The notes under the pieces are model-generated. The model saw only the letters and a program-made list of their open reading frames with translations. It had not been told where the DNA came from and did no database searches. A stretch of DNA of 64,000 bases from Lama guanicoe (taxonomy: Eukaryota), in the NCBI GenBank assembly GCA_013239625.1, contig MU053792.1, positions 1,258,112 to 1,322,111 of the forward strand. The letters are read 5' to 3'. Below are positions 1-64,000 of this stretch, piece by piece (within the stretch, counting starts at the first letter, position 1; every line of letters starts with the position of its first letter). The position numbers and the translations under genes are program-made.

Positions 1-289
1 ATTCAGTGCTCGACAGGACATCGGGGGAAAGCCAGTTCCTAATTTGTATGTGATGCAAATAGGAACAAAATTAATGTCTTGCCTTTCCCTAGCAGTATTC
101 TTATTCCTTTGCTTCAATTACCTCTTTCCTCCTTTCCTTTCCCCTTCTACCTCCTCCACCAAAAGAAGCTGAGACTTTCTCAGAACACTTGATTCAAATT
201 GGTTTTAAGGTTGGCTCAACCCCATGAAATGACAGTGGCATAAACAATATCTGTACACATCCCAGACTTGATCTTGATTGTATTTGATT

Positions 290-331
290 TACACACACAC
301 ACACACACCCACCCACCCACCCACCCACCCA
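290..331. repeat. Compound microsatellite (CA)n-(CCCA)n
   Basis: acacacacac... runs directly into cccacccacccacc... Confidence 0.95.
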
Positions 332-1681
332 GGCTACCTCCCACTTGCTGAGGGAGAAGGACCACCTTTTCTGAGTTTTCATTCACTGAGCGTGAGAGCA
401 AAGCCTCTTTAGCAGACTTTTGCCTGGCTTCATGCGTGGTTTTTTATTGGATTTCTGCTGTGGCCAAAGAAATATTCTCCTAGTAGAAGAGAGGAAGTCG
501 AGACATAGACATTCTGAGATATTGGTGTCATCATATTTGAGTTGGAAGGAACTTAAGACAGCATAGGGTCATAACTTTTTATGGGTGAGAATCCATGATG
601 GTGTAACTTGGACTAGAACCTGGGTCTTCTGTCATCATGTCCACACGGATGAAGAGGCAACTGGGTAGGTGATTGCAGGGGCCCTTCTTGCTTGAGTTCC
701 AGGGTCTTGCTAGTTTTCATTGCTCAACTGCTTTTAGTTTATGTCCATGTGGCCTCTCATGGGAAGGTCACTCTGTCTTGATAGATTGAGTTTCTAATCA
801 GCAAAAAGCTCTGGACCCACTCATATTTCCCAGAGATTTTCTGCTGACCTGCTGACACTTTATAAATGAGACCTAAGAAACTACTGGATATAAAATTCCT
901 ATTATCACTTGCCCTCAAGTTCCATAGGTATGAGGTGCTGTCTCAGGCTGTCTTAAGGCTATATCTGAACAAAGATAGGGTCATAGGCTGTGCTGCTGGA
1001 CCCTCCCCAGTGGAATGGGATTCCCACCTTAGTGTTTAGAATCAGGCGGACCTGAGTTTTAGAATTGAATGAGCCAATCCCCTCATTTATTATTAAAATG
1101 CTGATCGCATGGTTCTGTGCTGGTGCCTGGGTAGCTGATTACTGAGGGACTCGGCAGTGAGAATGGGGGTGGGGCCCCCTGGATCATAGAGCTTATATTC
1201 CAGGATATGCTTGTAAAAGACTGGGTGTGCAGTGGGTTTTAGTAAATGTCCATTCCTTTCCTAATCCCCATTGATTATGTATCTTTATAGTAATATATGA
1301 ACAATTTTCTTATTGCAGTTTAAATCTCTTTGTAGTATTTAAAATATGTAGCTATAAACCAAAGTACATGAAATAAAATTATTTGACTTTTATTTTCCTT
1401 TCAATAAGCAAAACAAAACAATAGAAAAAAAAGTTTTGAAGGAGTAGAAATAATTTTATTTCCATGAAATCAAGTCCCTGTGTTAGTTTTTTTGGTTTTG
1501 TTGTTAAACAGTATATAAAATTGATTAAGATTTTTGACTTCAGTGTTGATAGTTAAGTAAGAATAGTTTCTTTTTGTGGTTGTCTTTGATGAATTATTTG
1601 CACCAGATCATAGATGATGTACATGTTACATATTGGAAACGAGGAAACAGTGAAGACATACTACCTCCAATGCAGTCATTT

Positions 1682-2227
1682 TGTTACCGAGTCTAAGCAC
1701 GGTTTGCTTGCCACATGACAGGCCAGTAAATCAGGAGATGAGGTGCTGGGGCAAGGAATAGTGACTTTATTTAGAAAGCTGGCAGACCCAGAAGATGGCA
1801 GACTGATGTCCTGGAGAATCATTTTCTCCAAGTCAGAATTAGGGGTCCTTTTATATTAAAAAGGGGAGGGGGTGTGGTTGGTTGTTATAAACTTGCTGTA
1901 GGAATTGTTTGTTCATGCAGCTGTCCCTGTGGGTCAGGTCATGGTGCCCCAGTAAAACCTCCAACGAAAGAAATGTTATTTGCTATTCTGCAACTTACTA
2001 CATTTATCTAAGTGCACAAGTGTCAATATCCATTTATCTAAGTGCACAAGTGTCAATATCCTTAAAGGTCAGAGCCTTGAGAATAGGCTCTCCTGTCTCT
2101 TTCAGGCTAAAGGCAACATTGTTCTACAAAAGGTGCAGAACCAGCAAGGCTAAGCCTAGTAAACAGCACAGGGTTAAAGCCAAAGGAGCAGACCTGACAG
2201 GAGTCAGATTTGTTCTTTCCTATTACA
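1682..2227 (-). mobile_element. Solo ERV1-class LTR
   Basis: TG...CA termini (tgttacc...tattaca) and a 4-bp TSD ATTT (1678-1681 / 2228-2231). Minus-strand AATAAA at 1766-1771 and a TATA-like motif near 1850. A second family copy lies at 48684. Confidence 0.9.
2001..2060. repeat. Perfect 30-bp tandem duplication inside the LTR
   Basis: catttatctaagtgcacaagtgtcaatatc x2. The 48684 copy has a single unit. Confidence 0.95.
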
Positions 2228-3383
2228 ATTTCTTTTTCTACCTCATAAATAATTTCAGTAAGAAACAAGAGCAGTTTTGCATTTTTGCGTCTTAATAACC
2301 GGTAAGTGGGCTGACTGCGTTTTTGTGAGCAGGGATGCTGTGTGGGCCTTGGGGTCTCAGCAAACTCTTGTTGGGGGTGGTCGACCCTCTAACATGCCTG
2401 ATGCCCCGTTAGTGTTGGTGAGGGTCCCCCTAGCCAGGGGCTCTCTTCAGGCACCAGCATATGGGCATTGACCTCTGGAGACCTCTTTCTCAGCTGCAGG
2501 AAATTTTTTCAGGTACTGTGATTGAAAAATCACTCCAGCTGGGGATAATTAGGGGAAAAAGGAAAAGGATTTTTGGAGTAGAAGAGAAGGGCAGAAAAAC
2601 AGGGAGCCTCGGGGCTTTGCGATGGGGCCTTGGGGGCGAGAACAGCAGGGGTGGGGAGGGCCTGGCTCTGGATCCAGCTCCTGCACCTGTTCCCGCGCCC
2701 AAGCCACATAGCTTTTAGTTAGCCGGGGCCCTCTCCTGGCTGGATGTCACCTTGGGCACATCCTTGAGAACTGAAGGCAAGGGGTGGGCAGCACTCACCC
2801 AGGGGGTCACTGAGGACTTCGGTCAAGTCCATGGTGACTTTTCTGGTCATGTGTCTTCACTTGTTCTTCATCTCAGGATCTGAGGAGCAGAAGCAAGGAA
2901 CTCAGGGAGAGATCCAGGAAGACATCCAACTGTGTTAAGAGAGGACAGACACAGTGACATGGGGAGTGAGGACTTTCGCAGCAAAGTAAAATGACTTCAC
3001 AACTACTGCATCAGAGCTGCAGGTGTGAGAGAGCCCAAGCCTGTCTCAGAGTGCAGGGGACAAGCGGAAAGGAAAGGTAAAATTTCCACTGACAATTGAA
3101 GTTGTGTAAAATAGCCTGCTACTGTTGGTTGTATCACTTGAATGAATGCAGGCCTATTTCTCAGGGCATTTATAGGTTCACTCAACCCCACCAGCCCCTC
3201 TTGCCCCCATCGGGGATGGGCTTTCTCAAGACCAGTGCCCCTTCTGCTTGGGTGGGCCACGCTGCGGGTCCTCGCCTGGGGCCGGGCTGCTGCAGGACAC
3301 TGAGTCCCTGAGGCACGCACGGCCTGTGATACACGACAGGAACATCTCTGCTCTTGACTGAGGGCCTCCTTTTCCCCCTGCAG

Positions 3384-3507
3384 TGTAAGAATGCCGGTGA
3401 CTGAGTTAGAAGCGTACATCTAAGCCGTCTGTGTCCTTGCCATCCAGAAGCATAGCCTGGAAGCTTCCGAATTTCTCCAGAATGCGGTTGCCATTCACCT
3501 TCAACAG
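3384..3507 (+). pseudogene. Candidate degenerate exon (124 nt), unidentified
   Basis: Acceptor cttttccccctgcag and donor CAG|GTGAGT. One frame reads [40 protein letters not shown], with a single stop. Confidence 0.5.
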
Positions 3508-4059
3508 GTGAGTGTGTGTTCTCTTGCAAGTGGAGGGATTACTGCAGTTTTCCTGGAACTTACTCACCGCTAGTCCATCTGATTTTTCTGTGCTAGGATT
3601 CAGTATGGCCTGCTATAAACTCTGGAGTCAGATCTTGAAACCCTGATGAAGAGGGTTATTTATTTTATTTCCTATATGATAGTCTTTTACTTTCAAAATT
3701 CAGGATTTTCGATTCTTTCAGGATTTTTGGGGGGGTTGGAGAAACAACTTTGCTCGCACCAGCTTTGCAACCTGTTGCTTTGTTCCTCTCACCTGTCTTC
3801 TGTGACTTGCGAGGCGGTTCCATTTGTGACCCTGTCCGGGTTGTTCATGTTATAAAACATGAAGTCTGTGAAAGTGTAGTTCCTTTTACTCTGAAGGCAT
3901 TCCACAAATACTACTTAAATCTGGGTGTGGTTTTAAGAAGACAGAATCATTAGAACACATACTTGCAGGTTGCTAGTGCAAAATCCCCAAATCAATAGTC
4001 TAGCTCAACATCTAAAATCTTTCTAATCTACCTTGGATTTGTATGGATAAGTGAGGCAG

Positions 4060-4640
4060 TTTGCTAAGAACCCAAGACCAGGATTAGAATACAGGCTGGT
4101 GTAGCTCAGCAGGTCCTCCCGAGCTGGCGCTGTGCCAGAGGGTCGGACCGAGGGGAGAGGGCGTGTCCTGCCCTCCCTGAGCTGACAGTTTCATGGCAAA
4201 GACCTTCACCAGGTGAAGAACTTGGAGTTTTTTCTAAGAACAGTGGGTTTGAAAAGAAAGGTCTTAAAAGCACAGGAGGGACACAATCCTATTTGTCTCA
4301 AGTAGGGGACAGTGGTGGGGGGCCACTTGGGAGACTCGTGAGTCCAGGTGGGCAGTGTTGGTGGCTTCCACCTGAGCGGTGGGACGGTAAGTGGGAAAAA
4401 GCGAACAGATTGAAGGCATATTTAGATGGTAAAATGAAAGAATGAATGGTGTCTGTGAGGGTAGGATGGAGTAAGGCCTAGGTTTCTGGGTGGATTAATG
4501 AGGTAAATGCTGTGCTCTTAGGAGGGAAAGCTGCAGAAGGAGTTCTGGGGGAAAAGTGATGAGTTCAGCTGTGGGTAAAATGAAAGACTGTTAGATGTGT
4601 GGTCTGGGAGCTCAGGTGAGAGTCAGTAGTGAGTAGGGGG
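4060..4640 (-). mobile_element. Degraded L2 fragment
   Basis: L2-like 3' region motifs (e.g. gcatatttagatggtaaaatga, gatgagttcagctgtggg). Boundaries approximate. Confidence 0.55.
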
Positions 4641-7109
4641 AGGGAAGAGAGACTTTCAAATCATTTTGTCTTGTGAACATATGAAAAAGTATGAGTAATA
4701 AGACACTCATGCCTCTGCCTTCTGGATTTAACCCATTAACATTTTGCTATATTGACTGCAGAGGTTCTTAATTTTTTTAAATAGAAATAAAATAAATAGA
4801 AGCAACATAGTGGAGTTAATGAACACCTTAGAGTTGATGTGTGTCCTTGTATGTCATTTTGATACCTCGTCTGTTTATAACCGTAATCTATAAAAAGGTA
4901 ACTAGTTTAGCATAAGAGTTAAACAGAGGGACGTGACACACACTGTTGGGGCTTGAAGCTGATCTTCTTGGGCAAATTACGTCGCCTCTCTGTGCCTTAG
5001 TTCCATCTTCTGTGACGGCCCCCGGGCCCCTCATCACAGCTGATTTCCTAGACTAGATGTTGGGAGGGAGGCTGCTGTAGGGAGTGAGAAGTGGCAACTG
5101 CAGGGACACTGGAGAGAGAGACAAAAACAGAGTAAAGCCGATAAGCTGAGTACAAACAAATACCCTCAAAAGAGAAAGAATCCCACGGTGTTTTGAGCCA
5201 CTTCGCGTAAGGGAAACAAAATCACGTGGACCCAAAGCTCTTGAGAATATGACTATTGTGGGTGGGCAGGTGTCATCAGGAAAGGGTTGAGAAAAGGCCT
5301 TTTGGTTTCCCTTGACGTTTCCAGTAAGGATGGGCGGCAGAAGCAAAAACCCCCCGCTTCAGTGGAAGCTGCTGTTCTGTGCGAAACTGAGCAAAGGATG
5401 GAAACCAGTCATCAGCGGTGCTGGCAAGTGAACAGACTTCTGGATTGGGTGGGGCACTTGCTGTGACTTCCTGGTGAGCTGCTGGCTGGGGGCTGCGAGG
5501 TGGGCAGTAGGTTTACAGGGTGGCCCAGGCATAATCCCTGGGTCTGAGGCTGCTGGTCTGATTAGCAGACCTGGGCACACGCAGTCCTAATGGGGCAGCT
5601 CGGGATGTGGCCTGGGACACCTGCTGTGCTGAGGGCGAGAGGAGGGCTCCCCTGAGGGGGTGTCCCTGCGGAGAGTGGAAACGTCCTCCTGCAGGGGAGG
5701 AAGAGCCTCTTAGCAGGGGGCCGGATGCGCAGGCAAGACCAGCCTGAGCACGGAGGGCTCAGGGAGCCGGAAGTCATACAGTGGCCCGAGCAGCCTTGTT
5801 CCTGAGAAACTGGAGGGAAAAGATGGTGAAAAGGCAGGCTAGGGACAGACCCTGTGGTGGGTCATGAGTGACAGGAAAGGACTGGTCAGGTGGGCACGAG
5901 AGAACCCTGTGGGCGTCCCAGCTGGGGTGTCACGCTGGAGGGGAGGAGCAGAGTTATGGAGTTTGCCACTTATTAGCTGCGTGACCTTGAGCAAGATCAC
6001 CCCACCTTTGTCTATATATATCTTCATCTGTAAAGTAACAGAATGATAAGCTCATGTCATCAGAAGGCTTAGTTTAGTTCTGATCCTCGGTGTCCAGTCC
6101 TGTCAGTGCTGCCCTGCAAGGTTCTGCAGCGGCTGCTCTTGCCCTGAGATGGGAGGGCGTAGAGGGACATCTGTAGTATCTGAGGGCAGGCGGGGGCTGC
6201 TTTAAAAACAGACATGTAGCCGCCTGCAGCTGCAGACCTGCAGGCAGTTCGGCTGACAGTCGTGGAGAGGACTTTGGAGAACTTAGCATTGTCTTAAGAC
6301 TTGCTTTCCCTTGGGGACTGGAATTGCCTTTGCAGATGAATGTTTAAGATTTGGGCTCCTGGCAAAGCTGTTTTCAGAGATTGGTATATATGTAACATAT
6401 CGTATAAAATAAAATGCTTTTATTTAATGTGTGGGACTTTGCAGCTGCTGAGAACAGCTCTGTTGGCCTGGTCTCCACGGAGGACACTTGGGGTCCTCAG
6501 AGCATGCGGGGGAGAAGGCAGCCCGCTGTGCTGCTGCAGGTGTATTCTCCCCAGCACGGCACTCTGCTGAATTAACTCTTCTCCGAGCTTGGTTGCCAGA
6601 TGAGCAGACAGCAAAGTAATGAGTTCTGGTGGGATTTTATAATGAGAGGAACAAAGAGGGACCCATAGATTTTCTGGACTATGACATGCTTTTGGTTCTT
6701 GATCCAGTGTGTTCCATTGTGGAATTGATGAGTGTGTGTCTGTTCTGGGTCTGATTTGGGCTAATCTGGAAACTTGGAAAGAAACTGAGATGGAATTATT
6801 GCAGGTATCTTGTGCTTTAATAAGCCCTGTGCAAACATAAACACGGATGAAGTATACATTTGGATTTGGTGGTGTAGGGAAGAGTTTCTGCACATCACAG
6901 GGAAAGGCAAGGCAGAATTCCTCTTCTTTGTGGGCAGGGATGTGGGTCCACCTGTCTTTTCTGTAGCGGTTTCAGAGAGCAGTTGATGGTAATTAACCAG
7001 CACTGACAAACGGTGGCACACATTGCATTTAAGAGCTGGCCGGCTGCAAACTTGTGTATTGGACAGGTGGGTTTCACAGGCAAGTGGTCAGGGGGGATAG
7101 GAGAGAGAT

Positions 7110-7325
7110 GGAGCCCAGGCCTGGGCACCCCAGCTTGAGGTTTAAATTGCCATTTTCTCACCTTAGGACCTTGGACTAGAATATAACCTCCCTCAGCCTG
7201 TTGGTGAATCTGTAAAATGGGTGTGATAATACTCGCTTCTTCCTGGGTTTGTTGTAAGTTGTAAACAGTATTATAACACACGTGAAGCACTTGACACACT
7301 GTTTGGCACTTAGCAGTGTTCACTG
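7110..7325 (+). mobile_element. MIR SINE
   Basis: Core motif ...tctgtaaaatgggtgtgataatactcgcttcttcctgggtttgttgtaag... Confidence 0.75.
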
Positions 7326-9289
7326 TTTGCGTCCGCCCCTCTTGGCGTGTGTCAGCCGTAAAGGCAGCATGTGTCTGTTAGGACGCACTGGTAGCCCCTT
7401 GGCTAGGTTGTGAATTGGGTGGTTTCCTTTAATCCTTGTAACTCTGTGTGCCATGGGCAGTTATTTTCATGGACAGATGAGGAACCTCAGGGTAAAGAAG
7501 ACTGTGTAATTTGCCCAAAGTCAGACCATAATTTCGGGTACAGGGGCCTCGTTTCAGCATGGGCCCCTGGGCCTTCTGCCCTCTCCGTTCAGCACCAGAG
7601 CCAGATGCAGGGTCAGCTGTCTCCCAGCCCAGAATATCCAGCAGGCAGCAAGACACACTGGCCCTGTGCTGCTTGAGCAAAAACTCTGGAGGGGAGGCAG
7701 CTACTAAAGAGATAAACAAAAACAGACGACTGCAAACTGTGATCAGCTCTGAGCAGGAAAGGAACACGTCTCGCCGTGCAGAGCTGGGAGCTTTCCTGTT
7801 GGGGCTGCTCTGGGGGTGTTCATCTCAGCTAAACAAGCTCTGCTCCTGCACCAAGGCAGGAAGGCAGGGCGCATGTGACCAGGTAGACTGGGCCTCGATG
7901 ATCATACTCTTTCCCCATTAAGCGGCAGCTCTCACGGGCACTTAACCTGGTAAACATGTCGGCCATAATCATCACGCACTTTGCTTGGTATTTGTATTGG
8001 CCCCACCTTTGAGATGAGGTCATTGAAGCTGGGGAGTTTGCTGCATGCCCATGATTACCTTGGAAACACCCCCACTGGTCTTCAAACCTAGACTGGTGTG
8101 GCTGTCATGTCCCAGCTCTGTGAATGGCATCGTATAGCTTCCCCCAAGTGGCTCAAATGACTGACATTGAGTTTCTTAATTTGTAGGAAATGGTATGTGA
8201 CAATAAGGGAAAACTGTAGTAAGGAATTGCTTGGAAAACTAGAAAAAAGCCCAGTGCTTCCCCAGCTGGGGGAGCGTACCCTGGGACCAGTGTCATCACT
8301 GTACTCACTACCTGGCACCTCCTCCCTGCTGACCCTGTGTTCAGAAGCCACTCTGAGCCGTTGAAGACATTTTGCCTCATGACATTGTTGACTAGGACCT
8401 ACGACCTCTCTGTCCCTGGTTAACTCTCTCTTCAAAGCCATTTAAGTTTTATGCAGACTCCTCTGCTCAGATGTAAGAATAGCCTCTTTAAACTTCTTGA
8501 TGCAGCTCCTTAATGAAGATCTTGGGAAGGAAACCTACCCAAAACCTGGGAGGTGTGCACATAGTGACTGCAACCTCAGCACTTTGTGAAGTTCAGAATC
8601 AGAGGGGTGGGTGACTCAGGAAAGGCTTTTTTAAGGTAACAAGGGGAAAGTGAAAAGATGCAGGCTCTGTGAGACTGAAACATCTCGGTCCCAGCCAGCA
8701 AGGCACCTGCGTTCAGGATGCTGTGTGGGGAGTGCAGAGTTCTCACAAAGAAAGAAGAGGTGGGATGGGATGGCAAGAAAGTCAGGTTCTTAACTGGGGA
8801 AGGAAAAAGAGGGGGCTGAAAACTTCTTGGTTGAACAAGAGGACTGTGACATGACGTTGTATTAGGAGAGAAGGGTTTTGTGAGGACAGGCCTCGGGAGA
8901 ACGCTCTCTGGGTGGGAAGTCAGCACAACAGAGAACCGGGCAGACCCGAGGGCCCCTGCTGGGGGAGGGGCTGCCTGCCAAGCTCAGCCCTGGGGGCTGC
9001 CTCTGTCCCTTAGCTGGGGCCTCAGAGCTCCCTTCACAGCCCAGTCCTGTGATGACAGGGAGAGCAAAGGCCGGGCTGAAGCACGAGCCACATACACCTC
9101 CTTGCATTTAACAGGGGGAGGGTGGGGTGGGCCTGAGGATGGCAGTGGGTGGTGAGAAAGATGTTTCAGATTTTCCCACGTGGGACCTGTGGACCTGCCA
9201 GTAGCTGCTGCAGATTTATCTCCCAGGCATTACAGCTCCTGTCACCCATCTTCTGTTTCTTCTTTTTCTTTTTTTTAAAGTATTTAAAT

Positions 9290-9427
9290 TTAACTTCTCT
9301 TTCTTTTTTGGAGGGGTAGGTAATTAGAATTATTTATTTATTTGTTAGTGGAGGCCCTGGGGCTTGAACCCAGGACCCGGTGCTCGCTAAGCACGTGCTC
9401 TGCCACTGGGCTGTACCACCCACCCCA
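9290..9427 (-). mobile_element. Camelid tRNA-Ala-derived SINE (Vic-1-like)
   Basis: The reverse complement resembles tRNA-Ala(AGC), followed by an aaataaataa...ctaattacc tail and an A-tract. Confidence 0.85.
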
Positions 9428-10436
9428 TCATCTTTTTCTTTTTGCTTCAGCTGCCAAGAATCTTAGAGCTGGATCTCTAATTGGCCTTTAACACTTGCCC
9501 CGACTTCGTGGCATGCATTTTTATGGCTTTACCTCCCCTTGGTTTCATTTAAGTATTGAATCCCCATTTTCTCTTCACTCTCACTTTTGTCTTTTTGTTG
9601 TCTATGGTGGTTAAATTTTGTTTAAAAAATTGTTTCATTTCTCTTTCAGCAGGAGGCTGAAAGTAAATGTGTAAACAGACTGTATCACACTTAACTGCTT
9701 TTATACATTCTGAGCTGCTAGTTATTTAAAAACAGTTGAATATTAAAGTGATGACATTTTAAAATTAGTTTTTAACTTTCTGTAAAGGTATAGTTGATTT
9801 ACAATATTATATAAATTTCAGATGTACAATAGATTCACAATTTTTAATGTTGTGTTCCATTTGCAGTTATTGTAAAATACTGGCTGTATTCTCCGTGTTG
9901 TACAGTACATCTTTGTAGCATGTTTATATTACATGCAACCATTTGTATGAGAAAGTTGGGTAAGGCAGGCCGTCTGGAGCGGGGGCTATGTCTGACTGAG
10001 GTTCACGGTCACTGTGCCGAGCACGGTGCCTGCTAGAGCCTAGGCCCCCCTGCTTGTCAGGGAGAGAGTGGAGGCAGCTCTCCCCAGCCCTGGCACCACC
10101 CTCTAAGTGGCAGTGACAGCACTGACTGACTGTGGACGTGCAGAGTGTTGTTCCAAGAGCTTTACAGGTATGTCTGGGTTTAATCCTTAAAGCCCTCCTG
10201 TAAGGAATTATTTTATGTTTTCCTAATGTATAATACACTGTATTTTGAAAGACTTCAAACCTCTGGAAAATTTTCAGAAGTTGCACAATGAACGCTTAGA
10301 TACCCTTCACCTAAAAGGGCAGCATTTGTCCTTTTGTGTCTGGCTTATTCACTTAGTGTAATGTTTTCAAGGTTCAACCATTTTGTAGCCTGAATCAGTA
10401 CTTTGTTTTGGCTTGATAATATTCTTTTTATTTTTT

Positions 10437-12665
10437 AATTTCTTGTTTTTGTTTGTCTTTTGGTTTTTAAAAAAATTTTATTGAAGTATAGTCAGTTTAC
10501 AACGTTGTGTCAATTTCTCACGTACAGCACAACACTCAGTTATATAGGAACATATATACTCATTTTCATACTTTTTAAACATAAGTTACTATAGCATATT
10601 GAATACATTTCCCTGTGCTATACAGTGTAAACTTTCTGTCTATTCTATGCATAGTAGTTGGTATCTGGAAATGTTGAACACCCAATTTATCCCTTCCCCC
10701 CACTGGTAACCATAAGTTTGTTTTCTATGTCTGTGAGTCTGTTTCTATTCTGTACATAGTTTGTCTTTTTTTTTTTAAGATTCCACATATATATGGTATT
10801 TTCTTTCTCTTTCTGGCTTACTTCACTTAGAATGACATTCTTCAGGTCCATCTTATTGCTGCAAATGACATTATTTTACTATTTTTTATGGCTGAGTAGT
10901 ATTGCATTTGTAAATATACTGCAACTTCTTTATCCAGTCATCTGTCAGTGGACATTTAGGTTGTTTCCATGTCTTGGCTATTGTAAATAATGCTGCTATG
11001 AACATTGGGGTGCATGTATCTTTTTAAATTAAGGGTCCCTCTGGAAATATGCCCAGGAATGGAATTTCTGGGTCATATGATAGGTCTATTTTTAGTCTTT
11101 TGAGGAATCTCCATACTGTTTTCCACAGTGGCTGCACCAAACTGCATTCCCACCAGCAGTGTAGGAGGGTTCTCTCTTCTCCACACCCTCTCCAGCATTT
11201 GTCATTTGTGGACTTTTGAATGATGGCCATTCTGACTGGTGTGAAATGAAACCTGATTGTAGTTTTGATTTGCAATTCCCTGATAATTAGTGATATTGAT
11301 AATTTTTTCATGTGCCTAATAGCCATTTGTATGTCTTCATTGGAGAATTACTTGTTTAGTTCTGCCCATTTTTGGATTAGGTGGTTTGTTTTTTGTTATT
11401 AAGTTGTATGAGCCATTTATATATTCTGGGAATTAAGCCCTTGTCAGTCTCATCTTTTGCAAATATTTTCTCCCATTTTTGTAGGTTGTGTGTTTTGCTT
11501 ATGGTTTCCTTTGCTGTGTAAATGCTTATGAGTTCAATTAGGTCCCATTTGTTTATTTTTGCTTTTTTTCTATTGCTTGGGTAGACTGTCCTAGGAGAAC
11601 ATTGCTGAGATGTATGTCAGATAAGTTTTGCCTATTCTTTCTTCTAAGAGGTTTATAGTGTCTTGTCTTACATTTAAATCTTTAAGCCATTTGAATTTAT
11701 TTTTGTTTATGGATATGAGGGAGTGTTCTAACTTCATTGATTTACATGCAGCTGTCCAGTTTTCCCCACATTATTTGCTGAAGAGACTGTCTTTACTCCA
11801 TTGTATGTTCTTGCCTCCTTCATCAAAGTTTAATTGACCAAAAGCTTGTGGGCTTATTTCTAGGCTCTGTTCTGTTCCATTGATCCATATGTCTGTTTTG
11901 TACCAATACCTTAGCTCTGTAGTATTGCCTGAAGACTGGGAGGGTTATTCCTCCAGCTTCATTCTTTTTCTTCAGTAATGCTTTGGTAATTCCCGGTCTT
12001 TTGTGGTTCCATATAAATTTTAGGGTTACTTGTAGTTTTGTGAAAAATGTCCTGCGTGATTTGGTAGGGATCGCATTAAATCTGTAAATTACTTTGGGCA
12101 GTATGGCCATTTTAACAATATTAATTCTTTCAGAGCAACAACATGGGATATCCTTCCATTCCTTTAAGTCCTCTTTCGTTTCCTTAGTCAGTGTTTTGTA
12201 ATTCTTCGCATATAATTCTTTCATGTCCTTGGTCAGATTTATTCCTAAGTGTTTTATATTTTGAATGCAATTTTAAAAGGGGCTATTACTTTCGTGTAAA
12301 GAAATGCCACTGATTTCTGTACGTTGATGTTTTGTCCTGCTGCCTTGCCGAGTAGTAGCTTTAATACTTTTGTGTGGAGCCTTTAGGGTTTTCTATATAT
12401 AGTACCATGTCACCCACATATAATGAGTTTTACCTCTTCTCTTCCAATTTGGATCCCTTTTATTTCTTTTTCTCCTTTAATTGCTGTGGCTGGGAACTCC
12501 AATACTGTATTGGATAGAAGTGGCGAGAGTGGGCACCCTTGTCTTTTTCCAGATTATAGTGGAAAGGCTTTCAGCCCTCTTGTTAGAGTATTATGAAGAC
12601 TGTAGGTTTGCCATGAATAGCTTTTATACTGTTGAGATATGTTCCCTGTATACCCACTTTAGTAA
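10437..12665 (-). mobile_element. L1 fragment (3'UTR plus ORF2 C-terminal part), defective
   Basis: T-rich tail at about 10440-10480. ORF2 remnants [30 protein letters not shown] (11024-11326) and [21 protein letters not shown] (11823-12224), with frameshifts. Confidence 0.95.
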
Positions 12666-14460
12666 GACCACGGGTGCAGTGTGGTCAGTGGATTGGGAAG
12701 ATGGCAGAGGTGGTAGCCTTGGAGGTCACGGTGAGAGGAGGGGTACTACCCCTTGGGAGCCAGTCACTTGCTCCCATCTCCCTCGCTGCCTGGCCTGGGG
12801 GCTGCCTCTGCTGCCCAAGTCCGTCTTTAGGTCAGACTGCTCCCTAGGGGCCTGTGTGGTCCAGTTACGGAGTCACGGGGAGGATGAAAGCTGTGGCAGC
12901 TGTGGAGGTGGGATAAGGGGTGCTGCCATGTGTGAACAGGAGGATTTGCGCCCAACTCCCTGTGGTCTGGCCTGGGGGCAGCCTCTGTTGCCCCATGTTC
13001 GCTGGAGGCACATCCCCAGGTCAGCCAGCTCCCGGGAACCTTGTGCGGTGAGGTCAGCGGGCAGCGGCAGCCACGGTGAGAGGGGGGTTGCCCTATGTGA
13101 GCCCCTGAATTTGTTCTCGTCTCCCCTGAGGCCTGGCTTGGGGGCGGCATCTGCTTCCCCAGGTTTGTGGGACACATGTCTTGCATCATCTTTCTCCTAG
13201 GAGGCCTGCGCGGTGCGATCAGGGGTCGGGGGGCAGCAGTGTGGGTAGGGGGCCTGTCCCGGATGCTCCGCTTTGGTCGTCTTGCTCCCATCTACCCCGC
13301 AGCCTGGCCTGGTGCTGGCCTCTACTTCCCCAGGATCGCCGGACACAGGTTACAGGTCAGCCTGTTCTGGGACGCAGGCTCGGTGCAGTCTGTGCTGGGG
13401 TGGCTGCAGCAGGAAATAGCAAATTCCCGGGTTAGCACGGGGCAGCCCCAATCCCGCCACCACCGCTGCCACCCCCTGAGCGCAGTGCGCCCGCCTCCCA
13501 GGAGCAGGCTGACCGGGAGAAGTGCACTCTGCGAAGCTGGGGCGGCCCGCCCCCAGTCCAGGCCGCCAGGGAGAGGGGAGCAAGTCAACTGGCTCTCCCA
13601 GGGCAGCCCCCTCCCCGCCGCCTCTACCACCACTGCAGCCCCCTGACCTCACAGCCCTGGCCTCACTTGAGCAGACTGACATGTAACCCGAGTCCCGTGA
13701 ACCTGGGGCAGCAGAAGCTGCCCCCAGGCCAGGCCACTGGAGAGAGGAGAGCAAATGGGCAGGGTCACAGGGGCATCCCTCCTGCACCCCCTGCCTTCGC
13801 CCCCTGAGCGCACCGCGCCTGCCCCCAGGCAGCAGGCCGACAGGGAGACGTGCCCTTCTGGAAGCTGGGGTGGCAGAGGCCGCCCCCAGGCCAGGCTGCA
13901 GGGAAGATGGGAGCAAGTCGAGTGTCTCTCGGGCTGCCTCCCTCCCTGCCGTTGTCGTCATCGTCGATGCTGCAGCACTCGCATCCTCACTGCACCGCGC
14001 CTGCATCCCAGGAGCAAGTGGTTCCCAAGACATGCATCCCGCAAATCTGAGGCAGAAGAGGCTGCCCCAAGACAGGCTGCGGGGGAGACTGAAGTAAATC
14101 TACAGGCTCGCATAGGGCAGCTCCCCTAACCCACTGCCACCACCCCATGACCTCACCGCGGCCGCCTCCAGGGAGCGGGCTGGCCTGGAGAGGTGCCTCC
14201 AGTGAAGCTGGAGCAGCAGAGGCTGCCCCAAGGCCATGCCCCAGGGGAGATGGGGGCAAACAGACCAGCTTGTCGGGGGCAGCGCCCCTCTTCCTACCGT
14301 TGCCCCAGGTTCACAGGACACGCTTCCAGGTGAGTTGGCTCCCAGGAGGTGGGCACGGTGCTGTTGGGGCAGCAGCAGCAGGAAGGCAGCGGCAGTGTAG
14401 GCAGGGGGTCTGTCCTGGGGGAGCAGGTGGACCCGCTCCCATCTCCCCTGTGGCATGTCC
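12666..14460. repeat. GC-rich ~170-bp diverged monomer array with an internal inverted block; possible L1 5'UTR monomers
   Basis: The anchor ggcctggggg occurs near 12792, 12969, 13135 and 13306. Its reverse complement (cccccaggcc-like) occurs near 13551, 13721, 13884, 14065 and 14226. The forward orientation resumes at about 14293. Confidence 0.8.
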
Positions 14461-15640
14461 TGTGAATCTGTTTTGTAGAAGAGTTCAGTGCCCCTTCCCT
14501 CTTTTTTTTAAGATTCCACATGTGAGTGATATATGGTACATTACTTTCTTTTTCTGACTCACTTCATTTAGAATGATGATCTCTAGGTCCTTCCATGTTG
14601 CTGCGAATGACATTATTTTATTCTTTTTCATGACAGAGTAGTATTCCATTGTGTAAATACACCACATCTTCTCTATCCAGTCATCTGTTGCTACATTTAG
14701 GTTGCTTCCATGTCTTGGCTGTTGTATATAGTGACAATGTACTATGAACATTGGGGTGCAGGTATCTTTTCACATTAGCGTTCCCTCCGGACATATATCC
14801 AAGAGTGGGGTTGCTGGGTCATATGATAAGTCTGTTTTTAGTTTTTAAGTTTCCATACTGTTTTCCATAATGGCTGCACCAAACTACATTCTCACTAGCA
14901 CTGTAGGAGGGTTTCCTTTTCTCCACACCCTCTCTAGCATTTATCATTCATGAACTTTTGAGTGATGGCCATTTTGCCTGGTGTCAGGTGATACCTCATT
15001 ATAGTTTTGATTTGTATTTGATTTGATAATTGAGCATTTTTTCATGTGCCTATTGACCATTTGTGTGTCTTCATTGGAGAATGGCTTGTTTAAATGCTTT
15101 GCTCATATTTGGGTTGGGTTTTTTTTTTTTTTAAGTTATATGAGCTGTTTATGTATTCTGGAAATTAAGCCTTTGTCAGTCACATCATTTGCAAATAATT
15201 TTCTTCCATTCTGTAAGTTGTTGTTTCATTTTGCTGTGCAATACTTACGAGTTTAACTATGTCCCATTTGTTTATTTTTGCTCTTACTTCCATTGCCTGG
15301 GTAGACTGCCCTAGGAGAATGTTGCTAACATTTATGTCATCTTTTGGCCTTATTTTCTTCTAGGAGATTTATCATGTTTTGTCTTAAATATATTTAAGTC
15401 TTAAAGCCATTTAGAGTTTATTTTTGTTTATGGGGTGAGGGAGTATTCTAAGTTCATTGATTTACATGCTGCTGTCCATTTTACCCAACACCATTTGCTG
15501 AAGAGAGTGTCTTTTCTCTACTGTATATTCTTGTCTTCATTGTCAAAGGTTAATTGACCATAGGTCTGTGGATTTATTTCTGGGCTCTCTGTTCTGTTCC
15601 ATTGATCCGTCTGTTTTTATGCCAATACCATGCTGTTTTC
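14461..15640 (-). mobile_element. Second L1 fragment (3'UTR lacking its 3' end, plus ORF2 end)
   Basis: Colinear with 10730-11910 (agattccacat..., ggctgcaccaaact..., gtagactgccctaggagaa). Confidence 0.95.
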
Positions 15641-16989
15641 TTTTTGCTGTCTCAGCAGAAAACTGTGAATATGTTGATTTAGGCACTTGTCACATTGTGT
15701 CATAAAAATCTGTTTAAAAATCTGTGTCTGTAAGAAATCCTTTGGCTGCAAGTAACAATCAAATTCCAACTGGCCTTTTGGACGAGGAAATTGCTTATGT
15801 CAAGGGATGAAAAGCTGGAAGGAAGTAGCCTCCAGCTCGGAGTTTAAGAGGTGCAATCAAGGGAGAGGGGATGGAGTAGTTTTAAAATATGAATGGAAAC
15901 TCCTTTGCACGCCCCTCTTCTAAAGGTAGAGTCTAAATCCCTGTCCTTGAGTGCACATTCTTCTGGATCCTCATGGTCTTCATCTGTCTAATGGGGTAAT
16001 AATCACACTCACCTCCTAGAGTTACTGTCAGTACAGTGAGATCAGGCAGGTGATGTGCCTCAGGGAAGACAGTGTTTCCAGGAATGTTGATGGTCATTCT
16101 GCACCAGCAAAGATTCAGCTGTTGGCCAAGTAAGTTTGGGAAACTCTGAGTTAAGCTGGTTGGCTGTAGGATTCCTCAGAGCCTTGAATAAGCTAATCTT
16201 CATTGCATCCATCTAAGAAAGACATATTACCAAGCGGTGTTTCTTTAGTATATTTGACCCTAGGGTCCTACTTTGGAGGGCATTTTATGGGTCTCTGTCC
16301 ACTGCCTTAGCTCTGTGTTAGGGAAGCCACCTGTGGCCACCCCATGTCCTGTGGTGGGTCTGTGGTTGGTACCTCTCCTATTTGAGATGCAGGGCAGACC
16401 CTCCGCTGTGAGTGGAGCCCCGCCTTTCCTGCTGCCTTGTGTGAATTCTGGGCTGAGTTGACTTAGCAGTGGCCTCACCTGTACCTCACTTGTCTCCCAT
16501 AGTGCACAGGGGCTCATAGTCTCAAGGCTGCCCTGGGCATCTGGTGCCATGATGACTGTGGAAAGGCACCCGGCAGGTGGTCCTGGGGGGCCTGGGCACG
16601 CACCATGCTCTTCTTACCACCTGGGCCTTGCAGCTCCATTTGTTACCAAAAGCCCCTGGAAAGTCAGCTCAAGGACGACATGAGCACCTTTAAATAAAAG
16701 GAACCTTTAAAATCCACACGCCAAGTGAGGTGCTTCCTGAGTGGACCCCGTCATGGAGAACCCATCCTTGGCTTCCTTAGCTCCCAGGGTAGCTGATGGG
16801 AGTCAGGGCGGAAGAGGGCACTGACACAGATAGGGTGGCACACAGCTACTCCCCGCCGTTCCTCCCAAGTTTCTGTTTTTCTGCCCCAGAGAAAACAGCC
16901 ATTTCTCCTGGCTTTGAGAATGTGATGCAGTGCCCTTTCTGTGATGGGTTCTGGCCTCCTTTGTACCTGGCTGTCCCAGTGAGGCTGCT

Positions 16990-17625
16990 GTTTTTTTTTT
17001 TTTAATTTAATTTAACTTTGAAATATAGTCAGTTTTTTAATGTGTTAATTTCTGGTTTACAGCTTAGTGATTCAGTTATGCATATATATATATATATATA
17101 TTCCTTTTCATATTGTTTTTCATTATGGGTTACTACCAGATACTGAATATAAATTTCCTGGGCTAACAACAAGTTTAGCTATTTTTTTTAATTTGTGGTT
17201 TTTTTTTTTTTTTGGTGGAGAGAGGCAATCAGGTTTACTTTTTTTTTTTTTTTTTTATTTAACTGCAGTACTGGAGATGGAACCCAGGACCTCGTGCATG
17301 CCAGGCACATACTCTACCACTGAGCTATATCCTCCCCCATATTTTCCTTTTTTAAAAGTATAATCAGTTTACAATGTTGTGTCAGTTTCCGGTGTAATGT
17401 TTTAGTCATACATGTATGTACGTATATTGATCTTCATGTTTTTTCATTATAGGTTACTACAACATATTGAATATAGTTCCCTGTGCTGTACAGTAGAAAT
17501 CTGTCTATTTTGTATATAGTGGTTAGTATCTGCAAATCTCAAACTCCCAATTTGTCCCTTCCTGCCCCTTTCCCCCTCTGGTAACCATAAATTAGTTTTC
17601 TGTCAGTGAGTCTGTTTCTGTTTCG
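16990..17625 (-). mobile_element. Two short L1 3'-end fragments flanking a SINE
   Basis: ttgaaatatagtcag... at 17018 and aaagtataatcagtttacaatgttgtgtc...gtaaccataa at 17355-17590. Confidence 0.8.
17197..17338 (-). mobile_element. Camelid tRNA-Ala-derived SINE (Vic-1-like)
   Basis: gaacccaggacctcgtgcatgccaggcacatactctaccactgagctatatcctccccc plus T-tracts. Confidence 0.88.
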
Positions 17626-18136
17626 GGAGGCTCCTTCTTAAGGCAGAAAAGGCTGTGGGTGAGGGAAGGGAAGCCTGTTGGGCCGAGGGTTCAGACTCAG
17701 GGTTTATCTGTCCCAGCCGCACAGCTTTGATACCCATAGTGTGGAGTTAGTTTGGGATTCCCAGGGCTGTTGGGCCATTTTGGGATGAGCAGAGCCTCTG
17801 AGTGACAGTTCTTGGTCTATTCTGGGGACCATATGGAATCATTGATTCCTCTCCCCAGAGAAACACACCCCAGACAGACACAGACAGGGTACAACCCCTT
17901 GGATTAGGTCACTGTGAGTCTGCTCTCTTCTCATTTCCTTTTTGCGGTCCCTATTTGGTGTTGCCTTCCTTCCCTTTAGGGCTGCATTCGTGCCTGTGCC
18001 CAAGACAGTGACGGTGAGACACATGGATGACCAGTTCCTCCATCTGTGATCCCCCATCTTGGTGGTGACAACATGGGTGACAGGGACCAGAGCATGAGCT
18101 TCCCTCATCCAGAGCCTGGATTGGGACAAATCAGAG

Positions 18137-18272
18137 CTGGAGGATGGGGGATGGGGAGGAGAGGAAAGAGATGGGGAGGGAAGAGGGTAGGAGAGGATGG
18201 AGGGAGTGAGGAAAGAGACCCAAGAGGAGGGGGAAGGGGAGGGGCAGGTGGGAGGGGAGGGGCAGAGGGAGC
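18137..18272 (+). repeat. Polypurine GA-rich low-complexity tract
   Basis: Almost exclusively G/A, with many GGG runs. Confidence 0.8.
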
Positions 18273-18858
18273 AAAGGTTCCTGACTGTGGCATTCAGGAC
18301 AGGGTGACATGTGAGTGATGCTTGGTGACTTAAGAGAGATGTTGGTGGCCTGAAAGGGAAGGAGACAGAAAGCAGGGCTTTTCAATATGAGCATTCGTGT
18401 CACTGTGACAGCGGTCATTTATCACACCCTGAATGGGAGCTCAGGGTCCAGTGCTGCTGCCAAAGGCCTCTGGGTAAAGTTTTACCTGAGTGTGAAAGGG
18501 TCTGGGGCCTGGCCGAGCAGCAGCTCCTGGTGCTTCCAGGGCTGCGGGGGTGGCCCCCTGGGGGCTGTGTGTTTGGAGCAGAAGGACTTTGGCACCAGGA
18601 GAGGGGACACAGGACAGGATGTTTGCAGGTGGGGGACCCCTCCAGGCATCCCTGGCCATTGGGGAAAGGGGCTGCTTCATAGAGGGGCCTGGAAAGACCT
18701 CCAGGCACTGAATCAGGACCCTTCCCCCATTCAGTCTTGTGAGCCTGCCAAGTGGGGGGCATATCTGGGCAAATGATGTCACTGGTACCAGTTCAAGTTT
18801 TTAGAAAAAGATATTATTTCATACTTACCATGTGTAGGTCATGTATAGATTTTTAATG

Positions 18859-18966
18859 AGGGCGACCCTCCATTTGCTGTCCGGGAACTCGGGTTTCCTG
18901 GGATGCCGGACGTCCCATGTTAAATCTGGGACAGTCCTGGGCAAAGCAGGACAGCTGATCGCCCTA
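18859..18966. mobile_element. Short hAT DNA transposon fossil (MER94/MER81-like)
   Basis: Terminal inverted repeats agggcgacc...gatcgccct and the internal motif ctgggacagtcctgggcaaa. Confidence 0.65.
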
Positions 18967-19849
18967 ATATTAATTTGATTTCACAGTAGCTCTTGGAAAG
19001 AGGCACTGCATTTATCTCCACTTACAAGTAAGGAAACGGGCAGGGAGGACAAAGTTCCAGAGGCTGGAGGCCACAGAGCCAGGGAGCGGGAGGGCCTGGG
19101 TCTGGAGGTAACTAGTCTGGTGCCTAAATGTGCGCTCCCAACCGCTCCCCTGTGCCGCCTGGAACCTGGAGGCGACACCAGTGTGATGAACATGTTTTCT
19201 GAACAGTGAACCAGGATGATGGGGGCCAGGGGGTCACTGGTCTGTAGGTCCCAGTGCTTGAGACAGGCCTGCCCCTCCCTGACTTCTTGGTCCACCTGGT
19301 CCGCAGAGGGGCGGCAATGGCAGAGCCCATCTGAGGAGATGGAGGCGCTGGAGCATCTCTTCTTGCTGCTGATGGAACAGCCCAGCTAGGAGCAGGGAAC
19401 CGCTAGCAGGTTCTCTGCTGCTTTAGCCCCAAAGCCCAGCCACCGAGGCCTGGCTGGCATGGGCTTCCACCCCAAGCTATGTCTCCTGTGATCCTCTCCC
19501 AGCTCCTGCCAGAAGCCTTGGCTTGTTGGTCCATTCCAGCCCAGCCCAGACCCCTCGCCTCTTGGCGTGATGGTAGGACCTTGCTGGGTTTGGTCGTCTC
19601 ATTTGGAGAAGCCACAGTGTAATATCCAAGAGCTGACTGATGGGGTGTGAGTGATGGGAACACAGAGGTCTTGGGTGGCAGAGAGAAAGGCCACCAGAAA
19701 GCAGTGTAAGCCTCCTCAAAGGACCGGGTGACGGGGGATTCAGAGAAACGTGCTGGAGGAGGCCGGAGGGGGAGGCATCGCTCAGGGACCCGGGGCCCGT
19801 GAGGCTTCCCACTCCTCCCTCCTGTAGCATCATCCACTCAGCACGTGCG

Positions 19850-20180
19850 TAGCCTGTTCACTGGCACCTACTATGTGCTTGTTCTGGGTTAGGCTCAGGG
19901 TATACAGGAGGAAATCTGACATGGTCCCTGCCCCGTGGGGGCAGGCAAAAGACCAACATGAATCAAGTAAATTACACGTTATGATTAGTATTGTGAAGTC
20001 GATAAATGGGGTGCTGAGATGGTGAACGACACGGGGGTTTGGGAAGGCCTTGCCGAGGAGGTGACATGTAAGTGGACCCTGAAGGATGGACTGGAGCCAG
20101 CCAGGGAGGGATAGGGACAGGGTCCAGGCCTAGGGAACAGCGTGTGCAAAAGCCCCGAGCTTGCAGTGTGTGAAGAACTA
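19850..20180 (-). mobile_element. L2 3' fragment
   Basis: cacctactatgtgc..., acatggtccctgccc..., gaggaggtgacat..., gggaacagcgtgtgcaaaagccc. Confidence 0.75.
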
Positions 20181-23100
20181 AAAGATGGCTCGTAAGATTA
20201 GAGCACCATGAGTGGCATGGGGCAGAGGCTCAGTTCTCCCAGAGCTGCCCCTGCCACCCTCCACCCCTGAGCCTCCCACTCCAGCCTTAATTGTCTCAGA
20301 GGAGCTGAGCAGGGAGTCTGTGAGGGGCTCACATTTGTGCCTTGCACAAGGGACATTAAGTGAACAGGGTCCCTCTCTGTTTTTCATGTCATTAGTTGGT
20401 GACCTTCAGACTCTGAAATAGCATTTTTCCTCTCCCATCCCTGATTTCAGCATGCTTGGATATGTTAGGAATTGCTGAAATGAGATGGGGATGTATGGGT
20501 AGTTAAAAACAGCCTTCTATTCTGCCCCAATTATGTATCAAATTATGTTACAATTATTCCCAAATAAACTTGCTGAGAATCTCAAAAGTGGAGGTCCTGG
20601 GAGCTTCAGGAGAAAAGTGAAATAGGGCACAGTTTGGGGTGGTGGCCCTATGCCTGGCCTGCGTGGGCTCTGAAACCCAAGCAGTGCGTGTGTGTGAGTC
20701 TGTGGGTGTCCGTGTCTGTGTTATCAATTCGTTTGCCTTGCTTTGTCTGTCAGGTGTCATTGGCTTGGGCCTTGGCAGCTGTAGGAGGGCAGCAAGAGGT
20801 CTTGTGCAGTCTCTGTGCCAAGGGATCTGCTAAGACGCCACCATTCCCTAGCCATGTGATTGCGGAGAAAGCCTTGGAGCCTCAGTTTCCTCCTCTGTAA
20901 AGAGGAGGTGATGCCAGTGGCTCTAGTCTCTAGTACCTGGCACCTGGGGGCTCTTGGGAAATGGGATGAGTCACCATTTTTACTGCTGTTAGCTCACCAG
21001 TTGGGTCCATCATGGTTATCGGCTTCTCTCGGGTGGGAACCTGCCCTTCCCTCTGACTCTGACTCCCTCTGCCAAGCTGATCAGGCTTGGGGCTCAGGCC
21101 TCCGCAAGGCTGCAGCCTTCCCTGTAAGACTGACGACGCTGCAGAGCACCTCCCCTGCCTGGCCCTGTGCAAATGCTCACTCAGTCTTGGGAGGGAGGCA
21201 TGGACTCGTTCAAGGTGTTTCTGCTAAAAAGTGGTTGAGTGGGATTCAGACCCGGGTGTGCCTCTGAGGCCCCAGGCCCCAGGAGGTGACAGGGCGCCAC
21301 TTGGTCCCCGGGCTGGCGGGGAAGTTTCCTCTGAGTGGTTTTCAGCCATTCATTTTATGCAAGGAGCCAGCCTCCCCTGTGGCTCTTAGGAAAGGTCTGG
21401 ATTAATCTTTATTAGTAACTTATTAATAATTATTAATCATCATGAGGCTACTGCTGTTGTGGAGGCTCCGACCTAGGCTGCCTCCATTCCTCTTCTCCCA
21501 CGACTGCCACCCACAGCCGCTCCTGTTCCAGGCCTGAGGTGGGGGACGGGAGGTGTTCCCATCAAAGGACCCTTCCCCTCTCTATTAGGTGGGTAAGGTT
21601 GCCCACGGCTGTTAAGGCATTTTCGGCTGAGACCTCAGAGCCTGCTGAAACCTTGCTGTGGGGTGAACTGTATCCCCCCACAAAAGATAGTTGGAATCCT
21701 AATCCTCAGGACCTGTTTCCAAATAGCGTCTTTGCAGATAATCAAGTTGAAATGAGATCATTGTGTTGGGTGCTATCCGGTATGATTGTGTCCTTATAAA
21801 TGGGGGAATGTGGTTTGCAGAGTCCCAGCTCCAGCATCAAAATGAGAGTATAGTAGAGGTTTGAAACTTAGAAACAGTAGCTTAATAACTGACACACTGT
21901 AAGTCAACAAAAATTTAATATAGATACAGGCTGCATTATTAGAAGTATAAAGCCTAGTTTGAGGGAGGTGATAATCACTTTTTATCTTGAACTGGTCAGA
22001 TCCATTGTGTTCAGGTGTGTGTACAACAATTCTAACAGGATCTAGCCCCCCCTGGAGTCCACGTTGATAAGTGTCTTAACCTGGGGAGGAGATTCAGAAT
22101 CAAAGCAACATGAGGAACACATGATCAGAGGAACTAAGGACTCAGAGGAATAAGCACTGTCCTCACGTCCCTCAGGCTGCAGGTGAGAGACAGAGGCAGC
22201 TCAGTCTGGATGGTTCTGGGTGGGCAACAGTGGGCCCCAGAAAGGCAGGTTCCAGCTTTGAGATAAAGGAGATTGTTTTCCTTAAAAAAGGAAAAAAAAA
22301 AAATTTCTTCTCCTTGATGGTAGAAGCAATGCCTGCTTGTTACAGAGCACTTGGAACATATGGGTTACTGGGATGCAGGATAGACATTATCTTTTAGAGT
22401 TCTGGGTGCAAAGGGCTAGACCCCTCCATTCTGTGAGCGGAGGGCCCTCAAAGCACTTGCAGGAGGTCTGCGTGTTCCCTGCTGGCTTTGTTCTCTGAGC
22501 CTCCCCGGATTAGACCCCTGCCCACGTGGCCCTGAGATTCAGCTTGCTTGGCGTCAGTTCCCCCTGGGCCAGGCCCTCAAGGGTTCAGCTTCTAGTCCAG
22601 GTGCTTATCAAGGCATTTCTCCAAAGCCAGATTCTTTCCTCAGAGAAATTCTGGCTCCAGCTCTCAAGATAATTACATTTTTTCCACCTTGTTGCCTACA
22701 GAAAAGTTTAAAGAAGCAAATAAAAACCATTTGTAATTATACCTCCCAAAGATGACCACTGTTAACATTTTGGCCTTTTTCCCCCTGCACCAGTATATTC
22801 ATTTTTAAGATCATTGGGATCATGGTGAATATGTAATTTTATATCTTGCTTCTCCTTATCCCCCTCACTTAACACATGAGACGAAACCTCATTTAAATTA
22901 TCTTCATCAGTAGGAATCGGGGAGCCTTAAGGCTGTTAGAGTACCACGGCTCTATTTTTACTGCTTTGAGCCTGCAAATGTGTAACACGCCATATGTCTG
23001 AACATACGCGTGCATAGGTGGCCTCCATTGTGCAAATACTTAACACACAGATCTGCATTTCTTTGAGAGTTTATGTAAGTATTCTAAAGAAATAAACATG

Positions 23101-23570
23101 GGCTTTTGATTTCTTAAATTTTTTTCCAGGCTGAAACATACAGGCATTTTTATTTTGGAAAATACATCATGGGATGTTTTCAGTTTGGTGTATTTTTGTT
23201 GCTTATATTTAAGCCTTGGGAAATAACCTGTTGCATTTGTAAGCCTTTGACTTTTTTTTCCTGTTTTGTTATTGTTGTTTATTGCCAAAACCGCATTAAA
23301 AGTGCTTCAAACCTCTTGTTAAGTATAGGGAAGGAGGACTACAACACTTCCCACCTCCCCAGCAAAGCTGTTTACAAGGCTGATATTGTCCTAAGAAACG
23401 ACTTTATAGGTTTTCATGAATCTGTATACATTTTTACATGTGTATTTTTATTCAGGCAAAGGACTGAACAGGGACTTCTGATCATAGGTGGAAGGAGCAA
23501 TCTGGATATCTGTCTGTACCTAACCCTTCAAGTAACATCCTAAGGCTTGGGCTGCTTCTGGGTAAGTTCT

Positions 23571-23700
23571 GTTTTTTTTTTTTTTTTTTTTTTTTTCCAT
23601 TATTTTTTTTTTTTTTTCCATTATTTTTTTTTTTTTTTCCATTATTTTTTTTTTTTTTTCCATTATTTTTTTTTTTTTTTCCATTATTTTTTTTTTTTTT
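23571..23700. repeat. Patterned L1 tail: (T15 CCATTA) x5 with a 21-bp period
   Basis: ccatta at 23597, 23618, 23639, 23660 and 23681. Confidence 0.95.
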
Positions 23701-25015
23701 AATTTTTATTGAAGTACAGCCAGTTACAATGTGTCAGTTTCTGGTGTGCAGCATAGTGTCCCAGTCGTGTATGTACATACATGTATTCCTTTTCATATTC
23801 TTTTTCATTAGAGGTTGTTGTGGGATACGAAGTATAGTTCCTTGTGCTATACAGAAGAGACTTTGTTTTTTAAAAAATCTATTTATATATATAGTGGCTA
23901 GCATTCATAAATCTCAACTCCCAAATTTATACCTTCCCACCCTCTTTCTCCCAGTAACCATAAGATTATTTATTATGTCTGCAAGTCTGTTTCTGTTTTG
24001 TAGATGAGTTCATTAGTGGCCTCCTTTTTTTCTTTTTTTTAGATTCCACATATGAGTGATATCATGTGGTTTTTTTTCTTTCTCTTTCTGGCTAACTTCA
24101 CTTAGAATGACGATCTCTAGGTCCACCCATGTTGCTGCACATGGCATCATTTGTTTATGGCTGAGTAATATTCCACTGTATAAATACACCACAACGTCTT
24201 TATCCAGTCATCTGTCAGTGGACATTTAGGTTGTTTCCATGTCTTGGCTATTGTAAATAGTGCTGCTGTGAACATTGGGGTGCATGTATCTTTTTGAATT
24301 AGAGTTCCCTCCAGATATATGCCCAGGAGTGGGATTGCTGGATCATATGGTAAGTCTGTTTTTAGTTTTGTGAGGAATCTCCATACTGTTTTCTATAATG
24401 ACTGCACTGAACTGCATTCCCACCAGCAGTGTAGGGGGGGGTCCCTTTTCTCCACAGCCTCTCCAGCATTTGTCATTTGTGGACTTTTTAACAATGGCCA
24501 TTCTGACTGGTGTGAAGTGATACCTCATTGTAGTTTTGATTTGCACTTCTCTCATAATTAGTGATATTGACCATTTTTTCATGTGCCTATTGGTCATTTA
24601 CATGTTTTCATTGGAGAATTGTTTGTTTAGGTCCTCTGCCCATTTTTGGATTGGCTTGTTTGTTTTTTTATTATCAAGTTGTATGAGCTGTTTATATATT
24701 CTGGAAATTAAACCTTTGTCAGTTGCATCATTTGCTAATATTTTCTCCCATTCCGTAGGTTGTCATTTTGTTTTGCTTATGGTTTCCTTTGCTGTGCAAA
24801 AGCTTATAAGTTTGAGTAGGTCCCATTTGTTTATTTTTACTTTTTTTCTATCGCTTGGGTAGACTGCCCTAGGAGAAGATTGCTGAGTTTTATGTCAGAG
24901 AATGTTCTTCTAAGAGGTTTATAGTGTCTTGTTTTATGTTTAAGTCTTTAAGCCGTTTTGAGTTTATTTTTGTGTATGGTGTTCTAAATTCATTGATTTA
25001 CATGCTGCTATCCAA
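23701..25015 (-). mobile_element. 5'-truncated L1
   Basis: L1 3'UTR plus ORF2 end ([35 protein letters not shown] 24343-24597). Confidence 0.95.
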
Positions 25016-26109
25016 TTGGGTTTTTTCAAAATTGGCATACAGTCAGTTTACAGCAAGATTCAAGATCTCACAGTATACCCATGATAATATGTTAAGTATG
25101 CTCCTTTGTGCTGTGGGGTCTTTCTTTAAGCTGGCATGAAGCCTGGCATCTTCTTCACCCTCTACCTCTCAACCTTGTGTTCCTGAAAAACTGTTCTCAG
25201 TCCAATTCCAGTGCTCCTCATAAATGAAGATTTCCATGGTCCCTGCAGGCTGACGTGGGCAGTTCCTCCTCTAAGAACCCTAGTAAAGCACATGTCACAT
25301 TGTGCTGTACCTGTCCCCATGTCTGTCTCTCCTGTTGATGTCTCTTTGAGGGCTAGGATCTGTCTTTGCCTTTATGGCTACAGGGCCAACTCCTGGCCTG
25401 GCTTGTATGGCTCAGTTTGTTGAATGAATGAAAGAATGAATTAGTTTGCTGGCAGAAAAAATAAAGTCAGAAGAGGATAACTTAAACAAATAAGATTAAC
25501 ATTACTGTGTAGGCATGACCAGGAACCAAATCATGTTTTAATTGCTTTCCCTACTGGGACGTGATCTAAGGAATGTTACAACAAGGAGCCCAAACAGCAT
25601 GGAAACTTTACAGTGTGGCTTTCTTGTGGAGGATCCATTCCCACAGGGCAAGTTGCACTCATGATGATCAATCACTGAGTCCCCTCCTCATGCCAAGGAG
25701 GATCTGAGGCGAGGCTCAACCCAAGAAACTTGGCCGCGGCACCAAACCAGAAGCATCATCATCTGATGGAGTCAGCAGGATTCATGGTAGAAAAGAAGTG
25801 GGCGGGAGCCCGAGGTCACAGAGGATTAGTAGCCGAGGTGGACGTAAACCCCAAACCTTCGAAGGCCTGTTTGTTGCTCTTCCCGTTGGTCCTTGTTGCT
25901 TTGCTTCATCTGTGTTGAATGAAATGGTGGTTTTATGGGAAGATCAGTAAGGACTGGTGGCTGGTGCCCCTCCCCTCTTGCATCTACAGGTTGGCCTGCT
26001 TAGTTGGGTAACTAGTGACTAGTCAGTCCACGTTTCCTTCAGGAATCATGTTTCTTGTGCGTATCATCAGCTCATAGCTGCTTTCCCACGTTCATACTTT
26101 TATATCTCA

Positions 26110-26630
26110 TGCTGTGGCCCATCATTGGCCTGCTTGTCCTCAAAATCCCTCACTCTTCTCCTGTTCTGTATCACAGGGCAGCGTTCATACAGGATGCACT
26201 TCTCAGGCTCCCCATGTCAACGTGGTTTTGAGTAGGCTGGCCCCTGGGAGTCACAGACAGGGGTTGGTGTTTGAGGGGTAAGCGAGAATCTAGGGTATCT
26301 TCCCCCTCTTTCGGGCAGTATCCCCAACAGTGACCATCTTCCGTGCCTCCAGATATCCCCCTTCTGTCTGTAGTTCCTGCCTCTTCCAGTTAGCCTTCAC
26401 CAGGGTGTTCTGGCCCCAGTGATACTCCAGCTTTTGAGGCCTGGTCACACCCCCTCCTCTTGGTGTACCTCTAGCCCCTGGTGTGCTGATGTTAATCTCT
26501 GCATTTTGTCACCATCTTTTGCTTAGCTTTTCAGCTCACCCATCACTTTTATAACTAATTCCATGTCTTAAATTCCCTTTCTTGAACACACCTAGAATGC
26601 ATTCTGGGTTCCCTCCTGGCCCCTGACAAC
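26110..26630 (+). mobile_element. Old ERVL-type LTR (LTR33-like)
   Basis: Recalled motifs (cacttctcaggctcc, aaattccctttcttgaa, 3' end ...cctgaca). Heavily diverged. Confidence 0.5.
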
Positions 26631-28231
26631 CCTCTTGAAGTGATAAAACATATCAATTGGCTTTACTGCTCAAAGTAGCTCAGATGCTCCCAAGCCCTTG
26701 GAGCATGCTGAAAATACTGGTTCCCTAGCCCTACCACGAAGGAGCGGTGATTCGTTGCTTTGGCGCATGGCCCGAAAACCTGAGTTTTCAAAAAGCTCCT
26801 CGCTGCTTCTGATGCTTACCGGCTGAGATGGAGGGACTGCAGGTCACTCACTAAGGGCTTCTCTTCTACAAACCAACCTCACAGGAAAAACCTCGGCAAA
26901 ATTAAAAATGACTGCACCCCATGGATGTTATAGGACGCTCAATTACATGTGTCAAAATAGCAGAAGCTAAATGGGAGAATGCCAAGGGATTCATCGCAGG
27001 AGTCAATGAAATCATGTATGTGACAGTACCTCACACAGCAGAGTTGTTGCTCTGTAAGTGAAAATGTCTTTCCTCCACTCGAATGAAAGCATAGACATGT
27101 AGAAGGCTATGAAATAGTGTAAATTATTTATTTTTTAATTGAACAGAATCCAGATACCAAATAACCAGAAAGGACAGATAAGAAATTAATAGTCAAAAAA
27201 ATTTTCATTGCTTGGCTTGTATTATTGTTAACGGAGCTGGTGTCTCAACAATCTAGCCATATGACACCATAAATTGTCTCTGTTTAATGACAGAAATAAT
27301 TTAAGAAAATAAGTTCCAACTGGGAGTCTTGTGTCAGGTTATATCTTAACACATTTCCTAAGGAGACTTGAGTCTTACGATCATGCCCTTACTTGGCCAT
27401 TAGAAATTTTGCATTCCAGGCTCTTGCCAGAAACTAAAACTTTGAGTGCTGCCTAGTCCAATTCTTATGAAAAGTTTGGTTATGAGAAGTAGTATTCATA
27501 GAACACCTCCTGAGGGATATGCAGTTTGTTCATTCCTCAGCTTGACAGCCTAAATATTATTCATGGTTTAAGTCATCACCCTTCTGTGTAATAGCTTCTT
27601 GTCAGTTTCCCTTTATTGAGCAGGATGGATAAAAAAGGACATACCTTTCCTTATGGACTTTTTGAACTATGTGTTAAGAGAGAAACCTCTCATAGGTTTC
27701 AAGAAAGAAAACCACAAAGTTACCAGAACAGGAGCATCTGACTAGCATGAAACTACTCATCTGTAATCCAGGAAGCAAGGAGACGGCAATGCCACATCAA
27801 CAGAGATGAAAGAAGGACTGGGAGCCAGGAATCCAAAAAATCTAGTTATATATGAGAACAAAAGAGAGAGATTTCTGGACATGGAATGACACAGAATGGA
27901 CCATCTATGTGCCACTCCTGAGAAAACTACTTGAGAAGTTCTCCAGCCAAATGAAAACTGAATCAAAACAAAAGTGTTCCGGGTAGCGGGAGATGAAGAG
28001 CCAAAGAAACACTGAGCAACGAACCTCGTAAAACTTAACGGTCAAGTTGAAATAAATGATACTTATGTGGCCATGAACTATAAATTGTTCATTAAGAAGA
28101 GCTGTGAGAGTAAAAATATTCCATGTATCTCCTCTTGGCGATGAGGAAGAGAAGAGATGTCATGGGTTGGGCTCTCCAGAAGCAAGCACTGGACCAGAGT
28201 TTTGGGTGCAAGATGTTTTTAGCATCGGTAC

Positions 28232-28656
28232 CTGTGGCATGAGTTGAATTGTGTCCCGCAAAATACGTTGAATTCCTAACCCCCAGTTCCCATTAACGTG
28301 GCTTGTTTGGAAATAGGGTCTTTGCAGATGTAGTCAAGTTAAAAGGTGGTCGTTGGGGTGGGCGCCGATCCAACGTGATGTGTCCATGTAAGAAGAAGAA
28401 AGTGCCACGTGAGGACAGAGACACAGGGAGATGACAGAAGCAGAGGTTGGAGTGGTGCAGCTGCATACAGAGGAGCAGTAAGTATCCATGGCCACCCCTA
28501 GAAGCTAAGCTGGAAGGGGAAAGGAAGGATTCTGTCCAGAGCCTCAAGGGGAGCAGGGTCCTGCTGACAACGCCTTGATTTGGGGCTTTTAGCTTCCACA
28601 ACTGTGAGTGGATAAATTTATGTCATTTAAATCCACGCAGTTTGGAGACTAATACA
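28232..28656 (+). mobile_element. MaLR LTR (MLT1 family)
   Basis: tgaattgtgtccc...tttggaaatagggtctttgcagatgta...ctaataca. A smaller MLT1 piece lies at about 21657-21830. Confidence 0.85.
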
Positions 28657-28939
28657 ACCTGCGAAAGGAGGAGGCAGCCGAGGAGGCACGCTGGGCAAGC
28701 AGAGGAAGAAGCCAAGGCCTCCATGGAGGACCCACAGAGCCAGGGCCAACTCAGGATGGGGGTGCTCCCTTGTCATCCAGTCACGGGCTGTGTGCAGCCC
28801 CAGGGAGGCCATGGCCTATGGGGCAGTGGCAGACCCTGAGAGGGCTGACAGCCAGATGTGTCTGCGGACTGTGCTCATAAATGACCAGCAACCTTCCCTC
28901 CTGGGGGGCACAGAGCTGTGCCCCCCACAGTAAGACCAA

Positions 28940-29985
28940 AGGGAAATGGCTGGATGATAGGATGGCATCATTTTATTTTTTTAATAGAAATACATGGACT
29001 CAATGTTTTAGAAATGGAAAGATAATTATCAGGAAAACATGTGGAATAAAAAATTATTAGAAAAACAGATATGATGGAAGTAAACCAAATACAGTCTTAC
29101 CACAATAGAAGTGAATTTATTGAGATCCCTTTTCAAATGACAGACTTAGATTGGTTAAAAAACCAAAAATCCAATTTTAAGCTGTTTGTTGGGAACACAG
29201 CTTAAAACCAAATGAAAACAACTAAAAACACTGAAGGTGAAGAAATAGACAAGGATATGTCAAGCGTGAACAAATAAAAGGAAAGCAGAAGTAGGGATAT
29301 TAACATTAGCTAAGATGGAACCGGAGACCAAAATTATTAAATAAGAAAAAAAGATACTTTTATAGATAAAAGAGTACAATTCACAAGGACACTATTACAC
29401 ACATATCCTTTGTACACTGGCCACCATAGCTATGGAAATTTTAAGGCAAAAAATAAAAAGCAGAACTACAGGAGAATATGATTAATCTATAACCATATTA
29501 GGGGATTTTAATATTTTTTTCATAATTTGACAAAGTAAATGATATATAGTGGTAATAATATAGTCCTTTTTCTAGTGTAAACAGAAAATGCACATTTTTC
29601 TCTTGTGTCTACAGAACATTTATTAAAAAGTTATTTCTGTAGCCATAGGCAAAAACTTGATACATTCAGGAGTGGAGGAAAGATATTTCACTCATTCCAT
29701 ATTTTGATCCTAGTGTGATTAAGAATGTGCAATGAATAAAACAATAATTAAAATATACTTAGATGATTTTTAGATGATTTTAGATGAACTCTTTTAGATG
29801 ATTCCTTGGTCAAATTGAAAATCAAATCCAAAATGACAAATTATTTGGAAAATAACAGAATACTTCACACCTAAATTTATGGGGAAATAATATATTCAGA
29901 AATACTTTATAGCCTGTTACTTCAATATTATATTTTAAAATAATGAAAATAAACTAAGTATTGCATCTAAGAAAAAAATAGTTTC
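28940..29985 (+). mobile_element. Ancient L1M ORF2 5' (endonuclease-region) fragment
   Basis: A-rich and degraded, with motifs such as tttatagataaaagagtacaattcacaagga and ggggattttaata. Confidence 0.7.
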
Positions 29986-30049
29986 TGTCAGCAGGCATTA
30001 AGGACATCAACACACAACTGCACGTCTGTCTTTAATATTCTAATCTTAC

Positions 30050-30281
30050 CGTTACCAGGGAAAGGAGGTGGGAAGGGATTAATTTGGGATTTGCAAATAC
30101 TAACCACTATGTGTGAAAACAGATTGAAAAATTTCTTCTGTATAATACAGGCAGCTACATTCAATCTTACAATAACCTTTAATGAAAATGAATACAAAAA
30201 CGCATATATGTATGTATATGTATGACTGGGACATTGTGCTGTACACCAGAAGTTGACACGTTGTAACTACTTAAATAAAAG
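30050..30281 (+). mobile_element. L1 3'-end fragment
   Basis: ggaagggattaatttgggatttgcaaatactaaccactat...ttgtgctgtacaccaga...aaataaaa; reverse complement of the L1 ends at 23701 and 34757. Confidence 0.9.
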
Positions 30282-30949
30282 AGTCTGAGAAGAATAGCTT
30301 CTTTAAAACACTACGTCTCAGAAATAATTTGTTCAAATAGTTTTAAATACAAAAAGACAAGCATCTTTATGTAATCATACTGTCAAATTGTCACTTTTTT
30401 CTTACCTACAGAAAAAATAAACACGTGGCAGCAAGTGTGTTAGGTCAAGGGGCTGATTGTCTTTATGTGTAAAACCAAACCAAACAAAAAAAACCAACCT
30501 TCTGCTTCTACCGGAGGTGAGTGGCCACCTAACGGGCTCTGGTTCCCGCTGCAGGTGCAGCGGGGAGAGCAGACTAACCGAGGCGGGCGCTGGCTGTTGT
30601 GCGCACGCGCGCACGCGGGGCTGGGGGCGGGGCGCCGGCGTTTGGGGACTTCAGCAGGGCCGGCGGCGGCCGCGGAGGCGCGGAGGCGCGGCGTGTGAGG
30701 TCCCAGACGCGTCTGCGGCTCGTCCGGGCTCGTGCCCGGAGCTGAGAAGGGAACGACGGCAGCCTTGAGACCGCCGAGCACACCCCCAGCTGCTTCCCAC
30801 ACCAACCGTCCTCCCTTTCCAGCTGCGGGTGCGGGGCGGCCCCGAGCGGAGGCCCCCCATCGGTGGAGCGGAGCCCCGCGCTCCAGCCTCGCTCCGCCGC
30901 AGCCCGCGGGGGCCCACAGAGCCCCGCGCCCGCCCTTCCTCTGGCCTCT

Positions 30950-31071
30950 GCATCCGCCGGTCGGAGCGGCGTCGGTCCGGGAGTCTCTGGGCGGCGGCGG
31001 CGGCCGCCGCTCCTCCGGCTCCGGGGCTCCGCGGAGGACGTCCGAGCTGGAGCTCGTGTGGGAGCAGAGCG
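30950..31071 (+). other. Putative non-coding first exon (start approximate)
   Basis: A (GGC)n leader ends at the consensus donor GCG|GTGAGT (31072), followed by a C-rich intron start. Confidence 0.65.
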
Positions 31072-31177
31072 GTGAGTGCGCGGCGCCCCCCTCCTGTCCC
31101 CCCGGCCGCGGCAGCCCCGCTGCGCCGCCCGTGCGGCCCCACCGTCCGCGGAGCCTCCCTGCCGGCCTCGCGCCCGC

Positions 31178-31239
31178 GCTCCTCCCCACCCCCGGCCCTT
31201 GCCCGTGCTCCTCCCCACCCCCGGCCCTTGCCCGTGCTC
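31178..31239. repeat. 29-bp tandem duplication
   Basis: gctcctccccacccccggcccttgcccgt x2. Confidence 0.95.
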
Positions 31240-32774
31240 GCGGCCCCGTCTCAGCCCCGCGTCCTCCGGGCGCCCACGGTGCGTCGGGCTGCTGTGACCC
31301 TTCCGTCCCCGACGCCGCCCGCTCCCGTGGACCTGCCCTCCCGGTCCTCACCCCGCCCGGCCCAGCCTCCCATCCGTCCCTTTCCTCCCCGTCTCCCGCG
31401 TCTCCCCGACCCTCGCGCCCTTCTTGGAGCCTCACCCTTGTTCCCGCTCCGCTTCCGGTGCGTCAGCTCTGCGAGGCCACCGGGAAGCCCCACTCGGGGG
31501 ACCGGCCCCCTTCAGCCTGGCGCGGTTAGTGTGGGATCCAGGCGTCGCTTTCCCCTGAGGCTGGGCCCGGACAAGTGCGGGCCTTACGGAAGGCGGGAAG
31601 TGGGGTCCTGGGACATTCTCGGATGGTTTTCCCCTGGGTAGGGGCTTGCTCTGGCTTCCAGGGGATATATTTTCGGAGGTGACTGGAGGACGGAGCGGTC
31701 GGGGAGTGAGGGAGTGGCGGCGGCAGTGGCGATTTGTGGCCCTTGGGTTAGGCTGAGGCTTGTTGGAAAACGTGGTTTTCTTGTCTTGGCTTTTATCCCC
31801 GACAGTTCGTTTGGCAGTGTTGAAGGTTTTCCAGTTTCTGCCAGATGCTGTATCGTGATGCTTTGACTTGGAATTTTTCATATGTCACCTCATTTCTCTC
31901 TTTTCAACATGAATCAGTGTCTGATTCTCCTCGCGGAGCAGACGGCAGGGATTACTGGGGAAATGGGAATTACTCTGTTTCTTGACTATTTTCCAGTGAT
32001 ACAGTTAGGATTCCTGAGAGAAAAGACAGAACGAACATCTTTGTTTTGTAGGATTTCCTTTGGAGTTACGGAGTATTAGAGAGGGAACAGATTTATCATT
32101 TATTTATCTAAATTAGATTTAAATGTTATGCCATTTTGGCTAAATGATTGTTTTGGGTTAATATTTCATAGTATCTAATGAGTGAAGTTTTTATGCCATT
32201 TACCTCTCAGGCTTCTGCTGTCGCTGTATTCTATATGAGGTGTAACATTCTAATTTCGTGATGGCTGTCTCTAAATATTTCTTGTGATAGTTGTGCTTTT
32301 ATGCTGTATTAAGCAAACTTGACACTGTATAATTTAGAGATGATCATCCTCCGTTGTTTTTCTCACACTTCTGACTGTCTTTAAAGTTGAGACATTGAGG
32401 TATTAGTTCTTCCAGAGTCATCAGACATTGAGTTACCTGCTAGGTGTTTTAGGTTAGGTTGTAACACATTTATTTCTTTTGACTGGAAAGAAGGTAGCTG
32501 ATAGAAATCCAGAGCTTTTATTACCACCTTGAACTAATTTGTATGACATTAAAAGTAGTTTAATAGTAGTTGCAAAATTGCTTCCATTGAGACCTAAGAA
32601 ATCATTTTTCTCCATTCATACATAATTTTTCCTCCCTGCCCTTTAACCAAGTCTCCTCTTTGCCTAATTTTCCATAAGTAAATATGAACTTGTTTTTTCA
32701 GTAACTTAGCAAGACTTGTAAAGTGGATCCTTATTCAGGTATTTTATGACAATTGCAAGACACTGCCATACATA

Positions 32775-32936
32775 AGATACAGCCTTTTGGTCATTATTGT
32801 TAAGTATGGTTTGAAATGCTTGTTGTGTTCTCTAGATACATTATTGTTAAGTTTGAAATGCTTGTTGTGTTCTCTAGATACAGCCTTTTGGTCATTATTG
32901 TTAAGTATGGTTTGAAATGCTTGTTGTGTTCTCTAG
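32775..32936. repeat. Tandem triplication, 59-42-59 bp
   Basis: The unit agatacagccttttggtcattattgttaagtatggtttgaaatgcttgttgtgttctct occurs at 32775 and 32876, with an internally deleted copy at 32834. Confidence 0.95.
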
Positions 32937-34059
32937 GGATGTTACTGCCTGCCTTATGTTGTGATGCAGAGCTGTTTAGTGTGCATGAAAAATCCATTAA
33001 TCTCTGTCCTAGGAAGGTTTTAGTATGAATAGACGATTACTTAAGTATTTGCATGTTTCCTTTGAATGTCTTCAATATTTATGTTCTAATTCACATTGCA
33101 GAGTTCTATGGCTTTTCATTTCTTTAAGTCTTTATTAACTTCCCCCCCCCTTCCACTGTAATTCCTGAAGCCATCTTAGTGTTTTTTTTTTTTTAAGATT
33201 TGAGTTTTTTAGAATGGTCTTAGATTTACAGAAAAATTAAGATCATGCAGAGGGTTCCCATGTATCTTCACCGTGTTCCCTTGTTACTACCATCTTATGT
33301 TAGTATGGTACTTTGATTATAGTTAATAAACTGATACTGATATGTTTGTTATGAACTATAATTAATATGGCCTATAGTTTATTCAGATTTCCTTAGTTTT
33401 TATCTTTTCTTATTTCACCATTCAGTTCAGTATACTACATTACATTTAGTTGTTGTATCTACTTAGATGCTTCTTAGGTTTGGTTTTTTTTTTTTTTTTT
33501 TTTTTATTGGGTTTACATGCTTTTGAACTCTGGAGCTGTGAGATTAATTATCTTTTGAGGCCACTGTATTGCTAAGTGATGCCATCCAGTAGCTTTGACA
33601 ATGAAAGATCGATCTGTTTTCACAGACAATGTCTTTAGTTTTCTTGTGCATGAGCAAAGGACTGTTGTAGAATCCATGTCATCTTGATGTAACTCTATAT
33701 GCATTTTTTTACTTTTAGGTTTTAGAATCTCATAATTCAACTTTCAGAGACTAACCTGTGGCAAAGCCTTTCTGTCTCCTTCATAGCATTTACCACATTT
33801 ATATCTTACTTTTTGTGTGTGTTTTTGTCTGTTTCCCATTGCAGAGTGCAAGTCCCTGGAAGATTAAAAACCACTACTTGTTTGTTCATTGTATCCCCAG
33901 TGCCTAGAATAGTGCCAGGCTTTTAGTAGCTTAGCTACCCAGGAAAGTTGGTAAATGAATGATGGTTGAATCTAATAGTAACCAAAGCTAGTAGCCCTGT
34001 TGGTTATGATGAAGTCAACATTTTTTCCTTATGTAATTAATGGTTTAACAATAACATTT

Positions 34060-34172
34060 AGAGGGAGGATGTAACTAAGTTTGTTTTTTAACAGAGGTAC
34101 TGGGGATTGGACCCAAGACCTTGTGCATGCTAGGCGGGTGCGCGCTCTACCCCTGAGCTATATCCTCCCCCC
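34060..34172 (-). mobile_element. Camelid tRNA-Ala-derived SINE
   Basis: gaggtactggggattggacccaagaccttgtgcatgctagg...ctctacccctgagctatatcctcccccc. Confidence 0.85.
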
Positions 34173-34756
34173 AACAGTAACACTTTGTATTATTTGATTG
34201 TAACAGCGATACTCCAGATGCTCAGGGGACAGGGAATCCAATAATTTTTTACCCTGTCACTAAAAAATAGAATACGACTGACCAGAATCTTACACTTTTT
34301 TTTTAGTTGTACAAAATTAGTTTTGTTAAAGCTATTGCTAAATTATTGCTGTTAGCATAGCACCTAAAGTATGTCAAATGATTGTTGAAGCTGTGTTCAT
34401 GGAACAGACTTAAAGTTATATAGACCATTTTACTTAGCTTTTCAAAAATTTAAGGTTCTGTGGTCTATAATGAGGATGAATTGTTTCAGTATATGAAGCC
34501 TCATATTAAATTAATGATGTCAATCTTGGTAATCTTCCTGTAAACACTTACTTTTTTTATATTTCAGTGATATACATGGCTTAATAGAGGAATGTTGAAA
34601 TGCCAAAAGAAAATCAATCTATCAATCCTTGGGGAACTGAATTCTATCCAAGGCAAAGTATGCTATTACACTCATTCACTAATCACTAGTAAAAATTGCA
34701 GAAGATTTCAAAATATTGAATCTGATCATTTTATTATTTTTCTGTTATTTCTGACC

Positions 34757-35720
34757 TTTTAAAATTGAAGTATAGCAGTTACAATGTGTCAGTTTCTGGT
34801 GTACAGCACATTGTTTCAGTTATGCATATACATACATATATTTGTTTTCCTATTCTTCTTTGTTAAATGTTACTACAAGGTATTGAATATAGTTCCCTGT
34901 GCTATACAGAATTTTTTACATCTATTTTTATATATAGTGGCTAACATTTGCAAATCTCAAAACTCCCAAATATATCCCTTCCCACCCCTTTTCCCCCAGT
35001 AACCATAGGTCTTTTTTTACTTGGCCTCTTTCTGTTTTGTAGATGAGTTCATTAGTGTCCTCTCTGTTTCTTTTTTCAGATTCCGCGTATGAGTGATATT
35101 CATAAGGCATTTTTGTTTCTCTTTCTGGCTTGCTTTGACAGTCTCCAAGTACATCCATGTTGCAGCAAATGGCATTTTATTTTTATGGCTGAGTAGTATT
35201 CCATTGTGTAAATGTACCACAATTTCTTCATCTAGTGATCTGTTGATGGATATTAGGTTGTTTCTATGTCTTGGCTATTGTAAATAGTGCTGCTGTGAAC
35301 ATTGGAGTGCACATATTTTTTGGACTTAGAGTTCCCTCTGGATATATGTCTAGGAGTGGGATTGCTGGAGCTAAGTCAATTTTTAGTTTTTTGAGGACTC
35401 TCCATACTGTTTTCCATATGGCTGCATCAAAATACATTCCCACCAGCAGTGTAGCCCGGTTCCCTTTTCTCCTCTCCGGGATTTATTGCTCATGGACTTT
35501 TTGATGATGGCCATCCTGACTGGTGTGAGGTAGGTATAATTTTGATATGCATTTCTCTGATAATTAGCGATACTGAGCATTTTTTCATGTGCCTATTGGC
35601 CAGTTACATGTCTTCAGTGGAGAATTGCTTGTTTTGGTTTTCTGCCCGTTTTTGGATTGGGTTTTTTTTTTTAATATTATTAAGTTGTATGAGCTGTTTG
35701 TATATTCTAGAAATTAAACA
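34757..35720 (-). mobile_element. 5'-truncated L1
   Basis: Same 3'UTR and ORF2 end as the 10437 and 23701 copies. Confidence 0.93.
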
Positions 35721-35889
35721 TTTACAAATCTGACCAGTATCAATCAGGTGATATTTTCCTCACAGTCATTTGTTTATCTTCTCTGTTACTATATTTTCCT
35801 GGTGGGAATAAATTACTGGTTCCTGTTTTCATTTTTTCTTTTGAATGAAATTTTCTTGTATCTTTGTATAAATCTTGTTTTGGTACAAA

Positions 35890-37320
35890 AAATATTTCAT
35901 TATGGAAAATTTCAAACATATGCAGAAGCAGAAGAGGTCAGTGAATTCCCACATACCCATCATCTAGCCTCAACAACCATCAACTTACATCCATGAAATT
36001 CCATCTCGGCCCCACCTGCTTGTCCACTGCTGTAGTGTGATTATTTATAGTACAATATTCATAACGTAAAATATGCCATTTTAATCATTTTTAAGTGTGC
36101 AGTTCTGTGACAGTAAATGCTTTCACATTGTTGGGTAACCATCACTACCATCCCTCTCTAGAACCCTTTAGTCTTCCCAGACTTAAAACTCGCTACCCAT
36201 TTAAACAACTGTCCATTCCCCACTCTCCTCAGCCTCTGGCAACCACCAGGAGAATGTACTTTCTATCTCTATGAATTTGGTTACGCTGGGTACCTCATAT
36301 AAATGGAATCATACAATATTTGCCCTGTTGTGACTTGCTTATTTCACTTACCATGATGCCGTCATGGTTCAAACATGTTATAGCATGTGTCAGAACTTCT
36401 TTTCTGAATAATCTCCCCTGGTGTAAATATGCCACATTTTGTTTATCCATTAATTCATCAAGGAACACTTAGGTGGCTTTCACATTTTGGCCCTTGGAAA
36501 TAACACTTCTATGAGCACAGGTGTAAAAATATCTGCTTGAGTGCCTGCATTTAATTTAGGGTATATACCCAGAAATGGAATTAATTCCTGGACTGTGTGG
36601 TAATTGCATGTTTAATTATTTTGAGGAACTGCCCTGCAGTTTTCCACAGTAGCTGCACCATTTAACATTCTTACCAGCAATGCAGAGGGGCTTCAGTTTC
36701 TCCACACCCTTTCTAACATTTGTTACTTTTCTGTGGTTTATTTTTTGATAGTAGCCATCCTAATGAGTCTGAATTGGTTCCTGTATTGTTTCTGAAGCAA
36801 ATCTCAGATACCGTAAATGCTACCTAGAAATATTTCAGTATGTTTCTGAAAGATGAAGACCTTTTTAAAAAATATAACTCCAGTGTAAACAATTAGTACA
36901 ATTTTTAAAATATCAAATATCTAGTCAGTATGTACAATTTCAACTTTTTGAAAAGGAGTAATAATTTTTTTTTCAGTTTTCTGTTTTGATCTGGAGCTAG
37001 AAAATATTCACACATTGCCATTAGTTGTCTGAGTCTTTTTATATTTATAGTTTCTTTCAATTCTCTTTATTTTTCCTTGCAGTTTATTTGTTGAAGAAAT
37101 TCGATTGTTTGATGTAGTATCCCACAGTCTATATTTTGCTAACACATCCCTATGGTATTTTAACATATTCCCCTATATTTCCTTGCAAATTGGAATCAAA
37201 TTCAGGTTCAGTCTTTAGACAAGACCACTTCAGTGGTTCTGTTTTTTCTATAGGGAGACTTAAGGTATCTGGATGTTTCCTTTTGTAATACTAGCAGCCA
37301 TTTATGATCACTGTTTAGGT
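35890..37320 (-). mobile_element. Nested older L1M 3' fragments
   Basis: L1MB-like 3' end at about 36040-36780 (tacctcatataaatggaatcatacaatattt..., tttccacagtagctgcaccattt) inside a more degraded L1ME-like sequence. Confidence 0.75.
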
Positions 37321-37329
37321 ATGCATGAT

Positions 37330-37525
37330 ACTATATGGTGGTCACATGTTGCTACTTAAGTTTAAATTAATTCAAATGAAATAAAACACAAAAATCAGTG
37401 TCTTGGGTTTTCTAGCCACATGTCCAATGCACAGCAGCCTCATGTTGCTCACGGCTACTGTATTAGGGTAGACATGGAACGTTTTCACCATCACAGAAAG
37501 TTCTAATGGATAGAACTGGTCTAGA
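37330..37525. mobile_element. hAT-Charlie fossil (MER3/MER33-like)
   Basis: ctagccacatgtccaatgc...ggctactgtatt...catcacagaaagttcta. Confidence 0.7.
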
Positions 37526-38479
37526 CCTGTTAATTCATCGAGGGTTGTGATACAGTGGATTTCTAATTCTAATATTTAGTTCACATTTACTAGCCGGAAA
37601 ACTTCTATGAAGAGAAAATTACCCCATTTCTACTATTTTGCTACCAGTTGATGTAGGAAAGGCAAGTGCATTCCCTTTAATGAAGTTGATTCTCTAAGCT
37701 ATAAGTAAACCATGCTTATGTCAACATTATATAATTCTTGTGTACTCCAGAGCCAACTAATGAGTTATGTTACTTATGTTACACTTCCTTTTTTTATCCA
37801 GTTTTTTCTTTCCCTAGAGTTTCTAAATTTCCTTCTCTTCACTGCACAATTTTGCATTATAGTCTCGATTTTCTCCCCCCATTTTCCATCACACTAATCT
37901 GCTCTATTAAGATCCTTTTTTTTCCCCTTGAGCCCTTGCTCCTTGTGTTCTTCCTTTTGGAATTCTCTCTTCACTACTTTCTGGGATTATACGTTTTTCC
38001 TGAATCTTACATCTTCCTGTTTTGTGGCTTATTTTATTGGTTTGTTAAATATGTTCTCTTAAGGTAACTTCCTGAAAAGAGTTTGTTGAAGGCAACATTT
38101 CTGAGCCATTCCATTTCTGAAAGTGTTTTTTGCTGTCTCCATTCTTACTTGATAATTTGGTTGGACGCAGAATTCTAATTTTAAATCCTGAACTTTAATG
38201 TAGAAAGTTAAGTACAAGTCTTATTCCTTGTTAATTCCAGTATCATTCTTTGTCTTCCAATGGGCAGGGATTTCCTCCTCTGCCCTTGGTAAAAAGAATT
38301 TTGGTGTTCTGGCAGAATTCTGTCTAAATAGTTCTCAAATAGAAGATGAATGTAAGTAGACATTCATTTCATACTTAATATCTCTGAACTTTTATACGAT
38401 TCGAATGTGTAAAACTCAAACAAGAGACTTGAGGACTTAGACTATGCTCTAAGTCAGTAAGTGATGTTTCTCCCAAAGC

Positions 38480-39083
38480 CAGCCTCACTGGTCTGAGAAT
38501 AGAGGATGGAAATAAATGAAAGGGGCTTCTCTGTTAACCCCGAGTGACCCACCTCTGAAATCTTTGTCTCATTCCCGCAACAGCAGGCTCTGCTGGTTGA
38601 GAGTTCTCAATTCTCGTGAGAGAAATACTTTCACTAGGGGGCACTGCAGTGGTTCAGTTAAACTGGCAGTTGAACCTGGCCACTTGGGGCTCCTCATACC
38701 AGTGAATCAACAGTCACTGAAGTGGTTACTCTACTGGCTGGCATAATGGAATGATCTTGATTGTCAAGGAATTGCCACTACACAATGGAAGTACAGAGTA
38801 TATTTCTGGGATGCAGAAGATACACTGGGGCATCTCTTAGTCCTCCCAGGTCCTGTGAATAAAATCAATAGAAAACAATATAATATGAGGGCTGCTAATG
38901 GCTCACACCCTTCAGGAGTGAAGATTTGAGTCACCCCACCATGCAAAGAGCCATGAGCAGCCTACTTGCTTACTGAGGGCAGAGGAGTAAGTAGTAGAAG
39001 GTAGTTATAAATACAACCATGTGACCAGGAGCAGAAATAAGGACTGTAAGTTATTTGCATTTCCTTCTGATTTTTGATATACT

Positions 39084-39137
<54 letters not shown>

Positions 39138-39138
39138 C

Positions 39139-39172
<34 letters not shown>

Positions 39173-39930
39173 GAATATTTTTTTCTTCCTCATCTCATTC
39201 TTCTACCATCTAACATGTGTTAATAGCAGTTAATCTTATATGTTTGGATTAAATCTACAGGATGTCAAAGGCAGAATGTGATTTCAGCTAGAAGAGAGAC
39301 AAGTAACTTCCAAAGTTGAAGGAACTTTGTAAACTCTTTGGAGAGACAGGTTGGTTTTCATTGTATGAGGGATAGTTGCATCATGTTGGAGGCAAGCATG
39401 GTTTTTCTATTCTTTTTTTGAAGTTAAGTATGGTTACAAGGTGTATACACAGAGGCCAAGTGGATTTTGGTAGCTTCGTACTACGCCAGCTTACTGAAGA
39501 TGAAGCTAAACTTCTCAGAATTTCCCTCCCTGTCTGGTTGTGAGTAGGTGTTGGCCACAAGAGACACTTTATGGGATTTTGGAAGCCAGCAGTGAAGCAG
39601 AAGTCATATCTTTCACCCTCTGAAGCTCAGTGCCGGATGCTAGGCAGGTGGGCCACTCACCTAGACTGTCAACTCATGTGCTAGCTGATTTGGTGGGCGT
39701 GGGGCAGCAATGGGGCCCATAGCTCCTCCAGTCCTCAGAGGATCTCCTCTTGGAGCTCTTCTTAATCCCAGGCCCAGTGCATGTGCAGTCAGCTTCCCCT
39801 GCGTGATGTCCTATGATGTCAGCATTGGAAGTGGTAACAGAAGCATGGGTTCTGCTTCACCCTCACATCTCCATGTTGTGGTGCACAGGCAGCTTTCTCC
39901 TTTGGCTGTCTAGAGTGACTTAGGCTTCGC
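38480..39930 (+). mobile_element. Ancient ERVL internal 3' region with an adjoining LTR-like segment
   Basis: Degraded ERVL-int motifs (cctggccacttggggctcctcataccagtgaatcaacag; ggggcatctcttagtcctccca). LTR-like from about 39468. Confidence 0.65.
39086..39172. repeat. (TG)n / (TG)n(TA)n microsatellite
   Basis: Two TG runs separated by agatatactt. Confidence 0.97.
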
Positions 39931-42510
39931 ACTGACACAGAGGCCGTGGCTACTCCACCAGCTCCCACAGTTGCACAGGATCTGTCTCCTCGTGGTTCTG
40001 CTTTTCTCATTGAATCACACCCTAAAGTCATGTCAGAAGGGACGTGGGAACAGTGTGGGGTTCTTATGCCAAAGGCCATTCAGTTTTCTTGGCAGGAACA
40101 CATACATAGTTTTTGTATCAAAATTCATGAAATTTATTTCAAAGAGTTTCTAAGATGCTCCCTTAAAGACTACTCATTAAAACTATCATTTTTGTTTGTT
40201 TTCTTCCTAAAATATGTATATTAATTCTGGAAAACTTGGCAGATCCAGGTAATTATCCGGATACCAGTGACATTTTGGTGAGCACCCTTCAAGCCTTTCT
40301 TCAATGTATGTATCTATAATGTATATATGCATATAAGCACACTTAATTTTTTATAAACATGGAATCACATTTAAATTCTGTTCTGTAAAAGACTCCCCCA
40401 AAGAGCAAGCACATCAAGAATATTTGTCTCTAGATAATTAAATAGCCCTAATTCAAGAACATACTTTTTAATTACTTCACAGTGTTCTTTTACTTAGGTA
40501 TACCATAACTTATTTAACCCCATTTCTTATTGTTGCTCTCACACAAATTTCAGTTTTTCTTAATTAATTTAAAAAAACAACTCTGAGGAGAACATTTTTT
40601 AATTAATCCTTTCAACCAATTTTGTTGAGTAGCTTCTCTGTTCCTGGCAGGTCATAGTGTCATTTCTGTGCAAATTCTAAATTCTAAACATAGCTGAACT
40701 TCTGCGTGGTTAAGTTTTCCATGTGTGTTGTGAGAAGGAAAGCATAAACAGGGAGGTTGCATCAATTGAAAATCTACCTAGATTGAATTGTATAAAATAC
40801 TAGGATTTTGTAAACCTTTCTAGAAGTCTCTTTGGAATGCAGCATTATCCATCTTTGGGAGTCCCTCTTACATTTGCCTGTGTCTAGAATATGCGTGGAT
40901 TTGCTGATCCATCTTATGAAGTAAAACTTTAAGTCCAACTTCTTTTCTCATCAGAGTGCCCCCCAATTTGCCTCTAGACCCTCTGCGGCCCACTGTACAC
41001 GGAAACAAAGCAGAACTCCAGTCCCTCCTCCAGACCTGCTGGATCCATGTCTGCATTTCACTGATCTCATGCACACAGGTAGAGCTTGAGAAGCGCTGAT
41101 TTAGCCCCTGACACAGCCCACACTGGACCTTGCACAACAGCGGTGAGGAGGCCAGGTCAGCAGTAACAGCTGTGTCAAGGACAGGGTCTGTACCAAGGTC
41201 CTGTGCCCCCTCCTGCCCTTTCACTTCACCTGAGCCCTGCCTGCACAGGAAGGCGGGCACTAAAATAGGTGCGTGCAGGAGACAGGAGGACACAGGGACC
41301 CCTGCAGGCTGCTCAGCAGGGTGAGGAAGGGTGGCACAGGAGAGGAAGGAAGGCAGTTCCTGGACGCCAAAACCACAACGTGTGTAGGTGCTGCTTCCCC
41401 CCCATTTAGCCCATAGCTCTGCCCCCGAGACGACTCTTCGCTGACCTCTTTCCCTTTCTGCATTTTGCCCCATATCAAAATGTCACCATCTAAAACTTTT
41501 CTCCATGAAAATTAGAAATGTTACATTGTCAGGGACTGAATGTGCCTGTTTTCTGACAGTTGTTGGCAGTTCCCAGCTTTTATGGTGTAGTCATGGTGGA
41601 ACCTGAGTCATCTAAAGGTGGTGACAGTGCCAAGGAGCTGACAAGGAGCTGCACACAAGCCAGACTGCAGGAGCTGGGGCCCAGTCACTGCCAGGCACCC
41701 TGGGCCACTGGCCCTCCTGGGGACAGGAGAGCCACGCTGGTCCTAACAGGGTTGATACGAAATGCTCCAAGCCTTGTGGTGCTGATGAATTCTTCCTGTA
41801 GCAGATGTGCTTAGAGACAGCCCAGAGTATGGAGTGTCTTCCCACATAGTTGTTTCTCAGAGATCCAAGGGGCAACACCTGACTTCCACGTGTGTCAGAA
41901 TTCTTTTCTCCCTTTTCTTTTTAAAGCTGAGAAACCACATGTTCTTGGATATAGACCTTACTTTTTGTTTCAAGGAAAAAAGGTTTCTTTTGTGCCTATT
42001 CATATACATTAAACAACTACCTGTGTGTGTGAGCGAGCGTGCATGCACGCACACCTTTTCTCTAAAATTCTTACTCATAGTCTGGAGGACAATGACTGAT
42101 TTTTTCCCACCTCACATAACTGCTATGAATTTCTCCACGCAAGGATGGGCCTGTTTGTACACACTGGGCACCGTTGGTGGAACGTTTATGCAAACAGCCC
42201 CAGAAGCTTGGTGGGCCAGGGCACCCTATGTTCTCAGGGAGCAGGGATGCCGGGGCCAGAGCCAGATTGGTCTGACCACACTCGGCCTGCCCCGGGTTTG
42301 AGATGTTTGCCAGGGCAGCAAGGAGCACCAGTGATGGGCTGGGAGGGATGAAGCTACCAAATTCCAGCTCAGTTTAGATCCTTCCCTCTACTGGGCTCCG
42401 GGGCGTGCCCAGTGCTAAACTCCAGAGTTGGTTGGGAGAAATCTCAGAGGAGGTTGGAGCCACATCCGCTAGTGCCTGTGAATTTCCTTGGGAGGGCACA
42501 GGCTGCCGAG

Positions 42511-42585
42511 ATGCCGGTCCGCCGGATGGTGACCCCTGCCCCACCTCTTACGCTTATGGAGCTCAGAGCTGGCCGCCATCCCCGG
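42511..42585 (+). pseudogene. CD109: CD109 pseudo-exon 1 (coding part)
   Basis: gccgagATG...CCCGG|GTAGGA. Removing one C in gccccac gives MPVRRMVTPAHLLRLWSSELAAIPG, against human MQGPPLLTAAHLLCVCTAALAVAPG. Upstream 42413-42510 resembles the CD109 5'UTR. Confidence 0.8.
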
Positions 42586-43369
42586 GTAGGAGCGTGTGGG
42601 GTTGGGGGGCACGGGAGGTGATCCCTGGCCAGGAGGTTTGATCGTCTGTCGCTTGATCTTGGTGTTCTGTGGGACAGTTGCTTTCTCCACCCAGGAGGTT
42701 GCTGAAAGGTCTGCCCATAACTGCTTTCTAAAGACGGTTGTTATACTTTTAGTCCATGTTGCCTCTGCATTTTTCTCAACTTTTTCCTCCCAAATAATGT
42801 GTCTTTTTCTTTCGAAGACTCCCCCCCCACAAACGAGATATTCTGACTTTGGCATTGGCAAGGTGTGGCCGAGGTGACTGAAGCATGGGTTCAGGTACAG
42901 ACTTTGTAGGGAGGTAACTCGTGAGACACCCAAGTGATAGAAAGCCCCTGTCGACCCCCCAACCCCCCACCTCGCAAAGGTTTTTGCCCTTGAGCCCTAA
43001 CCCCTAGCTCTGGCAGAGAAAGTGCTGTTTTAGCAATTTTTATGCTCTGCACCTGGTAAAGTCACCAAGAATAGTTGAATTTCAGATGGTATACTTTAAT
43101 CAGTGGTGTTGGTTAAATGGTGTTTTCTTGAGTAGATGCCAAAGCATGAAGATTTGAATAAGAAACAGGCAAAATGTGTGTGTGTGTTTAAGCCAAGAAA
43201 AAAAAAGCCACGCTGGGATGAGATCTTCTGTAAAGGAGTTTAGAGGCTTATACTTTGGCAGTAACTTCTGCGTGTCTCAGGGTAAGCTGTCCTGTGCTGT
43301 TTGTAGTTTATAAAATGGAAATTGTAACACAGGCCATCCTCTAGTGGTGCATGAATTAACTGCATTAAA

Positions 43370-43635
43370 ATTGATTTATGAGAAGGTACAGCATGATAAA
43401 TACAATGAACACTGCTGCATGTCATATATAAAAGTTAAGAGTAAATCCTTAAAGTTTTGATCATAAGGGAAAACTGCATTTTTTCTATTTCTTTAATTTT
43501 GTATCTAAATGAGATTATGGACATTCATTAAACTTATGATAATCATGATGTTATGTAAGTCAGATCCTTCTCTGTACACTTTAAACTTAACATGGTGCTG
43601 TATGTCAATTTTATCAATAGAGCTGGATAAAAATT
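43370..43635 (+). mobile_element. Old L1M 3'-end fragment in pseudo-intron 1
   Basis: aaagttaagagtaaatcct...ctgtacactttaaactt...tgctgtatgtcaatt. Confidence 0.75.
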
Positions 43636-43819
43636 GATTATGGGTGTTACTGTTACAATAGCATGTCAGTGCTGTTGCTAAATGGAGCAGTGGGGCAACA
43701 GTAATTGAAACAGTTGTAGTTAACACAATACAGGGAGACTGTCTCACTGTCTATGAAAGTTGAGGATCTTGAAAGAACGGAGATGTGCGGCTAAGAAACT
43801 TTGTTTTCCCCTCCTTTAG

Positions 43820-44016
43820 GCCCAAGTTTCTGGTGACAGCCCCAGGGATCATCAGGCCTGGAAGAAATGTGACTTAGTGGGGTGGAGCTTCTGGAACACA
43901 GCCCCTCACAGGTCACTGTGAAGGTGGAGCTGGTCAAGATGTCAGCCAACCTCACTGTCTCTGTGCTGGAAGCAGGAGTCGAAAAAAAAAAAAAAAAGGA
44001 GTCGTCTTTGAAAAGG
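43820..44016 (+). pseudogene. CD109: CD109 pseudo-exon 2
   Basis: tttag|G acceptor. Reads PKFLVTAPGIIRPGRNVT* (TAG at 43875), then after a +1 shift GVELLEHSPSQVTVKVELVKMSANLTVSVLEAG, a 23-nt insertion, and VFEK. Donor G|GTAAGA. Confidence 0.97.
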
Positions 44017-45524
44017 GTAAGATAAACAGCAGTCTTGCCCTTCTGCAGTAGTAACTGGAGTATGTTGATAAAGCTGTGTACTAGGTGAGTTAATGGAGAA
44101 GCCCTACATTTTCAGTAGCTTACATGATACACTTTTTTTTTCATATGAGAAAGGCTTTATTTATCTACCTCACAATTCTTAAAAGAGAAAGTTGGTAAAC
44201 AGTAACATCTTGATTAATTGAGTTCTTCATTTTTTCTAGTTTATTTTTCTTTTCCTGCATTTTTAAGAGATGGAACCTTAGAACCAAAAAACTTACTTCT
44301 TTAACTTAAAAGAAATTCACACTGTAAACATCAACCACTTAAGTTACTTTGAAAGAACTTTGGACAAGCAAACAGAGCCCACTTACTTCCCACTTCATAA
44401 TACACTTCTAATCCTTATGCATGTGAGTCCAAAATGGTGTTCCTGAGATGCTCTTCCAGGTGGAGATTCTGAGACCCAGGTTCTTTCCATTTTGTGGCTC
44501 CATCATCATTAATATGTGGTTTCCAAGTCTGCAGTGGAAGAACATGGAATTTCCCCCCTGGGAGTTTTTAATAGGGCAGGCCTGGATGTGGTCATATCTC
44601 TCCTTTTCTGATGGCCACATTTAGCTGCACAGGAGGCTGGGAACGTGGACCAGTGTGTGCCCAGAAGAAGAGGCGGGTGTCTTAACAGTCTGACACAAAA
44701 CCATATTTATGTATGGTTTACACAAACCATGTATTACCATATTTCTTTATTGAGTGCAGAGGATTTTACTAGGTAGTCCTGTGGGAAGGAAAAGATGAGC
44801 TGTAGTTAAAAATCTAGTTTTATGAAATTCTTTGTAGTTTTTTAAGTAGCAGGAAAAAAGATAACATAAAAGTGGGAACCATTTGTAAAAGAACCCACAT
44901 CTCCTGTTTTGTTTTTTTCTAACCAGGCCCAGGATTAAATTGGGTTAAGGAATGTCTTGTTTTTCAATACTAAGGGAAAAATAATTTGAGGAGGGGACAA
45001 TAAACAGTTAAAATATGAAAACATTTTCTTTTGATTAAAATGAACTTTTTTTTTAATTGAAAGAATAGTCTATACTCAGTGCTCACAACCTGATAAACAC
45101 TGGGAAGTAAAGGAAATAAACCAAAATCACCTGCAATCCTACCACCCAACTATAAATAGTGTTCACCAGATGCACATTTAGATGTTTAGTCAGAGGCCAA
45201 AAATTGAGGCATGAATTCCTATTATGTTAAGAATTATCTTTTAAAAACATCATTTAAGGTCTTGAAATGAAGGGTGGATGGGATTCCACAGTACTTCATT
45301 ATTATGAATGTATGTTTATCCTTTACCAGCACAGAGAAATTAACCCCATCATGAAATGAGATAAAATCAAAGTTTATCTACATCCAAGGTTCTTTCTGCA
45401 CTGCGAAGCTGAATGGGTTAGCTTGGGATAGGAGTCAGGAAAAGGTGATAAGTGCAGGTGGCCAGACCACTTTGTCTTTCATAGGTATGATGTCAGGAAA
45501 GTGGGAGGCCTTGTTTCCCTGGAG

Positions 45525-45720
45525 AGGAAATGTAGTTAGTGCTTAAGATCTGAGACTGAGTCTTAGTATTAGCTGTGTGATCTTGGGCAGGTTACTTTAC
45601 TTCTCTGAGCCTCAATTTCCTCATCTATAAAATGGGGATGAAGTACTTCCCAGGGTTGTTATAAAGTTATAATCAGTACTAGTACCTATTGGGCACGCAG
45701 TAAACAAATAGCTGTTAATA
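45525..45720 (+). mobile_element. MIR SINE
   Basis: tagctgtgtgatcttgggcaggttactttacttctctgagcctcaatttcctcatctataaaatgggga. Confidence 0.9.
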
Positions 45721-48683
45721 AGTAGTAATAACGTTGAAGAAGATGCCAGAAGGGTAGTTTCCATCTTATGTGGGGGTGGATCTGTACTTTTATTATTGAA
45801 CTGTTTATTCTGAAAATGAATAAATTTTGCTTTTAATGATAATGGCTAATAAAATGTTGAAATACTAAGTCATAGCAGACAACACTTAAGGTAGTTCCAC
45901 ATTCATTGTTCATTAAGAATTATCACTTTGGCTCTAGTAGTGTGGCAGTTTTCCTCCAGGGCAGAGGTCCAGAATAATGATGATTTTGATAGATATTTGG
46001 GCTTTGCTTGGGCATTTGCATACTCTTATTCTAGAATTTCTCCTACATTGTCTCTTCTGCAGTCTCCTTTATCAGTCTCCTTTTTTTCTATAAACAAATA
46101 GTATAAACACTGGGGTGCATGTTGCTGTGACTTGGTTTTTAAACTTTATTCTTAGATTCTCCCTTTGGGAGGAAAATTGGTCATATGCTTTTGGGAAGGC
46201 TAAAGTGCTCAAGATTGGGTCGGACAACCCTATTCTGGGAGCAAAATGGATCTTTGAAAAAAAGAAAGAAAATGCTACTTTCAGGGGCTGTTTTGGACTC
46301 AGTTGATGTACAGTTTTATTGAAAATACTATTGCCTGGAGCATTCTCCCTCTTTCAAAGGAGAATGTTAACTTTGTTATCGGGGCTGTGAGTCATTGTTA
46401 TCAGAGCAGATGCTTCCTGTAAGGGGTAAGGCTGAAGGATCAAGACATTTCTCCCTCCTTGTCTTCACATCGTTTGCTTTATCTGATTTCTCCAGTTGTA
46501 ACAACATGTAGATAAAGGAGGACTTTCTTAATCAATGGGGTCTGGATCTTCCTAGGATACATTTTTTTCCCTGCCACATAAACACAAATAAATATATGTT
46601 AGGTCTCATTATTTCATCATTATCTTACGAGGGCCTCCAAGAACTTCCTGCCAAGAAAAGATTGGTTTTAACACAGATTCATCTTCTAGCAGAACTGGGT
46701 AAGGAGTGGGACTGTTTCTGAGGGCTATTTCTAGCAGTTCTAGTCTTAGAAATTTGTGGGGCAGGGCAGTGTTTCACCATAACCATATTGCATTTCTAGC
46801 TTAATTTGTGTCAGAAATAGTAACAGCTAAAGGATTTGACTAAAGGATTTGCAGGACGACACCAAGTTGAAAAAAGTCAAGTGCTTGAAGTCGACCTTTT
46901 AATAAGGATGCATGGGGCAAGGAAGGGGGCCTTAAGTTGGATCTCTCTGCACATCCTTCGAGTCGCTCCCTGAATCCAGCAAGAATTAGGCATGAGTGAG
47001 GCCTCTCTGCCCCTATGTTCCAGTACTGAGGTGTGGCTTCTGTTTCTGGCTCTGTCTCTCCTGGGTCTGTGATGGACACAGTCATGTGTCAGAGCAGTAG
47101 AACTCAGGCATGCAGTTCAGTCCCCTTCAATTTCTCTCAAGTGAGAAAACCCCTCAAAGCTTTGACTCTATGAAGAGCTACATTAAAAAGTATTTCTATG
47201 AATGGGATTTCCTGCACTTCAGATCTGAGTAGCTGTTTTAAATTGCTGAAATGCTTGCCCTTCGATTTGTCATCAGTCTACTAGATTTATTTGGATTGGA
47301 GACTCAAAGCTGTTTTTTCACTTTCTTCCTTGCTTGGTGTCACTTAGATAAAACTAAATCCATCCCCTGCACAGACACACACATACTTGGTCTTTAGTCT
47401 TTGTGAGTGTTGGGAGGTAAGGTGGTGTGTCAGGCCATGATAAAAGGAAGCACAGTGTTCCTCTGGTTGCTGGGCTGACACAGTAGTCAACCCTGATGAC
47501 TGACTTATCCTGAAGTCATGAAAATCAGGGACTCTCAATAATCAAGGGTCCTGGTTGGCTGGGGCCGAGCCCCCTGCAGTTCATTCCACGGTGGGACGTT
47601 GTGGTGGTGCTGTGCTGTGCTGTCCAGGTACTGCCCATCAGGGATGAAGACTTGTTCCTTGAAGCTGCTGGGAGTACTGCCCTTCGAGCCAGCCCCTTTG
47701 GGGACTGCACCAGCTAGAGCCACCCTGTCCCGGGGGCACCCCTCCCCCCAACTCAGGAGAACTCTCAGGAGTCAGTGCTGCCTCTGAGTGCCCCATGGAC
47801 CTGTCCTGAGCCTGCATTGTGGCCCCTCCTCCCTCTCCCTAGTCCTGCCTCCTAGTCCCTTCTCTTCTCCAGATGCTGGTCCTGGGCACAGTCCCTGCAA
47901 AACCTCTTGCACTTTTTTTTTAGGACATCTGATACTATATTTTTTCATACTAATGAATCAAAGGGGAAATTATTTGATGAGAGGTTTCCAAAAAACATAA
48001 TATCCTGACTTTTTAGAAATTCAGTAAAATTGATAGCATACACATACATAAAACCAGTAACTTGTATCCTGCTTATTGGTGTAACAAGCATTCTGATTAA
48101 AGTCTCACACAGTATAAACATGCTAAATAAAATAGCTAAAAAGTAAAAGGCATTAATATTCTAAATGAGAAAGCACATTTCCTATTACCTATGGATACTG
48201 TTATTTGCATTCCTCAAAAAAAACCAAAATCAACTGAAAAGCAATTGGAAATAATAAACAAATTCAATAAAGTGGTCATCTATAAAAATGCAGAAAATCT
48301 GTATAAAACCTCTTGTAGTTTAATCAACTATCTCAGAGTGGGCTTCCCGGGGAACCCAGCCCTAGATAGACAGTGGTTGTGATGCAACTTTCCTTTGATC
48401 TTGATCTTGAAATTAACTTCGTACTGTGTAGTGTGAAGAACTGATAGAAGAGATGGGAAATTTTCTAGTTTTTATTTCCTTTTTGGAAGTTCTTGTGTAC
48501 CACAAACTATTTTAAAATTAGTTCCACTGCTGCAGTGCTTGTATGTAACTAAGGGATGGGAGAAATATTAAGGAAGAAAAATCCATAGGTTGTGGTGATG
48601 ACTAACAGAGCTGAGGAGAGAAAGGAGAGGACTGAGGACTGAGATTCTGAACCTCTGTGACTGAGGGAATAGGACTGTTGAGA

Positions 48684-49188
48684 TGTTACCAAGTCCAAAC
48701 TCGTTCTGCTCAGCGCACAACAGGCCAGTAAATCAGGAGGCAAGTTGTTGGGGCAAGGAATAGTGACTTTATTTGGAAAGCTGGTAGACCTAGAGGATGG
48801 CAGACTAATGTCCACTTCCCCACGTCAGACTTCAGGCTGCTTTTACACTAAACAGGGAAGGTGGTGTGGTTGGTTGGTACAAACTTCTTGGTTTAGGAAT
48901 CTTTTCTTGCAGCTCTCCACATGGGTCAGGTCAAGGTGTCCCTGTAAACCTCCAACAAAACAAAACTTAGTTTCTATTCTGCAACTTGTTATCTTTATAT
49001 AGTACAAAAGTATCAATATCCTTGAAAGTCAGAGCCTTGAGAATAGGCTCTCCTGTGTATTTCAGGCTAAAGGCAACATTCCTTTATGGAAGGTGCAGAA
49101 CCAGCAAGACTTAAGCCTAGAAAGCAGGGCACAGTGTTAAAGCCAAAAGAGAGATCTCATGGAGTCAGGTTTGTTCTTCTCTATTACG
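48684..49188 (-). mobile_element. Solo ERV1-class LTR, same family as 1682-2227
   Basis: Colinear with the first copy (caggccagtaaatcaggag, ggggcaaggaatagtgactttattt, cagagccttgagaataggctctcctgt). Imperfect TSD gaga/aaga. Confidence 0.9.
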
Positions 49189-50414
49189 AAGATACACAAA
49201 GTGGCTACCCAGGCTCCCAATGCCAGTCCCCCCCCCCATATTGACTGTTTAAGTGTTTCAACCCAAATATTTTGCAAGATCTTCCTGCAGAGTACCTTGC
49301 CTTTTTTTAACAAATATCTTTACAAGACATAACTTGTCAGTAGTCTCTCTTTATGGTTCTTTTGGGGTTTCACCCAGTTTAGTTGCTGCAACATCTCTAG
49401 GGCTTCTCAATTTCACTTTAGTTCACCATAGAATACACCTCTCCCATTAAAAACAAGAATTTAATGCACAGAAGTTTCTTCCCACAAAAGGAGATATTCC
49501 TGAAGCGTGATTACACGCTTTCAGAGTTAAATCTTGTGCAAATTATACCCACTTCATATTAATACTTTGCTAAATCAAAAAAGATCCATGACAAATGCTA
49601 GACACAATGCTGGGGTAACATTGTGACCCGTACCCTCCTGGTGAGGCTCACCTGTCTAAAGGGCTTTTTGTGGTCTGGTCCAGCCTCGTCTCCACTGCCC
49701 CTCCCTCCTCTGGTCTTGTCTCATCCAGCTCTTTGCTTCAGTAGACTCATGCTGACCCCCTCCCTCTTTGCACTTGCTGTATCTGCTCAGCTGTCCCTCC
49801 CTCAGCATTCCAAGACACTCTGTTCAGTGGCCTATGATTTCAGAGTCCTGCTCTTTGCTTCCTGTGGTGACAGTTATTAGAAAAACTGATTTGCACTGAG
49901 TGGTTAGTGATTTTGATGCATTGCTTATCTCCTCCTAAAAACATATTTGTGTTTCACTGAGGTCCATTGGGGCAGTGGTCACAGAGGGGGTGCCCACATC
50001 TGAGAGTGCACAAGACCATTTATAAGAGTGTAGGTGGAAAAAGTACTTTTATTTCTATTATTTTATTGACAAAATTAAAAAAAAATTTAATACTTTGAGA
50101 AAGTGCATGTATATTTTTATAAAATATATCTTACACTTATATAAACTTTATATATTGTATAATACAGAAATATATAACATTTAAATAAATACATTAATAT
50201 ATATGTAAATTATGTATTTATAATATCACATACATAAAACTATATATTTATGTATTTTATACTTATATATGTTTTATAAATCTAACTTGACAAGGGTAAT
50301 GGGTACTAAGTATTTTATTGATAGAGCACTCTGTCATCGGACACTGCTGTAGAGGCACACTGACATGCCAGTAGGTGACTCTGCAAACTTTCTGGCACCG
50401 TGATGACTTAGATT

Positions 50415-50640
50415 TATCAAGTATTTCTTACGTGCCAGGCACTGTTCTGTACCCTTTACAGGCATTGGCGTACTTATTCCTTACAACCACCTGGTGAGAT
50501 GGTTGCAATTATTAGCACCCTCATTTTATGGATGACAGAAGAACCTGGAGGGTCAGGTAACGTTGTCAAGGACAGGACTCGTATGTGGCTGGCTCAGGAG
50601 ACCACTGATGTGGTCTGATTGCAGAGGCTACTTAGTTAAC
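50415..50640 (-). mobile_element. MIR SINE
   Basis: ttacgtgccaggcactgttct...cctcattttatggatga... Confidence 0.75.
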
Positions 50641-51392
50641 CCTGCTCCATGCTGTTCCTGTCTGTTCCCTCGGGGTAGACATATGTGGCCTCCAGGAGAG
50701 AGGGAACACGTGTGTCTTGTTCACTGTGATGAAATAAATGTTTTTCAAATGAATGAAGGAATTGAGGGCCTGTCACCATCTCTGAATTCATATCACTTAA
50801 ATAAGAACTTTGGATGAGTACTCTTTTATTTTGAACTTGAAACAGTTTTCTCCTTGTAATAGATTTGATGAGGAATTGACATGTGTTAAATTAGCAGTCT
50901 TTGTTTAGGAACTTACATGAAAAAAAGTCTGCATCATTCTAGTACTAATGGGTCAAGTACGAGTCCCAGCTCTCCCCGACGTGACTAGTGCCTCCCTCTC
51001 TTCCCTGTGTCCTGAGTGTGTGACAGCACAGGAAATGGACCTCAGCTTGCTTTTGTGCTCTGTAGGAAGTGTCCCTCAGACAATGGACAAGCTTAAACAG
51101 CAGCAGGAGCTGCAGCAGCACTGACAGCAAAAGTAAAAATGGAAAGCAGAAGCAGACTTAGCTGATTTTGGGGTGTTTCACCCACTGATAGCCTTTCAAG
51201 CCTTAGTTCTTGGCACTAGAAGCTGTAACAACTCTCAGGTATTTTGGGCTTTAGGAAAGTTGTTTTGGTTTGACCTAATAAGCTTGTGGTTTCGTAAGTT
51301 TATGACTCCCTTTGCATTTGAAAGAGGATTGAGTCTTAGGAGTGTTGTATTATATCATCATATTCAAATTATGACTATTTTCTTTCTTTTGG

Positions 51393-51417
51393 GCTCTTTC
51401 AAGACACTCTTCCTTCA
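51393..51417 (+). pseudogene. CD109: CD109 pseudo-exon 3
   Basis: gctctttcaagacactcttccttca|gt (GSFKTL..PS), 25 nt against a recalled 29 nt. The acceptor reads GG instead of AG after a polypyrimidine tract. Confidence 0.85.
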
Positions 51418-52397
51418 GTATTTATTTTAAAAATTTGATTTCAAAGATATACATTGCATCAGTGAAATAAAGAAATTAATATTTTATTGGCTTTTATATC
51501 AATTTGCAGTCCTTGTGAGTTTGACTTGAGTTCAGTTCCCCCTTCAGATTATTTAAGAATACTATTACTTCTGAGAGATTGGCTATTAGCCTCCTCAAAC
51601 TCATAGCAGAGATTTTCTTCTCATAAAATAGAGAACCTCACTCAGGGGGACTGGCTTGGGCTCTTGGCACAGGGACCTGGGCTGGTTTGGCCCTGCTTCT
51701 GAACTAATGAGCCTTATAGTCTTGGGTGTGTTATTGATGCTCTGAGTTTCTCTGTTCTGAAAAAGGACACTGCCTTGCTGAGCCGTATTGGAGTCTGAGG
51801 CAAAAGGAAACTTCAGTGAGTAATACTGATCCTGCCTTTGTTTAATGTTTTGACTTTGTGGTTTATAATTTAATTTTTGTATCACTTTTGCCATTTAAAA
51901 ATTTATAATAGTTTAAATATTAAAAATTTATTTATCTTTATTACTGAGATTTTTTTGATGCCCCCTTGAATTTGGCACTTGGGGCAAGTGCCTTGCTCAC
52001 CTGGGCTTTGTCCTGGCCCTGGAGGAGGGTGAAGGTGTCGCCTGTCTGGCACAGGGGCTGCCTTGGAGGTGAAGGGAGATGGTCACATGTTGCAACACTT
52101 GCTACAGAAAGTTTAGATTTTGAGAGAGTCGTAAAACCTGATGACTGAAGGTTGTGTGTGAGCCAGTCCTACTTCCCATAGCTTTGATTTGGAAGTTTAT
52201 GCTTTTATTACTGTTTTGTTTTGGAGCGTCCCACGTTTACTGTACAGTTGAGTAGACTACAGCATCCACAATGAGGTGCAATTTGATGGACTTTTCTGGG
52301 AATAGATGACTGATAATTTTGACCCTGACACCACATTACATACTTAAGTAGGGTCAGCGCTACCCGATGATCCAGGTTCCCCCATTACCTCTGTTTT

Positions 52398-52511
52398 AGG
52401 GGGAGGGAGGGTAAGTGATCAGGTTTATTTACTTAATGGAAGTCCTGGGGATTGAACCCAGGACCTCCTGCATGCTAAGCACATGCTCTACCACCTGAGC
52501 TACACCCTCCC
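52398..52511 (-). mobile_element. Camelid tRNA-Ala-derived SINE
   Basis: ctggggattgaacccaggacctcctgcatgctaagcacatgctctaccacctgagctacaccctccc. Confidence 0.88.
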
Positions 52512-53490
52512 TGCTGCTATTCAGAAGCACATTCAGAAGCCCCATTCCTTTGAGGGATTCTTAGAGAATATAGTGCTCCCAAACCGTCCTTTGTAAAAAT
52601 TACTTACATTCCGTTGATACTATACTTCTTACCTGTGCTTTTATATACTAACCTTACTAAGAAATACACTGCTGTAACAATGGAAACTGGGGGGAAAAGG
52701 CATAAGCAGACAGATGTGGGGGAAAAACCCCAATCATAGAGACAGTAAGACAGTAGATCACATTAATGTAAATCTCAGAGGTTAGGTGCTGGCCTCCAGC
52801 TCCCCGTGCCAGTAACTCCGAGGAAAGAGAATTCCAATGAGAAGATTCAGATGAATCCTTTGTCATACAATTGCCTGATAGCAGAAGGGGGCGATGTTTA
52901 AGTTTGGGGATCACAGGCTGTAGTGAAGAGAGGCTGAAAAGAACAGGCATGTAGATGGTCCAAGGGCACTCGGGCTGATTCCAGTAATGCTCTTGTGAAG
53001 TGTGCTCCTCCCAGCTCTCATTAACAAGAAATTGGCTACTATTATTCTTTAAGGTCTGAACAATAAAATACTAACCCCGACATCCTACATTTGTCTTTAA
53101 TATTATGCTACTTCTGTTGTATTTATCTTAACAATTATTTATTGAAAGCTTTACTAGAGGTTATATTTAGGACTAGATCTGCTTTTAGTGAAACAATTTT
53201 AAAGACAGTCATGAATTGGGAAAATTTGATAAGGCTTAGCAAAAAATAGTTCTGCATTTGTATGAATTTTCAATTAAAACAGACCCATCTTTTAAAGTTC
53301 GCTTGCACCCTACTGCTTCTGAGTGTAATATTTTAAATTAATTTTAAGGTCCTCATGAATTTTTGCTAATGATATGACTGTTTTGACTACACTGAACAAA
53401 TTAAATACATGATTAGCTCACTGTTTATAGTTTTTATACAGTAAAAGCAGCCTTCAATAAGAAGTAAATGTAATTTCTGCTTGCTATAAA

Positions 53491-53553
53491 GAAAAATTGT
53501 GCTGAACACTGGAATTTGACACAACATTGTAAAATGATTATAAATCAGTAAAA
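53491..53553 (+). mobile_element. Very short L1 3' terminus
   Basis: gaaaaattgtgctgaacactggaatttgacacaacattgtaaaatgattataaatcagtaaaa; homologous to the other L1 ends in the window. Confidence 0.8.
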
Positions 53554-53574
53554 TACTAATCAATTAAAAGATTT

Positions 53575-54445
53575 TCCCAAAGGGCCTCCACATTGCGCAG
53601 GCGCAGCCTGCCTGGGCCCCGCCCCACGTGCACCACTGGCAGCAAGGGCGGCGGGCAGGACGGGCGGCTCAGGAAGCCCGCTGGGCCCGTGCTGGAGTGG
53701 GGAGCGTCGGGAGCGTCGGCAGTGGCACCAGGGCTGGCTTGGTGGTGGTGATGGTCAAGTCTTGGGTGTAGTCACGTTCTGGCCAGACTGGTGTTCTGAC
53801 CCATAGCCCACGAGGAGCGCGGCCAGGCAGCCGGCAGCCCAGAGGAAGGAGCGGGAGAGTTCCGACATCCAGCCATCGGCGCTGGCGTTTCAGCTAAAAC
53901 TGGTGTCCAGCGCTGCATTTGTCGCTTGGTACCCCACAGCGCGGCCTGGGAGGCTCCGCTGCGCCCGCGGGAGCGCGCCGGGTCCAGGAGGGACCCCAGG
54001 CCTCAGGGTGCGGAGGCGGGGCGCTGGCGATACCAGCTGGGCTTCTACGGGAGGGAGAACAGGGGCGTGGAGAGGACACCGAGGGAAGCTGTTCTTCTCA
54101 GCCACTGTACCATAGCGGAGAAACTGGCAGACCCGGGAAGCTCTTGTATTTGCCCTCAGGATGCCACACTGGACGCGGATGAGCTTTTCTCGTGCCTGAG
54201 GTAGAGAAGGCTCCCACCAAAGCTTGGTTGGAGCAACCTACATGACAGGCGATGACCTCCCCCCCGCCCCCCTGGGCCTGCTGGGCTGTAATTCCGCGGC
54301 CCTACATGACCCAATCCAGGGCTGCGCTGCCCGGACCAGGGTGCCGCTGGGCAGAAGTGGTTTCCAGGCGGTGCAAGAGTTAAGTTTGTGCTGTCCTGCC
54401 GCGTTCCCAAGGTTCTTGCATACTTACCCTTCAGAGGACCGCGTT
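53575..54445. promoter_or_regulatory. Second CpG-rich, promoter-like block inside pseudo-intron 3
   Basis: NRF1 motif tgcgcaggcgca (53594), GC box ccccgcccc (~53617) and E-box cacgtg (~53625). GC-rich against AT-rich flanks. Confidence 0.7.
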
Positions 54446-54585
54446 TTCTTTTTTTTTTTTTTTTGAAGCCAAGTTGTATTATTTTATTTTTTTAACGTTT
54501 TTTATTGATTTATAATCATTTTACAATGTTGTGTCAAATTCCAGTGTTCACAATTTTTCAGTCATTCATGGACATATACACACTC
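54446..54585 (-). mobile_element. Short L1 3' terminus with a double A-tail
   Basis: T-tract, short spacer, second T-tract, then ttttattgatttataatcattttacaatgttgtgtcaaattccagtgttca. Possible TSD cgcg(c)tttt. Confidence 0.8.
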
Positions 54586-57500
54586 GCGCTTTTTTCCCTT
54601 GAAAATCGATTTTGCTGAAGTGACCCTGTGTTAGGACACTCCAGGAAAATGAAGACGTCGTGTGGTGGAGGGGTTTCTGCTCGCTGCACAAGTCTGTGAG
54701 CAGCTGAAACACGGAATGTGGTCTTCTGCCCTCATTCCTGAGCCGCACACCGTCTGTCTCTGTCGCACTTTCCCACCCTGACTTTTCCAGATTTCTTGAG
54801 GTTTCAGCCAGCCATAGCAGCAGCTAGTCAGCGCCAGTGCTGTAGTCAGAGATGATACGAGTTGGGAATCCCTTTGGTCCATTCCCACCTTCACTTTACA
54901 AGTGGAGAATCCGAGACTTAGAAGTGACTTGACAGAAAGGCACAACTGTTTGGCATCAGGGCTGGATTTTGAAATGCCTGTTAGTGTTCTGTCACTGCTC
55001 AGGCTTTAGTAAGGGTGAATGCTGTGTGATGCCCAATCACAAAAATATCCACAAGTGCATCCATGTTTACAGCAAATGGTAGAAGTTAGGTTGTAAAAGC
55101 TGTATTTAATGCTGTTTTCAGCTATTTGTACTTATTTAATCATGCATGTTTACCCTTAAAAAAACCCCTGAGCTTGCTTTGAGGTCTGGTTTGCTTTAAA
55201 GCGCCCCAGAAGATGACTACAAGAATGCTGTATCTTTTTTTTTCCTGGCCCAATCATGAAAGCTTTCCTAAATTCCTAAAGTCTAAGCAGTGGGGTCATT
55301 CTGTACCCTCATGACTATGAACATTTTTTCCATCTACTACACTAGTTGGAGATTTCCTTGGATGTAAACAAGAAACTGATGGTTTTCATTGGTCCGGCCT
55401 ACGGCCAGAAGCACGAGAGTGCAGCCAAGTAAGTGAGGTCCCATCGTCAGCCTTCAAACAATGGAAGGTGGCTCTTCTCTCAGGATACCTCAGAACAGTA
55501 TTTATTTATTAGTGCATGACCATCTGACACCCAGACCAGATGAAGGCACTAGTCAACTTTTATATTTTTAGGTTGGAAATATACTAGAAGTTGTGTTTTC
55601 TTCCCAGATCCTAGTGGGTTATCTTGTTTAAGTGCTCAGATGCACACACCCCACTGTGGAAGCCATTGTTTTAGTTTGCCATCTGGACGTTCAACTTTAG
55701 TCCTCAGATTTTTATTAAATAGTCTTTGTAAGGGGACATTTCACTATTGTTTTAAAACTAGAGACACATTGGCTTATTTTATTTTATTTTATGTGGCATC
55801 TATTGAGCTAGATCAAGGAAGACTTCCAAATTGATTTTCACCATTTCAGAGCAAGGACTGGCATCTATAATACAGTTTTAACATGTATTAAACCTAGTAT
55901 AATATTTAAATAACTTTCAATAAAATTAGAAAATGATTGCAATAAATCAAAGATTATTAGTGAAAAAAGATTTTTTGTACAAAATATGCTAGAAAAATTA
56001 TTTTATTCTCTTTGTTAAGAAATCAACTTAAAATGAGGGAGTGGCTTTTAAAATCAGAATGCCTTTAAAGTTTAAATTTAATTATCAGTATATATTTAAA
56101 TAGAAACTGCCGTTTTAAATTTCTCAATTTTTTTTGAAAGTTATTTAGAATCTCCATTACTTTTGATAACTGGAGTTACTAATGAAGTAAAGTTGGAGAA
56201 ATATTATTTTGTTGCCTCAGTTGCCTTAAGACAGCTGATCTTTCAGAGAAGGGGATATGGTTTTTAATGGCCCAGATTAGAATAAGGAATCCATTTATTG
56301 TCCCTCAAGACCCTTTTTGATAATGCCTCCCTCATGTACTCTGGGTGGAGAATTGTCATCTACTCCAAGAGACACAAAAGAGACTTAGCATAACTAAGAA
56401 TCAACCATGCTCAACTCAGGAGATATCTTGTTAATCAAAGCCCTTGGTACTGTGCACCCCTAGACTCTTGTCCTGCTGCCAGACAGTGTCTGCGGAAGCT
56501 ACATCTTTCCCCAGCCCTGTGGCCTCGGTAATTGTGGCCCCAAGGAGGCAGAAGGCAAGTGACCAGCAGAGATCAGGAGCTTTTACTATCTTCTGGGATC
56601 CTCTCCACTGTGGGACACAGGTTACAACCCATCCAGGTCTGGCACAGAGAGAATCTTTCAGAAGGATTGCTTAACATCCACAGTATTTTCCGTAGTCTCC
56701 TTCTCCTTATGTCCCTCTACTGGTGACAATGGAGGGCCAAGATCTGTACTGACACCCAGGGTCCATGATGACGCCCCCAGCTGTACAGTGGTGCCCCATG
56801 GTTCACAGGGACACCCCAGGTCTACTGTTGTGCCAAGTCCATATTGTCATTTCTGACTTTCCACCCCTAGGATTAGTACTGAGGCTTTGAGGATCCCAAA
56901 TCACCTAAATTTTACATGTGGGGAGGTAAGGTTTCTAACTGGAGGGTCGAAAAAGAGAATTAGGGTAACTGAAAGGAGCAGAAAGATAGTACCATCTCTC
57001 CTGTGTCAACTCCTTAAGGAGGATGGAGTCGGGGACAAAGTGAAATGTTTTGGACACCTTTGTGTTAATTGTGATTCTGTAACTCTTTGGCCTCCCTGTG
57101 GTTAATAGACCTCTTTAGTTTCAGGCCTCTGTGTTGTTAATTTTGACGTATCTTCTATCTACTGTCTGTTCTGGGGTCTCTGTGGCACTAAAAATCATCA
57201 AATTATATACAAATCATAGACATTCCATCAAATACCATTTTTTAAGCATGAATTATTTATCAAATTTGTTCCATATGTAAGTATGTGGTATGCTGGTCCC
57301 TGGCATATGTATTTTTCTACTTACAGTATTCAGGAATCTGTTTAAAGCAATCTGAGGACTGAAGCATCATTTGAGGGAATAGAATATAAGAATGCAAGTT
57401 CCAGGCCAGTTTCTCATCCCTCTAGGGCACACATCTTGGTTCATGTTGAATCCCAAGTGCCTAGAACAACCTGGAGCCAGAAGGTAGTACTAAAACCATT

Positions 57501-57933
57501 ACCAGAGGTCATTTGAAGCTGATGTTACTGGTGGTTTCACCCAAAATTTTATTATGAAAATTTCCAACATCCAAAAAAATGTGAAAGGGTTTCATACTGA
57601 GCACTCCTACAGCACATGCTTACAATTTGACCATACCTGCTCCGTCTCACGCCTGTTCATCTACTCATCTCTTTGTCCATTAATTCATCTTATGTTTAAA
57701 GTGCATTTCCAAGTAAACTGCAGACATCAGTACTTTCTCCCTAACTTTCCTGCTGACCATTTTACAGTTACGTTTCCTTCATTTCCTTTTCCATATTGCT
57801 GTCCTCTTGGTGGCTGCTATTGCTCGAAAATCTCCTCGGAGCTCTCTGTGGACAAATACTATTTGCAAAAAGGAGGCAGAATGTAGTTTCAGAATCTCAG
57901 ATTTATGAATATGAAAATGAACTAAAAGTCAGG

Positions 57934-58330
57934 TGTACTAGTTATCTCTTGTTGTGTAACCTGTTATCCCCAAACTCTGGTGTAAACCAGCTATAAGCTT
58001 GTTTTACTTCTCACAGGTGTTGTAGGTTGGGAATTGGGGAGCCACGTGGTTGCGTGGTTCTGCTTTGGGGCTGTACTCATGGTGTCAGAGCCACGGTCAT
58101 GTGAAGTCTCCCCCATGTGGGCCCTGCCCAGGCTTCATGAGTGTCCCCATCACGTGGTGGCTGACTTCCCCCAGAGCCAGGAATCCAAGGAAGAGAGAAC
58201 CAGGTAGAAGCTGTCCTTTTAATGACGGAGCGTCATTCTGCTTTTGAGAAGCAAGTTCCTAGGGCATTAGGCGCTACCTTTCCAAGGGAGGAGGGTCAGA
58301 GAGGCTTTGGACATACTCGAGAACTACCAT
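57934..58330 (-). mobile_element. MaLR LTR (MLT1 family)
   Basis: tgtactagttatctcttgttgtgtaac...ccccaaact...tctcacagg...; 3' part gtggctgacttcccccagagc. Confidence 0.7.
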
Positions 58331-59081
58331 GTGAAGGCTCTTGTTAGAATAGTGTAGCTCATCCTGGTGTGACTCCACCTGTGATCCGGAGCACCTTCCT
58401 TTACCCTCCCAAGCCCCAGTCTCCCGGTGCATGAACTGATGCGTGTTAGAGCTCCCACCTGAAGGACTGCTGTGAGGTGAGATGACACTGTGTGAGCTGC
58501 TGAGTCTGGCTTCTGGTCTGTTGATGTTAATGTTAGGAAGTGGCATTTCCATTAAGGATAGAGACGGCAAAAAGCGTGGCACCAGCATCCTTACCCAGAC
58601 TCTGACATGATGCTTAAGATACAGGAAGAGACTGCATCATAGAACAGGTAGGAGATCCTGGAAAAGATATGGCAAGAAAACAAATCATGTGCAGCTGTCC
58701 TTTCACCCATGGGCTGCCTCAGGCAGGGCGAGGCGTGGAATAGAGCGCTGAGGGTTGTTAGGTACTCTGACCCACAAGGGCATCAGTGAGGAAGAGTGCG
58801 CTTGGCGTAGGAAATGACAGGGTGACTGCTGGAGAGCCATGGGACGTGCCTCCCGCAGGCCCGGAGCCCTGCGCTTTAACTTGAGAGCTGACTCCAGGTT
58901 GCTGAAAGAAGAAAACAAATTGTTTAACTTTGGCTCCTAGGAGGGGCACGTTTTTCAACATTGCAATTACTTTTGATAATAGCATGTATTTAAAATTTCA
59001 ATCCTAACTTACAATTAACTTACAGTTTTTGAGATAAAATAAGGAGACCTTGATACGTCTGACCCCATTTTTCCCCCACAG

Positions 59082-59302
59082 CTACCTCTGAGCAGTGCCA
59101 ATGAGATTTATGAGCCTCGATGTGCCCAGGGTAAGATTTTATTCTCAAATGATACATGCTTATCACTTGAAACCATGGGAATGACTGTCTTCATTCAAAC
59201 AGACAAGCCCCCGTATAAGCCAAAGCAAGAAGTGAAATTTCGGATTGTTACACTCTTCTCAGATGTTAAGCCTTACAGAACGTCTTTAAATATTCTAATA
59301 AG
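59082..59302 (+). pseudogene. CD109: CD109 pseudo-exon 4
   Basis: cccccacag| LPLSSANEIYEPRCAQGKILFSNDTCLSLETMGMTVFIQTDKPPYKPKQEVKFRIVTLFSDVKPYRTSLNIL. It has a 3-codon deletion and a 1-nt deletion near the end, and the donor reads AG|ATAAGT. Confidence 0.97.
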
Positions 59303-59509
59303 ATAAGTACCAGACAGAAAGGAAGTGAGGAGCTGAAGCTGCCTTCCTGAAACTCTCTTGGAAGTTCTGCTCACGTTACTGGTACTGGGATGTCTTCGAA
59401 TTCACATGGCTGAGCGTCCCTCCCAACATGGGGGTATCTCTCCAGGAAGAGGAATGGTAGGGCACTGGATTGAGAGCTCAGGCTCTGGGGTCCAGTCCTG
59501 GCTTCTTCT

Positions 59510-60090
59510 TTGATTAATTCATTCGTGAAAGATTTATTAAACTAATGTGTCCTAGGTCCAGAAGGGACAGGGCAGTGAACAGAACACACTGAGTCTCTGC
59601 TAACATCGAGCTGTTTATTCCAGTGGGTAGTAGACAGACGATAAATAAGTACATATATATACATATAAAAAGGAATAGGTAGGTACATGTGTGTGTTTGT
59701 GTGTGTGTGTGTGTGTGTTTTGAGAGAGAATGTGTTTACTGTTTTCTGTAGGGTTGTTAGAGAAGCTCTGTTTGAACAGAGACCTCAAGGAACTAAAAGA
59801 ATGAGCCTACACAAACGGGGAATAGCACGTGCAAAGACCCTGAGGGGGGAGCTTGTTAGGTGCATTGGGGGAACCAGCTGGCAGTACACTGGAGCCCAGG
59901 AGGTGAGGGGACAGGTATTAGGAGATGAGATCAGATAATGGGTAGGTTGGTTGGAGGAGTGGTTATGCAAGATCTTCTTGACCATGATACCGAGTTGGGA
60001 GTTTACTTCGAGTGAAATGAGAATTCACTGGAGAGTCCTGAGGAGAGAGGCATAAAGTGATTTGACTTAACATCTTAAAAGGATCACTGC
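59510..60090 (-). mobile_element. L2 3' fragment with an internal (TG)n, followed by a MIR at about 60100-60290
   Basis: attcattc...atttatt..., tttgaacagagacct, gcaaagaccctgagg, ttaaaaggatcact. Confidence 0.8.
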
Positions 60091-62093
60091 TCTAAGAATG
60101 GATTGAGGCTCTGGAATCTGGAGAAGATTAATTCTTTTGGAGCTTCAGTTTCCTTTTTTGTAAAATGTATTATTATAATAATAATGAAAATGCCTCCCAA
60201 AGGTTTTTGTGAGGTTTATGTGAGATGATTCATGTAAAGGATTTTGAATGGTGCCTGGCACATAGTATGCACTCACTGAACATAAGCTGTGGTTAGAATA
60301 GGACCCCTCTCTGGCAGAGAGTCACTGGCCTTTGCTGCTTGAACACTGAGCTCCGGAGGCAGCATGGTTAGCAGACTGAGTTTTCCTGTGAGAACCAAGC
60401 TGAAGACAGCTGAGATCCAGCTGGATCTGGTTTTCTGTGCTTAAGCCGAGGAGAATACTAGACATTTGATGATTACATGGGAATACGGTGACCAGTGCAT
60501 CCCATTTTGCTGAGACTCTCTGAGAACTGAAGTGTACCCCTCAGTCCAATACATTGGTTACCCTAAATGTTCTGACGAATAACACACAATGGAAGATAAG
60601 GTCAGGCTTTTCAGTTCAATTTATTCCCTTCCTTAGTTTCTTTGTTGTTAGAAGACAAACAAACACAAATCTGGCAAAAAACCATGTATATGTGTAACTC
60701 CAAGCCAAGAAATCTGTTGCAGACAAGGCATTGGTTGGCATGCTCAGTGTGTACTTCTTGAATGGAACTGATGTGACTTCAGAGTTTGCAGCTTTGTGAA
60801 TTTCTGCGTGTACTCCACTCTCCGCTGCTCTGTGTTGGAATGAAGTGGGTTGACAGTGAGTAGCATTTCTCAATTCATGTAACTCAGAGCAGGGCTTAGG
60901 GATACCTTCATCCCACCCTCCATCATTTATCCACAGATACTGAGAACTGAGTCTATACCAGAAATTTTATGGAAAATGCAGGATTTAGAATTAAATGTCT
61001 GCTTGTGTCTGGCTGTTTACCTATTCAGTCTGCCTCTGTCTGTCTTAGGTGAACAAAAGTCAGCACTGGGTAAACTGTCTATTTCTAGGCATTAACCTGA
61101 AACTGACCCTGCTGATTCTGGACAGCTGGTCTGTGCATTTTTATATTTTTCCTCCTTCTGCTCTAGCATCTGCCTTTGAAACTTCAGATTTATAGATTCC
61201 TTGGGCTTCTCTCTCTGATTTTGCACTTAGCCTGTCACATTCGGCTTTCCCAGAGGTGCTCAGAGAGACCTTCCTCTTGCTGCTTCTGGTCCTGGGATCC
61301 TGCTGGCCTGGCCGATGTGTGGCTTGCTTGGACAGGGAAGGGAGTTTAGACTGAAACTGCAGCTGAAACGCAGTGTTTGGGACCACTGAATTGAGCATGC
61401 TTGTGGGTGCCTGAACTCCGCTCTCTGTATCCGGGTAGTGAGGTGGGGATGTGAACTCAGGTCCAGCCAACTCCTTGCTTGTAATTTGCAGGGGCCAGGT
61501 CAGACCATTGATGTGAATGCCTGCACACTGCCTGCACTCCTCTACCTGAAAAGTCTTTTGGGCCAGGGTTCGCCGGACTGTGATGTTTTCTACATTTTTC
61601 AGTGTGGGATAGCTGGTTTTTTGGAAAAACTTCCCAGAGAAAAGTGAGCCTTTAGTGTAATGAAAGCTCCTGACTTGGACAGTTACACTTGCCTGCACAG
61701 TACCACCTGCAGGCTAGTGTGGAGTGCATCTTAGAACTACGGGAGACGAAATTTGGGGGACCCATGTTGCCCAAGCCAAGAATGACTGTAGGATGTAGCT
61801 AAAATATTGACCATCAAAGCATGTATCAGGCATGTTCAGTGTTTTATTGGGGGATCATTGAATATTATTCATTTCTCATGCCCTGATAACTGACCTCAGG
61901 AAGCAAAGGGTCTTCAAAGGCCTTTCTATGGTGGAGTAAATCTCTGCCCTAGTTCTGGCTTCCTCTGGCTTGTCTATCCTTACACTGTGTAAACAAGTGC
62001 CTTCAACACCGTGATGGCACTTGGCATGCTGGCTTCTACCCTCACCTCCCTTCCCGAAGAAGGTTATTGCTGTTGGTACAGGTGAATGACCTT

Positions 62094-62275
62094 GTGGGAG
62101 CTGGTGCTGTTGGCTTGAGGTCTGCCCTGTGACTGTGCTCTGACCCTTTGGCCTGGAGCAGTGGTGGCAAACCCAGAACCTCATAGTGGGAGCTGTGCTG
62201 TTGGCTTGAGGTCTGCCCTGTGACTGTGCTCTGACCCTTTGGCCTGGAGCAGTGGTGGCAAACCCAGAACCTCAT
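62094..62275. repeat. Near-perfect ~91-bp tandem duplication
   Basis: 62094-62184 and 62186-62275 differ by a single G. Confidence 0.97.
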
Positions 62276-64000
62276 CCCTGGCCAGGTGAGAGGCCATCTT
62301 TGTTAAAGTGATTTGACGTCTCTAATTTTAGGGGCTAGACACACACCTTGTGCATGATCCAGGACTCCTGGCAGTGGCAGAAATACATCCTCCAGCCAGG
62401 GATTTCATTGGTTGAGACATTGGCACAGGCAGCGGGTGCTGTGCTGTGCTGTGCAAAGGGGATTGATGGAGAGCCACAGCTGTCCAGATATGATGCAGAG
62501 CGCATAGGGAACCACTCTTCCAGTGTCTCCAGCCACATGGCTGTTCCAGCTGTGACGGGCACGCTTCGCATCGTACTTGGCTGGCCTGTGTGCATCCCAG
62601 CAGGGGGTGACCACATGCAATTGCAGGGCTCTGCTGCTATGTCACCGTGCGTTGCCTGTTCAAATCCTGATGTGCTCTAAAGACATTCTCTGTGTGCTCC
62701 TTGTTGGTGATGTGCCCAGGTCCAGGACAGGCTTGGGAAGTAAGACTGATCGTCTCATTCCCTCCCATCCCTCCAGATCCTCCAGATCCTCCAGGCCATC
62801 ACCCTTTGGTTCCGATTTCCTTTATTTGTAGGACTGTGGGAGAAATGTGCACCTTCACGAAAATAATACATCTGTGAACTAGGAACATTTCTTTCCCTAT
62901 GTTTTAAACAATACTGGGAATTAATATTTTTATTTTTGTCAGTGTGCCAGGAGAAAAACGGGCTTCGTTGTTTTATTTGCATTCCCTTAGGTACTAGACA
63001 GCATGTATTTAGTAGCTCTTTGTCTTCGTCTGTGTTTGATCCTTTGACTCCGTTAACCCTCCCACGCATCACGCCGTGGCAGGCACAGGAGAGCCAGGCC
63101 TGGTGACAGTGCCTGCCTGCCCCCGGGCTTGGCGAGGACAGTGACCTGCTTACTCCTGATCTGCTTGTGGTCTTTGGTTTTAACAATTTGTTCCTGGCTC
63201 CCTAGACCACTTTCTGCTCAGTTCTCAGCATTGTACTTATGCTGATTAACATTCTCCCTTGCTCAGGGAGACAGTTTTCTTATGGCTTCTAATAACCAGG
63301 CCAACCCACTACCTCTAGTCAGAGGATAAGAACAAGGGAAAATATTTGATCCTGGCTGCCAGTTCATAGTCTAGGGAACAAAGAAACACCAAAACCAAAA
63401 AAATAACAATGACATAAACACCAAAAAAAAAAAAAACCCAGAAAACAAATGAGTGCCTTAAACAATAATAGATGTCCAAGAGGAGTAAACCCTAGGTGAA
63501 CTAGGGGCTCTCCTGCCAGGTGCAGGCACGTCCAGAAGGCGAGAAGCTGGACAAGGATGAGCTGGCCTTCCATGCAGCAGTTGCCAAGGCCAAGAGGGCC
63601 CTGGGGGCAAATTGCAATCAAATCTATGTCTGGAGGAAGATGTGCCTAAAAATGTAGGTGGGGTCAGCTTCCTAAGCCTTTTAAACTATGCCAAGAAGTA
63701 TGGATCTCATCCTGCAGACAGAAGTCATCGTCACCTGCTGGTCTAATATAATGATCGTAGCCAGTGTTCCCTCACTGCTTGTTACATACCAGGAACTGCG
63801 CCAAGCATTTCAATCACTTAGCCTCAGTCTCAGGTCCGTGTTTCAGATAGATGACGCTGTCGGGGAAATACGGATTAAGGGGCAAGACTGGAGGAAGGAG
63901 ATTAGTTGCAATAGTTAGAACAGAGGGTATGGTATGGTGGCCGATTGTGAGGGTGGAAAGAAAGAGACAAACTTGAGAGAAGTTAAAGAGGCAGAGTTGA

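What the first reader, a model, noticed from the sequence alone, without database searches (positions are those of the whole stretch)
42413..59302. Intron-containing CD109 pseudogene: duplicate or lineage-specific gene loss?
Seen: four colinear exons with introns. Exon 1 has a +1 frameshift; exon 2 has a stop, a +1 shift and a 23-nt insertion; exon 3 has a 4-nt deletion and an AG>GG acceptor; exon 4 has 9-nt and 1-nt deletions and a GT>AT donor. Spliced exons 1+2 stop at TGA 43919 after about 58 codons, mostly off-frame. Known: CD109 is a GPI-anchored alpha-2-macroglobulin/C3-family TGF-beta co-receptor, and in human its upstream neighbour is SLC17A5. I see no SLC17A5 exons in the 42 kb upstream. 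Inference: this is an old non-syntenic segmental duplicate rather than the true locus. If it were the only copy, it would be a notable gene loss. The ORF track misses it entirely.
Basis: partly seen in the sequence, partly recalled or inferred. Interest (0 to 1): 0.7.

Follow-up and report, generated by a model that had tools for sequence, protein, structure and literature searches.

The report
Dead RAB6A-CD109 fusion duplicate in camelids
This is an old, broken spare copy of the front of the CD109 gene that landed behind a copied RAB6A promoter in the ancestor of camels and llamas; the working CD109 gene is intact elsewhere, so it is not a gene loss.

Summary
It is a duplicate, not a gene loss. 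Dromedary, Bactrian camel, wild camel and alpaca all have full-length CD109 (1447-1457 aa), only about 80% identical to these exons. The copy branches off before camels and alpaca split, and its changes fall in a neutral pattern.

The intact CpG island at 30.5-31.6 kb is a decayed RAB6A exon 1 with its intron. A wild-camel RefSeq model (LOC116660861) splices this exon into CD109-derived exon 2 at the donor and acceptor seen here. That model lies on a 25.2-Mb sequence; intact CD109 lies on a 76.0-Mb one.

The locus is therefore a mosaic RAB6A-CD109 chimeric pseudogene, probably transcribed from the borrowed promoter. The camel model's reading frame is broken here, and no selection was detected. 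The scan has no earlier CD109 or RAB6A note but has similar unchecked mosaics in this genome. New member of a known kind.

The parts
30465..30516 (+). Short first exon of the wild-camel model LOC116660861, projected on the window; GT donor follows
   Evidence: tblastn of P0109 residues 1-18, E=3e-6; junction print-out
30550..31650 (+). Intact CpG island: duplicated RAB6A promoter, exon 1 and start of intron 1
   Evidence: GC 0.76, CpG o/e 0.89; RAB6A identity
30700..31071 (+). Decayed RAB6A-derived exon 1: no ATG left, about 8 codons missing against homologues, GT donor at 31072
   Evidence: 86.5% aa identity over 104 residues to P0109; tail aligned with Rab6-linked translations; no ATG in 30550-31100
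39571..39647 (+). Cryptic exon with GT donor, joined to CD109-derived exon 2 in an unnamed protein record (P0111)
   Evidence: 22 of 26 residues identical, E=6e-13; donor and phase
42150..42700 (+). Decayed CD109 promoter island
   Evidence: GC 0.60, CpG o/e 0.39, CpA o/e 1.43; that intact CD109 has an island here is recalled
42511..42585 (+). CD109 pseudo-exon 1 (signal peptide), +1 frameshift, skipped in the camel model
43820..44016 (+). CD109 pseudo-exon 2; splice sites intact; +1 with TAG at 43875; 23-nt insertion
43974..44004 (+). A15 between two copies of an 8-nt direct repeat; looks like a minimal retro-insertion with target-site duplication (inference)
   Evidence: sequence; absent from P0109, P0110, P0111
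51393..51417 (+). CD109 pseudo-exon 3; 4-nt deletion, acceptor GG
52231..52272 (+). Intron-3 stretch homologous to an intron-derived piece of a wild-camel ab initio model of intact CD109 (P0038): intron homology, colinear
   Evidence: 11 of 14 residues, E=0.001, best hit of that piece
59082..59302 (+). CD109 pseudo-exon 4 (MG1/MG2 region); 9-nt and 1-nt deletions, donor AT
   Evidence: same deletion and same end in P0090

Best explanation
A mosaic, non-processed duplicated pseudogene from the camelid stem lineage. Shown: a genomic copy of CD109 exons 1-4 with introns lies 11 kb behind a genomic copy of the RAB6A promoter and exon 1, on one strand. Shown: intact CD109 lies elsewhere. Inferred: two DNA-level duplications were joined, within RAB6A intron 1 on one side and just upstream of CD109 exon 1 on the other, somewhere between 31.7 and 42.1 kb. 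The CD109 promoter then became methylated and decayed, while the RAB6A CpG island stayed unmethylated. Inferred from gene models: the RAB6A promoter drives a transcript that splices from 31071 (or from a cryptic exon at 39.6 kb) to the first usable acceptor, CD109 exon 2. It skips exon 1, which has no acceptor, and exons 3-4, whose splice sites are dead. The RAB6A start codon is gone and the frames do not match, so the RNA is most likely non-coding and neutral, and the exons decay freely.
For: Full-length CD109 with thioester motif and no X in dromedary, Bactrian, wild camel and alpaca. The copy is 79-80% identical to them over 155 scored residues, whereas camel and alpaca differ at 4 of 170. 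The tree places it sister to Camelus+Vicugna, UFBoot 91, branch 0.20 against 0.05-0.06. It shares camelid residues S96 and L15 and lacks S24, A54, A117, A155. 7 of 17 changes in exons 2-4 hit otherwise invariant columns, against 20 of 183 in intact lineages, P=0.003; the neutral share is 69 of 132. P0109 (XP_032327096.1) joins the upstream exon to exon 2 at the window's own GT and AG and shares K27, R40, V60, S66. It sits on a 25.2-Mb sequence against 76.0 Mb for intact CD109. P0110 has the same junction and P0111 a second one. Homologues of the upstream exon continue into RAB6A (305 bits against 221 for RAB6B). 14 of 24 listed runs, in 7 studies and 3 organism labels, hold 72-78% of the words of 42300-46300. 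CpG o/e is 0.89 against 0.39.
Against: No whole genome was held and no reads were laid, so copy number, the junction, the 3' end and transcription were not seen directly. The models may be partly ab initio; their RNA support is unseen. The camel model's last exon has no match in the window. Exon 2 is free of stops and frameshifts in P0109, P0110 and P0111. The tree rests on about 170 residues and one long branch, with no ruminant among the rows. One of the 17 changes (L90F) depends on where the exon-3 gap is put. Intact camelid RAB6A was not looked up.
Confidence: 0.88

Rival explanations
1. Functional camelid-specific chimeric gene: the RAB6A promoter drives an RNA or a short protein containing CD109 exon 2 that selection has kept.
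For: The promoter island is still intact. Both exon-2 splice sites are intact while those of exons 3 and 4 are lost. Exon 2 is open in three records, and the same junction appears in two models.
Against: The 249-aa camel frame is broken here by a frame change in the RAB6A exon and by TAG 43875; the projected chain stops after 146 codons, five codons into exon 2. Exon 2 is no more conserved than exon 4 (6 of 58 against 12 of 74, P=0.45). A 173-nt exon stays open by chance with probability 0.2-0.5 under rough assumed rates. There is no signal peptide exon and no Pfam match.
Confidence: 0.08
2. Lineage-specific loss of CD109: this is the true locus.
For: Intron-containing, colinear exons 1-4; exon 5 onward may lie beyond 64 kb and was not checked. 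One camelid record is flagged LOW QUALITY PROTEIN (P0100).
Against: Intact proteins in four camelid species; P0100 has no X and is 99.7% identical to dromedary. The copy lacks four residues shared by all camelid CD109s, so it left the lineage before they arose. The upstream neighbour is a RAB6A fragment.
Confidence: 0.01
3. Assembly artefact: a chimeric join or sequencing errors created the mosaic or the lesions.
For: The +1 in exon 1 lies in a C run and the +1 in exon 2 doubles a T. The exon-2 lesions are absent from three other records. No reads were laid.
Against: The same RAB6A-CD109 join is modelled in another species' assembly. The exon-4 deletion and end recur in P0090, seen on 4 Logan contigs. 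14 runs hold most of the words.
Confidence: 0.02
4. Compatible with the best explanation: the window is one of several paralogous copies of an amplified block, not the single orthologue of LOC116660861.
For: Three versions of exon 2 differ from each other by several residues (window, P0109/P0110, P0111) and two versions of exon 4 by 4 of 82. Unchecked notes describe amplified mosaics in this genome.
Against: Those differences also fit the roughly 16-My Camelini-Lamini split. No look-alike window was found among noted ones.
Confidence: 0.35

Closest known systems
LOC116660861, Camelus ferus (XP_032327096.1, 'uncharacterized protein', 249 aa)
   Same: Same upstream exon, same splice junction into CD109-derived exon 2, same copy-specific residues
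   Different: Its exon 2 has no +1, no stop and no poly-A insert; its RAB6A exon is about 8 codons longer; its last exon is not found in this window. The name gives neither RAB6A nor CD109.
CD109 (thioester-containing alpha-macroglobulin family; family placement in PMC12874980, passages read; protease inhibitor affecting TGF-beta signalling in PMC12927315, listing only)
   Same: Exons 1-4, residues 1-169, about 80% identity, intron positions and phases
   Different: Frameshifts, stop, dead splice sites, decayed promoter; no exon 5 or later, no thioester and no GPI tail in the window; different chromosome in wild camel
RAB6A
   Same: 5' exon sequence, donor after the codons for E-Q-S, CpG-island promoter
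   Different: Start codon lost, coding part diverged, no exon 2 in the window
Chimeric pseudogenes and fusion transcripts from incomplete segmental duplications in human: HYDIN2, ANAPC1P2, GKAP1-KIF27 (PMC13122177, abstract and section 24 read; PMC6169893, abstract and Fig. 1 legend read)
   Same: Pieces of two parent genes joined through an intron, 5' partner lending the promoter, usually annotated as a single-parent pseudogene
   Different: Camelid, and much older (about 80% aa identity against more than 99% in the human-specific cases). The join seems to lie upstream of CD109 exon 1, not in a CD109 intron. Expression and function are untested here.

Membership tests
Duplicated (non-processed) pseudogene | Parent exons in order with introns kept | tested here: met
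   Four exons with matching phases; intron-3 homology to the intact wild-camel locus
Duplicated (non-processed) pseudogene | Disabling lesions and neutral decay | tested here: met
   7 of 17 against 20 of 183 changes at invariant columns, P=0.003
Duplicated (non-processed) pseudogene | Intact parent elsewhere in the same genome | tested here: inconclusive
   Met for wild camel, where both loci are in RefSeq, and parent proteins exist in three more camelids; the window's own assembly was not held
Unitary pseudogene (gene loss) | No functional copy in the lineage, locus at the syntenic position | tested here: not met
Processed pseudogene | Introns absent | tested here: not met
   Introns of 1.2, 7.4 and 7.7 kb; RAB6A exon followed by a GT donor
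Chimeric pseudogene / mosaic segmental duplication | Contiguous pieces of two different parent genes | tested here: met
   RAB6A exon 1 and CD109 exons 1-4 on one strand; that the parents are on different human chromosomes is recalled
Chimeric pseudogene / mosaic segmental duplication | Spliced chimeric RNA from the 5' partner's promoter | tested here: inconclusive
   Junction present in models P0109 and P0110, another in P0111; no reads laid
Chimeric pseudogene / mosaic segmental duplication | Mapped breakpoint and copy number | not testable with these tools
   No eukaryotic genome held
Functional CD109 / TEP protein | Signal peptide, full MG domains, thioester motif, GPI signal in one frame | tested here: not met
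   Stop after 58 codons; no exon 5-10 match in the window

The most novel reading that the evidence does not exclude
The RAB6A-CD109 unit is a camelid-specific chimeric gene that has kept an active housekeeping promoter and a spliced CD109 exon for more than 16 million years because its RNA is useful, or, in Camelus, its short MG1-containing product. It would be one of a set of promoter-capture mosaics made by a burst of stem-camelid duplication, comparable to the primate duplicons.
Probability: 0.1. Interest if true: 0.55.

Novelty: new member of a known kind. Interest (0 to 1): 0.27.

Why it matters
It removes a false gene-loss candidate. It also explains an 'uncharacterized' RefSeq camel gene as a RAB6A-CD109 mosaic, which can mislead annotation and read mapping for both parents. 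With other, unchecked notes on this genome it suggests that camelids carry many old promoter-plus-fragment mosaics. That would be a non-primate system for studying how chimeric duplicates are born and decay. No new mechanism is needed.

Tried and rejected
Whole-genome search: no assembly held.

RNA runs: 5 rows on record as RNA hold 0.12-0.29 of the words of 42300-46300.

Pfam on the 150 longest of 299 ORFs (50 codons or more) beyond 25 kb gave 1 hit, MG2 on exon 4, E=9e-4. The 150 longest of 218 ORFs upstream of 25.2 kb, with the L1-like blocks left out, gave 0 hits. These scans are too weak to exclude single exons. The three minus-strand frames of the upstream island against the PDB gave 0 hits each, so no support for an SLC17A5 exon 1.

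Exons 5-10 of CD109, RAB6A exon 2 onward and the camel model's last 41 residues had no convincing match in the window. P0105 and P0106 ('CD109 antigen-like', dromedary) are 96-99% identical to intact CD109 residues 299-562 and are not this copy. Selection on exon 2 was not detected.

Look-ups of earlier findings by place, sequence and the words RAB6A gave nothing for this locus. Paper searches found nothing on it by title or abstract start: CD109+pseudogene, 69 papers, 25 listed; CD109+camel, 32, 15 listed; LOC116660861, 0; RAB6A+CD109, 8 of 8 listed. Supplements were not searched; annotation tables there might list the locus.
Full report
Observation. The window is mammalian. It is camelid by the gene tree below and by a SINE that I recognise from recall as the camelid type; no genome was held. 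Exon 4 matches human CD109 in the PDB at E=2e-21. A frameshift-aware alignment to camel and warthog CD109 and the junction print-out reproduce each lesion. Exon 1 is 75 nt with a +1. Exon 2 is 197 nt with a +1 that creates TAG 43875 and a 23-nt insert. Exon 3 is 25 nt with a GG acceptor. Exon 4 is 221 nt with an AT donor. Exons 1+2 stop after 58 codons. The insert is A15 between two 8-nt direct repeats, which looks like a minimal retro-insertion (inference). Exons 1 and 3 are too short or diverged to be significant alone.

Duplicate, not loss. A search with exon 4 returned 89 proteins of 96 candidates, among them full-length dromedary and alpaca CD109 at 79% identity. Their clusters add Bactrian and wild camel. 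The five checked have the thioester motif and no X. I aligned the first 172 residues of 28 hand-picked intact proteins (mostly one per species; partial records and most isoforms left out; no ruminant was returned) with the copy read through with X. The copy is sister to Camelus+Vicugna (UFBoot 91), with a branch of 0.20 against about 0.05-0.06. It shares camelid S96 (0 of 24 outgroups) and L15 (1 of 24) but keeps the outgroup state at 24, 54, 117 and 155. So it arose on the camelid stem: after the split from other artiodactyls (41.4 [24.7-60.6] Mya) and before Camelini-Lamini (15.8 [9.2-23.2] Mya; PMC5577142, passages read). Its private changes amount to roughly 0.06-0.08 substitutions per site (rough conversion). 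In exons 2-4, 7 of 17 hit columns invariant in all intact proteins, against 20 of 183 for intact lineages (P=0.003); the neutral share is 69 of 132. The CD109 promoter region has CpG o/e 0.39 with excess CpA. A piece of intron 3 matches an intron-derived part of a wild-camel model of the intact gene (E=0.001), so this is a DNA-level copy.

The sequence is real. 14 of 24 listed runs, from 7 studies and 3 organism labels, hold 72-78% of 443 words from 42300-46300 (their DNA kind is guessed by the tool, and one may be the window's source). A paralogue about 10% diverged would leave only a few percent (inference). An independent Logan ORF, P0090, has the same three-residue deletion in exon 4 and ends at the same stop, where six of the seven intact-type ORFs read on through the donor; it differs at 4 of 82 residues.

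What lies upstream. An intact CpG island at 30.5-31.6 kb (o/e 0.89) holds a + strand exon with no ATG and a GT donor at 31072. A search with its three frames returned one protein, wild-camel LOC116660861 (XP_032327096.1). This model reads the upstream exon (86.5% over 104 residues) and then passes straight into CD109-derived exon 2, at the donor and acceptor present here. It shares the copy's private residues K27, R40, V60 and S66 but has neither the +1 nor the poly-A insert, so those lesions are younger. It lies on a 25,176,080-bp sequence; intact wild-camel CD109 lies on a 76,025,729-bp one. That is the direct evidence for non-synteny.

The upstream exon is RAB6A. Searching the representatives with P0109 gave 21 hits. 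P0110 has the same junction and tail. P0111 joins a cryptic exon at 39571-39647 to an unbroken exon 2 and runs into intron 2. Seven hits match the upstream exon. Two of them continue into Rab6, and one is best matched by RAB6A including its tail (305 against 221 bits for RAB6B). Two others continue with what reads as RAB6 exon 2 out of frame (inference from the code). The window lacks about 8 codons at the place where the RAB6A start codon should be (the placement is inferred). RAB6A exon 2 is not in the window.

Mechanism. Shown: a RAB6A 5' fragment and a CD109 5' fragment in tandem, both decayed, with the parent CD109 intact. Inferred: two segmental duplications joined between 31.7 and 42.1 kb. 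The RAB6A island stayed unmethylated and still fires. Splicing goes to the first good acceptor, exon 2, skipping exon 1 (no acceptor) and exons 3-4 (dead sites), and ends in an exon not found in this window. Transcription rests on database models whose RNA support I could not see. Protein function is unlikely. The camel frame is broken here (146 codons, ending five codons into exon 2), there is no signal peptide, exon 2 is not more conserved than exon 4 (P=0.45), and it can stay open by chance. Against a purely neutral reading: the promoter and both exon-2 splice sites survive, and exon 2 is open in three records.

Open points. The window may be the other-tribe orthologue of LOC116660861 or a paralogue; three versions of exon 2 and two of exon 4 exist. 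P0111 has V44 and I71 like intact camel CD109, unexplained. Copy number, the breakpoint and anything beyond 64 kb were not testable.

Comparison and novelty. This fits chimeric pseudogenes from incomplete segmental duplication, described in human (PMC13122177, abstract and section 24; PMC6169893, abstract and Fig. 1 legend). Four paper searches showed nothing on this locus; supplements were not searched. The alpaca genome paper does not mention CD109 in its main text (PMC6598621, passages). Earlier scan notes, unchecked, report similar mosaics in this genome, one with a CpG first exon spliced to another gene's exon 2 and one including COL12A1; none concerns CD109 or RAB6A. Verdict: real, correctly read as a duplicate, more structured than first seen, but a new member of a known kind. 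Interest 0.27.

Noticed in passing
window 53580-54430: Second CpG-rich piece (GC 0.67, o/e 0.63) inside CD109 intron 3, with promoter-like motifs and a GTAAGT donor on the minus strand. It is flanked by two inverted 81-nt matches (53491-53569 and 54482-54559, 88%) that look like L1 3' ends (recalled). Possibly a third gene's promoter fragment; no Pfam hit, no look-alike note.
   Followed up: partly
window 1682-2226 and 48684-49187: Two copies of one LTR-like element, 75% identical; the one in CD109 intron 2 could help date the duplicate.
   Followed up: no
window 10400-15630, 23640-25020, 34730-35720: Minus-strand L1-like blocks, 73-79% alike; the GC-rich internal repeats at 12.7-14.4 kb look like an L1 5' UTR (recalled). 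They explain most long ORFs and the T skew there.
   Followed up: no
P0111 against window 43820-44050: Third version of the pseudo-exon 2: shares the copy's private residues but has V44 and I71 like intact camel CD109. Could be a paralogue, gene conversion or chance.
   Followed up: partly
P0105, P0106 (dromedary 'CD109 antigen-like'): Models covering residues 299-562 of intact CD109 at 96-99% identity: a split annotation or a young partial duplicate.
   Followed up: partly
window 55345-55430: Exon-like stretch ending in a GTAAGT donor within intron 3; parent unknown.
   Followed up: no
window 62094-62275 and 32775-32936: Short local duplications: 91 nt at 99% identity, and 61 nt at 100%.
   Followed up: no
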